A DNA stretch of 62,013 bases, filler included, from Hausera hauseri (taxonomy: Eukaryota): assembly GCA_046269625.1 (NCBI GenBank). It is 12 parts of 12 records of this genome, joined end to end, with 100 filler letters (N's around TTAATTAATTAA, not from the genome) between each part and the next. Parts side by side here need not be neighbours in the genome. Positions count along the whole stretch, not along the records: positions 22,912 to 26,900 come from JBJURY010836526.1; positions 27,001 to 31,193 come from JBJURY010708547.1; 10 more parts are not named here. One strand, given 5' to 3'. Positions 1-62,013 of the stretch are shown here, in pieces. The stretch's first letter is position 1. Every line of letters begins with the position of its first letter. Below the pieces are notes generated by a model. That model searched no databases, was not told the origin of the DNA, and saw only the letters and a list, made by a program, of their open reading frames with translations. Made by a program: the position numbers and the translations under genes.

Positions 1-104
1 ATTAATTAGTTACTCAATTTCCTACCTTTGTTTAGGTGTAATAATTAAATTTAAATTCCGGTCAATGATTAATGATTTTTGAATCACAATAAGTGATTTA
101 AGAC

Positions 105-640
105 AATTGTTATTTGCACATATTTTTAATCTTTTTATGGCGTCTGTTGGTGCGATCGACTTCTTTATTAAAACTATGGTGCGTAATAAATTCGACTGTA
201 AGGAAATCTATTATTTATTGACAGCTGCTCAAGGAGAGTTGATAACATTAGGCAGAGTTCAACAAATTGCAAAGGAATTTCGTGATAATCGTTGCGAATA
301 AACTAAAAAAAAATAGAATCCAGTAAACCAAGAACATCAAGCAGTGCTGATAATATTGAAAGAGAGAGGTTGGTTATAGAAGAGAATCCTGGGTTGGGTT
401 GTAACGATCTTAAAGAAGCGTTAGATATTTCCAAGCAGGTACATTAACAGGATTTTATTGTTACACTTATACAAAAAATGTTTCTGGCTAGATGGGTGCC
501 GTACAAGTTGACTGAGGACCATAATGTAAACAGAAGGGATGGCGCAATGGCATTGTTAAACACCTTTTCGAGGTGGATTATGCATAGAGTTGTCTTTACA
601 GACGAGAAGTGGGTAAATTTCGACTACGTGTTTCCTATTA
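105..640 (+). mobile_element. mariner transposase remnant (5' half, interrupted)
   Basis: Translation near 470-630 gives ARWVPYKLTEDH...VVFTDEKWVNFD, i.e. the mariner WVPxxL motif and first catalytic D (TDEKW). Stops and frameshifts lie upstream, and it is truncated by the next element. Confidence 0.75.
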
Positions 641-648
641 CTGAACAA

Positions 649-3605
649 TAGCCCATAGCGTCGTAAGATATCGTAAGGTGCATTTCGGGTTTTGTTCAAC
701 TCAGTACACTAATTAAAAAAAATAGAAATGAAAGTTTTCTCGGTAGACCGTGACACTCCCTCCCATTTTTGGGCACCAGAAAACTTTAAAAAGTCAACTT
801 TTGGCAATAATCCCATAATTGCTTTCATTGCTTATGTCACATTATTTGTAACATTCTTGTTTTAAAAAACCAATATTTAAATGAATTTGATGACTCTGGA
901 TGTAAACAATGCAAGTTATGGATTGTTATTTCAGAATATTCATTGGCCATCGTCTACGAGTAATACTTTGTAGTTCAACAAAGTTTGAATTTTAGCAATA
1001 TTGATTGTTTGACAGCTTTTAAATTTTAAACGTTCAAGTTAAAACGGCGATCTAGCATAGTGTTATATACTGAATTAATTGTTCCATCGTCATTCTTTTA
1101 CATTTTGACATTTTTGGAATTTTGCAGATTACCATACGTGCGTTTTGCAATTTATCAGTTTCGTTGGTATCTATGATGTAGTGCTTAAAACCAGATCATC
1201 ACAAAGTCACAACATATTTGGAAGTATTTTAATGAATCTTCCACAATCGGAATTACCAACTCACCAACAAGTAGCGAGATATTTGCTATTTTTGAAAGAA
1301 AGTAAATACCAAACGAATAAGGATACAATTCCCGAACTTGCACAAACCATCATCAATTTATTGATTCGAACTGGAATTCCACCACAATCACTAAAAACTG
1401 TTAAAAAGAAACTTCATCGATTAATACATGAAGGATCAAAAGTATCGAAACATGGAAAGGATGCTGCAAAAGCAAAACAGTTTGCTGTTTCCCTGAAACA
1501 TTTGTTTGATATTGCTGCTTGCCAATGTCATGACCTGAAAGCCTGCCGTTGTGAAAAAGAATTCAGAGGTCCTGAACGAGAACGGAGGTTTCTCACAGAT
1601 CAACAAACGATTCAAAAAATGGCAATTGGTGGAGTAGACCATGCGGTAACAGCGGAAATGAAACGAAAGAAGGCAAGAAGTGACATATTTAAAGAAAGAC
1701 AAGATGACGAAAAGAAGCGGAAAACTGGGATCGCGGCTAATATGGAATCTACATCAACTGTTGGTAACGATGAAGCACGACAAACGGAATCTGATGGAAA
1801 TTTTGAAAACGATGAAGAATGGAAAGTGGAAGGAACGAGCATGCTGAAGGATTGAAATATGACTTCAATTGCAAATGTTGTCCGAGAAGCTGATAGATAA
1901 GGCGTGTCGAACAGGGCTGCAGTTGCTATATGCACGGCGACTCTAATTGACTATGGAATCGTGGATGTCGACGATCACATTTGTATTGTAGACCATCACA
2001 AGATATGGCGAGCGCGAAAGAAGTTGAGAATGAGTCTGAGGAACAAAGGAAATGTGAAGGATGAAAAAATAACTGCCTTGCTTTTCGATGGATGGAGGGA
2101 CAGGACGCAGATAAAGGAAAGTATCGGTGGAAAATAATACGGAAAGGAGGAGGTGCAAGATCATTATGTTTTAGTCGGAGAACCTGGAATGTCTTACCTA
2201 AAACATATTACCTTGCAACATGAAACTGGCCATGAAATTGCAAGAAGATTAAAAGAATCAGTGGAAGAAATTGGAATTGACGAGACCGTCCACGTTGTAG
2301 GAGCTGACAGCGCCGTTGTAAGCACCGGAAAATACAATAAGGCAATTCGTTTGCTTGAATGTGCATTGAGTCGACCACTTCAGTGGATCATATGTTACTT
2401 ACATTTGAACGAACTCCCTTTTCGACACTTATGCAAAACGCTCCTGGTTTCATCCGAAAGTCCTACTCAATGGAGGGCAGCAATCGGGAAGGCGTTACCA
2501 TCGTGTAAAACTTTATTTCCAACTGCTTCAGGATTTAAACGTATCACTACCGACCTTGGAATTGAATGAGCTGAGTCGTGACCAAGCTTACCTGTGTCAA
2601 ATAATAACTGCAACTAGAACTGGCAAAATCGAAGAAAACCTGCTTCGAGAAAACCAGGAGTTGTGACAATGTTCCGATGAGTTACCATTGCTAGCCGAAT
2701 TTGCCGACTGTATGTGACAACGGCAGAACCAAGTGACGACTTGTTCACCCTCACCAGATTTGTTGTATGCTATTACGAACCAATGTGGTTCCAGATTATG
2801 TATCACAGTAAGTGCACCGATGGGTCAAACCACTTGCTACAACAAATTAAACTGACAGCATCCCTTACTCCTGGAGAGAAATCAATCGTTTGGCCCGTAG
2901 TATAGAAAAATACATACTGGGGTCACCAGGAACATGTTTTGCTTGCAATACTTGGAGACACAGATAGAACAAAGAGAGAAAAGGCAACTTCAGTAATAAA
3001 GTCGATACGACAATGCAAACCACGTGATCAGTCTGAATCAAAAAATGTTCGACTGTTTGCAACACCAAATATCAAAGAAACCTCAAAGAATTTGATGGAC
3101 TTTTTGCCGCCATTAAACATTTGAACATCAGAACCACCACTTACGATGCACATGTCTGTCGACGAATTGGAAAGAATCGCTGATGATGCTCTATCTTTGA
3201 AGATCCTTTGCCACCCACAGTAAGTTGACAGGTGTGTTCGAATGGTGACCTAGGCGTCCTCTGTGGTATACGGAATGGTGGCCAGAGACGGATATATTCG
3301 AGCTCGAATTAAGTCACGCGAGCTGATTCCATCATTTGAAACGAAAGATGACTTTGTTATTTAAAAGTAAGACTGTGGTTGGTTCCAGCTCAAAATGTTT
3401 ACTACGTTGTATATCCTCTGTTCAGTATTTGAAAAAAACATCTCGTTTTTACCCTGTTTGTTACTTTTTTACTCGCAAAAAGGGGGGTTTTGCGATTAAC
3501 AGACAAGAAATCTGATTTGATTTTTGAAATCAGTGCCACTCATTGCACAAAACCCCAAGTGCGCCTTAAGATACAAAAAAAGTTAGATAATTACGTTACG
3601 GCCTA
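649..3605 (+). mobile_element. DNA transposon (hAT-related, hATm-like) with long imperfect TIRs and a decayed DDE transposase (~1181-3363)
   Basis: The left end (TAGCCCATAGCG...TATCGTAAGGTGCATTTCGGGTTTTGTTCAA) matches the reverse complement of the right end (TTGCACAAAACCCCAAGTGCGCCTTAAGATA...GGCCTA). Transposase motifs FDGWRD, GADSAVVSTG, LQWIICYLHLNELPFRHL and CHPQ*VDRCVRMVT*AS. Multiple in-frame stops; no TSD found. Confidence 0.7.
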
Positions 3606-3671
3606 ATTATCATACTGTACGTATACTAGCGGCATGCTCTGTTATGTGCAATTGTAGAACCAAAGTTGAAA

Positions 3672-4600
3672 ATATCGGTTGAACAAGAGCGTCGTGCCAC
3701 TATCATAACTTGCCTTCATGCGCGTCGCACGCCCAATGAAATCGTTGAATTCACAAAGATCCCCAAATTGACCGCCTATCGGGTTGCGGCCAACTTCAAA
3801 GCTGCCAAAGAGGAATAAAATGGATCGGTAACATCTCTCCGCGATAAGCACAGTCGATCCGGGTGCCGAAAGCTCAAAACGGACGTCATTAAGCAGGTGA
3901 AAGATCTCGTCGATGCCGATCCGAGCACTTCGATGAGAACTTTGGCTGCCCAGATGAACGCTGGGCGTCAGACTATCATCAACGCCATTCGAGATGATCT
4001 GCGCTACCACTTCTACGTGCTGAAGGTACTACAGCTGCTAACGGAGCCGATGAAAGCGAAACGACTGGTCAAGTGCAGCTTTCTGATTTTAATACTGATG
4101 CATGAGGCATCCGGCCGTCTGCGCTTCTTCGGTGACGAGAAGATCTTCACCGTCGATGCCTCCCTCAACCGTAAAAATGACCACTGGTTGGCACAAGATC
4201 ACAAAGATGTACCTATCGTCATGACAAGGAAGAATCCAGCGTCCCTATACGTGCTGCTGGTTGTTTCTAGCGCAGGTGATATCATGTTGCCTCACTTTTT
4301 TGACAAGAGTCAGACAATCACCAGTCAGGTGTATCTGGAAATCCTGCAGACAGTGGTGCATCCGTGGATTAACCAAATAGCTGCTGACAAGCCGTATGTC
4401 CTCCATCAGGATGGCGCACCAGCCAACAACACCTGAATCGTCCAAAACTTGGACATATTCTGATCGAAAGCGTTTTGGCCACCGACCTCGCCAGATTTAA
4501 TTTCCTTCGATTACTACTGCTGCGGCATAATCGAGCGGGAGTCTAACAAGCGTGCACACAACAGCATTGACTTGCTGCAAGCTGATATTGTTAATGTGTG
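3672..4600 (+). mobile_element. Tc1/mariner superfamily (maT/DD37D-like) transposase pseudogene
   Basis: N-terminal HTH (EQERRATIITCLHARRTPNEIVEFTKIP), FFGDEKIFTVD, QDGAPA and WPPTSPDLISFDY with D as the third catalytic residue; frameshifts and stops. Confidence 0.8.
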
Positions 4601-4864
4601 CACTGTGGTGCCAACAGCGGCCGGTGCCCTTTGGCTCATTTGGTCGGGCACGGCCGGGCGTCCGTTGCCGTCGCGTCGGATACTTAGTTGGGTCCGACTC
4701 CCCTCGAAAGTTGGAATTAAAATATCCAGATCCCCTCGTGGCACGTTAAAATTTGCATTCTTCATTTCCCACATCAAAATCACCACTTTTCAATTGTCCA
4801 AAACCGCGTTGTGCATTTTGGTTCGGCTAGACCATGTTTACCATAAGCTTCGGCAAGCATTCGA

Positions 4865-4964
4865 NNNNNNNNNNNNNNNNNNNNNNNNNNNNNNNNNNNN
4901 NNNNNNNNTTAATTAATTAANNNNNNNNNNNNNNNNNNNNNNNNNNNNNNNNNNNNNNNNNNNN
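4865..4964. other. artificial contig spacer N44-TTAATTAATTAA-N44 (also at 10879, 16231, 22812, 26901, 31194, 36822, 41112, 47033, 53678, 57950)
   Basis: Identical 100-nt spacer containing a six-frame stop cassette, repeated 11 times. Confidence 0.98.
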
Positions 4965-5242
4965 TGTCGGTCATGTAGACGTTGTTTATCAAACCGCGTA
5001 AACTTCATGAAAGCAAAGACCCTCTGGCTGTGTGTGATTGCTTTATACCTTTATAACTGGGATAACCCGGATGTATGTCGTCATTGATACTTATAGAAGT
5101 CTGGTTTGTCTACAGCCATGGTCGGGCGAGGCGCCAAATGATTCTATCGTTTGGACGTGAGGACATGAGGACGTGGTGACCCAGTCTTTTTCTTTGAAAT
5201 ATACATTTATAAGGGGGACATAGGAACATAACAGGATCGAAT

Positions 5243-5730
5243 ATGGATTCTAGGTGGAAACATCCTTATATTGCCCTTATAGCGGGACCGACCGACAGTG
5301 GTAAAACCGTTTTCATGCGCGAGAACACTGGCGAGGGGACATGAGCCGGTTAGTTGTCATCGACGACCTGATGACCGAAACCGACGACCGAGTAACTAAA
5401 CTTTTTAGAAAGGAAAGTCACCATCAGAATCTCAGCGTCATGTACATTGTCCAAAACCTGTTTGGAAAAAATAAGGAACACCGCACCATAAGCTTAAATT
5501 TCCATTATCTCATCCTTTTCAAAAACCCCATGACGCTTCACAGATTGTCAGCTTGGCTTAACAGATGTATTCGGGTCGTGGTTCATATCTACAAGAAAGT
5601 TTTAAGGACGTGACATCAAAACCTCATGGTTATTTGTTACTCGATCTTCGCTAGGAAATACTCGACAATTTAAGGTTACGCAGCGCTATATTTCCTCACC
5701 AAGAGACACATCATGTACGTACCGAAATGA
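5243..5730 (+). pseudogene. Polinton A32/FtsK-like packaging ATPase
   Basis: MDSRWKHPYIALIAGPTDSGKT (Walker A), LVVIDDLM (Walker B), SHHQNLSVMYIVQNLF, RTISLNFHYLILFKNP and GYLLLDL; internal deletion and frameshifts. Confidence 0.9.
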
Positions 5731-6050
5731 ACTCTACGCTTACCCAACACGGTCAAATGTTGCGATTTTTGAGGCGGGCGAATGCGGTCGCCATAGAGGC
5801 TGTAATGAAGTTGGCATCCCCAAATCTCGTGCGAGCGCAATGAAAGTGTTGCTACAACGTGTCAAAAGGTAACGTTCCGTTCAACTGAGATCAGAAGAGT
5901 CGTTTGCGTGATTACAAAACGGGTTAGTGCGCCCTCATCAAAAAGAAGCTGCCGATCGAAAAACGCAAACAGATTCTTAAAACAAGGAGGTTTCCTATGC
6001 GCTTTATTGGGCCCTATACTGAACGTGGTAAAAGACGTGTTGGGTGTTTA
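5728..6050 (+). pseudogene. Polinton conserved small basic protein (PW/gasderminX-like)
   Basis: CCYNVSKGNVP...RLRDYK...KKKLPIEKRKQIL..GGFLCALLGPIL pattern typical of the ORF after the Polinton ATPase; contains stops. Confidence 0.7.
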
Positions 6051-6054
6051 AAAC

Positions 6055-6581
6055 ATGGTCAGGAAAATGATTTTGATGGACGCACGTGTGTTAGAGACTA
6101 CGAACCAAAAGCAATACGTTCCACCCGATGCTGTGAGCGACAATTTGCGAGACTTGGATTATGAAATGCAATGACTTTTGGAAAGAGACGATTTATCGCC
6201 TCACGACAAAACCAGATTGCATCAACAAATATTGCAGCGTTACTTGAATAGATTAGAACAGCACAGACACAAATCTCTAGGGGTAGTGGACATCAAGGAA
6301 CCAACGCTGCTTCCCCAACCAACGAGGACATCTCGCAGACTGTATTTAAAGACGAAGTCTTGGATATAATTCCGCAACCCTAGACGATGATCATTACCAA
6401 AATGCCTCAACCATCAACGGCTGCTACCAAAAAACGTCAATCGGCGACGCTCGCTACTAAAATATCGCAAACACCGTCCTCCTCTACTAAAAAGAGATCC
6501 AGAATACCCATGTTTTGCAACATGAGAAAACAGCATAAAGAAACAAACACGCCCAATTGGGAAACATGGTCCGCCAAATGA
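6055..6581 (+). pseudogene. Polinton conserved hypothetical protein
   Basis: MVRKMILMD...LRDLDYEMQ*LLERDDLSPHDKTRLHQQILQRYL, resembling the LDxEM...LQRYL ORF of Mavericks. Confidence 0.6.
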
Positions 6582-7620
6582 ATGAGATTTTATGAAAACA
6601 TTACTACTATCTGAAGCATGCGGGTGTTTTTTTTTCCGGCATTACATCACGCTACAAAAATCGAGGCTACGAAAGTTAAAGAATGGTTAAGTCACCAAGA
6701 CGCTTATACTCTTCTTAAACACATTCGTCGCAAATTTAGAGGCGACCCATCGTAACGAGCGGCATCAGTCACCAGTTTCAGGCTGATTTGATAGACATGC
6801 GTGCGTTAAAAACATACAATGATAGGATGTCGTATCTACTGACGTGTATAGACGTGTTGGGTAAATACGGTTGGGCTTTCCCCATAATGAAGAAAACCGA
6901 CAAGGAGCTGGTCGAGGCCGTGAGCAAAATATTTGTCTGACTAAAGCCTGTTGCACTACAGAGTGACAAAGACAGCAAATTTCTCAACAAAACATTTCTC
7001 AAGTTTCTCAAAGACCGAGGCATGCATTTCTTCACTATGGAAAACGAAGACGTTAAGGCAGCTGTTTTGGAGCGCTTTAACTGAACCTTAAAAGAAAAAT
7101 TGTGGCGATCCTTTATCAAATCAAACGGTCTTTGGTACATATACGTGATTGACGATTTGATTCTAAATTACAACTTTTCTTATCACAGAAGTATTTGCAT
7201 TGCCCCAGCGCAAGTTAATTTTGACAATCAAGAAGAACTGTGGAACAATTTGTATTCAGACCCTGACGCCGTAGGCAGAAAAGCGTTTATGGAAGGCGAT
7301 CGTGTCAGAGTCAGAGAAACCAGACCTTTTAAAAAAGGCTACACTCCAGCATGGATGGAAGAATTTTTTACCATCAGCAGAGTAAATAGGACAAGTTCAA
7401 TAACTTATGTGCTCAAAGACGACACCGGTGAGGATTTGCGAAATTTGTTTACAAAGAAGAGCTTCAAAAAGTCAGAGAGAAGACAGTTTACAGAATAGAA
7501 AACATTATACAAGAAAGGTGAATGGCAGGTGGTAAAGAATATTTAGTGAAATGGTTCAGTTATAATTCGTCATTCAACAGTTGGATTTCGGGAAAACACA
7601 TTTCGAGATATAAAGACTAC
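6578..7620 (+). pseudogene. Polinton retroviral-like (rve) integrase with C-terminal chromodomain
   Basis: EWLSHQDAYTL, FQADLIDM, YLLTCIDVLGKY, LQSDKDSKF, VLERFN*TLK, FKKGYTPAW and chromodomain EYLVKWFSYNSSFNSWI. Confidence 0.9.
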
Positions 7621-7622
7621 CC

Positions 7623-7840
7623 ATGGTCGAAGAAGCCGGTCCCTTTGATGAAGGAATAGAAAGAAGACCCGTTACATATTGGTTATTTCGCAACTTTTGG
7701 TAATATATACCATCATCGGTGTGCCTCTTTTCAATCTGATACAAGCAAGCAACGACCAGGAAAACAAGTTGTGGATAGTTTTACTGTGTAGTTCTCTCGG
7801 TTATCTTTTACCTAACCCAAAGACAAGCTCGCGACAATAA
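7623..7840 (+). pseudogene. small hydrophobic Polinton-associated protein
   Basis: ...IIGVPLFNLIQ...KLWIVLLCSSLGYLLPNPK; two hydrophobic segments between integrase and minor capsid; frameshifted. Confidence 0.5.
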
Positions 7841-8555
7841 TGCGAGCAACGTTTCCATGAAAACGTTTCCCGATAATGGACCCGAGCACTTTTACGTGAA
7901 ACTCCCGCAAACCATAGACTTGAATTCACAATACGAAGTGTTTTTGGCAGAGATTGAATTACCAAACAGTTACTTTAACGTGCTAGAGAATGAAGCCGCC
8001 GTTTGAAATTACACTAAGTCCCGGCCTCTACAAGTCGCTGGCGGAGCTTTTTGACGAATTAAACAGACAGTTTAGCTCAAGAGTGAAGGGTGGTGAACCA
8101 GCCCCATTAAAAATCCATTACCACAAAACGCAGAAAACCACCTTAATGGAAAGATTCAAGTCGGGGGCGGACGTTATCATCAGTGCCAAGTTGAAAATAT
8201 ATTGGCACTGTCAAGAACCCACATAACGGACAAGGACCCTCTTCAACTGGGTAAAACGCAAGACAATTTGGACAGCAATGTAAGAAACGTGTACGTGTAC
8301 TGCGATATCGATGTGGCAAGACCCGTCGGAGATGTCATGGTGCCTTTATTACGAACTGTCCCCGTTTTGGACAGAAATTTGACAGCTGTGCTTAGGAATT
8401 ACGACAAACCCCACTACCTGCCTCTGAGTCGATTTTCTTTTGACACTGTGGAAATACTTTTAACCAACGACCTGGGACAAAAGATCTTATTCATCAACGG
8501 TTCTTCGGTGGCGACGTTACATTTTCGACACAGGAGACATTCGGACTTGCAATAA
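7840..8555 (+). pseudogene. Polinton minor capsid protein (penton)
   Basis: SNVSMKTFPDN..HFYVKLPQTIDL..YEVFLAEI at the N-terminus and VYVYCDI...VGDVMVPLLRTV...PHYLPL...TLHFR at the C-terminus; frameshifts. Confidence 0.85.
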
Positions 8556-8561
8556 AACAAA

Positions 8562-8850
8562 GATGGTCAGACATACTCCTTTACATCGAAGCGCTGAAGT
8601 TTACGAAGACTTACCGCAGTCAAGCAGGAGACGGAATTCCCGTTTTTATCGGCAGCAGAAGTCAACGAGGAAGAGGCATCGGTAGTTTCTTTAGCGGGTT
8701 GGGCCGAATGATACTGCCGTGGTTAAAAGACAGGCGGAAAAGCTTTAATGAGGAAAGGGGTTGGGACAGGTTTGCAAGTGGCCCAGGACACGTTAACCGG
8801 TAGAAAAGTCGCCCGAAGCAGTTCTCACAACGAGTCCAAGAAACGACGAG
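8562..8850 (+). pseudogene. Polinton core/pX-like protein
   Basis: SQAGDGIPVFIGSRSQRGRGIGSFFSGLGRMILPWLK: QxGxG motifs followed by an amphipathic helix. Confidence 0.7.
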
Positions 8851-8863
8851 TAAAGAAGCATCT

Positions 8864-10155
8864 TTGATACACCCAGGCAGTTGCGAGTGTCTCCACTCGG
8901 GTTTGGATTTGTTTAGCGTTCCTCTGACACAAACGGCCGTCGAGGAAGGACAGTTTGTAGAAATTCACCCTCTCACTTCTCTCGCGCCCAGGGCACCCAT
9001 AGAATTTGTAATATTGGGAAGCGGCAAAGAGTATCTAGATTTAATACTTTTGTACACGTGAGAGCCAGTCGCTTTGGCCAACGGCGACAATTTACCCCAC
9101 GGTGCTGAAGTGGCCCTGGTCAACAATTATCTCCAGTTTATTTTCGCAAGTGGACGTCGCCCTGAATGACACGCTAATCACGCCGAGCGAGAACACGTAT
9201 CCTTTCTGAAGTTACCTCGAGACAGTTTTAAATTACGAGCGGTAAGCCAAAAGGGGTCACCTGATGGCAGCCCTGTACTACAATGACAAACCAACATTTT
9301 TCAATGAAGCTAAAGCCGATTCTAACGCCGGCCTGAAAACGCGTCGCGACATGGCTGCTGGTAGTCGAGAAGTGGATATGATGGGCAAGTTACACTGCGA
9401 CATTTTCACCCAAGACCGTTACATGCTGAACAGAGTGGACGTAAAGATCAGACTCACCCCTTCTAAAGACTCTTTCAACCTGATAGCCGACGACCCCACT
9501 CTCGGTTACAAGTCAATTATAACTTTGGCTGTCCTGGTGGTCAGGAAAGCCAAATTAAATCCGGCCATTTCTCTGGCCCACAAAAAAGCCTTGACTGTGG
9601 CCAACACGAAATATCCCATCAAACGAGTCGTGATAAAGACACTGTCCGTACCCAGAGGAATGTTGTCGCACATTTAAGATAATCTTTTTCTCAGTCGCCG
9701 ACGCGGGTCGTTATCGGGATAGTGAATTCCTCAGCTTTTAATGGCACCCACAGAAATAACCCGTTCAACTTTCAACATTGCGGTTTGACGTACTTGAACG
9801 TCACGGTCGACGGGAGAACGGCCACGGGAAAGCCGTTAACGGTGGATTTCGAGCGCGACCATTACGCCCGCGCTTTCTTTGGTACCAATCTAGCCATGGG
9901 TCAGATCGGTGAGGACGCCGTTTGCGACGTCGACTACAACAGTTTCAAAGCCGGTTACGCCCTCTACGCGTTCGATCTAAGTCCCAGCCTCTTGGACGGA
10001 GACCATTTGAACTCGCGAAAAACGGCCCTCTTTCGCTAGAATTTCAATTTTCCGCCATGACACCTAACCCCTTACAAGTCATGGTGTACGCCGAACAAGA
10101 GTCTATCATTGAAATTTCCAAAACCCGACAAGTGTTACTGGACTTTGTGGCTTAG
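8864..10155 (+). pseudogene. Polinton major capsid protein (double jelly-roll, PY/hexon-like)
   Basis: SCECLHSGLDLFSVPLTQT, PIEFVI, LFSQVDV, GKLHCDIFTQDRYMLN, AFNG...NPFNFQH and GYALYAFDLSP; spread over several frames. Confidence 0.9.
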
Positions 10156-10158
10156 ACG

Positions 10159-10630
10159 ATGAACAATCGAGAGATACAAACAATTTTAAATTCCGACATT
10201 TTCGTCCGTCGACACCCCGTCAAAATCGTGCCCCGAGACATGTTACCCAAATGCATCGACCTGACAGAACCTGCGGCCTTTGTCATAAATACTGACCCTA
10301 GCAACCTGCCCGCACGCATTGGGTAGCCTTATACTATGACGGCGTCGGCACGTTTCATTATTTCGATTCCTTTGGACTACCGCCGCTGCACGCCGAGATT
10401 GACAATTTCATTAAACGAAACTCAAACAGAGAACTCATATACAACGAGCGAACATTACAGGATGTTTTAGTAACGCCTGCGGACTCTACGTCATTTATTT
10501 CATCTCCATCAAAGCCAGAGTCGGGAGCATGCGACGGGACATCATGTGGTTTTCCTCAACGAGACAACACGTCAACGATAGGCTCTTTTGGCGCGTCGTC
10601 CGGCCTTGGCTGCGGGAAAAACCCCGCAAC
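10159..10630 (+). pseudogene. adenain-like cysteine protease (capsid maturation)
   Basis: VINTDPSNLP../HWVALY...YFDSFGLPP...LQD..NACGLY: His, Asp, Gln and Cys catalytic residues; frameshifted. Confidence 0.88.
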
Positions 10631-10719
10631 TATAAATATCTATGATGTCACACATCCGATGTAAACAGGATATAATGATATATAAGCGAGTAGCACACAC
10701 CCATGGGTCTGTTTTCAAA

Positions 10720-10878
10720 ATGTTTACGCGAATTGATAACGACGTTTACATGACGGCGGATTCCGCATTAGCAAAACCGATAGGTCCGGCTAAACTAGTT
10801 ACAGTTTCCTCATACCGAAACAGAGTACTGATACATATTAGAAGATACTATGGTGAAAGTAATAAGAAATTTCCCACG
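10720..10878 (+). CDS. PC4-like ssDNA-binding domain protein (truncated by contig end)
   Basis: PIGPAKLVTVSSYRNRVLIHIRRYY...KFPT resembles the PC4/Sub1 pattern kxVtVxxFxGxvlvdIRxyY...PtkKG; TATA-like sequence at 10681. Confidence 0.65.
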
Positions 10879-10979
10879 NNNNNNNNNNNNNNNNNNNNNN
10901 NNNNNNNNNNNNNNNNNNNNNNTTAATTAATTAANNNNNNNNNNNNNNNNNNNNNNNNNNNNNNNNNNNNNNNNNNNNT

Positions 10980-11545
10980 AGAGAGAGAGAATAAATGGTG
11001 CTAATAAATGTCTTGACGATAATGGTGCAAATAAAAATGTAAAGTGCGTCTAGACAATGTCAAAATGGTGCAAATGGTGCATATAAAAATGCCTAGACAA
11101 TGTAAAGTGAGTCTAGCAATGTCAAAATGGTGTAAATGGTGCAAATAAAAATGTCTAGACAATGTCAAAATGGTGCAAATGGTGCATATAAAAATGCCTA
11201 GCAATGTCAAAATGGTGTAAATGGTGCATATAAAAATGTCTAGACAATGTAAAGTGCGTCTAGACAATGTCAAAGTGGTGCAAATGGTGCATATAAAAAA
11301 GTCTAGACAATGTAAAGTGAGTCTAGACAATGTCACGTGTGAGTCTAGACAATGTCACGTGTGAGTCTAGACAATGTCACGTGTGAGTCTACACAATGTC
11401 ACGTGTGTGAATCGACAATGTCACGTGAGAATAACAAATGTCTGGTGACTTTCCGCACGCATCGCGTGACCAATCACGTGACGCGTGGGCGGATATCACG
11501 TGACGCGTGGTCGGATCACGTGATGCGTGGGCGGACCCCCCCCTT
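10980..11545. repeat. compound minisatellite after an (AG)n start, grading into CACGTG-rich repeats
   Basis: Repeated units CTAGACAATGT(C/A)AA, AAATGGTGCA and GTGAGTCTAGACAATGTCACGT, then ATCACGTGACGCGTGGGCGG. Confidence 0.9.
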
Positions 11546-11574
11546 GGCCCAGAAACATCTTTTTTCCCCTACTG

Positions 11575-12939
11575 GCAAAAACAAAAGTTTTTATTTATTC
11601 GAATATTAAAACAAAAAAGTTTTTTAACAAATCACCCATTGGGTGAATGTGGGCACCACATCACTCCGCCCCCGTGGCAAAGTCAGATTTGTCAGGCAGG
11701 AGCCCTCGTGAGTCTTCTGGTGACCAACATGTAGGTGGACTGTGACCTAGAAGGAGACTCAGCAATTGAAATATTTACGGCCGGAATTGTTCGATTTCTT
11801 TCTGAAAGACCGTTTCGAATATCGGTGCCAATGCAGTTTCAAATTTACTGAAGTAATTGGGATTGTTATTGCACACGATTTTTATGCACAGCGCAATGGA
11901 TTTCATTAGAAAATGACTGAATCGTGGTTTCTTCAGATTTTTAACGACTAGATACCATTTTCGTAGTAAGAACGGCAGAATTTTATCCAACGGCAGCTGA
12001 CTAGTTTTCAAGAAACTAAAATAGCACATAATGGCCTGCATAGCATAATCATTCCCTTCTGATTCTTCAATATCCCGACAATTATATTCTGGTGAGTAAG
12101 AGGGATGAGAAATGTTTGAACAATTGTTGGTTTCTTATATTTTATTCGGCTCGACGGGGGCTGAACTGACGGTATCTGATGTGTCGACTGCGTCGTTAAT
12201 GGAGAAATAAAATAATTCCTGGATTTCGCCGAGATGTAAATATGGGATGTGAAATTCCACTTGTTTCCCTTCGATTATGAGGCAACCAGTCTCTCCTGGG
12301 TTAATTGGTTGATGAAAAATGGTTGACCCTGCTGGATCCGTAACCGTTATAGAGTATTGAATTTCTGCCCGTTGTACAGCGACTGTGTACAAATGTGGGC
12401 TTCTGACACCAGTGTTAAATTTGTCATTTCTTTTATAAATTGTCGCATTGTCTACATCAATGCCTTTGACAAGTTTTGACTGAGATTGAGACTTCAAAGA
12501 AATATTTTCTTTATAATCAACATCATCATAAATATGGTGATTATCGGATTGCTTCATAGAATATAAATTATTGATATTACTTATAACTTTATTAAACGTA
12601 TTAAGAGAATCGGAAGCTTCATTCACATTATCAAAAACAACATAATTCAATTTACCATCTTCATAAACTTTTTTGATAACACTCTGTCCGCTTAAAATTT
12701 TTTCATAACATTCCTTAGATAGTAAAACCGTATCGGATTCGTTTGGGTCATTATCGTCAACAATACTGACTTTAATTAAACTTTGTTTATCATATATTTC
12801 ACCGTCACCCATCATCAATTAAAAAACAATAGTTTGGAAAGACCGTCTAACTGCAAAACAAAAGTCTTTATTTATTCCAATATTAAAACAAAAAAGCTTT
12901 TTTTAACAAATCACCCATTGGGTGAATGTGGGCGCCACA
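11575..12939. repeat. ~85-bp direct repeats (11575-11660, 12853-12939) containing the palindrome TCACCCA-T-TGGGTGA
   Basis: Direct comparison: GCAAAA(A)CAAAAGT.TTTATTTATTC.AATATTAAAACAAAAAAG...AACAAATCACCCATTGGGTGAATGTGGGC.CCACA in both copies. Confidence 0.9.
12135..12818 (-). CDS. hypothetical protein (227 aa)
   Basis: Uninterrupted ORF in AT-rich DNA; no family recognised. Confidence 0.5.
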   Translation of the reverse strand: MMMGDGEIYDKQSLIKVSIVDDNDPNESDTVLLSKECYEKILSGQSVIKKVYEDGKLNYVVFDNVNEASDSLNTFNKVISNINNLYSMKQSDNHHIYDDVDYKENISLKSQSQSKLVKGIDVDNATIYKRNDKFNTGVRSPHLYTVAVQRAEIQYSITVTDPAGSTIFHQPINPGETGCLIIEGKQVEFHIPYLHLGEIQELFYFSINDAVDTSDTVSSAPVEPNKI

Positions 12940-12940
12940 A

Positions 12941-13820
12941 GGACCACTTCTCGAATGTAACGAATATCAGTACATCCTAACCATTCTGGACCGGAAAACA
13001 AGATGGCCCAGAGTTATTCCAATCCGCTAAATAACAACGCAAAACGTTGTGGCTGTATTGCTAAATACATGAATTCCTCGGTTTGGAGTACCTAAAAACA
13101 TTATACCAGATCAAGGTACCCAATTCGAATCAGCCATGTTTAACCAATTAACCAAATCGCTTGATTCAAAGCACACACACATCACCCTATCACCCGCATG
13201 CAAATGGCTTGATTGAACGATTTCATCTTACACTCAAATCATCCCTACGAATCCTTTGCCACGACAACAAGAATTGGCTGGACGCATTACCCATCATGCT
13301 ATTAAGATGGAGAAACACTCCGAACACTAGCACTGATGCCTCTCCGGCACAACTATTATTTGGTGCCCATCTCACACTCCCACAAGATCTGGTGAGCAAT
13401 GAGGAAGTAACTTCCATTCCTGCTCTCAACCAAGCTCGGAAGCATTTTCTGTCAATAGACACAAATCCGGCATTCCACAACAATCACAAAAAAACAATCA
13501 TGCCCAAGAACCTACGAGATGCATCCTTTATCTGGCTCAGAAGTCAACAAAGACATGGTTTTGAACCATACTACACGAGCCCCTACAAGCTCACAAAAAT
13601 CACTGAGCACAATGCCAAAATAATACGCGACAACGACGAACATATAGTCCATTTGTCGAACGTAAAACCAGCATTCGGCTATCATAATTCCGATACAGAA
13701 GATCCTATCGAACAAAACGTACCAAGCATGTCAGAAGTAGACAAGCTTCAAGAAAACTACGAAAAAATTGATCCATTCAACATGGACACTCCTATAGCAG
13801 ATTACCCGACCCCGGTCTAA
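12941..13820 (+). mobile_element. Ty3/Gypsy integrase fragment
   Basis: GPL...YILTILDRKTRWP, RFGVPK.IIPDQGTQFES, TSPYHPHANGLIERFHLTLK and a GPY/F-like YTSPYKL. Confidence 0.9.
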
Positions 13821-14170
13821 ACCGAAACGTATATCACCCCAATACCCGTACTTCCGGAAACGGAACATACGATAATACGCAACCAAACCCCTGCCGCACC
13901 GCTATCGAGTCGCACCAGGAGTGAATCCAAGAGACCCCGACGTCATTGAAATCTTACCGTAACAAAACAGTGAATGCCTGGTTGCACGTAGCGTAAGCGC
14001 CGCACCAAAACAGGTGGGAATCAAACACAGTGCCGAATTGACACTCGTTCATACCGCTTTTTATACGCAACGGGCACGCCACACAACCAGCCAAACACCA
14101 TTTCTAAAAAACTGCTAAAAATATTTCCCATGTATTGTCGAGGACGCAAAATGCCGTCTACCATGGCGCA

Positions 14171-15199
14171 TTAAAAAAACTCGCCATACAATCTATCAAA
14201 TATCAAATTGAAAAAATGGAAGCGGAAAAGGTGTATCTTAGCAATCAAATCAAGAAATAGAACGCAAAAATATAATGCCAAAATACTCGAACCCTTTACC
14301 AAATCACCAATTTGGAAAATTAGAAAATTTAAAGAAAAAATCACAACTTGCATTGATGGGATTTTAAGTAATTTACTGCACAAACTGATAATGATAGCCA
14401 TAATAAAGCCCAATACTACTGCCACCAGAAAAGCATAAATTGAAAATGCAAAAATAATCCAAATATTTCGAATGAAGTACTCATCCGATGTCTTTCATTT
14501 CAGATATAATGTTGCAAAAAACAACTGCTACTCCATGATTCAACAAAGATTCCCCGAATATGATATTGTAAACTAACCGATTAATATTCATGGACTCAAA
14601 TACTGATAGAACAGCAACCGAATCAACAGCACAAATTAACATGGCAAATATACTACAATCCCGCATGTTTGGGTCGATGTTATCAAATACCCCCATCTGG
14701 ATTTACCGCCATAATATAGAAACGGAACTAAAATTGCTGCATTTAAGACTGTACCGCAGATGGCGAACATAAGAATTGTTGTGATATTTCGGTAAAAGAC
14801 CAATTTATCTACTGACCATCCGGCATTCATAACAATTGGAACAAGTAACACGTTCAAAATTAACCGGTCTGGAAATACAATAGACTCGTAATCTTTAAAA
14901 ATCAATAAAACTCGTCCTGCTATAACTCCAGTCGTAACGAGAAATGCGCTTTCCGGTAAAATTTTCCCAGCGGACGTAACATGTTTTATACATTTATTGC
15001 CAAATTTTCCAACATTAATTAGACATTTTCCTTTGATTACAAATATGCAATATCGAAATTTGACTTCAGTTACGACTTTTACCAATACGAAAAACAAAAC
15101 AAAAATTGATCCCAGAACGTAAACTCTGACTCTCAAAATGAGAAACTTTAAATGGATTATAGGAATGATAGCAAATGTTTGAAACTTGACTTCCTCCAT
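14171..15199 (-). pseudogene. Na+/H+ exchanger (SLC9/NHE family), intronless and frameshifted
   Basis: LPESAFLV..G, LLVPIVMNAGW, FYRNITTILMFAICGT, AVDSVAVLSVFE and IFGESLLNHGVAVV across three overlapping ORFs. Confidence 0.8.
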
Positions 15200-16339
15200 T
15201 TGGAATTAACACAAGTAAAGTACCATGAAAAACTTATTCATATATTAGTTGCTTTATTTGTTTATTAAATATGCAATTTATGTGTAACCTTAATTGAAAC
15301 TGAGCTCCATTTACTTTTGATTATTGCACTATTTGAAATATAATATCTACATGATACAGTTTGTACATTAAATGAATTTGAGAAAACTACATTTCCAAGT
15401 AATACTTCGTTTTATAGTTTTATCGGCTGACTATTATGGCTACTAACAATGCAAATTTGTGATATACATAAAAGTACCTTTTTTTTTCACAGTGCAGAAA
15501 ATTAAACAAAACCATAATGACAATTGTAGGAAAAAGAAATAATGAACGAAACACTCGGTTATCGTCAAAAGTATCAATTTCGCCGATAAGTTTTAATTTC
15601 ATATTTAGCAAAAGACGAATATTATTTCGTAGCGTAACAAAGTCCGAATCAAGAGATTTCATTGTATCGAGAATGTCATTGAAATCATTTAATGAATCAA
15701 CATCAGCATCATGGTTGATGGAATTGTCTATTTTGTCCAACTGTTGAATGCAATAATTCACACGATTCTAAAACTGATCAGTCATCAATCAGCGTTAGTA
15801 GTAAACGGAGTTGATTTTTGATTTCGGATTGAAGTTAATTAAAATGTAAATAGGACGTCGATTGAAAAACTATTACTATTGTAGTTCTAGACTTCGTACG
15901 CCTCGATTGATTCCTCCAACAACGATTGTGTTAACAATAAACATGGTGACCATTACTTCGTTTTTTCTCTTCATTGTCTCGTGTCATTTTTAGTTTACTG
16001 TTTTGTCGCTATTACGTGGTGGGCCAGAGGTAAGGCCTATTTTAAGGCGCCAAACTCTAAACTGTCTTTCCGATATTTTGGTTAGGAGACTTTACCGCAT
16101 CACGGAATAATTTCTTCACTGGTGCCAAATCTCTAAACTCTTCTACGGTTTGCCTATCTTCCAAAATTTTAGCCTCTTCCCTCATCTCTTCTACCGTCAT
16201 TTTTGGTTTGAAAACAAACCGCTCTCTTAGNNNNNNNNNNNNNNNNNNNNNNNNNNNNNNNNNNNNNNNNNNNNTTAATTAATTAANNNNNNNNNNNNNN
16301 NNNNNNNNNNNNNNNNNNNNNNNNNNNNNNTGTAATCTA

Positions 16340-17829
16340 CTTCCAATTTGCTTAGATACGACTATTTGTTTATATTCTACGTTCCGTTTTTGATGAAATA
16401 GACTGTACTCTTTATTTACATTTGAATCACAGACTCTGACGTTGATCACCTCGTTTAAACAATGGCAAAAGTGTAACATTTATTACCTGTTCAATTTGAA
16501 ACAAAATCCGTCTTAAAAGCATAAATACGATCGAATGAATTCAACATTAAATTACCGATCGACATTTGCCACAAAACTAATAGCAGTTCCAATTTGCCCG
16601 AACCGACCACATCGTCCAATTCTGTGCAAATACATTTCCGAAAATTGCGGCAAGTCATAATTGATCACGACATTGACCGACAGCACATCAATTCCACGTG
16701 CCATAATATCGGTACAAACTAAAAATCGAACAGTTCCATGACGGAATTCATGGAAAATGATTGTTCTAACATCTTGTTTCATTTTAGCATGGATAAAGCG
16801 ACACGTGTAACCCATTTGTCCTACACATTTCGTTAGAAATTCGACTCTCGATGATGAATTGCAAAATATCAGACACTGATTCACGTACAAGTTCTTCAAT
16901 AACTGTCTCAAACACGATATTTTATAAGCTTCTTGTACGTTGATATAAAATTGACGTACACCAATCAATGCTAATTCATGCATTCTATTTATTCTGTCAT
17001 ATTGCTTTAGAGTCTTCTCCACGAAGCTCTTCAGTGATTCCGGATAAGTAGCCGAAAAAAGAATTTTCTGACAACCCTGTGGTAAAAAGTGAATTATTTT
17101 ACCAACAATTAACTGAAAAAAGTCATAGTAATTAAATGAAAAACAAAAAACAAAACAACTTGAAAGTTGAAAGACAGTAACTTATCGGCTTCATCTAAAA
17201 CAACTTTTTTTTACTCGTCTTAATGTATTTGGTCTGTTGTAAATTATGTCGAGTATTCTGCCCGGTGTTCCTATTATTAAATGTACCGGATTATTAGGGG
17301 TGTTAAAACGTAGCAGATCATCAATTAAATCTGTGCCGCCGGTTGCGATCAACATCTGAAAACCAAGTTTATATTTTGCTAAATTTATACAAACGTCAGC
17401 AGTTTGCAAGGCCAATTCTCTTGTGGGAACTATTATTATAGCTTGGGTTCTTTTTCGCACATCAATACTCTGAACAATCCCAATCGAAAAAGCACCAGTT
17501 TTGCCTGTACCACTTTTTGCTCTAGCAATAAGATTTTTATTGCCAATGATTTGACTAATTGTTGCATCTTGAATAGGAGAAGGCCATTCCCATCTCATGT
17601 CTGCAAGAGCCATAATGATTGTCGGATGAAGGTTTAAATGAAGAAATGATGCTTCTGGGTATGGTTGAATATCTGATGTTCTAAATGAATGGTCCAAATT
17701 TGGTAGAGGTTCGCTGTTGAACTTTAAACATTGATAATTATTTGGAGAATCAACAGATTCTGGTGATCCGAAGTTTTCCGGATGATTCGTATCAGAACTA
17801 CTCAAAACACAATTTTTTGATTCATTCAT
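16340..17829 (-). CDS. DDX6: DEAD-box RNA helicase DDX6/Dhh1/Me31B (short introns)
   Basis: PSPIQ, ARAKSGTGKT, VPTRELALQT, GTPGRILD, LDEADKLLS (after a one-base shift in a poly-A run at ~17205-17212), FSAT after intron 17113-17159, NQCLIFCNS, IHAKM and YLHRIGRCGRFG. The 3' end is approximate. Confidence 0.9.
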
Positions 17830-19392
17830 TTCTTTGAGATTCGGTGAAATAACTCTTATCGATTACTAGACATGTAGTGCACTAATGTTACGTTGGACTT
17901 TGGACTGAAGAACAGTAGCTGAAATTTTAACAGAAGCAATTACTACATGATAAACTAAAAAGTTTTCGGTTTACCTGAAACTCTATTCAGCTTTTGAAAA
18001 TTAAATTATTTCTACAAATTAATTGTCAATCTAATGAAGATTATAAAACTTACGAAATGTTATTGGATTATATAATAAAATATTATTTGTGCAAGTTTGT
18101 TTTATTGAGCTGATAATGGTAAACTTTTCAAATGAATATTCAATGAATTGTAGTAATTTGATTTGTGGAATAAACTATATAGTGAAGTTTACCGTATACC
18201 GTTGTCCGTTATTAGATTTCTGCACTTTCATTCCTAATTATTTCATTATTTAACCATGAAAACAATTGAAAATTCGAAATGGAATTGAGGTGTTAAATGT
18301 ATTCAAGAATTACTCCGTTTTTGAAAAGGAAACTGTATAAATTATTCTGCGTTAATGTTTTATAAGCTATTTTCCTACACGAGCGCACATTTCAGATATG
18401 GCGTTCAAAAGGCGGTTAAATAATGTGTGATACTTCTAAAATAAGTTAAAAATGACGGAAATATTTACATTCTCAAATTGAATGAGAAAGCAGAGCATAT
18501 TAAACAACAAAACATCGTACTATATAGTATTAAAATTTGACATTTACAAAATTGCACAAAAAATATTTTTCACATTTTAGTTTTTATTGTTTTGTACAAA
18601 TCATTTTGTAATGAGTTATTCAATTGCTTTGAGGAATTTACGGTATATTTTAATGTTCAATTCTGAATAATAAAGTTCATAGAAGATTGAAATTTATCCG
18701 TTATTTCTGCTCCCAACCTAAAACAACGGAACCCAAAACGGCCCATTAAAATTCACCGATCACAACGTGTGGCATTCGACAATGAATGATGCACCAGTTT
18801 ATCAACGATACATTGTCGTATTTTCATTGGCAGCATTTCTCCTTTATTTTGCTGTTCTACGAGAAGAAAATTCCGTGGATCAATATTTGTTTAGATCTCC
18901 ATCGAATGTTCAGATACCAAATAAAACGGATAATTAACAGTGATATTTGAATAAATGAGAATGAAACTTTATTTGGTAAAATGCCATGAATTTGAGATTT
19001 AGCTTGTCTGTCGGAAAGTTATCGCACTTCCTTTGGCTCGTTTTGGTTGGAAATTTGTCAGAAAAATTATCGCCGGTGTGTTATTTAAGTATAAGTTGTT
19101 CAAATACGCGTCAAATATTTCGTATTTTCTACGCATTTGTACAGTATCACTTAAAAATATGTTGCACTTATTCACTTTACTTAAAATCCAAATATGCATG
19201 CACAAAATTTCGACAGTTTTAATAGATTTCCTCCCATTTTTAGCTACATTTTAATGGAAAACTAGCATTGCACAGCAATTTAGACTATAAGACTAATGCA
19301 AACTTCGGCAATCACAAATGGTCCAAAATTTTCAAAATGGTGATTGAAAAAATAATTCTTTCTGAGATTTTTATGCAACAAAACCAATTTTA

Positions 19393-19919
19393 TTTTTTAT
19401 ACTGCGAAATGGAATTTTTAAGGAATTATCCAGTATTCATAAATTTCTGTTTTTTAGAATTTCCTTTGTTTAAACGTAAATATTTAAATGACCTTGATAA
19501 TAAAATGTTTAAAATTCAACATTCAGATTCTTGTACATAATCTTCCCAATTTTACTGTAGTTCGTGATGTCCACCGACTTTAAACATATTTCCAAACCTA
19601 TCCTAAATCTAATACGTAAAAAGTTCAATTTTGTGAAACAGAAAAATTGCGAAACCATTTCTTGAATCAGAATTATAAACTGTTTTTATAGTTAGATTTA
19701 GGGTTATGTTAAGATAATTAGGTGGACACCATGAACTGGAGTCAAATTTGTGGTTTGTCTAACGGGAGAATTATGCCAAATTCTAAATGGGGAATTTTCA
19801 AAATTCTATTATCAAGGTCATTTAAATAATATATTTAAACAAAGGAAATTGTAAATAGTGTATAAAAATTCATTAAAAATACTGGATAATCCGGAAAAAA
19901 CGACTTTTTAGTATAAAAA
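19393..19919. repeat. long imperfect palindrome / foldback MITE (~530 bp)
   Basis: Nested inverted pairs TTATCCAGTATT/AATACTGGATAA, AATTTCCTTTGTTTAAA/TTTAAACAAAGGAAATT, TATTTAAATGACCTTGATAATA/TATTATCAAGGTCATTTAAATA and CCTAAATCTAA/TTAGATTTAGG. Confidence 0.85.
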
Positions 19920-20031
19920 CTTGTTTGAATCAAAACTGTAAAGTTTTTGGTTCACTATTCTACGCCATAACTCTGTAAATGTTTAAATTTCGGAATACGA
20001 AAATTCTTTTGGAGCAACATTTAGTGAGACC

Positions 20032-20150
20032 AATAATGTTGCGCAGTTTTGAAGCTGATATATCGATCTTATTAAGATCTTCGTCAGTAGTACTCTGACT
20101 AAGATTTTAATAAAATCGATATATCAGCTTCAAAAGTTCGCAACATTATT
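20032..20150. repeat. near-perfect 119-bp hairpin palindrome
   Basis: AATAATGTTGCG..TTTTGAAGCTGATATATCGAT...CGTCAG / CTGAC...ATCGATATATCAGCTTCAAAA..CGCAACATTATT. Confidence 0.9.
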
Positions 20151-21867
20151 ATCCTCAAAAAGACATCATTTCTGAAAAACCGCTTTCGGACACCATGGTT
20201 TTAGATTTCACAAACTGAGCAAAATTTAAACAAATTCTCAATGCCAGCAAAGATACATACATGGTGGTCACCAACTTCTTCTCTAAACCCATTTAAACAT
20301 ATAGAAGTATAGAGTGACTTCATGATTATCGTTAATAATAATCAAGAACAAGGGATAAAATCAACAATATGATCAATTATACACATTTTGAGTAAGTATT
20401 ATAATTTTATTGAATTGACAAAACACTTATTTCAATAACCGCCGGATATGAGGGATAGAAAATTAAGGATAAAGGTTGAAAGTGATTTTCAATGGTGAAT
20501 TTTGTCTTGTCCATTCACAATTTCAATTAAACATATTTTAGGCATAATACAATTTCATTATGAACTGTATCGAAATTATGAGTTTGAAACTGTTTTTGAG
20601 ATTAATCTTGTTTAATGAAATGTAAAGTAGTCAATCTTACTGCATAACGGGTTTTGACGTTTTGTGTTTACCACTGTTACTTTTGTTAGTTAAACTGGAA
20701 TATTTCGCCACTTTACTCACAAATTCGAACACAACCTCATTTCATTTTCATCAACTATTATTTATTGTCATCCTTTGTAAAGTCCTGATTCAAGACACGT
20801 CCGGTTATAGACGTTATTATAAAATATTTGGAGCAATAATTAACTTAAATGGAACGAACAATTTTCATAAGCAACTTGATAAAATAACACGCATGTTTGC
20901 ACGCGTATTCAAAAATTTGATGAATTCAATAATTCAGTCACCTTTCCTGGACGTGTGACCAATTATCGACAAATGTTACTTTCCTCCTTGATAATGGAAT
21001 AACATCAAATGATTTGGAATAAACGTTTAACAACGACGGTAAAAGTAAGGAACTGTGACAAATTATTACTCCGCGGTATGCGCCAATTGTAAATTTACGG
21101 GTAGAGTCGAATTTGACTTATGGCACCTCTTTTTAATTTTTGTACTCTGCGCCCCTTACTGATGTAAATTGTAAACTTTTGAATGGCGTAAAACCTTTCC
21201 GTTATATAGTTGAATAATCTCCAAATTTCATTTCTAACCATAATCACCTCCATTAAGGAACGTAAATAAATTCAAATTTGGGGAAATGTAGTTTACAAAA
21301 ATACGTTAAATAACATAATCATATCTAAATTTCTTTAAAATTACAACATTCAAATGTTTCATTATGACAAAAAATGACGCAAAACAATTTATTTGTCCAA
21401 ATTCTGGCGTCCCATCGTAAATCTGACCCTGTTTGTGTAAATTATTGAACAAGTGCAAAAGAAAAATCGATAATTATTTTAGATATTCATCGAACGAACG
21501 GAAGATGGAGAAAAACAAACAGTAAAAAATATATTACATAACGAGTTATCAAAATTAAGGTCGGAATCACACAATGAAGAAGTTGGGTTTCATTAACTGA
21601 AAAATTGTTCAAATATTGTTATTTGGTATGGATTGTTCAACAATGGCAATGGGCATGTAACAATAAAATGCTCCTCTGATAACAAGTAAAATGCCACTGA
21701 GTATCAATCCTAAAATGAGTTCACGATAACAAATGGTACTGAGATGATAATAGTGGAAAGGGATGCACGTTTCTTAAATTTCTATATGACGTGAGTGGAC
21801 ATCATTTACATAATATAATGCTGATTAATAATATAAAAATACTTTTTGTCAATGAAGTCAAAATAAC

Positions 21868-22008
21868 GCACTTGTTCAAATCGCCTCACTACGTTTCGGA
21901 ATTTTGACAAATAGAATATTAAAAGAACATTAGCTCAAGAAAGTGAACGAAAATTCTGTCAAACTTCAAAATTCTTTAATGTAGTGAAGGGGGAATTTGA
22001 ACAAGTGC
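21868..22008. repeat. small MITE-like inverted repeat element
   Basis: GCACTTGTTCAAAT ... ATTTGAACAAGTGC termini with inner CACTAC/GTAGTG and GAATTTTGA/TCAAAATTC pairs; a lone copy of the terminus at ~21444. Confidence 0.7.
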
Positions 22009-22691
22009 ATTTAGAAGCTCCCGCTTTTAAACTTTGTTGGCAAAATATTTAGTGTCAAAATGGTTACTCAGGGAATGATGCGCTGCCGATTTATAGGCAA
22101 TAACTATATTAAAAAAGAAAATGTCGTATGGCTACATAATGACACTGAATTCAGTCACCATTCATTCAAGTCGATTACAGACTACATTAAGAAGAACATG
22201 CCTTTTTAAGCAACAAGAAGTTATATACAAGATTTTTAAAATACTGGAGCGTCGTTAATATAAATTTATGAAAGATAATGTTGTCTTATTAGAAAGAGTC
22301 ATCGACAGAGGGATAATAAAAACATTCTCTCAAATCATATTTCGACAGTTTCAAACTTAATTATACAACAAATTATATAAAATTTATCAGAAACTGATAT
22401 GACACTTATTAGTTCTATCATTAAATTGTGATGATGCGGATATTAAAGTCCCACATTATTCGGTTGATGAAACTATTTTGTATTCTAGTGATGTCATAAC
22501 TGTCAATTTTGGTGAAATTATGTGTGTTATGTATGCCGTATGCAACAATGTTTTAATTTTATTTACATGATTTTGCGATCATCTCAAATACTGTTGATTT
22601 GAGACATGTAGGAGGCCGCACTCTGCAATATAATTTACACAGAATATGCCAAATAAAATAACTATAGAAATGAAGTAGATTATAAAGTAAT

Positions 22692-22811
22692 TATTGGGTG
22701 CGCAACTTAAAAACCGGAATTTTTTTGTGAAAACAAAACTTTATTTTAAGAAATTTTTAAATATCATGTTATTCAAAGTATTGACCATCTGAAACTACAA
22801 CTTTTCCCCAT
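22692..22811 (-). mobile_element. mariner 3' end and TIR
   Basis: The minus strand encodes ...VVVSDGQYFE* (Mos1-like C-terminus), followed by the TIR TATTGGGTGCGCAACTTA with terminal TA. Confidence 0.75.
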
Positions 22812-23139
22812 NNNNNNNNNNNNNNNNNNNNNNNNNNNNNNNNNNNNNNNNNNNNTTAATTAATTAANNNNNNNNNNNNNNNNNNNNNNNNNNNNNNNNN
22901 NNNNNNNNNNNGCGAAAAGCCGAACGAGACGCGGAACTATATAGGTGGAATGAGTCAAAAAATAGTAACAATAACTACGATAAAAGAAGAAACAATGGTA
23001 CACAAAAATACCAACGTTACCAAAGAAATAGAAGCCCTTCACGAACGTCTGCTACGGAAGCTGAATCAGATATAGAAAAGAAGGTAAGATTTAAGTTACG
23101 TAATGATGGAGAAAAGACAAATTATAAAAAATATCTAAG

Positions 23140-24825
23140 AAAGATGGAAGTGTACTGCCATGTATAGACTCAGAAAGAAGATTGAAATGTTTTAACTGTA
23201 ACAAATATGGACACATCGCGAAATCATGCACATTACGCAAAGGGGCTTCTTCGAAACTTAGTAACAAGAATAAACAAAAGAAGACAGATCATACATCAGC
23301 CACATCAGACGAATCATCTGATAAAGAATACGAAACAGAGGATAGTGAATCTGAAGCTAAGAATAAGAAGAAAGAAAGTGTCAATTATATAAACGATACG
23401 TTATCTCAACGCATGAAAAAACAATTGGAGATGAAAGCGAAAGATTATAAAACACAACAAAAGAGGCTGAAAGAAAATAGTATTTACATGGTGAGGAATC
23501 AACCGGAGAAGAAAGTATCCAGACAAGGGGGGAAGAAAGGTAATAAGAAAATAATTGACATAGAAGTATGATCAAGAGAAACGTCAACAGAGAGAGAAGA
23601 GGTAGGAAAAGAAAAGAAGAAAGGACAAAAGAAAAGTAGCCTCAAAACACCCTCATCAGATCAAGACGAAACCCAAACCATACCAAAATTTGATGAAACA
23701 ATATTGGAGAAGGTAATAAAAAACTCAGGTGTAAACCTAGATGAGGAAGATGATATCATTCAAGAAATAATGAATATTGACCCTAATAACATAGATGACG
23801 TAGATAAAACAATTACTAGTATATTGAAAGCAATTAACAATAAAATAACAGTAGAAAGAATGAACGAAATCTTATCTCAACTAGTATTAATCACTCAAAA
23901 TACCAGTCCTGTAAGAGAAATAGCCAGGATGATATTAGCCAAAGCTGCTGGAGAGGAGCAAGGAAGAAACGAAATAATAAAAATAACGGTAAGAGAAGGG
24001 AACCAAGACATGAAGGTCATCCAAATGAATGAAGCGGATGACATACAAAATATAAGAGAAAGGATAGAAGAATTGGAACCATTCTATCAAGGGATCCCTT
24101 ATGAATTAAATTATTACAGAAGGACACAATACAATTGCGATAGACTATTAAGAATTGGATGCAGAAATGAGAATTACAATCCAATAGTTATAACCGAGAT
24201 ACACACAGAGGCAAGAGCGCAGGCAACAACGGATAATATCCTAAGAGAAATGGAACCGCAAGAAGTAGAAGGACATCTCCTGGTCGATACGCAAGATGTT
24301 ACAGTTCAAACAGAGGTTAAAAGTAGAGGTAGACCAAAAGGAACAAACATAAGTGACATTCGCAACAAGAAAGACAAAAATGAAGAAATAGTAAGACGTC
24401 TATTATTAGCAGGAACAAACGTGACTCCTGAATCGGTAGAGATAGATCCATTATTAAGAACTTTACTAGCTAACTTACATACATCATTTGCTTCATTTGA
24501 TGCGCAGGTAATAATTCCAGATGAACTATTCCAAACATTACGTATTAATATGCTGCGAATAAGTAGACAGATTTACGAGAATCTAGACGAAGAACGGGCA
24601 AACGAGTTGCACGAGTTAGACATTTTAAAAGAGATGTTCGCAACGGGTATTACACGAGAGAAAGCACAAACCTCTATATCCTACCTTCTATACAAAATAA
24701 TAGTAATCAATCATCAAACTCAAAACTTAGAAGAAATTGAACGCAATATAAAGACAGTCGTGAAGATTTTGAAATTAACGTTAGAAATTGGGTCCATTGT
24801 AGAGGTGGCTGGTTGCCCAGTCTAA
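23140..24825 (+). pseudogene. gag-like protein: CCHC zinc knuckle, K/E-rich linker, AT-hook-containing helical region
   Basis: CFNCNKYGHIAKSC; the same frame continues through a single TGA (23569-23571) into the 373-aa ORF containing KSRGRPKG. Confidence 0.7.
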
Positions 24826-26766
24826 TGGCCAACATAGCAAGGTTGGGGAAGCGCGAAAGGTTAACAGATACGCCGATTCCGATTCAGCCGAACATCCCTA
24901 GATCAGGCATAACCGGTATGTCAATAATGGAAATCCTCCAGGTCCTCTTAATAACATCATTTTTAATGCCGAAAGCCGTAGGTATAGTGGCCTACGACTG
25001 CTCCAAGCCTAGTAAAGGACAGAAGTATTCTTTATTGGATTTAGAGAAATGTCCAGAAGCCGATCCGGAACAATTAACTACGACAAGTGGCCTTACATAT
25101 TGGGTATATCAAGAATCAGAATTTATAAAAGCAAAAATTAGGGAATGTTACGTAAAAAGATCATTTTTCCTTTTTAATTGTGACTATTATTCTGGAAATT
25201 CGGCCATAATCGAGCCCACAACACCTTTCTAACCGATAATCATATCACGAGCAGAATGTCAGGATGCTTTCAAGATTGGCATAACTATTCAAAACGTACA
25301 TATACCCGCAGTTTGAAACAGAATAAAATATAACAGAATCTTTCGAGCAGGGCGAATAGATAAAACAAAGGAAAGTACATGTAAAGGAGTGGATTACGAT
25401 GTGGGAGGCGCCATTGCACCTAGAACGGTGGCTATAGAGGATTATCAAGTCCAATTGAATGAATATGAAGGATTGTTCGACTCACAAACGAAATTAATGA
25501 TAACTATGAGTGAATGTGAATATGATGATGGCGAATGTGATTCTGGAGAGTCGAAAATGACATGGGAAATATCGGCAAGTAAGTGCCAGTTTACGCTATT
25601 AAAAGAAGGAAGATTTAACAAGGCAGTAGGAAAAACAGCGACATATAAAGAAGGAACAAAGGAAGTTAAGATGACGGAAGTAGCTACAATTGTATATTCA
25701 GAAAATCCAGAAGAGATGATGCGATTCAAAGTTACGGGAGTAGTACATATGTGTGGTGAAGAAATATCGAGAACAAATTATAAGGGCATTTTCCTATCAT
25801 TAAAAGAAATGTCCGCAGCAAAAACGAAAATAGATAAGAAAGACATAAAATTAACACAATAATTTGATAATAAGATTGATTTTTTAATCAAAGATGTACG
25901 GAAAGAGATTAGAGGTTTATACCGTGAAATAATAATGCACTAATGTAAACTAAATTATAAAATAATACGGAATAAAATGGCCCTGGTAATAACAAATCCC
26001 GACATGGTAGCGCCAGTCATGCCCTTTGGCGACGAAATTATTGGAAGGGTGATGGGCGAAGTACTGATAACCATAGAATGCAAAAGGGTGAAAGTATCAA
26101 TCAGGCCAACAGAGGAATGTACAACAGAATTACCCGTAGTTTGTAATACAGAACCAAGGAATGTGATGCCAGATAATGAAAAATGTATTAGAATGCTAAA
26201 AAGAGAACCAGTGTCTAAAGCAGAAACGTTAAGCTTAATTAATTTACAGAGGAACCAGAGATTCGAACCGTTAACAGGGATATCGCAAGAGGAATCTATA
26301 TTCAACAAAATTTAGAAAATTACCGAGAAATGCTGTTATTCCCACAACAAAGGCAGCGGGTTATAACAGAGCTAACCAGGAGAATAATGTGGGACGGTGA
26401 AGGATCACCACAATGGGAAAATTTAATGGGTAAGGATTACCTAAAGAATGTAAGAAAAAACGTTATGGAAAAGATGTGGGGAAAATTCTTATATTTCGAC
26501 CAAGCGGCTTCAGGTTTCCTAGCGACATATTTTATTATTAGTGCTGTAGAACAGTATTTACGGTGCTAGGTAAGGCGTACGGAATACATACAGCAGTAGG
26601 ATGCTCATGGAAAATCTTAATAGCAGTAATACCGGGAGTCGCAAGCTGCTTTCTAGCAAATCATGACGCCAAATGGAAAAAAAGATATTACAGAAGAAAG
26701 ACGGAAGAGATTCTCCACACAGTATGCCTGATGATAACAATAGCAAATATGATCAGGTCAAAGTAA
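24813..26766 (+). pseudogene. chuvirus-like envelope glycoprotein (env-like)
   Basis: Signal-like ILQVLLITSFLMPKAVG then IVAYDC...YSLLDLEKC, ECYVKR...C, ISRAEC, TCKG, HMCGEEISRTN, GEVLITIEC, ECTTELPV, a TM segment and AYGIHTAVGCSWKILIAV; stops and frameshifts. Confidence 0.8.
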
Positions 26767-27006
26767 AATCAAAGAATAATCGAATAACTAGTATTAAGCA
26801 ACTAGCACTGAAGTACGGAAACAGAAGTACAAACAAAGGTTGGTGATAGACTTACCTCATCCAGATCCCGTGTGTGAATATCATGGACAATTATATAGCG
26901 NNNNNNNNNNNNNNNNNNNNNNNNNNNNNNNNNNNNNNNNNNNNTTAATTAATTAANNNNNNNNNNNNNNNNNNNNNNNNNNNNNNNNNNNNNNNNNNNN
27001 TTAGTT

Positions 27007-27520
27007 ATATAGAATTTTTCAATTTAGACCTTATTTCAAAGGTGTTTTGTGACTTATCCGTGCAACTTTTGAACCCATTTTTTTATGGAATAGAGAGGAA
27101 AACCTGGGCTTTCAGAGAGCTATGTTCCCACCAAATCATCATGTTCAGAAATATGAAAAAAATTGCTTTTGAAAAGTGGACAAATATAGAATTTTTCAAT
27201 TTTCACCTTATTTCAAAAGTGTTTTGTGACGTAACCGTGTAACTTTCAGACCACAATTTTTTTATGTGTGATAGAGGAAGATTTGTGCTACAAGTGTCCA
27301 TTGTCTCCCCCAAATTATCATGTTCAGAAATATGAAAAATCCCTTTGGAAAAATGGTCAAATTTCACAGTAGTACATTTCTAATGAAATATATATATATA
27401 TTTGAACCTTAATTAAAAAGTGATTTAACCATACAAACTTTCGACCTAAAATTTTTTATAGAGGAAGATCTGCGCTATTAATGTTTCCCCAAGTTGGCAT
27501 ATGTTAAAATTGCTTTCAAA
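27007..27520. repeat. tandem satellite, ~177-bp unit, about 2.5-3 copies
   Basis: ATATAGAATTTTTCAATTT..ACCTTATTTCAAA.GTGTTTTGTGAC at 27007 and 27184; ATCATGTTCAGAAATATGAAAAA repeated; degenerate third copy. Confidence 0.8.
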
Positions 27521-28121
27521 AATGACATGAGTAAAATGGGTAAATATTTCGATACAACAGCTTTTAATGTAATTATTTTTCTGAAATTCTTGATTGAATA
27601 AACTTTTCTATCATGTGGTTAACTTTGGTCCATTTTAATTACACTTTTTGAAAAATTTAGGTATGTTATTAATTTGAGAGGTATGTTAATTATTTTACAA
27701 AAATCATGTATGTTTGCTGTACTTGTATGTGTGTGTGTCTGCATGCAAATGAGTTAGTTTTGTCATGAGTATGTGTGTTTCTACAATATAGGTATGTTAT
27801 TCATTTGAGTTTTGGTAATTTTTTGTTAGATATTTTCGTTTTCTTTACAATTTTTTCATAAAAACATTTATTTAGCTTTTATCTTATATTTTTAACATTT
27901 ATTTACTTAAATTTGTTTTTAGATTGAGAATGCCAGCATCAATGTATGCTATTTATTTAGAACGGGCATATTCAGCATGAAAATTTGCAATTTGCCATAG
28001 TAAGGAATGGCATTTCATTTATCACCCAAATTTACTCAAAATGATAAACAAATCAATACTGATGAAAATTATCTGCAGTTCATGTGTGGATTCATTTGAA
28101 ATTATTATGAAAATGGAATCA

Positions 28122-28995
28122 TCAATTTCTTATTTTGTATGTCACAGCACATTCCTGTCGTCCATAATCAGTGACGGTACACAAATATTCATTGTCATCG
28201 TCATACAATAATTTGTCTTTGTGCCAAATTTCCACATTTGCAATATCAACATTCAATTTGTTACTGATTCGATTGCGTAATTGTGACAAAGTTGAGTCAG
28301 CCATTTTGATTATTGGATGGACTGGATTTGCTGGTTTGGCATCAAATGTAAATAAATAACATCCACCACCTCTTACACTGCACAATAAATGAAATGAATA
28401 CATAAAAAGAACATCAACAATTACAGCCGCGTGGCAACAATAGTATCACCGTCAGAAATGTCGTAATCAATCATTAATCTTCCTTTTTTTAACAACACGT
28501 AAGAAAGTACTAAATCATAATTATCATGTCTGCTCCATGGATCAACTTTTCCAAATAATTTGCATTCAAATTCCTTCATCAAATCACCCACAGTCATTTC
28601 ATTTCTACATAAAATTCTGTAATTGTTGTCATGGCCCATTTCACGCACAATGACCCTATCAACAAATAATCATCAATAAAAATCAAAACAAACAAACGTA
28701 AATTCCCGAAGGCAAATATCCAACACATCACCATCACAAATACCGCATTTCTCCACAGAATCACCAAGCAATAAATCTCCTTTACGTTTCACATCAAATT
28801 TACAATCATTTGAATACCCAAATTTCTCCTTAACAATTCTGTACAACTCATCCATTGACATATTTAACCAAATTGGTATTTTTTCAATACGACCAAATTT
28901 GCCACGCACCAAAATCGTCAATCTGAATGGCAGTAAAAACAAAAAATGCAGTGAAAGAAAACAACAACAAGAACAGAATACTTTTTCTCGTCCAT
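28122..28995 (-). CDS. tandem ubiquitin-like protein (three UBL domains, internal diglycine), 4 exons
   Basis: Spliced reading MDEKK|LTILVRGKFG...CGICDGDVLDICLREFT|VIVRE...DYDISDGDTIVATRL|VRGGGCYLF...STLSQLRNRISNKLNV...; the GT-AG introns restore the frame. Confidence 0.75.
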
Positions 28996-29617
28996 AAGTG
29001 TCGTTAAATCCCCGAAACAAACAAGAATAAAACATAAATGTCAATAAAATTATGATTAGAAAATATACTTTATGTTTGTGTGTAGTTTCAATACATATAT
29101 ATAAATGTATATAGTAATATTTATTTTATTTGATGATTGTAAGTCAAAATGATGAATATTTAAAAATTATATAATAATGAATTAATAATTTTGTACATTT
29201 TGTATTGTGAATATTTCATTCCAACTAAAATTTAAATTCAGTCATGAAATTATTCAGCAATCGAATTACTGAATTAATAACTGCTTTTTGCAATTAATTG
29301 CGGTAACTTCTTAATTGAAATCGTGATTTTTTGTCTACGCACGGTTAATTTTATTCCCGACAAAAATTTTTCGACAAAAAAGAAAAATAAAATCGATCCG
29401 GTATACAGGCTCCGACGAACATTGTTGGAGGGAAAATTTTCTGTCTTTTCTCATTATGCCATTGTCATATATTTCTGCTTAATTACAATTTGAAACTGAC
29501 AATAAATGAATTATTGATATAAAATAGGAAATAATCAATAATCAATAATGGATAATTACAACCAACTAACATTTATTCAGAACGATTATGGATGAACGAA
29601 TGACACAGAAAATTGCG

Positions 29618-30583
29618 TTACTCACCGAGTTTCCTCCATTCATTTGAATATTTATCTAACATAGGAGGATGATCTACTTGATGGGTTGGTTCATTTCTAC
29701 ACATGATCGAGATTCGTCTAGTTTTCTTCACAGGTATCCCATTGATGAAACTTTGATCATTGGCGAGAACTTCGTGTGTAAATCTGTATCGAATATCTCC
29801 GCTGAATATTTGTATGAATTATGATTTGTTGAATTTACCAGCAATATTATGAACGTTGAGTAAATTTCATAATTGGTGTGTGTAAGTGTGCGTGTCATCG
29901 TAATGGTATTTTAACAACTGACCTCATTACATACATCGACCGACGCGGCAACCGCACCGCAGCCCATTCCGACGTGTCCTTATCCCTAACGAACTTCATC
30001 ACGCAATCCGACAGAAGACTAACACCGCCGATAATCTCACCACAGAACTGCGTACCGCAATAAAGAAAATAAAATCAATACATTTACCCTGATACTGTCA
30101 ATGTGTGGTTTAATATGTCCGCTGTCTGCCAGATCGAGTACGTGCGTATATTTGATGACGTTTGTTCCATCATTGACTGTCGTGAATGCGAATTTGTGCA
30201 TCCGTTGGATGACAGCGGCATTCATCTGCTGCCAATTTGACTTTTCCGTTTCTCGGAAGTTGTGAATTGCCTGTATTATTCAATAATAACAACTATTATT
30301 CATTGTACACAATAAATACATCATCCCAATGACTCGTCTCGTATCTTAATCTTTTTAAATACGGTTCTAATTCTGCACATAAGGAATTCTCCTCATCCGG
30401 ACTGATGAAATCACAATAAAGACTGAAATTGTTAAATAAAATGTTTTCATCGAAATTCTTGCTAAATTCACATTGAAAATGGTTTTTTTCTGTTTTGCAT
30501 AACGAATTTGACACGAAATATCTGATTGATTTTGGAATAATTCCGTTCCATTGGAAAATAATACGACTAACACTTTTGAACAT
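29618..30583 (-). CDS. ALKBH7: AlkB homolog 7 (2OG-Fe(II) dioxygenase), spliced
   Basis: DFISPDEE...LEPYLKRLRYETSHWDD|AIHNFRETE, HVLDLADSGHIKPHIDS.R|FCG..IGGVSLLSDCVM, LPRRSMYVM|..IRYRFTHEVL and RRISIMCRNEP. Confidence 0.92.
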
Positions 30584-31437
30584 TACATCGAATTTGAAAA
30601 TATACCGTAAGAAATTTCAATTAGAAAATTTCAACACTATTTAAAACTAATTTAACCATATAGATATTAATTACATATGGTTAGCTTTATTTCAAGTGGA
30701 CGTACTTGTATGACATATCCACACAAGACATTCATGTAAAACGTTGTATTATGACTTACAATTCAATTACTTTTGAGCATAATTGATGTAATGAAAGACT
30801 ATAATATTTAAACTTATATTGAATGTTTAATTTATAAAGAATGTGGACACATTATTCATGACCAATTAAGAATATTAGCTGGATAAATATTCTGTCAGGT
30901 GTAAAAAAAGCATTGAGGACATGCAGATGGAAATCCTTTGCTGTACAAAAGATATGTTAGTAGGTAGATGTGAGTGCATAGTGTTAAGACCCCCTCCGAC
31001 GGAGAAAAATCGATGTGGTTTGGGATGAGTCATGGGGTAGAAAAAAGGGTCGCAAATACATAGTGTACTGGATGAAACATATTATCCACGGCCATTATAC
31101 ATAGCTCCTTTATGACGTATCCGCTATTATTATCCACAAATCCCTCCAAGTCAATAAAGAAGACAGACATTATTTCAACAATAACATTTATTANNNNNNN
31201 NNNNNNNNNNNNNNNNNNNNNNNNNNNNNNNNNNNNNTTAATTAATTAANNNNNNNNNNNNNNNNNNNNNNNNNNNNNNNNNNNNNNNNNNNNTTTTGGC
31301 CTGATTTTATTTTCTATTTTTATTTTAATTTAAACTACTGACAATTATCAGTAGTATTTGTCATTATTATTCCTATACATAATTTCATTCGCTGTTGCAC
31401 ACAATATTTTCTGCCCCATGAATTATATTTTAATATT

Positions 31438-31480
31438 TGAGTAGCCAATTATATCGCTCCTCTATTCTATTGGTTACTCA
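31438..31480. promoter_or_regulatory. inverted repeat carrying CCAAT boxes upstream of the Rep unit
   Basis: TGAGTAGCCAAT-19 nt-ATTGGTTACTCA (12-bp stem, one G-T pair). A second hairpin ACTACTGA/TCAGTAGT lies at 31334-31355. Confidence 0.45.
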
Positions 31481-31616
31481 TTTTATTTCTTACAAGTTTT
31501 AGGGTAAGGAAATATTAATAAAGGTCATTTCATTAATTCATTTAAACAAATTGTCGTATTTAAAGTTTAATTAATGAAATTCAATCATTATTTTCTGGTG
31601 AATTTTATCAAATTTC

Positions 31617-31919
31617 ATGGCTAATAATTGTGTTAATGTTGATGTTGACCTAGATAGTTTATGGAGTAATATTTCGCAGGATTATTCACATGAGGAAATT
31701 GTTCCTCATAATGTAAATTAATTTTTTTTAATTATTTATTTAATTTTTATTAGAAAATTGATAATGTTTTTTTTAAATGAAGAAGTTGTGGAAGTTATAG
31801 ATGTTGATGGCTTAGATGAAGAGCCAAATTTATTCGATAAAATTATTCATAATGTATTATATTTTTTATTTAAATTATTTTTAATTATTTATTAGGATGC
31901 TGAACGGGATATTAATTAA
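31617..31919 (+). CDS. small acidic spliced ORF upstream of Rep (needs a one-base homopolymer correction)
   Basis: ATG at 31617; GT..TTAG introns at 31713-31753 and 31854-31895, both preceded by CATAAT; exons encode D/E-rich sequence. Confidence 0.45.
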
Positions 31920-31936
31920 TATAAAAAAATTTTCTG

Positions 31937-33109
31937 ATGTTGGGCGAAAATGACATGCCCCTGCTTCCTCGCTCTTTGGGTGAAGAGGTCTTTAATGCGT
32001 TACAGAGTAAGTTTAAAGATGATGTGCGCACACTTGCTTACCCCCCTCCCAGTGCTACTTTCCGGCACTGGATGTTGGTGCACGAACTTAGGAACAGTGA
32101 CGATGTTTTTGTCTATTTCCGTTTTTATTTTGAGTTGTATAAGGTTCGTCACTGGTACATTCGTATGCAGGAGGAAAAATCACCTTCCGGGTTCCATCAT
32201 CTTCACGTTCTTATTCATACCCCTTTTGCATATCGTCTGTCTTTTATGCATAAGCATCTGCAAGCTTTTGTTGTCCCCTTTAGGGCTGATGTGTATGCTG
32301 TTTACTCGTATCATTTTAAGCCCACTTTCGAAAATGCAATTATTTTATCTTGTGGAAACCCCCCTATAAATGTATATAAGGAGAATAACTCCCGTAAGGC
32401 GCTTTATCGATTATTCGATGAGGCGCCGACGGTTGAGGATGCTCTCGCCATCATGAAGGATGGCGATCGAGCTGAGTACGTTACCCGTCACGGTATGTTA
32501 CATAAATATATAAGGAATAAATTCCGTCCTCGTTTTACCCCTAATCGTGATCTTGTGTTCTTAATTCCTCCGATACCTTTTTCGGTGCGTGATGGACGAA
32601 ATAGTGCTGTTTTATTTGGGTCGAGTAATATCGGGAAAACGTCGTATGCTCTTAGTCACGGTCGTAACCCGTTACTTCTCCACTCGTTGCATGATACTCC
32701 TTCTGATTGGACAGGGGAGTATGATGTCATCATATTTGATGATGTGGGGTTTCATGACTTGGCCCCTGATTTGTTTTTGGCTATTTTACAGTGTAATCAC
32801 GAATTGGACAATAGGTCCATTCGTGGTTTGTATAAGTCGGTGGTTGTTCCCTCTACAGTTCCCGTCATCTTCACTTACAATTGTGCTCTTTCGTTTTGGC
32901 CTGCTCGTATGGATGGCTTCCAGAAGGAAGCTTGCATTAAGCGTCTTTTTGTGTATGACTGCGGTAATAATTTGTTGTATAAGTCTTCGGGTTCTCGAGA
33001 TGTATTTCTTTCAAATAATGTAATTGATGTACGTCGTTTAATTGATGCCAATAATGGACCCTGGAATGCAGCTGGTATGCAACCTGGATGCAGCTCAAGT
33101 GCAAGGTGA
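31937..33109 (+). CDS. rep: CRESS-DNA virus (geminivirus-like) Rep: HUH endonuclease + SF3 helicase
   Basis: QEEKSPSGFHHLHVLI (motif II), YSYHFK (motif III YxxK), oligomerisation-like helix EDALAIMK, Walker A GSSNIGKT, Walker B IIFDD, motif C IFTYN and arginine finger ACIKRL; uninterrupted 390 aa. Confidence 0.9.
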   Translation: MLGENDMPLLPRSLGEEVFNALQSKFKDDVRTLAYPPPSATFRHWMLVHELRNSDDVFVYFRFYFELYKVRHWYIRMQEEKSPSGFHHLHVLIHTPFAYRLSFMHKHLQAFVVPFRADVYAVYSYHFKPTFENAIILSCGNPPINVYKENNSRKALYRLFDEAPTVEDALAIMKDGDRAEYVTRHGMLHKYIRNKFRPRFTPNRDLVFLIPPIPFSVRDGRNSAVLFGSSNIGKTSYALSHGRNPLLLHSLHDTPSDWTGEYDVIIFDDVGFHDLAPDLFLAILQCNHELDNRSIRGLYKSVVVPSTVPVIFTYNCALSFWPARMDGFQKEACIKRLFVYDCGNNLLYKSSGSRDVFLSNNVIDVRRLIDANNGPWNAAGMQPGCSSSAR

Positions 33110-33519
33110 AGAATGACTTTGATTTTGTTTTGTGATTGGCTGGTTAAATATATATAATCTTGTGTCTAGTATTTTGTATTTTGTTTTTAAATATGTGGCA
33201 TAATGTTTTCTTACGTAATCCTGATCCTAAAGCTCAGGAATATCAAATGTGTAAATTGTTACTGCAGGGATATGAACGTCTTTATGCTGTTGGACGTTTT
33301 TTGAAGAATATTGATGCTGATCGTTTATGTGATAGTCCAGATCAGATTTCCAATTATCAACATGCTTGTTCCTATGTTCAAGATATTCAATGTGATCTTT
33401 GGAATTTAATGCGCGGTTATATATATCTGACAGCAACTCCTCTTCGACCGAAATTGACCACATGCTCCATACCAATCCTAATCAAGACAAGTGTAGCATT
33501 ATACACCAGGCAAACGAGA

Positions 33520-33835
33520 TACGCCTTATATATTCCTGACATTCCCAATATATTGTCTATATTACTTATATATATTTCCATATTGCCTGTATATTTTTTA
33601 CATATTCCCCATGCATTCCCCATATATTTTCCTATACTCCTATATATTCTCTATATATTCTCTATATTCCTATACGCCCCATATTCTCCATATATTCCTC
33701 ACATTCTCAATATATTGCCCATATATTTCCTATATGTTCCTCATATGTGCCTCATATTTGACCCATATTACTTATTATTCACCATATCCTTAATATATTC
33801 CCTATAATCCTCATATATTCCTTCCTTATTCCATC
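33520..33835. repeat. low-complexity CATATATTCC-type minisatellite
   Basis: Repeated (C)ATATATT(T)CC/CT units. Confidence 0.8.
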
Positions 33836-34119
33836 CTCATGGGATCAAAAGTTAACAATGATATTTTCAAATATCTAATGAAAGTTCTGATGTATTAAAA
33901 TGATTCAACACCAGTCAGTCGTGACATTGAGAAAAATGCTAAGAATTTCTCTGCCCAAATAACGTGGTAGGTAATACTGAGTATGTGTGAATAACACATT
34001 ATATTTGGACGCAGTTCTTATGTTAATTGTGCCATACATTTAATATTAATTCTTTCATGTTGTACATGCTGTATATTACATAAACTTCTACACAGTCAGT
34101 TTATTTTTATCCACTTTAA

Positions 34120-35115
34120 TTCAATACACTTATAATTTTATTGATTTCTCCAAGGCCAAATATATAAAATGTGAATAGGCAAAGATCTATCAAGAGATTT
34201 GAAGATGGAAATAATTATTTGCAACTTGCTGATCGACCTGGAATTATATGGAAAGAAGAGTGTAGTATCGCCGGAACATTTGTCAAGACCAACGGCATTA
34301 ACAGATGTGAAAAAGATGGAAGAATGAACGTCAAAGTAGATGTAGAGATGAAAAATGCATTGATATATATGATAAAGAATAATGCCCTATTAATTTTTTC
34401 TGATATGAACAAACAGTTACAATTAAAGTTTCCAGAAAAACCTCAAATTGCAGTTCAAACTATTTCCAATATTTTGGATGGATGTTTTATTTCTGTGAAA
34501 ACTTTGTATGATGTACTTGCAGAACATAATCGTGAAGATGTCATCAACGACAGATACGAATATTCAAATTGGTTTATTAATACTGGAATTCAAAAAGATT
34601 TAATCTCTTCACAAGACGAATGTGCAAAAGGGCTGCTTTTGATCAAAAGGCAACACGGATTGTGAAATGCTGCAAAGGGAAAAATATTAATAATATATTG
34701 GCCAATTCTTCAGTATGATTACATCATGTTCAATTTTTTCACAGCACTGTTACTTCCTTCAAAAAGTATTAAGACCTATTTCTAAAGAAACTAGTACGAC
34801 ATTAATATTCCATAATGCATCTGTTCATAGACATGAGGGAGAAGTTGTCAAAGGTAATGTATATGTTAACGTACGGCATTTTTCAAAAATAGTGTTGAGA
34901 AGCATTTTCTTGCCTGAAATAATCTATCATACAAAGTTGATGCTTTAACAATCAGTTGCCAATTCAATATGAAATATCTATGGTAAAGCACGGTTCAAAT
35001 ACTCTTTTGGAGGTCTAAAATGATAGCATAACTATGCTTAAATGTCACGTGTGGTTTACTCATACTTAGTATTACTTTCTGCGTTGCTTCGCTCGAGAAA
35101 CAATACAATGTTAGT
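34120..35115 (+). mobile_element. Tc1/IS630-like transposase remnant
   Basis: HTH region (QLKFPEKPQIAVQTISNILDG..ISVK..YDV.AEHNREDVI..RYEY) and degenerate second catalytic motif LIFHNASVHR. Confidence 0.65.
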
Positions 35116-36232
35116 ATACTTCCTTTTCGTGAGTTACTTCATGTTATAACAACAATAAAGTTTCTAAAAATTTGATTGTATTCATTATCTTTAAAACTGT
35201 GCGCCCTTTTATGTGATTCAGTGATGCTTTACCTTCATTCATATATGTAAACTTCTTTGTTATGTATTTAAATTTAACTCCTCAATTAGTACTCATTTCT
35301 TGATTTACTGGTATAAATCATGTTGATGTAATTAAAATATTTTCAGATTTTATTTATTTCAGTAATTTGCTGTAATTTTTACTATTTCTCATTTTGAAAT
35401 TGAAAAGCTGTAGTTGCTTTTAATTTTCATTTTATTTCTTCAATTTACTTAGGTCACCATCGGATAAAGTTTTGAGAATTTTAATTACAGTTGATGTGCA
35501 TAAGTTCAACAGTAATCCATTTTGGATCCCAATATTGGTACCTGTAATTGATTGGCCCAAAATTTTATCAAATTTTATACGAAAACGTATATGCATGCTT
35601 GCCCGTAACTGTCTGAACCGAAAGGAGCTTTGATAAAAATACATCAGATTGATAAGTGTATATTTTGATAGTTCGGTCATCTCAATACGATCTTAAGAAA
35701 TAATTTTGATAATTTAAACAATTATTTTAAATATTTTTGAATAAAATTTTCTTGGGTAAAAATGATTTAACACACCTAAAATTTTGGTAAAAATCGTAAT
35801 TCTTATATTATTGATACATAAAAATTTTATTGAAAAAGTATAAAATAATAGAGTACTAATTAATATAGGACCTAATTACAACTCCATATGTTACTAATTG
35901 TTGAATAAATATGCTCTACAAATAAGGAATGCAAATTATTACAATGGTTTCCTCATTTATTTCTGGATACTGCAGTTTTGGTTACTTTGTTACAAAATTA
36001 TACCAGTCATATAAAAATATCATGTACTTTTTAGAACATCATAAGTTATTGTTCTAATTTTACCATCATTGAAAGCAAAGACTATAAATCGTTAAAAATT
36101 GTAATGACATTCAGCACATGAGAGGAGAGTCCATGTATTCTAATAAGAAAGAAAAATGAAATAATAATAATAATAACTTTCACATCTATACAACATATGT
36201 ACAAGATATATATATACAAACATATGTACAGC

Positions 36233-36821
36233 CTATCTACAGAAATACACTGTACAATTATTGAAAATATTTGATGCAGCAGGACTTGCGTAAATGTCGG
36301 TTTCTGTTATTTCATCTCTCATATCAATTGTGTCGGTTTGTATTACTCCATCTGCAGTCTTCCTTCTTTCAGCTGATTTTCGTAAATTGAATATAATTGC
36401 TGATTGTTCCTCTACTTTCTTCTTCCAGTAAGAGATACGTTCCTCTTGCTGCATTATTTGTTGTTCCATTACCTTCATTTTCTCTAGTAAGTGCTCTTGT
36501 GTTTCTTCCGTCTGTTGTGATTGGTCTGCTTGTTCCGACTTATCTGTTTGTTGTTCAACTGTCTGTTTTTCTCTTTGTTGTTCACTTGCCTGCTGGACTG
36601 CATATTGTTCTAACTGTCGTTGTTCGTCTGGCTGCTGTACTGTATGCTGCTCGTCTGCCTGCTGGAGTGAATGTTCCTCTGCCTGCTGTTGTTCGTGCGC
36701 CTGTGGCTGATGTGATGTTTCTGGTTGTTGGACTGCTGCTGGCTGTTTCCTTTTCTTCGGCACAATCTCAAATCTCTTGTCGAGATTTTTGTGCCACTTT
36801 TCTTCAGCCACATTATCCAGC
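36233..36821 (-). CDS. Gln/Glu-rich repetitive coiled-coil hypothetical protein (5' truncated)
   Basis: 192-aa ORF with imperfect QQxxEQ repeats; no family recognised. Confidence 0.45.
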
Positions 36822-39800
36822 NNNNNNNNNNNNNNNNNNNNNNNNNNNNNNNNNNNNNNNNNNNNTTAATTAATTAANNNNNNNNNNNNNNNNNNNNNNN
36901 NNNNNNNNNNNNNNNNNNNNNTTTAGTTATAATTTCGTTTAAATCACAACTATCCAAAGAACTGATATCTTCAAATGAAGCAAACGTATCTCGACAAAAG
37001 AGTTTTGGAACGGTTTTTAAATTTAACTGATCACCATTTTCAAGATCTGATATACTTTTTTCACATATTTTCCCATCATTAAATCGTGTTTTAGTTTCAG
37101 AAATTTGCTGAGATATAGACACAGATGCCATTTCTAACCTTTTAAATCCCAAATAAACCGTCTCATAATTTTGTATTTGTTTCTGTAAATAAAACGATTG
37201 GGACATTTTTGATCGTCTATATTTCTGAGGCTTCTCCTGGCCTGAATTCCTCATAATTTTAGTGAGGAGCCAGACGCATGGCCCTCGACTTTGTCCGTGT
37301 CTACTGATAACTTATTTTCATCAAAATTATTGTTAGTTTCCATGGAATTTATGTTTTTCGATTCCGTCCGTAACAGGACTTTGGAATCATACATTTCCTA
37401 AAATTTTGATTTATAATTATTGAAAATTCAATAAATTATTTCATTGCTGGTATAGCAGTATATTTTTTCTCCATGTATAATTCTGTATTTATATGCAATA
37501 TTTTTGTGGTCTTTCTGGTTTTCAGTTGCCTAATGTCATATTTACTTTGTGTTAAAACTCTAATATTATTGGAAATTTTAGCAACGAGGGAAACTCATTT
37601 AAAGTTTTTTAAGTCTTTGGAAGCAAAATGTCATGAATTATCGTTCAAATTACCGATGATTCAGTTTCAGTTCTTTTTAAACAATTTTGGCGAATACCTT
37701 TATCAGAATGCCATCATATTTACACCGTCAGTTAGAGAATCTTGAGGCCATGAAATCAAACTTTCTGTAGCAAAGGGGTAACCTTTTGAAGCCTATGCTA
37801 CATAGTCTTAGCTTTCGAAAATCGTTCTTACAATTAGTCAGCATAACGTTTTGTAGTTGTAACACCTGTAGAACTTATAATTCTTTGAATAACAGTAAGG
37901 CGTTGATTCCTCAGAATGTAATATTATTCAGAGACTGAAGCTGATTTTTATATAATTCTCCATATATTTTCTTACCGCATGATGCATTTTATCAGAATTG
38001 TAATCATTACCACATTTTACAAAACTTTCAATTATTTTACCAGTATCCATCTCAGTTTCGCGGTGTATGTGCATGAAATCTAAATATGTTCTTTCCTCGC
38101 TAATTTAACTTCACATATATGATTTGAATCTTATCATTTGGTAGAAGTCACATTTAATTCGGAATGCTAATATTATGGCAAACAAACTGTTCAAATATGA
38201 GTACATTTCCACATCACAAATTTAGTTCCTGTGACACAACAAGAGAAACTACCTCAATATCATTCCCTTTCTATTAGCTTAAAGCTTCAAAATTTTGTTA
38301 TGCGAATTTAACAAACTAAGGATGAACCATCACTTTCTCTGTATCCCCCTTAGTACTGGAGTGCATGTAATGTATGGAAATTCCCGGAGAGGAGAGTACT
38401 TGAATGTTAAGAAGCGGAATCTCACATCGTAGAGCCCTAATGATGTAGATTTTCCGAGATTCGCATGGTGTAATTCATATCGACTTTCCTAAATAAGACG
38501 ATGTTACAGTTATATGATAAGGTTCCGATACACATCAGTGAAATAACAGGTCGGTATTTAGCGAAATGACCTCTGCAAGTTCTCTTACTCTCCATACAAT
38601 CCCAATCTCGCTCCAAGTTACTTCTATTTGTTTGTGAAGTTGAAGAAGCATTTGAAAAGACAACGAATTGTTGTAGGAAACAACTTCTTTTCTTAACCAT
38701 CATTTTATTTTGTGACCTTTCCTGAAATATGTGTGCTGAGAACAACAGCAGCTATGTTGAGAAATAATTCATCATTAATACGTCTATGCCATGTTCATAT
38801 GAAATATAAATTTTTGTTTTGTATCTAAAAATTTACTAAGGTGGACCATGGACTTTTTGAACCTTTAAACCTTTCTTCTTCTTTATCGACTGATTTTACA
38901 TCTAGATCTTTGCTAAAGTATTCTGGTGCATTCATATTGATTCTTTTACACATTTGGAAGGCATCATCAAATGAAACACCTTCATGTTTTTCTATGTATT
39001 TATCTAAAGGATGTGGCGCTGCTTCAACTGCAATTTCATATCTCAGTAAAGTTGGGAGAAATGACATAGTACTCTCAACATTGTTCCCAATAGCAGCTCT
39101 GGTTCCAGTTCTTGATTCCACAATCGGAGCTTTACCGAAGAGCGAGTCATTGAACTAAGAGAACTTGTTTGGTAACGTGTTATGCTTATTGCAGGTAACA
39201 CTTATGGTCATAAATAAGAGCCTAAGTTGACGGTTGATATTTGAATAGCTCTTGATGAATTTCCTGAATTGTTATTTGCATCTGATGAATTTTTTTGAGG
39301 TTGCTATGTTTTACTATTGGTACCACTGGTATTCAAACAACTATGTATAATATCTGATATTTTCAAAATACGATATTTCACCGTCATTTTATTCGGCAAT
39401 TTCCCACAGGTGTGTTGTGAAAAGCTTCAGTGTAACATGATGTACAAGTAGTGTATAAGATCGTCTAACGGCCTTCCAACCATGGTTATTCCTGTTTTCC
39501 CAGTTTTCCGAACCCTGCCAGGGATCATATATTCATCATTTTGTACACTCTTTTAACAATTTAACCTATAACAACCCGATTTTTAACAACCAGTACACAC
39601 AGGTCAACCAACATAAACACACATACATTTATATATACACTATATATGATTTTATATATATACATTATATACATCCCCTATACGTCTCCCGTTGAAGTTC
39701 GACCGGATTCCCCAACTATACAGTCGGGTTCTAACAGTCATAATCTTCGAGAAGTTAACTTTGGTAATGGCAACAGGAAAGTACAGATGCCAAATGATGC

Positions 39801-40530
39801 TGCTAATCAACTTGTATTCTACAATCCATTAATAGAGAGTATAAATCTGATTGAATAGGAAGTTGTCGATAATATTATTAAATAACTATGTCAACTTGAA
39901 TTATTACAAAGTTTCAGAATATCATATTCCAATTCTAACAGAAAGTGGCATTGTTTCATTTCTGAAAAAATTTTATTGTAAGTTAAGGAATTTGATAATT
40001 TCGTCATGCCTGTTGGTAGAATGTTCGGATAAATAAACTATTAAATACATTTTCCAAATATTAAAAAACAATCCATCGATCAAAGACACTCAATACCTAT
40101 CGGAGAAAGTTCTCGTGTGGAATTATCCTAAAATGAGATTGAGACTAATTTACTCGAAACTAATGTAGAGAATGATGAGTATTTTGATGAATTTGCAGAC
40201 TTTTCTGTTTCAAAATTCAACAAAGTATCTGGGCTTTCATTTCTTTAGCAGGTTTGTTATTGACAACCACAAAGTGAGTTTAGAGATACAGAAACACGTT
40301 TCTGGCAGCTTGTGGCTCAACCTGGGTAAACTGTGACTCTTTAGTGACTGAATGTTCTGCAAAGATTCGACTCACATTGACTGAAACAAATTTATTCCAC
40401 GTTTCTCAATTCAGCAATGAGGTTTGTGGTTGTGACGTGAAGAAGTTTAAATGGCGTGAACACTTTTCATTAAATTGCTGGTACTCACTCTCGCTGTTCC
40501 TGACTTCTCCCTCCGTCTCTTGCCAATCAG

Positions 40531-41111
40531 GCTTGAACTCGAACCAGAATGTAACCCTGGACATGGGTGTTGGGGTTGGAAGCAGCAGTGGCGGAGGAGC
40601 TGTCAACTACAAAGAGCTGCCCCAGTCCAGACTGAAGAAACTTTGGGCTGCTGACTCCCTGGAGCAGAACAGCAAACCTGGTACGTGACTCTTTGAGTGC
40701 ATTTAGTAACGGCACATTGAAAAACCGCTGTCTGCTTGTCGACTTGTTTGCGTCTCTAAGCCTGAGATTTCATCCTACAGGTGCTATGTCGTCTGGACTC
40801 CGTCTGGACGACTCTCCTTTCTATGATTTCCTGTCTCCCGGCCCGTCTCCCCTGAGTCCTCCTGGTCAATCAATGGGCTCTGTGGGGGATGGCTGGCCAC
40901 CCCGTGCCAACTCCCCTCCTCCCCATGGAAATACTGTCACCTGGCCCCCAGGTAGACGCCCCGTCAGCGTAGGAAACTTCTTTTCAAGTAGTTTCTTTTG
41001 AATGACTGCTAATAATTGCGGACGACTATCTGCAGAGTTCCGGCCCGGGGAGCCTTGGAAAGGTTACCCCAACATCGACCCTGAGACTGACCCTTACGTG
41101 ACCCCTGGTAG
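40531..41111 (+). CDS. TNRC6A: vertebrate TNRC6A/GW182 fragment (3 exons: 40531-40680, 40781-40951, 41036-41111)
   Basis: [10 protein letters not shown]...|[20 protein letters not shown]...[11 protein letters not shown]...WPP|[25 protein letters not shown] (PAM2 region); canonical splice sites; higher GC than the flanking DNA. Confidence 0.92.
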
Positions 41112-43130
41112 NNNNNNNNNNNNNNNNNNNNNNNNNNNNNNNNNNNNNNNNNNNNTTAATTAATTAANNNNNNNNNNNNNNNNNNNNNNNNNNNNNNNNN
41201 NNNNNNNNNNNTTTCTCTCTCTCTCTCTCTCTCTCCCCATGTTTTGGCAGGTCCATTCTGTGATGAGTGTATTCTCGCAGGTACTTCCCCTTAGGGGACT
41301 ACAACATGGCTTGCATAGTGGTTTATGTATTCTCCTCAATGTGAGATCGAGTACTGCCTGATACATTTACATCATCAAGGCCTCATGCAGCCTTTTCTAG
41401 CACAGTCTAGGCTTTGACTAACTGAACCTTTCATCTGAACCTGTTGTTCAGTATGACATTCAGTAGAAGCGCCCAATGGGCACCTCTCCTAGCTGGAGTG
41501 TGGGAAAGATCAGCAGAGCCCTGTTTGTTCCTAATGGGGAGCACCAAGAGTCCATGAGTGGATTCCTTGAGTGACACACCTAGAGACTGTTAGCCTTACT
41601 TCCTGAAAGAATTATAATTCTGTCTCGCTTAGATAAATCTACATTCGATTCAGAATCATAGAAAATGTAACTGGCCTATTACCTTCTACAGCACAGCATT
41701 TAACCTGTGGTCCACAGACCATATGGTAATGTAAAAGTCTGTATTACCACCATCAGTACAGTCATTGTCTGTCATGCCTTGTGGTATCTTTTAATGCAGC
41801 AACAAGATTTGCATTTTTGTTCATTTTAAGCCCAAGAAAAAAGTTCTCAAGACATGAATATTAGCAGGAAAAATGAAGCTATACAAATATTTCAAACCAA
41901 AAAACTTATATAATTTCAGTTTATGATATCAGCGTGTAACTGCATATTGTAGAAAATCCAAATCATCACCATTCTTGTCTTGGCCAAGAGGTAACCAGCA
42001 AGCCATTCTGTCAGGTTTCATAAAAGCATATTTACTTGCAAAACACAGAAATGTGCTTTATTTTTATTACAAATGCTTGTATACGTACCTAAAATAGAAG
42101 ATAGTAATAGGATTTGGTCTTAGGTTTCTACTTATTGTTTTTTAAGTTATACTTGTGCTAATATAATAAACCCATAAAACCTGCCACGGGTGTAAAAGTA
42201 TTGTTAGTGTGTATTCGTGGAATAACATTATGTATGGCGCCGCATTTGTAGACACCACCACTATTTTTATCACATGTTGTCAAATGCGCTTTATGTTTGC
42301 ATTATGTTGGTTTTGTACTGATTGTGGCGTCATTGTATGTGAGGATATAATCGGAAACTAAAATTCTAAAATTAAATTAAAAGCATTTTTAAATTTTAAA
42401 ATTCGAGCATGAATTTAAATTAAAAATGCAATATTAAAAGTATAATTTAATTTTGGAATTGCCGGAAAATTTGTTTCCAAATGAGTAATTTGAGACACAA
42501 TAAAATTTTCAACAACTGGTCTTACTTTTCAATAAGTAATTACAAACGATCAAATTCTGATTTAGCGGACATACCAGGGGCCGGGGATTTTCCAACCCTA
42601 CCCAAGCTGGGCAACGATGTGGACGGCGTGGATACATTCGCGGCCAACAGTGTGTAATGAATTTTTGTCGAGGTTGATTTTTTTGTACAGTGTGGAAGCC
42701 GAATTGACCCAACCTTATTTAACTTATACAGAAAATTGTGACAAATAGATAGTTCCAAAAAGGCGGACTTGTTTAAAAAAGTACACACAATATTGGCTAT
42801 GAATTGAATTTGGGACGCACTGGACAGCTGAAGGACAGTTTATTGTGATTTTATTGTAAATATACCTTTCAGTTTTTTGCACAATTTTCAGCTATTGTTT
42901 ATTCAATCAGATATTTTTTATTATTGCGAAAATGGAATTCCTTAACACTTACTTGATAAAATAAAATCCCGCCTATCCAGAATTTTGGTGGATTATGGTG
43001 CGACCAAATTTATACGGGGGTACTTAAAAGCACCATAAAATCTCGGTTGTCTTTTTAATATATAATCAACTTAACTCTTCTAGAAAAAATTATTCGTCTT
43101 TCGAACCCAAACCAAGATTCCATACTAAAT

Positions 43131-43766
43131 ACTGATCCTTTCTATTCTACGTTGGAACTCATTGAAAAAGCGTTGGGAGATGTAAAGTTGAATAAGAATC
43201 TGATTCATGATATTGTTTTAGTTAGTGGATCTACCCGAATTCCGAAAGTTCAAGTCTTTATTAGAAATTTTCAACGGTAAAGAATTAAATAGTCCACCAA
43301 TTCAGAAGAGGTCGTTACGTATAGAGTTGTAATTCATTTTGCTATTTTGACGGAAGATAAATCGAAAGTTGTTGAAGATCTGTTATTGTAGGATGTTACT
43401 TCCTTGAGTTTGGGTATGGAAACAGTTAGAAAAATAATGATAACGTCAACTAAATGTAATATAACAACCCCGATGAAACCAACGCAGGTATTCAGTACTT
43501 ATTCGGATAATCAACCCTGGGTGTTGACACAAATGTTTGAAGGTGAGCAAACAATGATGAAAGATAACAAGTTATTGGGAAAATTTGGATTCAGTAACAT
43601 TCTTCCTGCACATCGAGATGTACCACGAGTTGAAGTGACATTCGATATCGATGCTAATAAAGTTCTTAACGAATTAGCAGTGTATAAAAGTACTGGGAAG
43701 AAAAACAAAATTACTATAATGACTGAAGATCAACTGTTGAGAGTCTTCAATAAAAATATAATCTAG
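43131..43766 (+). pseudogene. HSP70: cytosolic HSP70 pseudogene fragment
   Basis: [70 protein letters not shown] and [10 protein letters not shown]. Confidence 0.92.
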
Positions 43767-44479
43767 TAGAGGAAGAAGGAAAAACTAGATGGAACATTAG
43801 ACCTGATCAGTGCCTTATCCGATCAAAACATCTAGATGCACCAGTGTTGCAAATGTTACAAGGAATGGAAGATAACAATGACACAGTCACTGATCCACAG
43901 TTGAAGCATGATGTTTATAGTTGTATACGGAGACAAGGTATCTAGTTTGCTAGATAACACAGTGCATAGTGTCAATGTTCTTTATGAAAATATTAATGAT
44001 ATCAACGTCATGTCATTGCACTACGGAGACCTTGAGTTTTGTATCGATAAGATATCTAAAGTTCTTTCATTCCCCAATGTAAAAATATCGTAACTGACAA
44101 CCGGATTGAGAGTAGCTAAAACGAAACTTGAAGAAAGAAAATCGAATATTCAACCTATGAGTCGAATGGTTCATGGTTTATTGAGTAAAAATTTGATATC
44201 GACGAAAGATACAAACGTATTCCAAAATATTTGTTCAACAATCCCAACACCTGTGTCGCATAGGTGGTTATTCAACAACAACAGAAAGAACCCAATACAA
44301 ACAATAATGACTGGGAGTACAAGATAATTTAGGAAAATTGGAATAAACAAAGATTCAGTAACCTAAATAAAGATTGTAGTTTATTCGATATATTCAACTT
44401 ATCCGAAGATGTGAAAGTATTTCATAAATTTAAATGTAGGAATTGTCCTTTATATCTTAAAAATAAAATAAATGGTAGC

Positions 44480-45760
44480 AGAGCGACTAACATTGATTCA
44501 GTAGTCGTTTCCGTCATTAAAATCTGCATCAGTGGTTTTGGCTCTCCACGTTACATCATAAGGAACCAAGGTCCGCAATTTGAATCTGATCTTTTCAAAT
44601 CTCTAGTTAAACGCTTGGGGATATCATATTTCCATACAACACTGTATCATTCCTAAGCAAATGGCCTCCTTGAAAGTTTTCATCAAATAATGAAAATCAC
44701 ATTGAAAATTTTAGCAGAGAAACACCATAATTAGACATCCATCTTGCCTCTCGTCTTACTCGGTTGGAACAACATGCCCTCTACAACTACGGGTTGTGAT
44801 TCAGCTGAGGCTCTCTTTGGGGCACTAATATGGTCTCTATTTGAGCTCTCCGACAGACGAAAACATTCGCGCGGCACAGTCATACTTCGTTGAAGTCAAT
44901 ACGAATTCATTCTGCCGCCTCATAAATAACAATAAATCGTACATTAGGGAGGATTTGTACTCCGCTAAGTTCGTATGGATAAAAAACAAATCGCTTTCCG
45001 GTTTTCGGCCTCAGTACATTGGCCCTTATAAGCTGCTTAATCTCTCATCTCACACGGTTATCATCTTAAGCTAGAACAAGCCCTATAACGTCCACACATC
45101 CAATCTCAAGCCCTTTCTTTATTGACGACAATCCGGATTATAACGCTGCTTCCAATTTTAACTACACTTCTGTTCCTTTCAGTCAATCCTCTAATTTCCT
45201 TGATGACTTTGCTTCGTCGCAGCAGCCAATATTGTTCCAAAGCCAACCACCTTCACTTCCTTCATCATCGACACCACTTTCTTAGCCTACTTTTCTCCAC
45301 TTGCTCTCTTCACCTTCACCACCCCTTTTACATTCATCGCTTACTTCGCTTGACTTATTTCCTTTTTCACCTTCAACGTCTTTGACACATGCAACACCGA
45401 TTCGTAACTCCAAGTCTTACAAATTGTCAACCCCAAATTGTCGCTCGACGGTTACACACAAGCAACGTAACAAAACGCAGTCATTTTCAGCAAATACAGT
45501 AGGGAGAAAAATAGTAAAGGAATTCAATATCACATACATACCAAAACCGCTTAGCCACATAACATTTCTTCCATTTTGCAGATTGCTTTATCTTTATTTT
45601 TCAACTTTATACTTTTCAACCCAACCACGAGTGGTGATGTAAGGACCACCTTATTTTAGTCCCCCTGGCCCATTTTTGGTCGGACACGGCCGGATGCGTC
45701 GGTTTCGCGCCGATTGTGCCGTTGCCGAGGCCCGGTTTTCCTTTTGGGAATTTTACCGCA
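44480..45760 (+). mobile_element. Ty3/Gypsy integrase remnant with 3' region and probable LTR start (TGTAAGG at ~45638)
   Basis: FGSPRYIIRNQGPQFES, TTLYHS*ANGLLESFH, LPLVLLGW and YIGPYKL; similar to the 12941-13820 copy. Confidence 0.8.
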
Positions 45761-45779
45761 TGACAGCAACAATTCACAA

Positions 45780-46800
45780 CCAGTTCTTGTATATGCTGAA
45801 TTTTTGAGAACCTTTATTCTTGAAATTGGTGCAAACTTTGATAGAATCGGAGCAGTAATATCCCAGGAAGATGAACATGGTAATGAACAAGTTATAGCGT
45901 ATTGATCACATTCTCTTGGGAAACATGAACTGTGTTACTGCATTACAAGAAAAGAATTATTTGATGTATTATTTCTGTGAACATTTTAAACATTACCTTT
46001 ATGGGAAAAGATTTAAAATAAAAACAGATCACAAGGTGATTACATTCATGATTAAGACAAAACGACCTATTTCCCCAGTTTCAAACGTGGATGAACTTCC
46101 TTACTAGTTTATATATTGAATGGATATATCGCAAGGGTGAAGATCATATAAATGTGGATACTGTTTCGAGATCGAACTGTGAAAGGTGCGTACAATGTCA
46201 ATTCTTTCATGAAGACCCAAAGATAGACATGCAAAAGATAAAGATGTTAGCAACGCTGGCAAGCTCTATGAGTATCAAATAGCAAGAAGATACGGATGGA
46301 ATCCAGAAAATTAGAAACGACATTGACGGAAACTCCAACAGATTTACGATAGTCGATGATGTTATATTCACGAAGGAAAACAAAAATTCCGCACACAAAA
46401 CGTCATGAATTCATAAAAAAATACTTTGCCATGCCGGAAAGCAGAAAATCGGGATATACCTTAGAAAAGTGATCGATAATTTCAAAAATTGTCAGAAAAG
46501 TAAAACGTATACAGGGATAACGAAAGAGATCAGAGGCAAATATTCAGAACCGCAAGTATTCAAATCAATTTTTGTAGACTTTTGTGGACCATTAAGCCAA
46601 CCTTACATATTTGCTATAATTAATGAAAAAAGTAAATATCATTCTAGTGGTTTTTGAAATTCGGTTCACCGAGAGCAGTACATTGTGAAAGAGGCTGTTG
46701 CCATTCTTCTTGTGTATAAATGATATTATTATTTCTACAACTATGTTGAAATACTTGCTGAAATAATTTATCCAATAGATGCCATTTCTTGCCTGCCAGT
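45780..46800 (+). mobile_element. Ty3/Gypsy pol remnant (RNase H and integrase)
   Basis: FILE..A....IGAVISQ...EQVIAY, Y.ITRKEL, HFKHYLYGKRFKIKTDHK, YRKGEDH.NVDTVSR and FVDFCGPL. Confidence 0.85.
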
Positions 46801-47961
46801 AATATACATGGTCTAACAATTAAGCCCGTATGATTTTCCAATGTAGATAGATGAAAATCAGTCTACAAACTTTATTGTTAGACCATGTATTTTTGTCTTC
46901 TTCAGATCAAATATTTTTGTTATTTTTCTTCCTAACAATATTGAATCAACTTCCATTAAACTGGTGGTATGTACGATCGCTAAAATATTCACTTACTATA
47001 AAATGAAATTCTGTATACATATTTCAATAATANNNNNNNNNNNNNNNNNNNNNNNNNNNNNNNNNNNNNNNNNNNNTTAATTAATTAANNNNNNNNNNNN
47101 NNNNNNNNNNNNNNNNNNNNNNNNNNNNNNNNTGTGGGTGCAAGTGGACACAGTTTTCCATAGGAAGGGGTGATAATGAAACGGAAAGGTTACAAAGAAC
47201 TGTGAGGTATTAAATCACCAATGTGGATGTTGGGGAAGTTCACCCTAATAAATTGACTTGATATACTATTTTTAGTTTGTGATTGGTTTTGGTGTTGTTA
47301 GTTTATGATTTATAATAAAATTTATTTGAGTTTTTGGTGTTGTTTTAGATTAATAATGAAATGTATTTGAGTTTTTGAGAAATGTGCGATTTTCAATTTA
47401 TTTTCGATAAACATTATAACTCTATTACTTTGGACTAATAGTCAGAAATGTACATTGGTGAAAAAATCATTTTAGCTTAATTTTTATATAGAAATAAACA
47501 TGTGATATATACATATTGGACGAATCGGATTTGACAGACTACTGCGGAATTCTACAATTACTTTTTGTTCAGAATATCCTTTGACTTACACTTAGATTTA
47601 GATTGTGATTTACAATACAAAGTTATTTACATTTTTGTGTCGTGTTTTAGCTTGATTTTAGATTAATTGTTTTTGGTGTTGCTTCAATAATATTGCATTA
47701 ATATTGTTGTAAATATTTCACTATAATGGTCATTCAACCTAAGACGCGTGGCGCATAAGCCGTTTGCGTAATTCTACCAAACTTAAGCCCCATTTCCTTA
47801 TCATAAAACAGAAGACAAAAACTAGTGTACAAATACGTTATTGATCATATATAACAAACATGTACAGCCGATAAATGTAAAACAAAGATCACAAATGCCA
47901 ATGATCTGGCTGAACTGAATTGCATGTTTGTACTGAACTGTTTGTGAGCACTTAACATATG

Positions 47962-50900
47962 TTATCTCAAACGCCAATGTCCGTACGCCCAACTCTTATT
48001 TCGCCCTACCAATTTTAGCTTATCATCATTTCATGATAAAGCGACTTTGGAGTTAGTAATAGTATATAGCTGACGCCCAATCGATCGGATGATAGTTTGA
48101 GACAACCGTTTTTGATTGCTCTCCATCGGGTTGTCCTTCATAGATCGGCGATAATTACCGTGGTTAATTTCTGGGCTAACTGGACTCCTTTCACCCGCAT
48201 TTTCGGTTCAGAGTCCGTCAACAGACTGTAGCACTGAGCGCAGGAATATCCATTCCCGGTACCGGATACGGCCTTCGCTTTCATCTTTGAAGCAACCAAT
48301 TTTGTTGGTGATCCTGTGGATAGTTGGACGTGTCCAATAATCCATCTGACTTCATTTGATGCAGCAGTTGTTCCCGATTTACATTTTTAAACCGCAGGAA
48401 AAAGCTGTCTGTGTCACCGGCAACGATATTGATCCTGCACCCGTCGAACATTTGCTGATAACGTGCCAAATCGCGATACTGCAGCTCGTACATTAGTAAC
48501 TTGCTCGGGTCCAATACTACCTGATCTATATAGCTTAGCCAATCCAGTGCGACTTCTTCCCTATTTAATAGCACAGCAACCAAATCATCGGCAATGTGCA
48601 TTGACCGCTTGAACTGTGCATTGGTGGTGTTTGTAACCAGCCGCTTTTCGTTGTTGCATAGGCGCATATTAAGTCGCTTTTTCAGGTTTTCAACTGTTTT
48701 GCTTGGAACTGCTTTTCAGCTTGTAATAGTCCTTTTCAAACTTTGTACAAGCTGCGGCTCGTTTCTATGAATTCCCATCAATGTACGGCTTAAATATCGG
48801 CGCCTAGCTGAACCTGATTGCACGATGCAATTGTGTGACTCGTACACCGAGCTTCATGTAAAATTGCACCAGACGCCAATGAACCACATTATTCGACTTG
48901 GGTTCATGCGTCATAAGCAGTTTTCTCACTTTTGAGCCCGGTGGACATTGGCTGATTGGTGCGATCGGCAATTCATCCAGAAAGTCATGCAGCTCATCTG
49001 GTACAATGAGATCGACTTCCATCAGGTAACCAATTGAGCTGCTTTCTGTCGTGTCTGCTGTCGGCAGAATTTCTATTATTGTGTCCAGATCTTGCTTGTC
49101 TACTATCCATTCGAATGAACCGTACGACAAGGGTTGCGAAAGCGCCCAGTCGTACAGGTTATTAATATCGGTGTACAGTATTGACGTTATATCATCACTG
49201 GTTACGTGATGTTTTTTGACAAACGTCATGTCGCCACGAACATCAACATCAAATAGTCGGTACATATTCGGGTCTTGCAAAAGCTCAATGTGCTAGTTCA
49301 GCGACATCAGAGCCGACGCCCAAATCATTCCCTGTATGGAGTAAAACTTAGCGGCTCCAACCTATCTTCTGCTAACGCCTTATCTCGAAATATATGGAAC
49401 ACATCGACTAATAAGTACACGTCCAGTTTCAGATACTGGAGCATGTACTCCAACAGGTTGCAGCAGCCGAGCTCTGACCCAAATCCCTGTGCTCTATGAT
49501 ATTCATCTTCTATAATACCGAGACATCGCGACGGCAATTCTTCTGTTGCCAAAGACGCTCGTACGACACCGCAGTCATACGGGAATATGCCTTTGCTACG
49601 CGCAGTGTATAGGGAATTGTGTCATTGTTAGCGGTATATCTGGCAAAGCATTTACTAGCTTCGCCAATGACTCTTTGAGAAACTACAATGAATCAAGGAA
49701 GCATACCTAAAACCGCCGTATACGTGCAGACAACGACAGGTACGTCTCCATTATAGTCGGGATTACGGATAGTTCCAAATAGGGAAACCCGTTTATGGCC
49801 CGTTTCAAAATATGGTGACAATCATAACCCCGGAAGTTATGAAAGAACACCGGTAGGAATGGTCGCACATGCCTTGCCAAATTGCATGATTTGCATGCTG
49901 CTCCTAGGAATCTACCGGTAAAATGATCATGATCTGGTACGAGCCATTCCTGTGCATTGAATGGTAATATTTTATGGCACAGGTAACATTTGTCTGTGAC
50001 TGCAAACGTCAGGCGTTCGTCTTCATCTGTCCAAATCAGGAGCTTTGTGCTGTTACTGCCATACCACTGTGCGATTTCCGACTCAACTATTGTTTCCAAC
50101 TGATGCAGGAAATCGCGTACGCAGTTCCAGCCATGAAAAACGTAATATTGGAGTTAACCTACGGCTTTTATTGAAACAAACAGCATGCCGACGACAATCG
50201 GAATGTTTATGATCATATACGTTGTGATATGGTAGGATTGCCTCAATATCAGCATATACAACATATGCCGGACTGTCAGTTTTCGACCTGTCACTGAACC
50301 TCAGCTCCTTTTTACTGGCATGACATACATTGTTGTTCCTGTTGCATTTTGTCTGCAAAGCGTCACATGCTTTTCCCATGTCGTTTTTGATCTGAAGCCG
50401 TGCAGACAGTACACCATTTGCATCGTATTCGTTTTTTGATAAACAGATCATGATCCATGTTCAGCAATCTACCCAAAGTTTTCAGGGCCATGTAATGATA
50501 CTTTTCCACCTGCTCCAACAGCAACATATTTATTTGGCATCCATTTGGATTTCGGGTTTGATAGGCTATATCTACATGGGGTTCTTATAGATTTCTTCAT
50601 CTACTGGTATTTCAACTATTGAGTTGTACCGGAAAACGTTGATTGACAGCATCGGATTACGCCGTTCGAAGGCTGGTATGGTTTTTAGTTTCATCGGCAT
50701 CCAGTTCTCATCGAAATCCAATTCGGAAAAATACTGCCGATACTGATTTGGATGATTAGCATGTTTTCTGTCCATTTTGTCATATTTTCATACGGCCAGA
50801 ATACTGTAAAGAAAACAGTATTCATCGTTCTTGTTTTGTACATTCACCATCGCCAGACTGCTTTAGAGCTGCAGGTGTCGGTATGAATGACTGTCCGGAC

Positions 50901-51918
50901 AAATATCATAACACTCGACCTTGTTATAATAAAGCCGAGTGACAATTTTATTATTCGCCAACAACTGCTCTTTGCGGTATAGTTGGCGATTTTTTCGTCG
51001 AGCTTTTCACCTACGTCGGTAATAAAATCCTCTGAATATGGCGTGGTTCAGTGTGACAAGTACCACTGTTTCCTGTCGCCTTGAAGATTTTCAAATTCTG
51101 TAAGTGCATAATATTGCATTTTGCAGTTGTGTTGGAATTTCTTCACTTTCGATTCCAACCGGTGGCGCACACTGGACGGTACATGTCTCAAGTGTGTTGC
51201 TATTGTCACTGACATATGTATCTTAATGCCCACGTACGATCTGTTCAGATCATGCCTGACAGTAATGTCAGATTCCTGTTGCTGCTCCTGTTGTTACTGC
51301 TGCTGCTGCTCGGCAATGTTTCTGATTAAATCGTCAAGGCTTGTTGAGGCCTGACGTTTCCTACTAATTATTGAAGGGATGCTGCTCTTAGTTGAGTCCA
51401 TAACTAGCTGTTTTTTCGACCGCTTAAACTGGATTAAGTGGTCCTTGTGCAGATTATAAAATTGTTCATAGTTGATTTCAGCAACTATTGAACAACCGGG
51501 ACAAACGTACGCCCATTTATTGTGCAGCGTTGTGGTGCCATAGTACTGCTCAATTGCACTATGACAACCACTAACGTTGTGCACTTTATTATTGCAGTAG
51601 TGTGGGTGTGTGGGGCAATGCACAACCATCATCTTCTTAGACCGAGTAAACGATCCGAGATTATGCTTGTGCGCCTCATAAAATTCGGCGTACGGGCCTT
51701 CGGATGAAACAACACACGTTGGGCACACGTGTCTGTGCCAATTGCGTAATATTTTGCAATCAGTTTATGGCACTGACCACCCTCATGTCTGCTTGAGATG
51801 CAGTACATAGGATCTTGAACACATTTCTAAATTGAAATAAATTAATGATAAATGCTATATATTAAATCATTTATAATTAAAATTAAAATACGCGTAAATT
51901 ACAACTTATCACGCCCAT
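47962..51918 (-). pseudogene. Polinton-type protein-primed DNA polymerase B (copy 1) with endonuclease VII-like domain and N-terminal Cys/His repeats
   Basis: YCFLYSILA, FERRNP.LSINVF, HYMALK, YADIEAIL (ExoI), DHDHFTGRFLGAACKSCNL, FHNFRGYDCH (ExoII), KGIFPY, YLKLDVYLL (ExoIII), YTDINNLY (motif A), YYKLK (motif B), AGDTDS (motif C) and the SWAYGH C-terminus. Confidence 0.92.
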
Positions 51919-54339
51919 TATGGTCTCAGACGTGGCTTCACTCGGCTATAAACATTTATCCCCACGCTCATTGTTATAGGTCAAAATGGAATAGTACATA
52001 GAAAGAGAGATTCAGAAATTGACAGATGAGATAATGACCGGACATGTATATGATATTCAGTTCTTATGTAAGCTTACAGAAACCAAGATGAGCAGGCGTA
52101 AACATATTGAATTGATAATCCGATCTCTCTTCATAAAACGTATTGAAGATGAATGGAAACGAAAATGGCAACGGATTAATTTCCTAATCGGACATACATT
52201 TATTGCATAATTATTCTTTTCAATGAAATAGTTGATTGACCGTATTTGGCCACATTTTTACGTTTACAATATACCACTTTGTGTATCTGCTTTTATGCAT
52301 CAATGTAATGTATTTCGCGTTGTACTGTGGTATAAATACTCGTGCTTCTTTTCCCACATCATTACTTACAGCATGTCTCACTTGACACAACTCATTGGCT
52401 TATACCACTCATTCAACGGCCTCAGGAACCACCTCGGGCATCGGTTTTGGATAATTCTCGATATTTGCCTCCTGAAGAGTTGCTCCTCCTTGGTGAGCAT
52501 AATCGGATGACACGAGATTCCTACTTATGCAATATGAAGCAGGTTGCTTGTGATATGGAATTTATATTGTCAGATTTTTCGCACATCGGAAAATAGCTGA
52601 TTGTTATGCGTTGGACAATAATCCTCATCAAGTACAATTTATTAGATTTTGTCAAATGTGGGTGGTCAGATGGATTACGTTCCGACGTAGCAGTCAGCAG
52701 ATGAAATTTGCTTGAAGCAACATTTAGATGAACTCAATTCAGATGGTGTTGCATATCTACCAACTGTGTTTCCTAAGGCGTTATTTGTGCAGTCGTAAAT
52801 GACTTGGTGATTTAACAAAGGCAAATAAATGCTTGCATTATACTTGAGTTGAGAGTTATACACAATGCGTACAAAAAATTGCTATAGTGACATAGTTGGG
52901 GAAATGGTGTTGTCCGAAAACAGATAAGGTAAAAAATGTTTGTGGTTGTCCGAAAACTAGGTTAGTAAAAATTTTCAAAACTTAAAATAGTACGATAGGT
53001 TCCTTGCAATAATTAATTTAGTCATTTTACACTTTACTGTACTCAATCCATCATAAAACAAATCATTTCTATGCAACAGCAGAACTAAATTGCAGCGGTT
53101 TATGTTGCAATTTTGTTCAACATAAACCGAGACCAGGCTCATTAATTAGTTTCAGTGTACAATCACGAGTCACTGCTCTCGAAGCTGACAAAACCCTGTT
53201 CTATATATCTAAAGCTTTGTGGTAGAGAGAGGCAGGCCGTGAATAAAAAATAGAACATCAATCCTGACGACAACAGTTATAAGTCAGTGTCAAATTAATT
53301 AAGAGAGCAAAATGGGCCAATTTTAACACTGTGGCTGTGGGTATACGTATGTATATCACAGTGCTGTGAGTAAGGAGCTTTTGATTGGTATGTATGGATG
53401 CAGAACAGAGGATTTATGCTCTGTTGTTTTCATATTTGGCAGGAGCCATGTGTGTCAGATCTGCAGTGCAATGGATGGTACAGGTAGAAAGATAAAGTTC
53501 CTCAGCTTTCATCTTCAGATGCAATTACTACACTGGGGCTGGATGGTGTTGATTAATGCAGCCCTGTGAAATATGGCTCTGCAAAATGGAAAGGCATATT
53601 TATGAGGTCCTTTAATCTCCCGTGACAACAGCCTTGTATGAGCCAACAGACTCATCTCCCATGGCCGCATCAGACCANNNNNNNNNNNNNNNNNNNNNNN
53701 NNNNNNNNNNNNNNNNNNNNNTTAATTAATTAANNNNNNNNNNNNNNNNNNNNNNNNNNNNNNNNNNNNNNNNNNNNAAAATTCCCAATTATGGACGACT
53801 ACAACTCAGTGATGTGTGGTGAAGAATGCTGCTTTCCCCAAAGACCATGAGAAACTTAACATTATCGGGCTGGATGTCAAATACAACCACAGATTTATTA
53901 CAAGCGGAATATATAATAGTTGTTGGTGGAGTATCCAACAAATTAGGAAATCAGCAAATTGTTTAAAACAACGTGCAAGACCAAAGTCAGAGGCCGGAGT
54001 TGTGAACATAAAACTAAAACAAGAAGATGTGTGGGCAGATGAATGTGATCGAAATGCGTGTTATTTGCTGCCAGTATTTCTAGAAATCTTGTTTCTACCA
54101 AAAGTCAAAACCAGTATGTTGACAGAAACAACGCAAGGAAAGCCAAAAAAATAAACCTATTCTGACTGACTGTGAAATCAAGGTTATGAGGTATCTAGAC
54201 ATTTCAACAATGAAGAGCAGTATATGTATTGATAATTTAAAACATTAACAGTGGAGCGGGTATATATTTAAATGATTGCCGCAGACACGTGTTGCAGCGG
54301 TGACTAAGATCATTCAGAATCTAATAATTAAAAATAAGG

Positions 54340-54920
54340 TACGCCTCTGTCAGCTTTTTGTGACGTCATGAAATTGATTTTGCACTTTGTCTCTTTTGCG
54401 TACATTGGTTTTTGCTGCCCATGCTGAACTGCCATATTCTAATTCTGACGTTAATCTGCCCATGGGCAATTTCTTTAAGATTTTATGGTCTGCTCTCCTA
54501 GTGGTATTCGTAAATTTCTTCACTATTTTAATCTGTCGCATTGTTCTGTTCTGGCATTTGTTGATGCTGTCTTTTTAAGACATTAGGCATTTTTGCGTTA
54601 TTCCTACCGTTGTTGGGTTGTTTTCTAATGACGTTTTATGTCCATTGTTTAGTGTTGTTTTATGTGTGTTTGGTGATAATGAGAAAACTGTGAGTCATTG
54701 TTACCTAAGAGATTTAGTTATTATCAATATGATGTGTAATCTTTGTTTGCGTTTTAAAATTGGTGATTGGATTCTTATGATGAACTTCAGAAGATGTGTT
54801 AGCGTTATAAATGTGTTAATATTGTTGTTGACTTTTATTTCTCAGTTCTTAACTTGTCCAAGTTTTGCATGTTATACTTCACGCTTGTTTTATTTTCTTG
54901 CTAATATATATTGATTTTTA
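54340..54920 (-). mobile_element. non-LTR retrotransposon RT C-terminal remnant (I/Ingi/Nimb-like)
   Basis: RADHKILKKL..G.LTSELEYGSSAW.AKTN...DKVQNQ. Confidence 0.65.
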
Positions 54921-55188
54921 TTACACATGAACTGTTTGAAGTTATATGATTATCATGATCCTGAATGAAACATGTGAATATTTTAAGCTCGTACAGTTTT
55001 AAAATTCCTTTATACTTCTCGTGATTTCCTTGATTGTTTTAATTGTTTACATTTTGTAGTTTGATTATAATCTTTTTCTCCATTCTTTATTAAAGCATCG
55101 AATTCTGATATGTCCAGATACAGGACTGGTTCCTGTGGTGGTGAAATATCACAATTGTGATGCCTGTTTTAAATGTAGAGAGGGGACA

Positions 55189-56371
55189 GAGGTGCTGTGT
55201 AAGCGGCGACCCATAGCTGACACTGATACACAGTGTCAGGGCTGACGAATCATATCAGCCAAGATCGTCTGCCCACGTCTTTATTAACGGTGGGTAAACC
55301 TGCCGGCTAGCGGACGGAGGTTCATGATGGCCCCCCGTTGAACGGTGGATCACATCTAAGAGGCCAAGCATTGCACTGAAGCCTGGATTACCTCGGTCCA
55401 TGTCTTACACACTACCGAGACGCATGAAAGCTCAACTACCCTCCTCCAAAGTACTTCTTAGGACTGCAACAGCCCTTCTCGGGGTTCATTCAGAAGAGCT
55501 GATGCTCTGTGAGGTGGTGATCGAACAACAACAACAGCAAATGCAGAGAAGTGATTTTTAGAAATTTGTAGAACAGGCAATGTGCAGGACAAAAACAGAC
55601 AAACACGAGAGTTTACACGGAAAACCAAAAACAATATATTACCAAAACAATATAATATTGAATTTAAAAAAAGAAAAAACAGACATCTGCTGTGACATTT
55701 TCCTATTTATTACTCATATCATTTTTCTTCGACTAAAATCAGTTTTACAAGAACAATCATTCAGTGCATGAAAATCAGACACAAAATAATAAGACGCCAT
55801 TCATGTATCTCAAAATTTATAAAGGGGAAGGAGTCCTGTACTTAAAACAAATTGTGACATTGTTTTGTATTCGAGTTATATTGTGTTTTGTTACAAAAAG
55901 CATGACTTTCCTTCATTTAAGAAAAAAGACAACGAATTTAATCGTCACAGATAACACTGATGACAACTGATATTTGCATTATTTTTTGTGTAACAAATTA
56001 ATTTTCTTTAATAAAAAATGGAGGTGTGGAAGTTATGAAATAGAGTGATTTTTATATTTACACAGATCTTAAAACGTGTGTGATAGACACTCACAGGGGA
56101 TGGCTGGGGAGTGGAAATACAAATGTCTAGTTTATCAACGGTGCTTAGCTAAGTAATAATATTACAATGTAAATCTTAGCAGACAATTTATTGCACAGAT
56201 TAGAGTCAGCTTTTTGGTTTAAGATGGAGGTGCTATGTGGTCGGTGACTAATAACTGGCCCTTTACACAGTGCCAGGGCTAGCGAATCATACTCAGCCAA
56301 GATCCTCTGCCCATGTCCAAGTCGTGTCTCCGGGCAACGGCAGGGAAACCTGCCCGTTATTGGACGGATGC
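55189..56371 (+). repeat. two diverged copies (55189-55322, 56227-56371) of a structured GC-rich motif
   Basis: GAGGTGCT.TGT...TACACAGTG(T/C)CAGGGCT..CGAATCATA..TCAGCCAAGATC.TCTGCCCA.GTC...ACGG..GG.AAACCTGCC...GGACGGA in both copies. Confidence 0.85.
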
Positions 56372-57109
56372 TTGGGTTGGTCCTGACTTATTAAAACTGC
56401 ACAGTACAACATAATGGCATCAAAGTCAACAAGAGCTGACGCTCAACGACCGTGTATAGAACACAAGACAAGAGATCAATGTACATGTTAGCAGATATTT
56501 TATTGCACAGGCTAAGTTAAGGCTTTTGGTACGAATCACAATTTTATCACATTGTATTAACTTAATACTTTTATTTTTGTGTTTAATATTTGTAAAACTT
56601 TAATTTATAGAGAGTTTATCATACACGCATAAAACAATTAACCCAAGAAACATAACATAGAATACACTATTTTAAAACAAATGAAATTGAAAAGCTTAAG
56701 AAAAAGTACTTCATGTCTTCACTGAAATCAATTATAAACAGAAAAAGACACTGTAAAAGTATCAACAGAAACATGTTTTTAAAATGTAGATATGCAAATT
56801 ATTCTTAAATAATTAAAAAGCAATAATACAAAAATAAACAAGCAGCATACACGCATACAACAGATGTTGCATATTTAGAAGTTGTCTATAATACCAGGTA
56901 TTTGGCGGTACATCGTTTCTTCTTTAACGATTTCTAGAAAATCTTTCACTGACTTTCTTCTTGTTGGTTCAACTTCCAAAAGTTGTAGCAGCCAGTTTCT
57001 GTTGGAATATTATTACAAATTAATTATTAACAATATGCAAACGATGTACATGAAACTAAGACATGCATGCGAACAATGTATAAAATCAAATCGGTTTCGA
57101 TCATCAGCA

Positions 57110-57340
57110 GGTGCCACGCCGCGAAGCGCAGGCCGTTATGGATCTCTATTTCTCGCGATTCCTGGTATCCCAAATCATCTCTGCTGTTGACCTATTTCCG
57201 AGCCATTCACACAAACCATCCAGACACTTCATTTTTTGCCGTCCAATACTTCTATTTCCTGGTATTTTGCCCGTGATCGGTTTTGGTAATAAAGTATATA
57301 ATATGCAGATATGTGTTGATTTTTTTTTGTGTCTGCACAC
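57110..57340 (-). mobile_element. RTE-clade LINE 3' end remnant
   Basis: ITGKIPGNRSIGRQKMKCLDGL..W...TRNREK*RSI, typical of the RTE C-terminus. Confidence 0.7.
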
Positions 57341-58056
57341 CTTGTCCTTTTTTAACAGACCATTGTTTCTTCTCTATCAGTTGTTTTCTTATTATCATAT
57401 TTGCGTGTAACTTACATAGCTAAGTAGTTATTTCTGGATAAGATTCTGTTATTTATCCATATATCCAAACATATGCACTGAAAGTGCGGATAACTTGTAA
57501 AACATTCTTAGTATCACACGAGGCACATTACGCGTTGTTATACATACATCGATAGAGTTATTACATGACAAAATATCATTCACACTTAAAAACGTATAAG
57601 GAAATGCGGAGTCAGTGTCCTCATTTTTAACTTGACTGTGTGAATTAGCTACATCTTGGAGAGCAAGTTCTGGAAGTTTCTAGGTGGCAGTCAAAGCACT
57701 CATAACTTCACGTCGCCCTAATGTGACGCGTTGCTTTACAGTAAGAACAGAAAAGGGTTATGACGTGTCAGTGTTGCTGGTTTGATGTGCCAGAGTGCCA
57801 GTTTAATATGGTGTGCTATTCTTCTTGTCTGATTCTTTTAACCTTTCGTACCTCCTACCATGTATTGTTTTATTTATTTAATACTATACATAGAGTGTTG
57901 ATAGAAGGGTCAATGTTTGAGCTAGGTCGAGGGAAATTTGACTGCTCTANNNNNNNNNNNNNNNNNNNNNNNNNNNNNNNNNNNNNNNNNNNNTTAATTA
58001 ATTAANNNNNNNNNNNNNNNNNNNNNNNNNNNNNNNNNNNNNNNNNNNNGAGCGTT

Positions 58057-61000
58057 TTATTCCAAACGCCAATGTCCATACGCCCAACTCTTATTCCGCC
58101 CCACCCACTTACGCTTATCATCATTGGATGATAAAGCGACTTTTGTATTGGTCACCGTATACAGCTGGCAGTCAATTGATAGGGTGATCGTTTGAGACAC
58201 AACAGCGTTTGTTTGTTCCCCGTTTCCTCCTTCATAGATACGGCGATAATCACCGTGGTTTATTTCCCTCTGGGCCAACTGAACTCCTTTGGCTCGCATT
58301 TTCGGTCCCCAATCAGTTAAAAGGCTATAACATTTTCGCCGTATAACATTTCCAGATACTGAAGCCGACCTTCACTTTCATCCTTGAAGCATCAGATTTT
58401 ATTTGTGATGGCGTTGCTGTACAATGGATGAATCTTTGGGTAATTTAACGCGTCCAATAATCCGTCTGCTATCATTTGCCACAGTAGTTGTTCGCGATCG
58501 ACATTTTCCAGTTCCAAGAAAAAACTGTCTGTGTCACCGGCATTTATAATGATCCTACTTCCGCTGCCAAAAATTTACCGGTATCGTGCTAAATCGCGAT
58601 ACTGCAGCTCATACATCAGCAACTTGCTTAGATCCAATACCACTTGTCCTATATAACTTGGCATGTCCTTTGCGACTTCTTCCCTGTTTAAAAGCAATGC
58701 GCATTGATCACCTGAAGTGCATCTTGTCCGTGTACGTGACCAACCGCTTTTCGCTATTTCTCAGGCGTACATTGAACCGCTTTTTCAGATTTACTACTGT
58801 TTTCCCATAGAGCGAATTGTTTTTCAATTTGTAATAGTCTTTTTCAACCTTCGTACAAGCTGCAGCTCGTTTTTTTGAATCTCGACTGATATACGGCTTG
58901 AATATCGAAGCCTGTGCGGATCGGATTGCGCGATGCAGCTGTGTGTAGCATACACCAAACTGCATGTAAAATTGGAACAGATGCCAATGAACTACGTAAT
59001 TTTGCTTAGGTTCATGCGTCACAAGCAGCTTCTTCACTTTCAAGCCCAGCGGACATTGGCTGATTGGTGCGATCGGCAGTTCATCCAAAAAGTCATGCAG
59101 CTCATCTGGTACCACGAGATCGACTTCCATCAGGTATCCGATTGAGCTGTTTTCTGCCATGTCTACTCTCGGAAGATATTCCAGTATTGTGTTTAGGTCC
59201 TGTTTGTCGACTATCCATTCGAATAAACCGTACGGCAGGGGCTGTGAAAGCGCCCAGCCGTAGAGGTTATAAATGTCGATATACAATAGTGATGTGGTAT
59301 CATAATTGGTTACGTGATGCTTGTTGACAAATGTCATACTGCCACGAATACCAACATAAAACATATGTACATTGTCGGGTCTTGGAATAGCTCGATATCT
59401 CGATCCAATGACATCAGAGTTGATGTCCAACTCATTCTGGGTATTGAGTAAAAGTTGCGTGGCTCCAGCCTATCTTCCACCAACGCTTTTGCTCAAAATG
59501 GCTGAAACACATCGGTTAACAGGTATACATCCAATTTCATATAGTGAAGCATGTACTTCAACAGGTTTCTGCAGCCGAGCTCTGCCAAAAACAACTGTGC
59601 TCTATGATATTCTTCTTCTGTGATATCGAGCCATTGAGGTGGTAAATCGGCTGTCGTCTGGAGCCGCTCGTACGATATCGAAAAGTCATACGAGAATATG
59701 CCTTGCTACGCGCAGTGTGTACAGGGAACTGCGTCAATGTTATCGGTACATCTGGTAAGGCATTTATCAGATTTGCCAACGATTCATTGATAAATTGCAA
59801 TGAATTAAGGAAGCGTACCTAGAACCGATTATTACGAGCAGACAGTGACAGGTACTTCTCCATCGTAGTCGGAATTACGTATAGTTCCCAGTGCGGAAAT
59901 CCGCTTACTGCCCATTTCAAAATATGGTGACAATCATAACCCCTCAAGTTATGAAATACCACCGGTAGGAATGGCCGCACACGCCTTGCTAAGTTGCATG
60001 ATTTACATGCGGCACAGGATATCGACCGGTAAATTAATCGTTATCCGGTACGAGCTGTTCCTATGCATCGAACGGTAATATTTTGTGGCGCAGGTAACAT
60101 TCATCGGTGGCTGCAAACATCAACGGTTCATATTCGTCTGTCAAAATCAACGGTTTATTACTATTATTTCTGTACCAGGGTGCGACTTCCGTTTCTACTG
60201 TTGTTTCCAACTGACAAAGGAAATCCAGGATACAGCTTCAGCCGTGGAAAACGTAATACTGCGGTTGACCAGTGGATTTTATTGGGACAACCAACATACC
60301 GACAGCGATTGGAACATGTTTTGGTCATATATGTTGTGCCGTGGTAAGATAGCTTCGATATCAGCATATACTACATATGCCGGACTATGTTTTAGACCTA
60401 TAAGTAAACCTGAATTCCTGTTTGACGGGCATGACAAACATTGTGGTTCCTGACAAATTTTGTCTGCAAAGTCACATGTTTCTCCCATGTTTCCGACCTG
60501 AATCCATGAACATATACAGGACACCACTTACACTACCCGCTTTTGGAGGAAATGGTCATGCTCCATGTTCAGTAGTGTCCAGATTTGTCACTGCAATGTA
60601 ATGGTACTTTTCTTTTTGTTCCAATAGCAACAAATTTACTGAGCGGCCATTTGGATTCCGACTACGATAGATTATATCCACATAAGGATTTTTGTAAATT
60701 CCTTCATCCGCCGGTATTTCTACGATTGTGTTTTACCGGAACACGTTGATTGCCAGTGTTGGATTACGCCGTTCAAAAGCCGAAATGGATTTGTTTCATC
60801 GGCATCCAGCTTTCATCGAAATCCAATTAGGAAAAATATTTCTGATACTGTTTTGGACGAGATGCACTATGTCTGTCCACTTCGTCATATTTCAATACCG
60901 CCAGAATACTGTAAAGAAAACAGTATTCATCGTTAGTATTTTTTACATTCACTACCGCCAGAGACTGCTTCAGAGCTGTAGGTGTCGGTATGAATGATCG

Positions 61001-61340
61001 CCAGGACAAAAACATTATGTCACTCGACTTTGTTATGATAAAGCCGAAAGTGACAATTTGTATAATTCGCCATCCACTAGCCTTTTCGGTATAATTGGTG
61101 ATTTTCTTCGCCTACCTCGGCAATAAAATCATTAATATATGGTACAGTTCGATGTGGCAGGTACCATTGTTTCCTGTCACCTTCAACGTTTTCAAATTTT
61201 GCAAGTGCATAATATTGCACTTTGAGTGTTGGTTCCACTTCTGATTCCAACCGGTTGCGCACATTTTGCGGAACATGTCTCAATTGTGTTGTTATTGTTG
61301 TTTTCGCCGACTTGTTCGCTTTTATATTAACATACAATAT
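58057..61340 (-). pseudogene. Polinton-type protein-primed DNA polymerase B (copy 2, 5' truncated)
   Basis: Colinear with copy 1: YCFLYSILA, YADIEAIL, LYIDIYNLYGWALSQPLP, YYKLKNNSLYGKT, AGDTDS and MRAKGV...DDKR...SWAYGHW. Confidence 0.92.
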
Positions 61341-62013
61341 GTTAACAGTTTTTTGGCTACAATTCATCACCAAACAGATATTTGCTTTTGTTATAGTTCT
61401 GTCTTAGTTAACATAGTGAGGAGAAGAAGAAACAGTCATATCCTTGGAAGAGATTCTGACATTAGAACTGAAATGCATGAAATCCTAGAAACAGGCCAAG
61501 AATGTGGATGCAGGGATTGGTAATAATGCTTTGCAGTTGAAGTATAACACTTGAAGTTAGCAGTGCATTGAATGATATGGTAGATATTCATTATGTAAAA
61601 TGCATCTGTGAGTAATGAATGCTGATCAGTTCCCAAGGTCAATAAAAACATGTTTGTTTAAAAATACTGTGTACTTTATTGACTGAAATTAGTCGACAGT
61701 TTGGTCATTGATGTGGTAATTAAATAAAATGATTTATAATCAGACTGACACATAATTTATGTGTATTAAAGTATAACAATATGAAAGTATAAAAATATAT
61801 GTTTCTTTTTTTTTAATGTCTCCTCCTTTCACACAATCGAGAATATTTATTTTCTAATACTGGACTGTAATTTGATGACTCACTAGCAGATTATTATCTG
61901 TGGTACTTTCATTCTGCTAAATTTATACGATTATCATTGAGGCATTCGCACATCGAACGTTCCATTTGTTCTCTTACATGCATCGCGGCCTTACTTAAGA
62001 CACTCATTTTCTA

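Follow-up and report, generated by a model that had tools for sequence, protein, structure and literature searches.

Background

Burro1-4/GYPSM1 are giant Ty3/gypsy elements known from Schmidtea mediterranea and Dugesia (Grohme 2018; Jurka 2007; both as cited in PMC6431247). The section of PMC6431247 devoted to Burro describes a single frame that reads Gag, CCHC, a ubiquitin/SUMO-like domain (Ubl), BCL2, a mononegavirus-like Env, protease, and Pol, and it raises the question of an interference with cell death in the host. A catalogue of GAG-ENV-POL errantiviruses covers flatworms, nematodes, and bryozoans (PMC13524379); env likewise precedes pol in non-canonical ERVs of nematodes (Sacco et al. 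2022, as cited in PMC13524379). Neither the text of this catalogue nor its 7 text supplements mention Burro, Bcl, or ubiquitin. Anakin BEL/Pao elements, which belong to another superfamily, carry a chuvirus glycoprotein (Dezordi 2020; PMC10084718, in the part that deals with them).

The contig and its features

The window analysed here is a stretch of 62,013 nucleotides in which 12 contigs are joined via N-TTAATTAATTAA-N spacers. One of them, flanked by the spacers 22812-22911 and 26901-27000, very probably holds what is left of a Ty3/gypsy LTR retroelement of the GAG-ENV-POL type, decayed and cut off at the ends and related, in compact form, to the planarian Burro/GYPSM1. Both ends of the contig fall inside the element, with coding sequence running off the 5' end, and no long repeat pair or LTR was found in the repeat listing of 22912-26900, nor was a tRNA primer-binding site seen. 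Since the contig is bounded by assembly spacers, sequence beyond env is unseen. The features are as follows.

22912..26900, strand not given: whole contig with the element (3,989 bp, 36% G+C)
22913..23164, +: final part of the Gag region, rich in Asn and Arg and of low complexity, in a frame different from that of the knuckle and assigned mostly by position
23188..23229, +: single CCHC zinc knuckle (nucleocapsid)
23230..23739, +: linker, charged and of low complexity, interrupted by an in-frame stop (23569-23571), open in P0004
23740..23967, +: five-helix bundle, HEAT-like or TFIIS-N/LEDGF-IBD-like
23974..24195, +: internal ubiquitin-like domain
24325..24336, +: RGRP motif
24415..24812, +: probable Bcl-2-like domain, split by a frame change near 24770-24790
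24789-24812, +: BH2-like WxxxxGGW
about 24933..24989, +: internal hydrophobic segment (putative Env signal peptide)
24990..26664, +: Env of HSV-gB/mononegavirus type, ectodomain and membrane-anchor region, with 4 stops and 2 frame changes
26665..26900, +: post-Env tail, which the contig end breaks off ahead of the expected protease

Records placed on the contig numbered 10,884 in run X1 and 1,370 in run X2 (30/30 bins covered), with 108 and 27, respectively, crossing the contig ends; this placement represents many diverged copies and many variants of the family. The copy itself has five in-frame stops, one in the linker and four in env (25230, 25314, 25860, and 25941), and at least four frame changes, which lie at the Gag tail/knuckle, near 24770-24790, between 26171 and 26291, and near 26550. 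Therefore, the copy is dead and the polyprotein can no longer be made. The initial annotation had counted one stop and one frameshift separating the parts, and this is what the interval from knuckle to Env contains; the four stops and two further frame changes of env, as well as the displaced frame of the Gag tail, come in addition.

Relatives with an unbroken frame

The middle region has an open stretch of 417 codons from stop to stop. A full HMMER scan with this 417-aa region returned one match, P0004, whereas a word-index search among longer proteins gave none in 7,444 candidates. P0004 is an open frame of 1,130 aa comprising Gag, knuckle, linker, and Env, which breaks off within Env, its contig being 4,786 bp long. 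It is 29% identical to the window copy on the knuckle-to-Bcl-2 side and 46% in Env, and its homology crosses the gag-env junction of the window in two tblastn blocks (197-751 and 734-1111). The supposition that the parts once formed a single polyprotein is thus supported by the unbroken Gag-middle-Env frame of P0004.

In P0005 (3,761 aa) and P0006 (3,771 aa), Env runs in frame into protease, RT, RNase H, and integrase; the Pfam matches are PF24664 at 844-1469, protease at 1899-1994, RT at 2217-2374, RNase H at 2438-2567, and integrase at 2679-2851. The full-length order knuckle, env, protease, RT, integrase is seen in 20 of the 22 listed members of a 28-member cluster, the other 2 being fragments; the members of this cluster were counted as two independent elements. 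The ORFs of these pol-bearing relatives span 3,744-3,771 aa. Locus scans of viral contigs and metagenome contigs gave no relatives with flanking DNA.

The CCHC knuckle reported earlier is confirmed by a zf-CCHC match (PF00098, E 3.8e-5) above the curated cut-off; P0004, P0005, and P0006 have one knuckle each, and that of P0004 aligns with it. The Gag end is weakly like the same stretch of P0005 (z 3.0, reached by 3 of 500 shuffles). Capsid evidence comes from P0004 alone, the window contig beginning downstream of the capsid; the N-terminus of P0004 matches the Arc capsid (E 0.0068) and aligns with the Gag of P0005 (54/153, z 44).

Middle region

The five-helix bundle is common to P0004, P0005, and P0006 (alignment A2). 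In the model of P0004, which was built for residues 381-760 from four sequences and has a mean pLDDT of 46, confidence is restricted to this first bundle, with pLDDT values of 66-81 over the first 70 residues. A VIA fold search with the bundle ranked a HEAT-type structure at the top (Z 8.3), followed by the TFIIS LW domain (7.4), the Elongin-A TND (7.3), and the MLL-IBD (7.0), all of which are values in the range of common arrangements. The A2 profile searched against PDB matched ubiquitin or Ubl chains in 59 of 60 cases among the matches listed, over profile positions 70-192, with a best single-domain E of 2e-4. The Pfam ubiquitin match of P0004 is at E 0.03-0.07, whereas the stretch from the window, searched by itself, had no ubiquitin match. 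Bundle and Ubl of the window align to P0005 with z 7.0 (0 of 500 shuffles) and to P0006 with z 3.6 (1 of 500 shuffles). The ubiquitin-like gene of the next contig has no significant likeness to the Ubl of the element.

RGRP, noted in the initial annotation and found again at 24325, is a motif that we take to be AT-hook-like; it is kept in P0004 and absent from P0005 and P0006. The bundle may be of the TFIIS-N/LEDGF-IBD type and, together with this hook, would then be a putative chromatin tether of the element's own.

While bundle and Ubl are constant, the domain at 24415-24812 is variable, being present in the window and P0004 and absent in P0005 and P0006. It is probably a Bcl-2-like domain, as suggested by a sub-threshold Pfam match, a motif, and its position. 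P0004 matches PF00452 over profile positions 6-100 of 100 (E 0.013), and the score of 16.5 bits is under the curated cut-off of 31.4. The alternative that the element is of the same type and 24415-24812 is just another helical bundle, without Bcl-2 origin, has a modest chance of being right. Besides the low Pfam score, it is favoured by structural matches that all fall short of significance: Foldseek with the P0004 381-760 model gave nothing at E <= 0.001, with CED-9 and Bcl-xL listed at E 0.8-1.0, where the model over the Bcl-2-like region has pLDDT 27-59; in the VIA searches, whose coverage was mainly residues 1-78, Bcl-2 was not among the matches listed; and Atlas searches gave no usable match. 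Against it stand the extent of the Pfam match (95 of 100 profile positions), the conservation of WxxxxGGW in both the window and P0004, and the BCL2-like motif reported at the same place in Burro (PMC6431247, section on Burro). In P0004, the BH1-like segment deviates from the canonical form, so that groove binding may have been lost. The window's own piece gave no Bcl-2 match, window pieces alone searched against PDB gave chance-level matches only, and the single-sequence model of the window's middle region has a mean pLDDT of 36. Weak Pfam matches to PDH_C, Med15, MA3, SNF2, Cep192, and others were taken as chance. The middle region had been called helical and of no known kind; its helical character stands in the bundle, whereas a Ubl is recognisable in it and a Bcl-2-like domain is probable.

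Envelope

Two pieces of the Env match PF24664 (Monjiviricetes_fusion) at E 3.9e-44 and 7.4e-15, which places it in the chuvirus/mononegavirus-type family, as had been proposed. Its suggested start, a signal followed by AYDC, is also present: the hydrophobic segment has a Kyte-Doolittle peak of 1.94 at 24933 and adjoins AYDC at 24990. A second hydrophobic peak in the anchor region is at 26602. By tblastn, the Env is 45% identical to P0004, 36-44% to P0005, and 37-40% to P0006, and between 26171 and 26291 it is about 28 codons shorter than that of P0005. A weak Borna G match was also obtained, and a PDB sequence search with the Env gave no match.

The Env resembles, in sequence, the planarian class of GAG-ENV-POL errantiviruses. 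In the supplement of PMC13524379, which has 229 Env sequences, the YQES motif of the window is found 4 times, always in Schmidtea elements; the nematode Envs of that supplement lack it. The YQES block is identical to that of Smed_errantivirus_1 at 13 of 23 positions (counted by eye), and CxTG/SGES and TNYKGI-type blocks are also common to the window and the Smed_errantivirus Envs. Platyhelminthes class C1a (Smed_errantivirus_1-6, HSV/gB-type Env) has the same gene order, although the errantiviruses of PMC13524379 are intact and the window copy is dead.

Position of pol and alternative origins

In a scan of the contig with eight patterns and in all six frames, the + strand had no motif of a protease, RT, or integrase, in agreement with the earlier observation that none lies between knuckle and Env; the sole match on the - strand is one isolated DTG-type within env. 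The contig stops about 116 codons past the Env pre-anchor stretch, which leaves no room for pol. After 26551 there are 116 codons left, whereas in P0005 the first protease Asp comes 241 residues past the matching point; with P0005 as reference, the contig ends about 125 codons before that residue. The pol of this copy therefore most likely lay beyond 26900. A by-eye idea that the last contig codons are the start of the protease found no support in the alignment to P0005 (z -0.9 to 0.7). Integrase/RNase H fragments on other contigs (12941-13412 and 44516-46074) were rejected as the element's pol, being only 24-38% identical to P0005/P0006 and without linkage.

From the missing pol, the initial annotation had argued for a pol-less gag-env unit or a new architecture. 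On this reading, the Bcl-2-bearing subfamily (window and P0004) would be a non-autonomous gag-Ubl-Bcl2-env element whose pol has been lost and which depends on autonomous relatives for copying in trans. If true, this would be a widespread helper-dependent enveloped retroelement supplying capsid, anti-death Bcl-2-like protein, and envelope, which autonomous gag-env-pol partners copy. Pol is indeed seen for neither Bcl-2-bearing sequence, Env identity to the distant relatives that do bear pol is only 36-44%, variants of the family are numerous, and the last 116 codons do not match the post-Env region of P0005 (no significant match to 1450-1760 in a shuffle-tested alignment). However, the window copy and P0004 both stop before the expected pol, both full-length relatives found carry pol in frame after env, and so does Burro, with the same Ubl-BCL2-Env series (PMC6431247, section on Burro). 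We consider the pol-less subfamily improbable, and do not put it lower because the two sequences extend too little.

Two further readings deserve very little weight. A chuvirus or mononegavirus glycoprotein gene might have landed by chance beside a gag fragment, as an endogenous viral element outside any retroelement; PF24664 and the weak Borna G match would fit this, and in arthropods such glycoproteins have often inserted close to LTR fragments, according to PMC10084718. The same gag-to-env fusion is open in three independent proteins (P0004-P0006), however, and P0004 homology spans the junction, which makes an accidental neighbourhood highly implausible. Equally implausible is an Anakin-like BEL/Pao element in which a pol once lying between gag and env has gone. 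The initial annotation had pointed to BEL/Pao elements of insects, and those of mosquitoes carry a related glycoprotein. P0004 has a single knuckle and an Arc-like capsid, and the pol of P0005/P0006 matches Ty3/gypsy-type families, their 15-16 Pfam matches including none that we presume to mark BEL/Pao. The intact relatives carry no pol between gag and env; in P0005/P0006 env precedes pol, whereas in BEL/Pao (Anakin) it follows. Pol after env is a third option, which the refuting case named in the initial annotation (pol between gag and env) had passed over. The element is Burro-like and belongs to a known element type; it is neither a new architecture nor BEL/Pao.

Comparison with Burro and proposed working

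The comparison with Burro was made by published description, as given in the section on Burro in PMC6431247. As in Burro, env is in frame between gag and pol (gag-env in P0004, gag-env-pol in P0005/P0006), a Ubl lies between the knuckle and the Bcl-2-like position, and copies decay through stops and frameshifts. Burro has two or three knuckles, unlike the single one here, which P0004 shows within a complete Gag; therefore, the element is 'Burro-like' and not Burro proper. MATH, Smc, BIR, and ankyrin, which that section gives for Burro, were unmatched by Pfam in the region seen, and the knuckle-to-Env distance is just about 600 codons. Burro elements exceed 25-30 kb with an ORF1 of about 4,900-5,100 aa; the ORFs of the pol-bearing relatives have 3,744-3,771 aa, and the ends of the element here lie outside the contig. 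Conversely, the helical bundle before the Ubl and RGRP are present here and unmentioned in that section.

For the Burro-like element, the single frame Gag-CCHC-bundle-Ubl-(Bcl-2-like)-signal-Env, seen in the relatives, suggests the following working, in which the processing and anchoring steps are inferred. One genomic RNA would be translated into a single polyprotein, the internal signal would direct the Env ectodomain into the ER, and the Env anchor would return the chain to the cytosol, where pol would be made. Signal peptidase and the element's protease may then separate the parts. Once cut, the signal segment would keep Gag-Ubl-Bcl-2 tail-anchored to the Env-carrying membrane, which would position the candidate Bcl-2-like domain like host Bcl-2 proteins and bring capsid and fusogen together. 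The candidate domain would most likely dampen host-cell death during expression of the element. It is small and better conserved between the window and P0004 (59/133 identical) than bundle and Ubl (36/145), and therefore the host-cell-death question becomes easier to test.

The window copy is a fossil whose element type has been described before, and the comparative value of the compact Burro layout in the window, P0004, and P0005/P0006 is modest. The case cautions that env may precede pol and that a short contig can mimic a pol-less element, and it connects what is described for Burro with the catalogue of GAG-ENV-POL errantiviruses.

On a neighbouring contig of the window there is a gene of animal type, its introns being 49 and 40 nt long.

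Structure and decay of the element

The window is not continuous genome: spacers of the form N-TTAATTAATTAA-N connect its twelve contigs. The element occupies the whole of a single contig (22912-26900, 3,989 bp). Therefore, statements on missing upstream or downstream genes are limited by the contig ends.

Features of the gag-env fragment
23188-23229: CCHC knuckle, Pfam score above the cut-off
23569-23571: in-frame stop in the knuckle-Env interval
23974-24195: ubiquitin-like domain (Ubl), placed by profile search against PDB
24325: RGRP
near 24770-24790: frame change in the knuckle-Env interval
~24933: hydrophobic segment
24990: AYDC
Env: glycoprotein in two pieces, PF24664 Monjiviricetes_fusion, E 3.9e-44 and 7.4e-15

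The initial annotation described a knuckle, RGRP, and a chuvirus-like glycoprotein with a signal and AYDC. All were located, the knuckle and PF24664 by Pfam, as were the one stop and one frame change proposed between knuckle and Env; a motif scan of the contig likewise agreed that no pol motif lies in this interval. These features stand, but the decay is greater than had been stated: Env carries four in-frame stops and two further frame changes, has ~28 codons fewer than the relative P0005 across 26171-26291, and the frame of the 5' Gag tail differs from that of the knuckle. The window copy is inactive.

Relatives and the position of pol

With Env as query, a single match (P0004) was found among 2,971 candidate proteins of 869-2,480 aa, and it was again the single match when the 417-aa middle region was used in a full HMMER scan. 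On a contig of 4,786 bp, P0004 forms an uninterrupted frame of 1,130 aa that stops inside Env. It has a capsid-like Gag (Arc match, E 0.0068) and one knuckle; its linker is 29% identical to that of the window over 579 columns, and its Env 46% identical over 352 columns.

Two longer relatives, P0005 and P0006, were the matches among 2,992 longer candidates when residues 630-1130 of P0004 were the query. Each is one frame of ~3,770 aa, in which Env (844-1469) is followed by protease, RT, RNase H, and integrase; another protease-like domain and additional hydrophobic segments lie beyond these. The order knuckle-env-protease-RT-integrase is present at full length in 20 of the 22 cluster members listed (of 28), the other two being fragments; since members are near-identical within two clusters, they are counted as two elements. 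In Gag, P0004 and P0005 agree at 54 of 153 residues (z 44). The helical bundle plus Ubl of the window aligns with P0005 at z 7.0, reached by none of 500 shuffles, and with P0006 at z 3.6, reached by one of 500. This likeness indicates that P0005 and P0006 are homologous to the window element outside Env too.

Pol therefore follows env in the relatives of the window element. The first protease Asp of P0005 lies 241 residues past the Env point matching 26551, after which 116 codons are left on the window contig; therefore, the contig cannot show pol. Its post-Env tail gave no match to P0005 by alignment. The earlier claim of a pol-less unit or new retroelement architecture, its central novelty, is thus not supported, given P0005 and P0006 and the shortness of the contig, while its view of gag, linker, and Env as once a single polyprotein is borne out by P0004, which joins them in one frame.

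The region between knuckle and Env

Searched against PDB, a profile of the four linkers (window, P0004, P0005, and P0006) gave 61 matches at E <= 10. Ubiquitin or ubiquitin-like chains made up 59 of the 60 listed of these 61 (best single-domain E 2e-4), and the Ubl was therefore placed at 23974-24195. It is preceded by a five-helix bundle, the sole confidently modelled part of the region. In structural comparison the bundle scores highest with HEAT-type repeats (Z up to 8.3), and TFIIS-N-type domains rank level with some of these (Z 7.0-7.4); according to the search tool's own note, such values denote a common arrangement.

On the 3' side of RGRP, Pfam Bcl-2 matched P0004 651-748 below the cut-off (profile positions 6-100 of 100, E 0.013; E 0.055 with the whole protein as query). 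The match closes with WxxxxGGW, which is kept in the window at 24789, and 59 of 133 residues in this stretch are common to the two sequences. No significant match to this region came from P0005, and the split window piece gave no Bcl-2 match when searched alone. The predicted model is poor over this part of P0004; the Foldseek hits to CED-9 and Bcl-xL were no better than E 0.8-1.0, and both proteins were absent among the matches listed by the VIA structural search. Overall, the region after RGRP in P0004 and the window is probably a Bcl-2-like domain, a rating that owes much to the published planarian Burro precedent, Gag-CCHC-Ubl-BCL2-Env-Pol in one frame (PMC6431247).

Classification and known systems

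By the features tested, the element very probably fits, and works like, a Ty3/gypsy GAG-ENV-POL errantivirus, with pol seen in its relatives alone. PMC13524379 reports such errantiviruses, with an Env of the gB type, from Nematoda, Bryozoa, and Platyhelminthes. In its table, the YQES motif of the window occurs in 4 of 229 Env sequences, all four from Schmidtea elements; the YQES block of Smed_errantivirus_1 matches the window at 13 of 23 residues, counted by eye. The class of Env suggests that a flatworm host is likely. The element is Burro-like; Burro has multiple knuckles whereas the window element has one, and it is therefore not filed as Burro proper. BURRO1 is described in PMC8532177 as an abundant element silenced by piRNA. 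Burro, Bcl, and ubiquitin are not mentioned in the text and seven supplements of PMC13524379, taken with cells to 400 characters and figure supplements outside, so that domain notes may be missed. In the literature searched, which lay outside most subscription journals and Repbase, neither a compact form with one knuckle nor the helical bundle was found described.

A pol-less, helper-dependent subfamily is unlikely given the downstream pol of P0005 and P0006. It keeps some small weight because neither of the Bcl-2-bearing sequences, the window and P0004, extends far enough, both ending before pol would be reached. Far less probable still are a chance viral insertion and a deleted BEL/Pao element. 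Arthropod insertions of chuvirus-type glycoprotein are on record (PMC10084718), and the mosquito BEL/Pao chuvirus-like glycoprotein is found next to gypsy pol as well (PMC13524379); in P0004, Env shares one open frame with Gag.

The share of the contig's words present in two public sequencing runs was 0.35 and 0.05. At 80% likeness, 10,884 of 15.5 million records in the first run (X1) and 1,370 of 9.6 million in the second (X2) fit the contig; these are not copy numbers, and X1 may be the source sample. The fitting records are mostly below 95% identity and cover 30 of 30 bins, and 108 (X1) and 27 (X2) extend past the contig ends. These records show that the family has many diverged variants and continues beyond the contig.

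Proposed working of the element

Domain order and one-frame organisation come from the relatives, and the remaining steps are drawn from general retroelement and membrane-protein biology. A single RNA would be translated into a single polyprotein, in which Env would be translocated by an internal signal and the Env anchor would bring the chain back to the cytosol, where pol would lie. Signal peptidase and the element's protease may then free the parts. Since the signal segment is ~40 residues past the BH2-like motif, Gag-Ubl-Bcl-2, once cleaved, would remain tail-anchored on the Env-bearing membrane. Host Bcl-2 proteins are tail-anchored on membrane. Such anchoring could couple the capsid to the fusogen and position a putative anti-death domain. 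The BH1-like segment differs from the canonical motif; therefore, a non-canonical role of the Bcl-2-like domain is possible.

Other observations

In P0005 and P0006, the post-integrase frame (~3050-3770) bears a third protease-like domain and hydrophobic segments, and a ~400-aa cysteine-containing region past the integrase has no confident Pfam match. There are three DTG/DSG-type protease motifs per polyprotein. The post-integrase region possibly represents another membrane protein, the second encoded by this ORF. Other gypsy-type integrase/RNase H fragments, 24-38% identical to P0005/P0006, lie on separate contigs of the window (12941-13817 and 44516-46074, plus strand).

A 394-aa ORF (31925-33109, plus strand), followed by one of 219 aa (33148-33804, plus strand), has HxH and Walker A and B motifs which we take to recall the Rep of circular single-stranded DNA viruses; neither ORF had a Pfam match at E <= 1 or a relative in viral_contigs. 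Two contigs (~47960-51210 and 58050-61300) hold copies of one element, presumably Polinton-like, with blocks 75-84% identical and a minus-strand type B DNA polymerase match (PF03175, E 8.6e-6).

On the minus strand, a DEAD-box helicase (16555-17862; DEAD and Helicase_C in two adjoining long frames) is apparently intronless with its halves interrupted, and is possibly a processed pseudogene. The contig next to the element has short ubiquitin-like stretches (28122-29125, minus strand; weak Rad60-SLD, KHA, and YukD rows) without significant likeness to the element's Ubl. A host gene at 29630-30580 (minus strand; GT-AG introns of 49, 40, and 121 nt) recalls, in our assumption, ALKBH7, a label to which a Pfam search gives no support. 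Tandem arrays of 21-22-nt-based units occupy 11036-11426 and 12138-12818, and near them an ORF of 227 aa on the minus strand weakly matches the Hint domain (E 0.046).

Follow-up and report, generated by a model that had tools for sequence, protein, structure and literature searches.

Intact endogenous elements that carry a Rep and no other viral gene are documented in invertebrates and protists (PMC6186406, PMC9615429, PMC4231630). Rep-only is the usual endogenous form: 37 of the 38 Blastocystis endogenous viral elements (EVEs) described are Rep-like and one is Cap-like (PMC9615429). Capsid-less replicons that combine an HUH nuclease with an SF3 helicase are also already known, among them the alphasatellites, the Pyropia pulchra plasmids and pCRESS (PMC6668415, PMC11463337). 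In CRESS Reps, the motif III tyrosine nicks, the middle domain builds a ring and the SF3 motor unwinds (PMC6668415, PMC7468197, PMC11463337). Two other kinds of eukaryotic mobile element have an HUH nuclease, namely Helitrons, defined by two tyrosines and an SF1B helicase, and Replitrons, which have one catalytic tyrosine and no helicase (PMC10288648).

We analysed a 62-kb window, meaning the whole stretch of DNA at hand, which consists of 12 contigs of 4.0-6.5 kb (GC 0.31-0.45) united by 11 artificial spacers. Each spacer is 100 nt long with the structure N44+TTAATTAATTAA+N44, and they lie at 4865, 10879, 16231, 22812, 26901, 31194, 36822, 41112, 47033, 53678 and 57950. Since the spacers are artificial, genes separated by one are unlinked. 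The contig that carries the Rep element (31294..36821, 5528 bp) has a spacer on each side, and its left end, 643 nt from the Rep ATG, truncates the upstream region of the element. An earlier note, made from the sequence alone, had placed the Rep in an animal-like genome, among viral and transposon genes riddled with stops. Neither setting is established for the Rep, because the PolB elements, the glycoprotein, the DDX6 gene and the other genes concerned sit on other contigs, unlinked to the Rep. Composition changes along the Rep contig at 31934, 33419, 33839 and 36295. An Rfam search of this contig gave zero matches, and neither a terminal repeat nor a circular overlap was seen on it.

The other contigs have contents of their own. 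On the plus strand at 22912-26900, an ORF that we take to be Gag-like from its zinc-knuckle motif is followed by a broken fusion glycoprotein of the Monjiviricetes type (PF24664); the pair is likely a retroelement that has captured a glycoprotein of viral origin. Two decayed copies of another element, 76% identical over 3.3 kb, occupy 47962-51206 and 58057-61298 and encode a protein-primed PolB (PF03175) and an endonuclease VII (PF02945). The broken ORFs at 4965-10878 (plus strand) have zero Pfam matches and presumably resemble the integrase, capsid and protease genes of Polintons or adintoviruses. A very divergent DDX6/Dhh1-like helicase gene at 16555-17829 (minus strand) shares at most 54% identity with any sequence retrieved; an A-run interrupts its reading frame, which probably reflects misassembly, and a short intron is probable as well. 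Host-type gene fragments (a CAS/CSE1 C-terminus and a Na/H exchanger) are found at 10979-16230 along with tandem repeats and part of a retroelement integrase, and an Hsp70 gene fragment (PF00012) at 43416-43766 (plus strand).

The Rep is encoded on the plus strand at 31937..33109 by 390 codons without a stop. The remaining five frames over the same span contain 6-48 stops, and the probability of an open frame of this length at the local base composition is about 8e-10. The protein comprises an HUH nuclease (approximately residues 39-145), a helical oligomerisation domain (150-200), an SF3 helicase (205-350) and a low-confidence tail. In the nuclease, E80 is conserved, motif II reads H88-L-H90 (HUH) and motif III reads Y125-H-F-K128 (YxxK with a single tyrosine); Y125 and K128 align with the family tyrosine and lysine and lie on a predicted helix. 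The helicase is complete, with Walker A (G228-T235), Walker B (D268-D269), motif C (N315) and the arginine finger (R336). Motif I reads W45-M-L-V-H and departs from the UUTU pattern, with V48 at the position where threonine stands in 60% of 162 relatives. A different candidate for motif I, TLAYP (residues 32-36), was rejected since it precedes the first predicted strand and W45-H49 is the aligning position. Aligned with the 162 relatives, the Rep retains E80, H88, Y125, K128, Walker A, Walker B, N315 and R336. It deviates at 5 of 24 highly conserved family positions, none of them catalytic, a level of deviation equalled in 6 of the 162 relatives; this fits a long branch or relaxed selection. 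The intact 390-residue frame and every motif reported earlier were recovered, including the atypical motif I. The ORF is real and encodes a CRESS-type Rep with complete catalytic residues save the motif I threonine. With its single tyrosine and complete SF3 helicase, it differs from both Helitrons and Replitrons, as had been claimed, while sharing with both an HUH nuclease in a eukaryotic genome and with Replitrons the one catalytic tyrosine.

In the AlphaFold2 model of the Rep (mean pLDDT 75.9), the nuclease has five strands, the middle domain is helical and an AAA+ domain follows. The nuclease model superimposes equally well on nanovirus, geminivirus and circovirus Reps (a tie at Z 10.1-10.8, rmsd 2.4-3.1 Å over 94-100 residues), and the helicase model on the ATPase domain of PCV2 (Z 9.8, rmsd 3.0, 128 aligned residues). 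CRESS Reps top the list in a search of the BFVD viral folds (best E 5.5e-25 to 1.8e-21), and the top clusters of a language-model search bear Gemini_AL1 (score 0.97). The Rep has its domain order and helicase signature in common with unclassified Cressdnaviricota whose helicase reads GKTx(F/Y)ALAHF, such as the Periparus ater and Ficedula parva CRESS-DNA viruses, giant panda-associated circular DNA virus and a red panda crucivirus. The best fold matches come from this group. However, identity in the fold alignments is only 17-22%, those records are free genomes, and the AHF present in 85-97% of relatives is replaced by SHG in the Rep.

At the sequence level the Rep is very divergent. A phmmer search of 1.84 billion representatives yielded 362 proteins with E<=1e-3; the top one is 31% identical (E 3.5e-17). 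No match was found in Pfam (including Gemini_AL1), NCBIfam, PDB sequences, a word-index protein search or phage records, nor in IMG/VR when queried with the single Rep protein; a word-index search with the Rep-family alignment returned one protein only at E<=1e-20. Among the relatives scanned, 21 of 26 match at least one of Viral_Rep, Gemini_AL1 and Gemini_AL1_M at E<=0.01. A profile built from 21 relatives, with the window Rep left out, had a single match across the window, the Rep ORF (E 1.2e-42). Pattern-based scans, which have limited sensitivity, found one match in 185,579 GTDB genomes, on a 976-bp MAG contig, and no Rep relative in plasmids (PLSDB) or phages. The Rep appears to have no credible prokaryotic relative.

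Geminivirus and genomovirus Reps are defined by an FLTY(P/S) motif I and a GRS motif between motifs II and III. The description of the Rep as geminivirus-like is borne out in part. Motif II is HUH and not HUQ, a feature shared by Geminiviridae, Genomoviridae and CRESSV6 and found in Repensiviricetes (PMC10288648). Many of its relatives weakly match Gemini_AL1_M, its language-model clusters bear Gemini_AL1, and its helicase obtains its highest score, by a slight margin, with gemini-like relatives (90 bits, versus 81 and 78 for others). On the other hand, the nuclease scores 2.6-5.6 bits against gemini-like relatives and has neither an FLTYP motif I nor the GRS-like FD..HPN segment (present in 12 of the 162 relatives), and the contig has neither a TAATATTAC origin nor a coat protein gene. 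The protein probably acts like a CRESS Rep and cannot be assigned to Geminiviridae or another named family.

Trees did not place it more closely. The first was a quick tree of 83 of 163 aligned rows (the top 60 hits, the loci described below and the window Rep) and the second contained 46 hand-picked rows. Both consist of database hits and loci, in place of classified family members or geminiviruses. In both trees the Rep sits on a long unplaced branch of 1.2-1.6 changes per site, and AU tests of three placements rejected none (p 0.47-0.48).

The left arm of the Rep contig is 77% A+T and contains two hairpins. One has 8 bp and a 6-nt loop (31334..31355; z -3.1, with 1 of 200 shuffles as stable). 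The other has 12 bp and a 19-nt loop (31438..31480, plus strand; z -4.6, 0 of 200 shuffles); it was chosen after the scan, in which it ranked second of 274 windows, and it is our candidate replication origin. Its loop terminates in TATT plus two bases at the position of the CRESS nonamer, with the canonical AC missing. The five NANTATTAC matches on the contig all fall outside the loops of the hairpins found, and we found no second origin on the contig. Since the arms of the 31438-31480 hairpin contain CCAAT/ATTGG, it may alternatively have a promoter role.

Between this hairpin and the Rep lie two predicted GT-AG introns on the plus strand, one of 41 nt (31713..31753) with an A/T-only interior and one of 42 nt (31854..31895), also A/T-only, which shares 72% identity with the first one, taken together with its exon edge, across 43 nt. 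Two such segments occurred in 2 of 500 shuffles of the left arm, by a criterion fixed after they had been seen. If both are spliced, they leave open a predicted upstream ORF of three exons (31690..31919, plus strand) encoding 48 residues, 12 of them D or E, for which no homologue was found. Because its frame stops 17 nt short of the Rep ATG, the predicted upstream ORF would be a small gene of its own that does not extend the Rep. Thus, of the spliced leader described earlier, the two predicted introns stand, but splicing into the Rep gives way to a separate ORF. As predicted spliceosomal introns, they would point to a eukaryotic nucleus.

Downstream of the Rep, a second ORF (ORF2) begins at 33193 on the plus strand. 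Its first 76 codons (33193..33420) resemble the element, and the frame then continues through flank to 33807. The fraction of T at third codon positions is 0.59 in these 76 codons and 0.33 in the remaining 128; for comparison it is 0.47 in the Rep versus 0.33-0.40 in the flank and host-type ORFs. The composition change point at 33419 coincides exactly with the end of the Rep-like codon usage. The small orphan ORF of the earlier note, 204 residues long, therefore falls into two parts, 76 codons that are Rep-like in codon usage and 128 that run on into low-complexity flank. A model of the 76 residues, made from the single sequence, is a confident two-helix hairpin (pLDDT 84). Because it is predicted to be all-helical without a beta-sheet, ORF2 is not a jelly-roll. 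We found no family, homologue or related locus for it and no Foldseek match at E<=0.001; its best structural Z, 8.6, is to generic helical hairpins and uninformative.

The right junction opens a G-poor tract of degenerate 9-20-nt repeats (33419..33838), the start of probable host flank. The 3.4 kb to the right of the element hold this repeat, the decayed remnant of an IS630/Tc1-like transposase (33946..35100, plus strand; HTH part 34168-34662) and the 3' end of an unassigned Q/E-rich ORF that the end of the contig truncates (36236..36821, minus strand). The transposase assignment is lead-level, with HTH/IS630 family feature scores of 0.89-0.93 and no match in Pfam, NCBIfam or PDB sequences; the remnant is bracketed by imperfect 61-nt inverted repeats (43 of 61 positions matching).

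We detected no capsid-like ORF on the Rep contig by tblastn or with a profile from the Cap-like ORFs of 20 relatives (best E 0.97), a profile whose positive control is its own training set and which a distant Cap might escape. As far as these searches go, the claim of an element without a capsid gene agrees with the contig, but the contig stops 643 nt upstream of the Rep. Because this leaves room for a Cap beyond the contig end, the element cannot be called capsid-less, and until shown otherwise the headline of a missing capsid is to be regarded as an artefact of where the contig ends. There is one copy within the 62-kb window, the right flank is repetitive and transposase-like, and the left flank is cut off. 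None of the hallmarks of transposition (a second copy, terminal repeats, a target-site duplication) was seen in the window or on the Rep contig, which are too small a sample.

Taken together, we interpret the locus as a recent, right-truncated endogenous fragment of a CRESS virus from an unnamed, highly divergent lineage, residing in a eukaryotic chromosome, and give this reading a probability of roughly 0.6. Of the options raised earlier, a recent endogenous CRESS virus fits best, given the intact Rep, the one-sided junction and the predicted introns. The one-sided junction into low-complexity DNA with a transposase-like remnant counts for an insertion; the lead-level status of the transposase and the position of the left junction off the contig count against it. 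Like the endogenous cressdnavirus elements (CEVs and EVEs) described in the accounts cited above (PMC6186406, PMC9615429, PMC4231630), the locus combines an intact Rep of more than 200 residues in a eukaryotic assembly with flanking host repeats and no adjoining Cap in sight. Unlike them, it fits no named family that could be compared, it retains a small helical ORF as well as an upstream ORF predicted to be spliced, and its insertion is presumed from the contig. The lack of a canonical nonamer in the hairpin loop counts against a fragment of an ordinary virus, and the deviations at 5 of 24 conserved positions would also weigh against this reading.

By analogy with the family, the Rep would bind the origin hairpin, Y125 would nick one strand with a metal held by H88, H90 and E80, and the Rep would then remain on the 5' end and form a ring via its helical domain. 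The SF3 motor would unwind the duplex and the Rep would rejoin unit-length circles. The origin is presumed to be the 31438-31480 hairpin, its non-canonical nonamer perhaps paired with the altered motif I. The upstream ORF, the Rep and ORF2 all lie on one strand, and a single spliced transcript may bear the first two and possibly ORF2. A replication intermediate would have been joined to host DNA at about 33419, within or at the end of ORF2, either by the Rep or by host repair end-joining, and the Rep frame would still be intact because the insertion is young. With a single candidate origin on the contig, this copy would be a passive fragment unable to release a circle, unless another origin is present to the left of the contig, in which region a capsid gene might also be found.

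A second reading turns on the relatives of the nuclease. The nuclease and the middle domain of the window Rep score best against an unnamed group of 21 Reps, in nearly all of which the motif I threonine is missing: 21.7 bits, versus 3.7 for circo-like and 2.6 for gemini-like relatives, in one comparison of the nuclease, and 25 versus 10 and 6 in another comparison; the group was drawn from hits to the window Rep, which favours its score. All 29 database clusters that we looked up are on contigs of at most 4.5 kb. One threonine-less cluster includes GenBank record QTE03536.1, named as a bird-associated CRESS-DNA virus, which is absent from the supplements of PMC9001828. A literature search, with most subscription papers outside its scope, found no description of the group. 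Domain shuffling is known in Reps of this kind (PMC7468197).

The genomic contexts of relatives differ between the two halves of the protein. The helicase signature retrieved 16 IMG/VR loci, with terminal repeats in 12 and the NANTATTAC nonamer in 14. Over all loci, 8 of 28 ORFs adjoining the Reps of relatives match families of geminivirus-, tombusvirus-, circovirus- or STNV-type capsids at E<=0.01, and 4 of these matches exceed the Pfam cut-off. Because the loci carry repeats, nonamers and capsid genes, this type of helicase normally comes from ordinary viruses with varied capsids. None of the IMG/VR loci, the Cap-bearing ones included, has the threonine-less nuclease type, although their number is too small to carry much weight. 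That type is found in loci L017 and L036, and L037 joins the group by its helicase; no Cap is seen in any of the three, and all three are partial. In L036, a metagenome locus, an upstream ORF and a 36-nt A/T-rich GT-AG segment precede a Rep on the same strand, the sole case among 41 loci of short A/T-rich GT-AG segments like those of the window.

Several of these loci are of separate note. The L036 Rep (L036:1-1338) is broken by a frameshift, is missing the motif II histidines and is accompanied by A/T-rich GT-AG segments of 36 and 40 nt. L037:3827-4648 is a helicase-only Rep relative on a 58-kb AT-rich contig, amid paralogous membrane-anchored ORFs and with a P-loop ORF that has zero Pfam matches; the contig is possibly a large DNA virus with a captured Rep fragment. 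Eight GC-rich metagenome contigs (L019-L021, L023, L026, L028, L031 and L032; GC 0.53-0.63) carry gemini-like Reps without an evident Cap or nonamer, and five of them form a helicase clade, starred in our tree, with two database proteins; they are a possible second capsid-less or endogenous lineage. At L034:1517-4372, on a 6-kb contig, a Rep-like ORF is divergent from a PIF1 helicase gene.

These comparisons bear on the possibility that the locus is a capsid-less rolling-circle replicon of eukaryotes, plasmid-, satellite- or transposon-like, with the small ORFs as accessories and a Rep of the threonine-less group that copies the unit from the hairpin and then re-integrates the copy. The contig has no Cap, its three ORFs share a strand, the nuclease is nearest to the threonine-less group, and L036 has a matching layout. 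The threonine-less type is in addition missing from the Cap-bearing IMG/VR loci, which speaks against an ordinary virus, and L017, L036 and L037, all partial, show no Cap either. Transitions from virus to plasmid are documented in the same region of the tree (PMC6668415). Alphasatellites, the P. pulchra plasmids and pCRESS9 likewise have a Rep with a nuclease and an SF3 helicase and no Cap in view, but they are circular and shown to be Cap-less, whereas the window element is incomplete on its contig. On the other side, the Rep contig is as partial as the three loci, a threonine-less cluster includes a record named as a CRESS-DNA virus, and there is one copy in 62 kb on a contig without terminal repeats or a second origin. 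The trees leave the Rep outside the threonine-less group, its motif II reads HLH against HxQ in that group, and the score is favoured by how the group was selected. We therefore consider such a replicon unlikely. Its more specific form is an undescribed capsid-less rolling-circle group of eukaryotes, whose members would combine an HUH+SF3 Rep lacking the motif I threonine with an origin of non-canonical type and one spliced transcription unit, and would replicate and re-integrate in invertebrate or protist genomes; it seems to us a rather slim prospect.

Alternatively, the sample could have contained a free CRESS virus or satellite (derived from gut content, a parasite or the environment) that was misassembled onto host DNA at 33419. 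A fully intact Rep ORF and a sharp junction into a low-complexity tract, a common site of mis-joins, would agree with such a chimera, as would the fragmented assembly and the probable homopolymer error in the DDX6 gene on another contig. However, the contig has no terminal repeat, circular overlap, Cap or canonical origin, and a free circle would usually assemble complete and separately; we regard a mis-join as unlikely. A Rep carried as the passenger of a larger integrated element, such as a Polinton-like element or a large DNA virus, was another option of the earlier note. It may draw on the L037 helicase-only relative amid unrelated genes and on the protein-primed PolB elements of other window contigs, but those contigs are unlinked and the Rep's own contig has nothing resembling such an element; capture by a larger element is unsupported there and very improbable. 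Domestication of an old viral Rep by the host, with a gain of leader introns in host style, would account for the intact frame, the long branch, the predicted upstream introns and several substitutions at conserved non-catalytic positions, but it is scarcely plausible, because composition and codon usage are unlike the flank, the intron style recurs in L036 and could be linked to no gene of the other 11 contigs, and ORF2, a second element-like ORF, is still attached.

On the reading that we prefer, a recent endogenous CRESS fragment, the gain is one intact and very divergent Rep, with at most 31% identity to any of 1.84 billion representatives. Through it, an unnamed CRESS lineage is linked to a eukaryote whose introns are short and A/T-rich, which aids host assignment once the host is known, and it draws attention to a group of 20 or more uncatalogued Reps that lack the motif I threonine. 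If complete threonine-less members prove to be capsid-less and multi-copy, they would form a new class of eukaryotic rolling-circle element. Should the capsid-less reading of the present locus be true, the element would join Helitrons and Replitrons as a third kind of HUH mobile element in eukaryotes.
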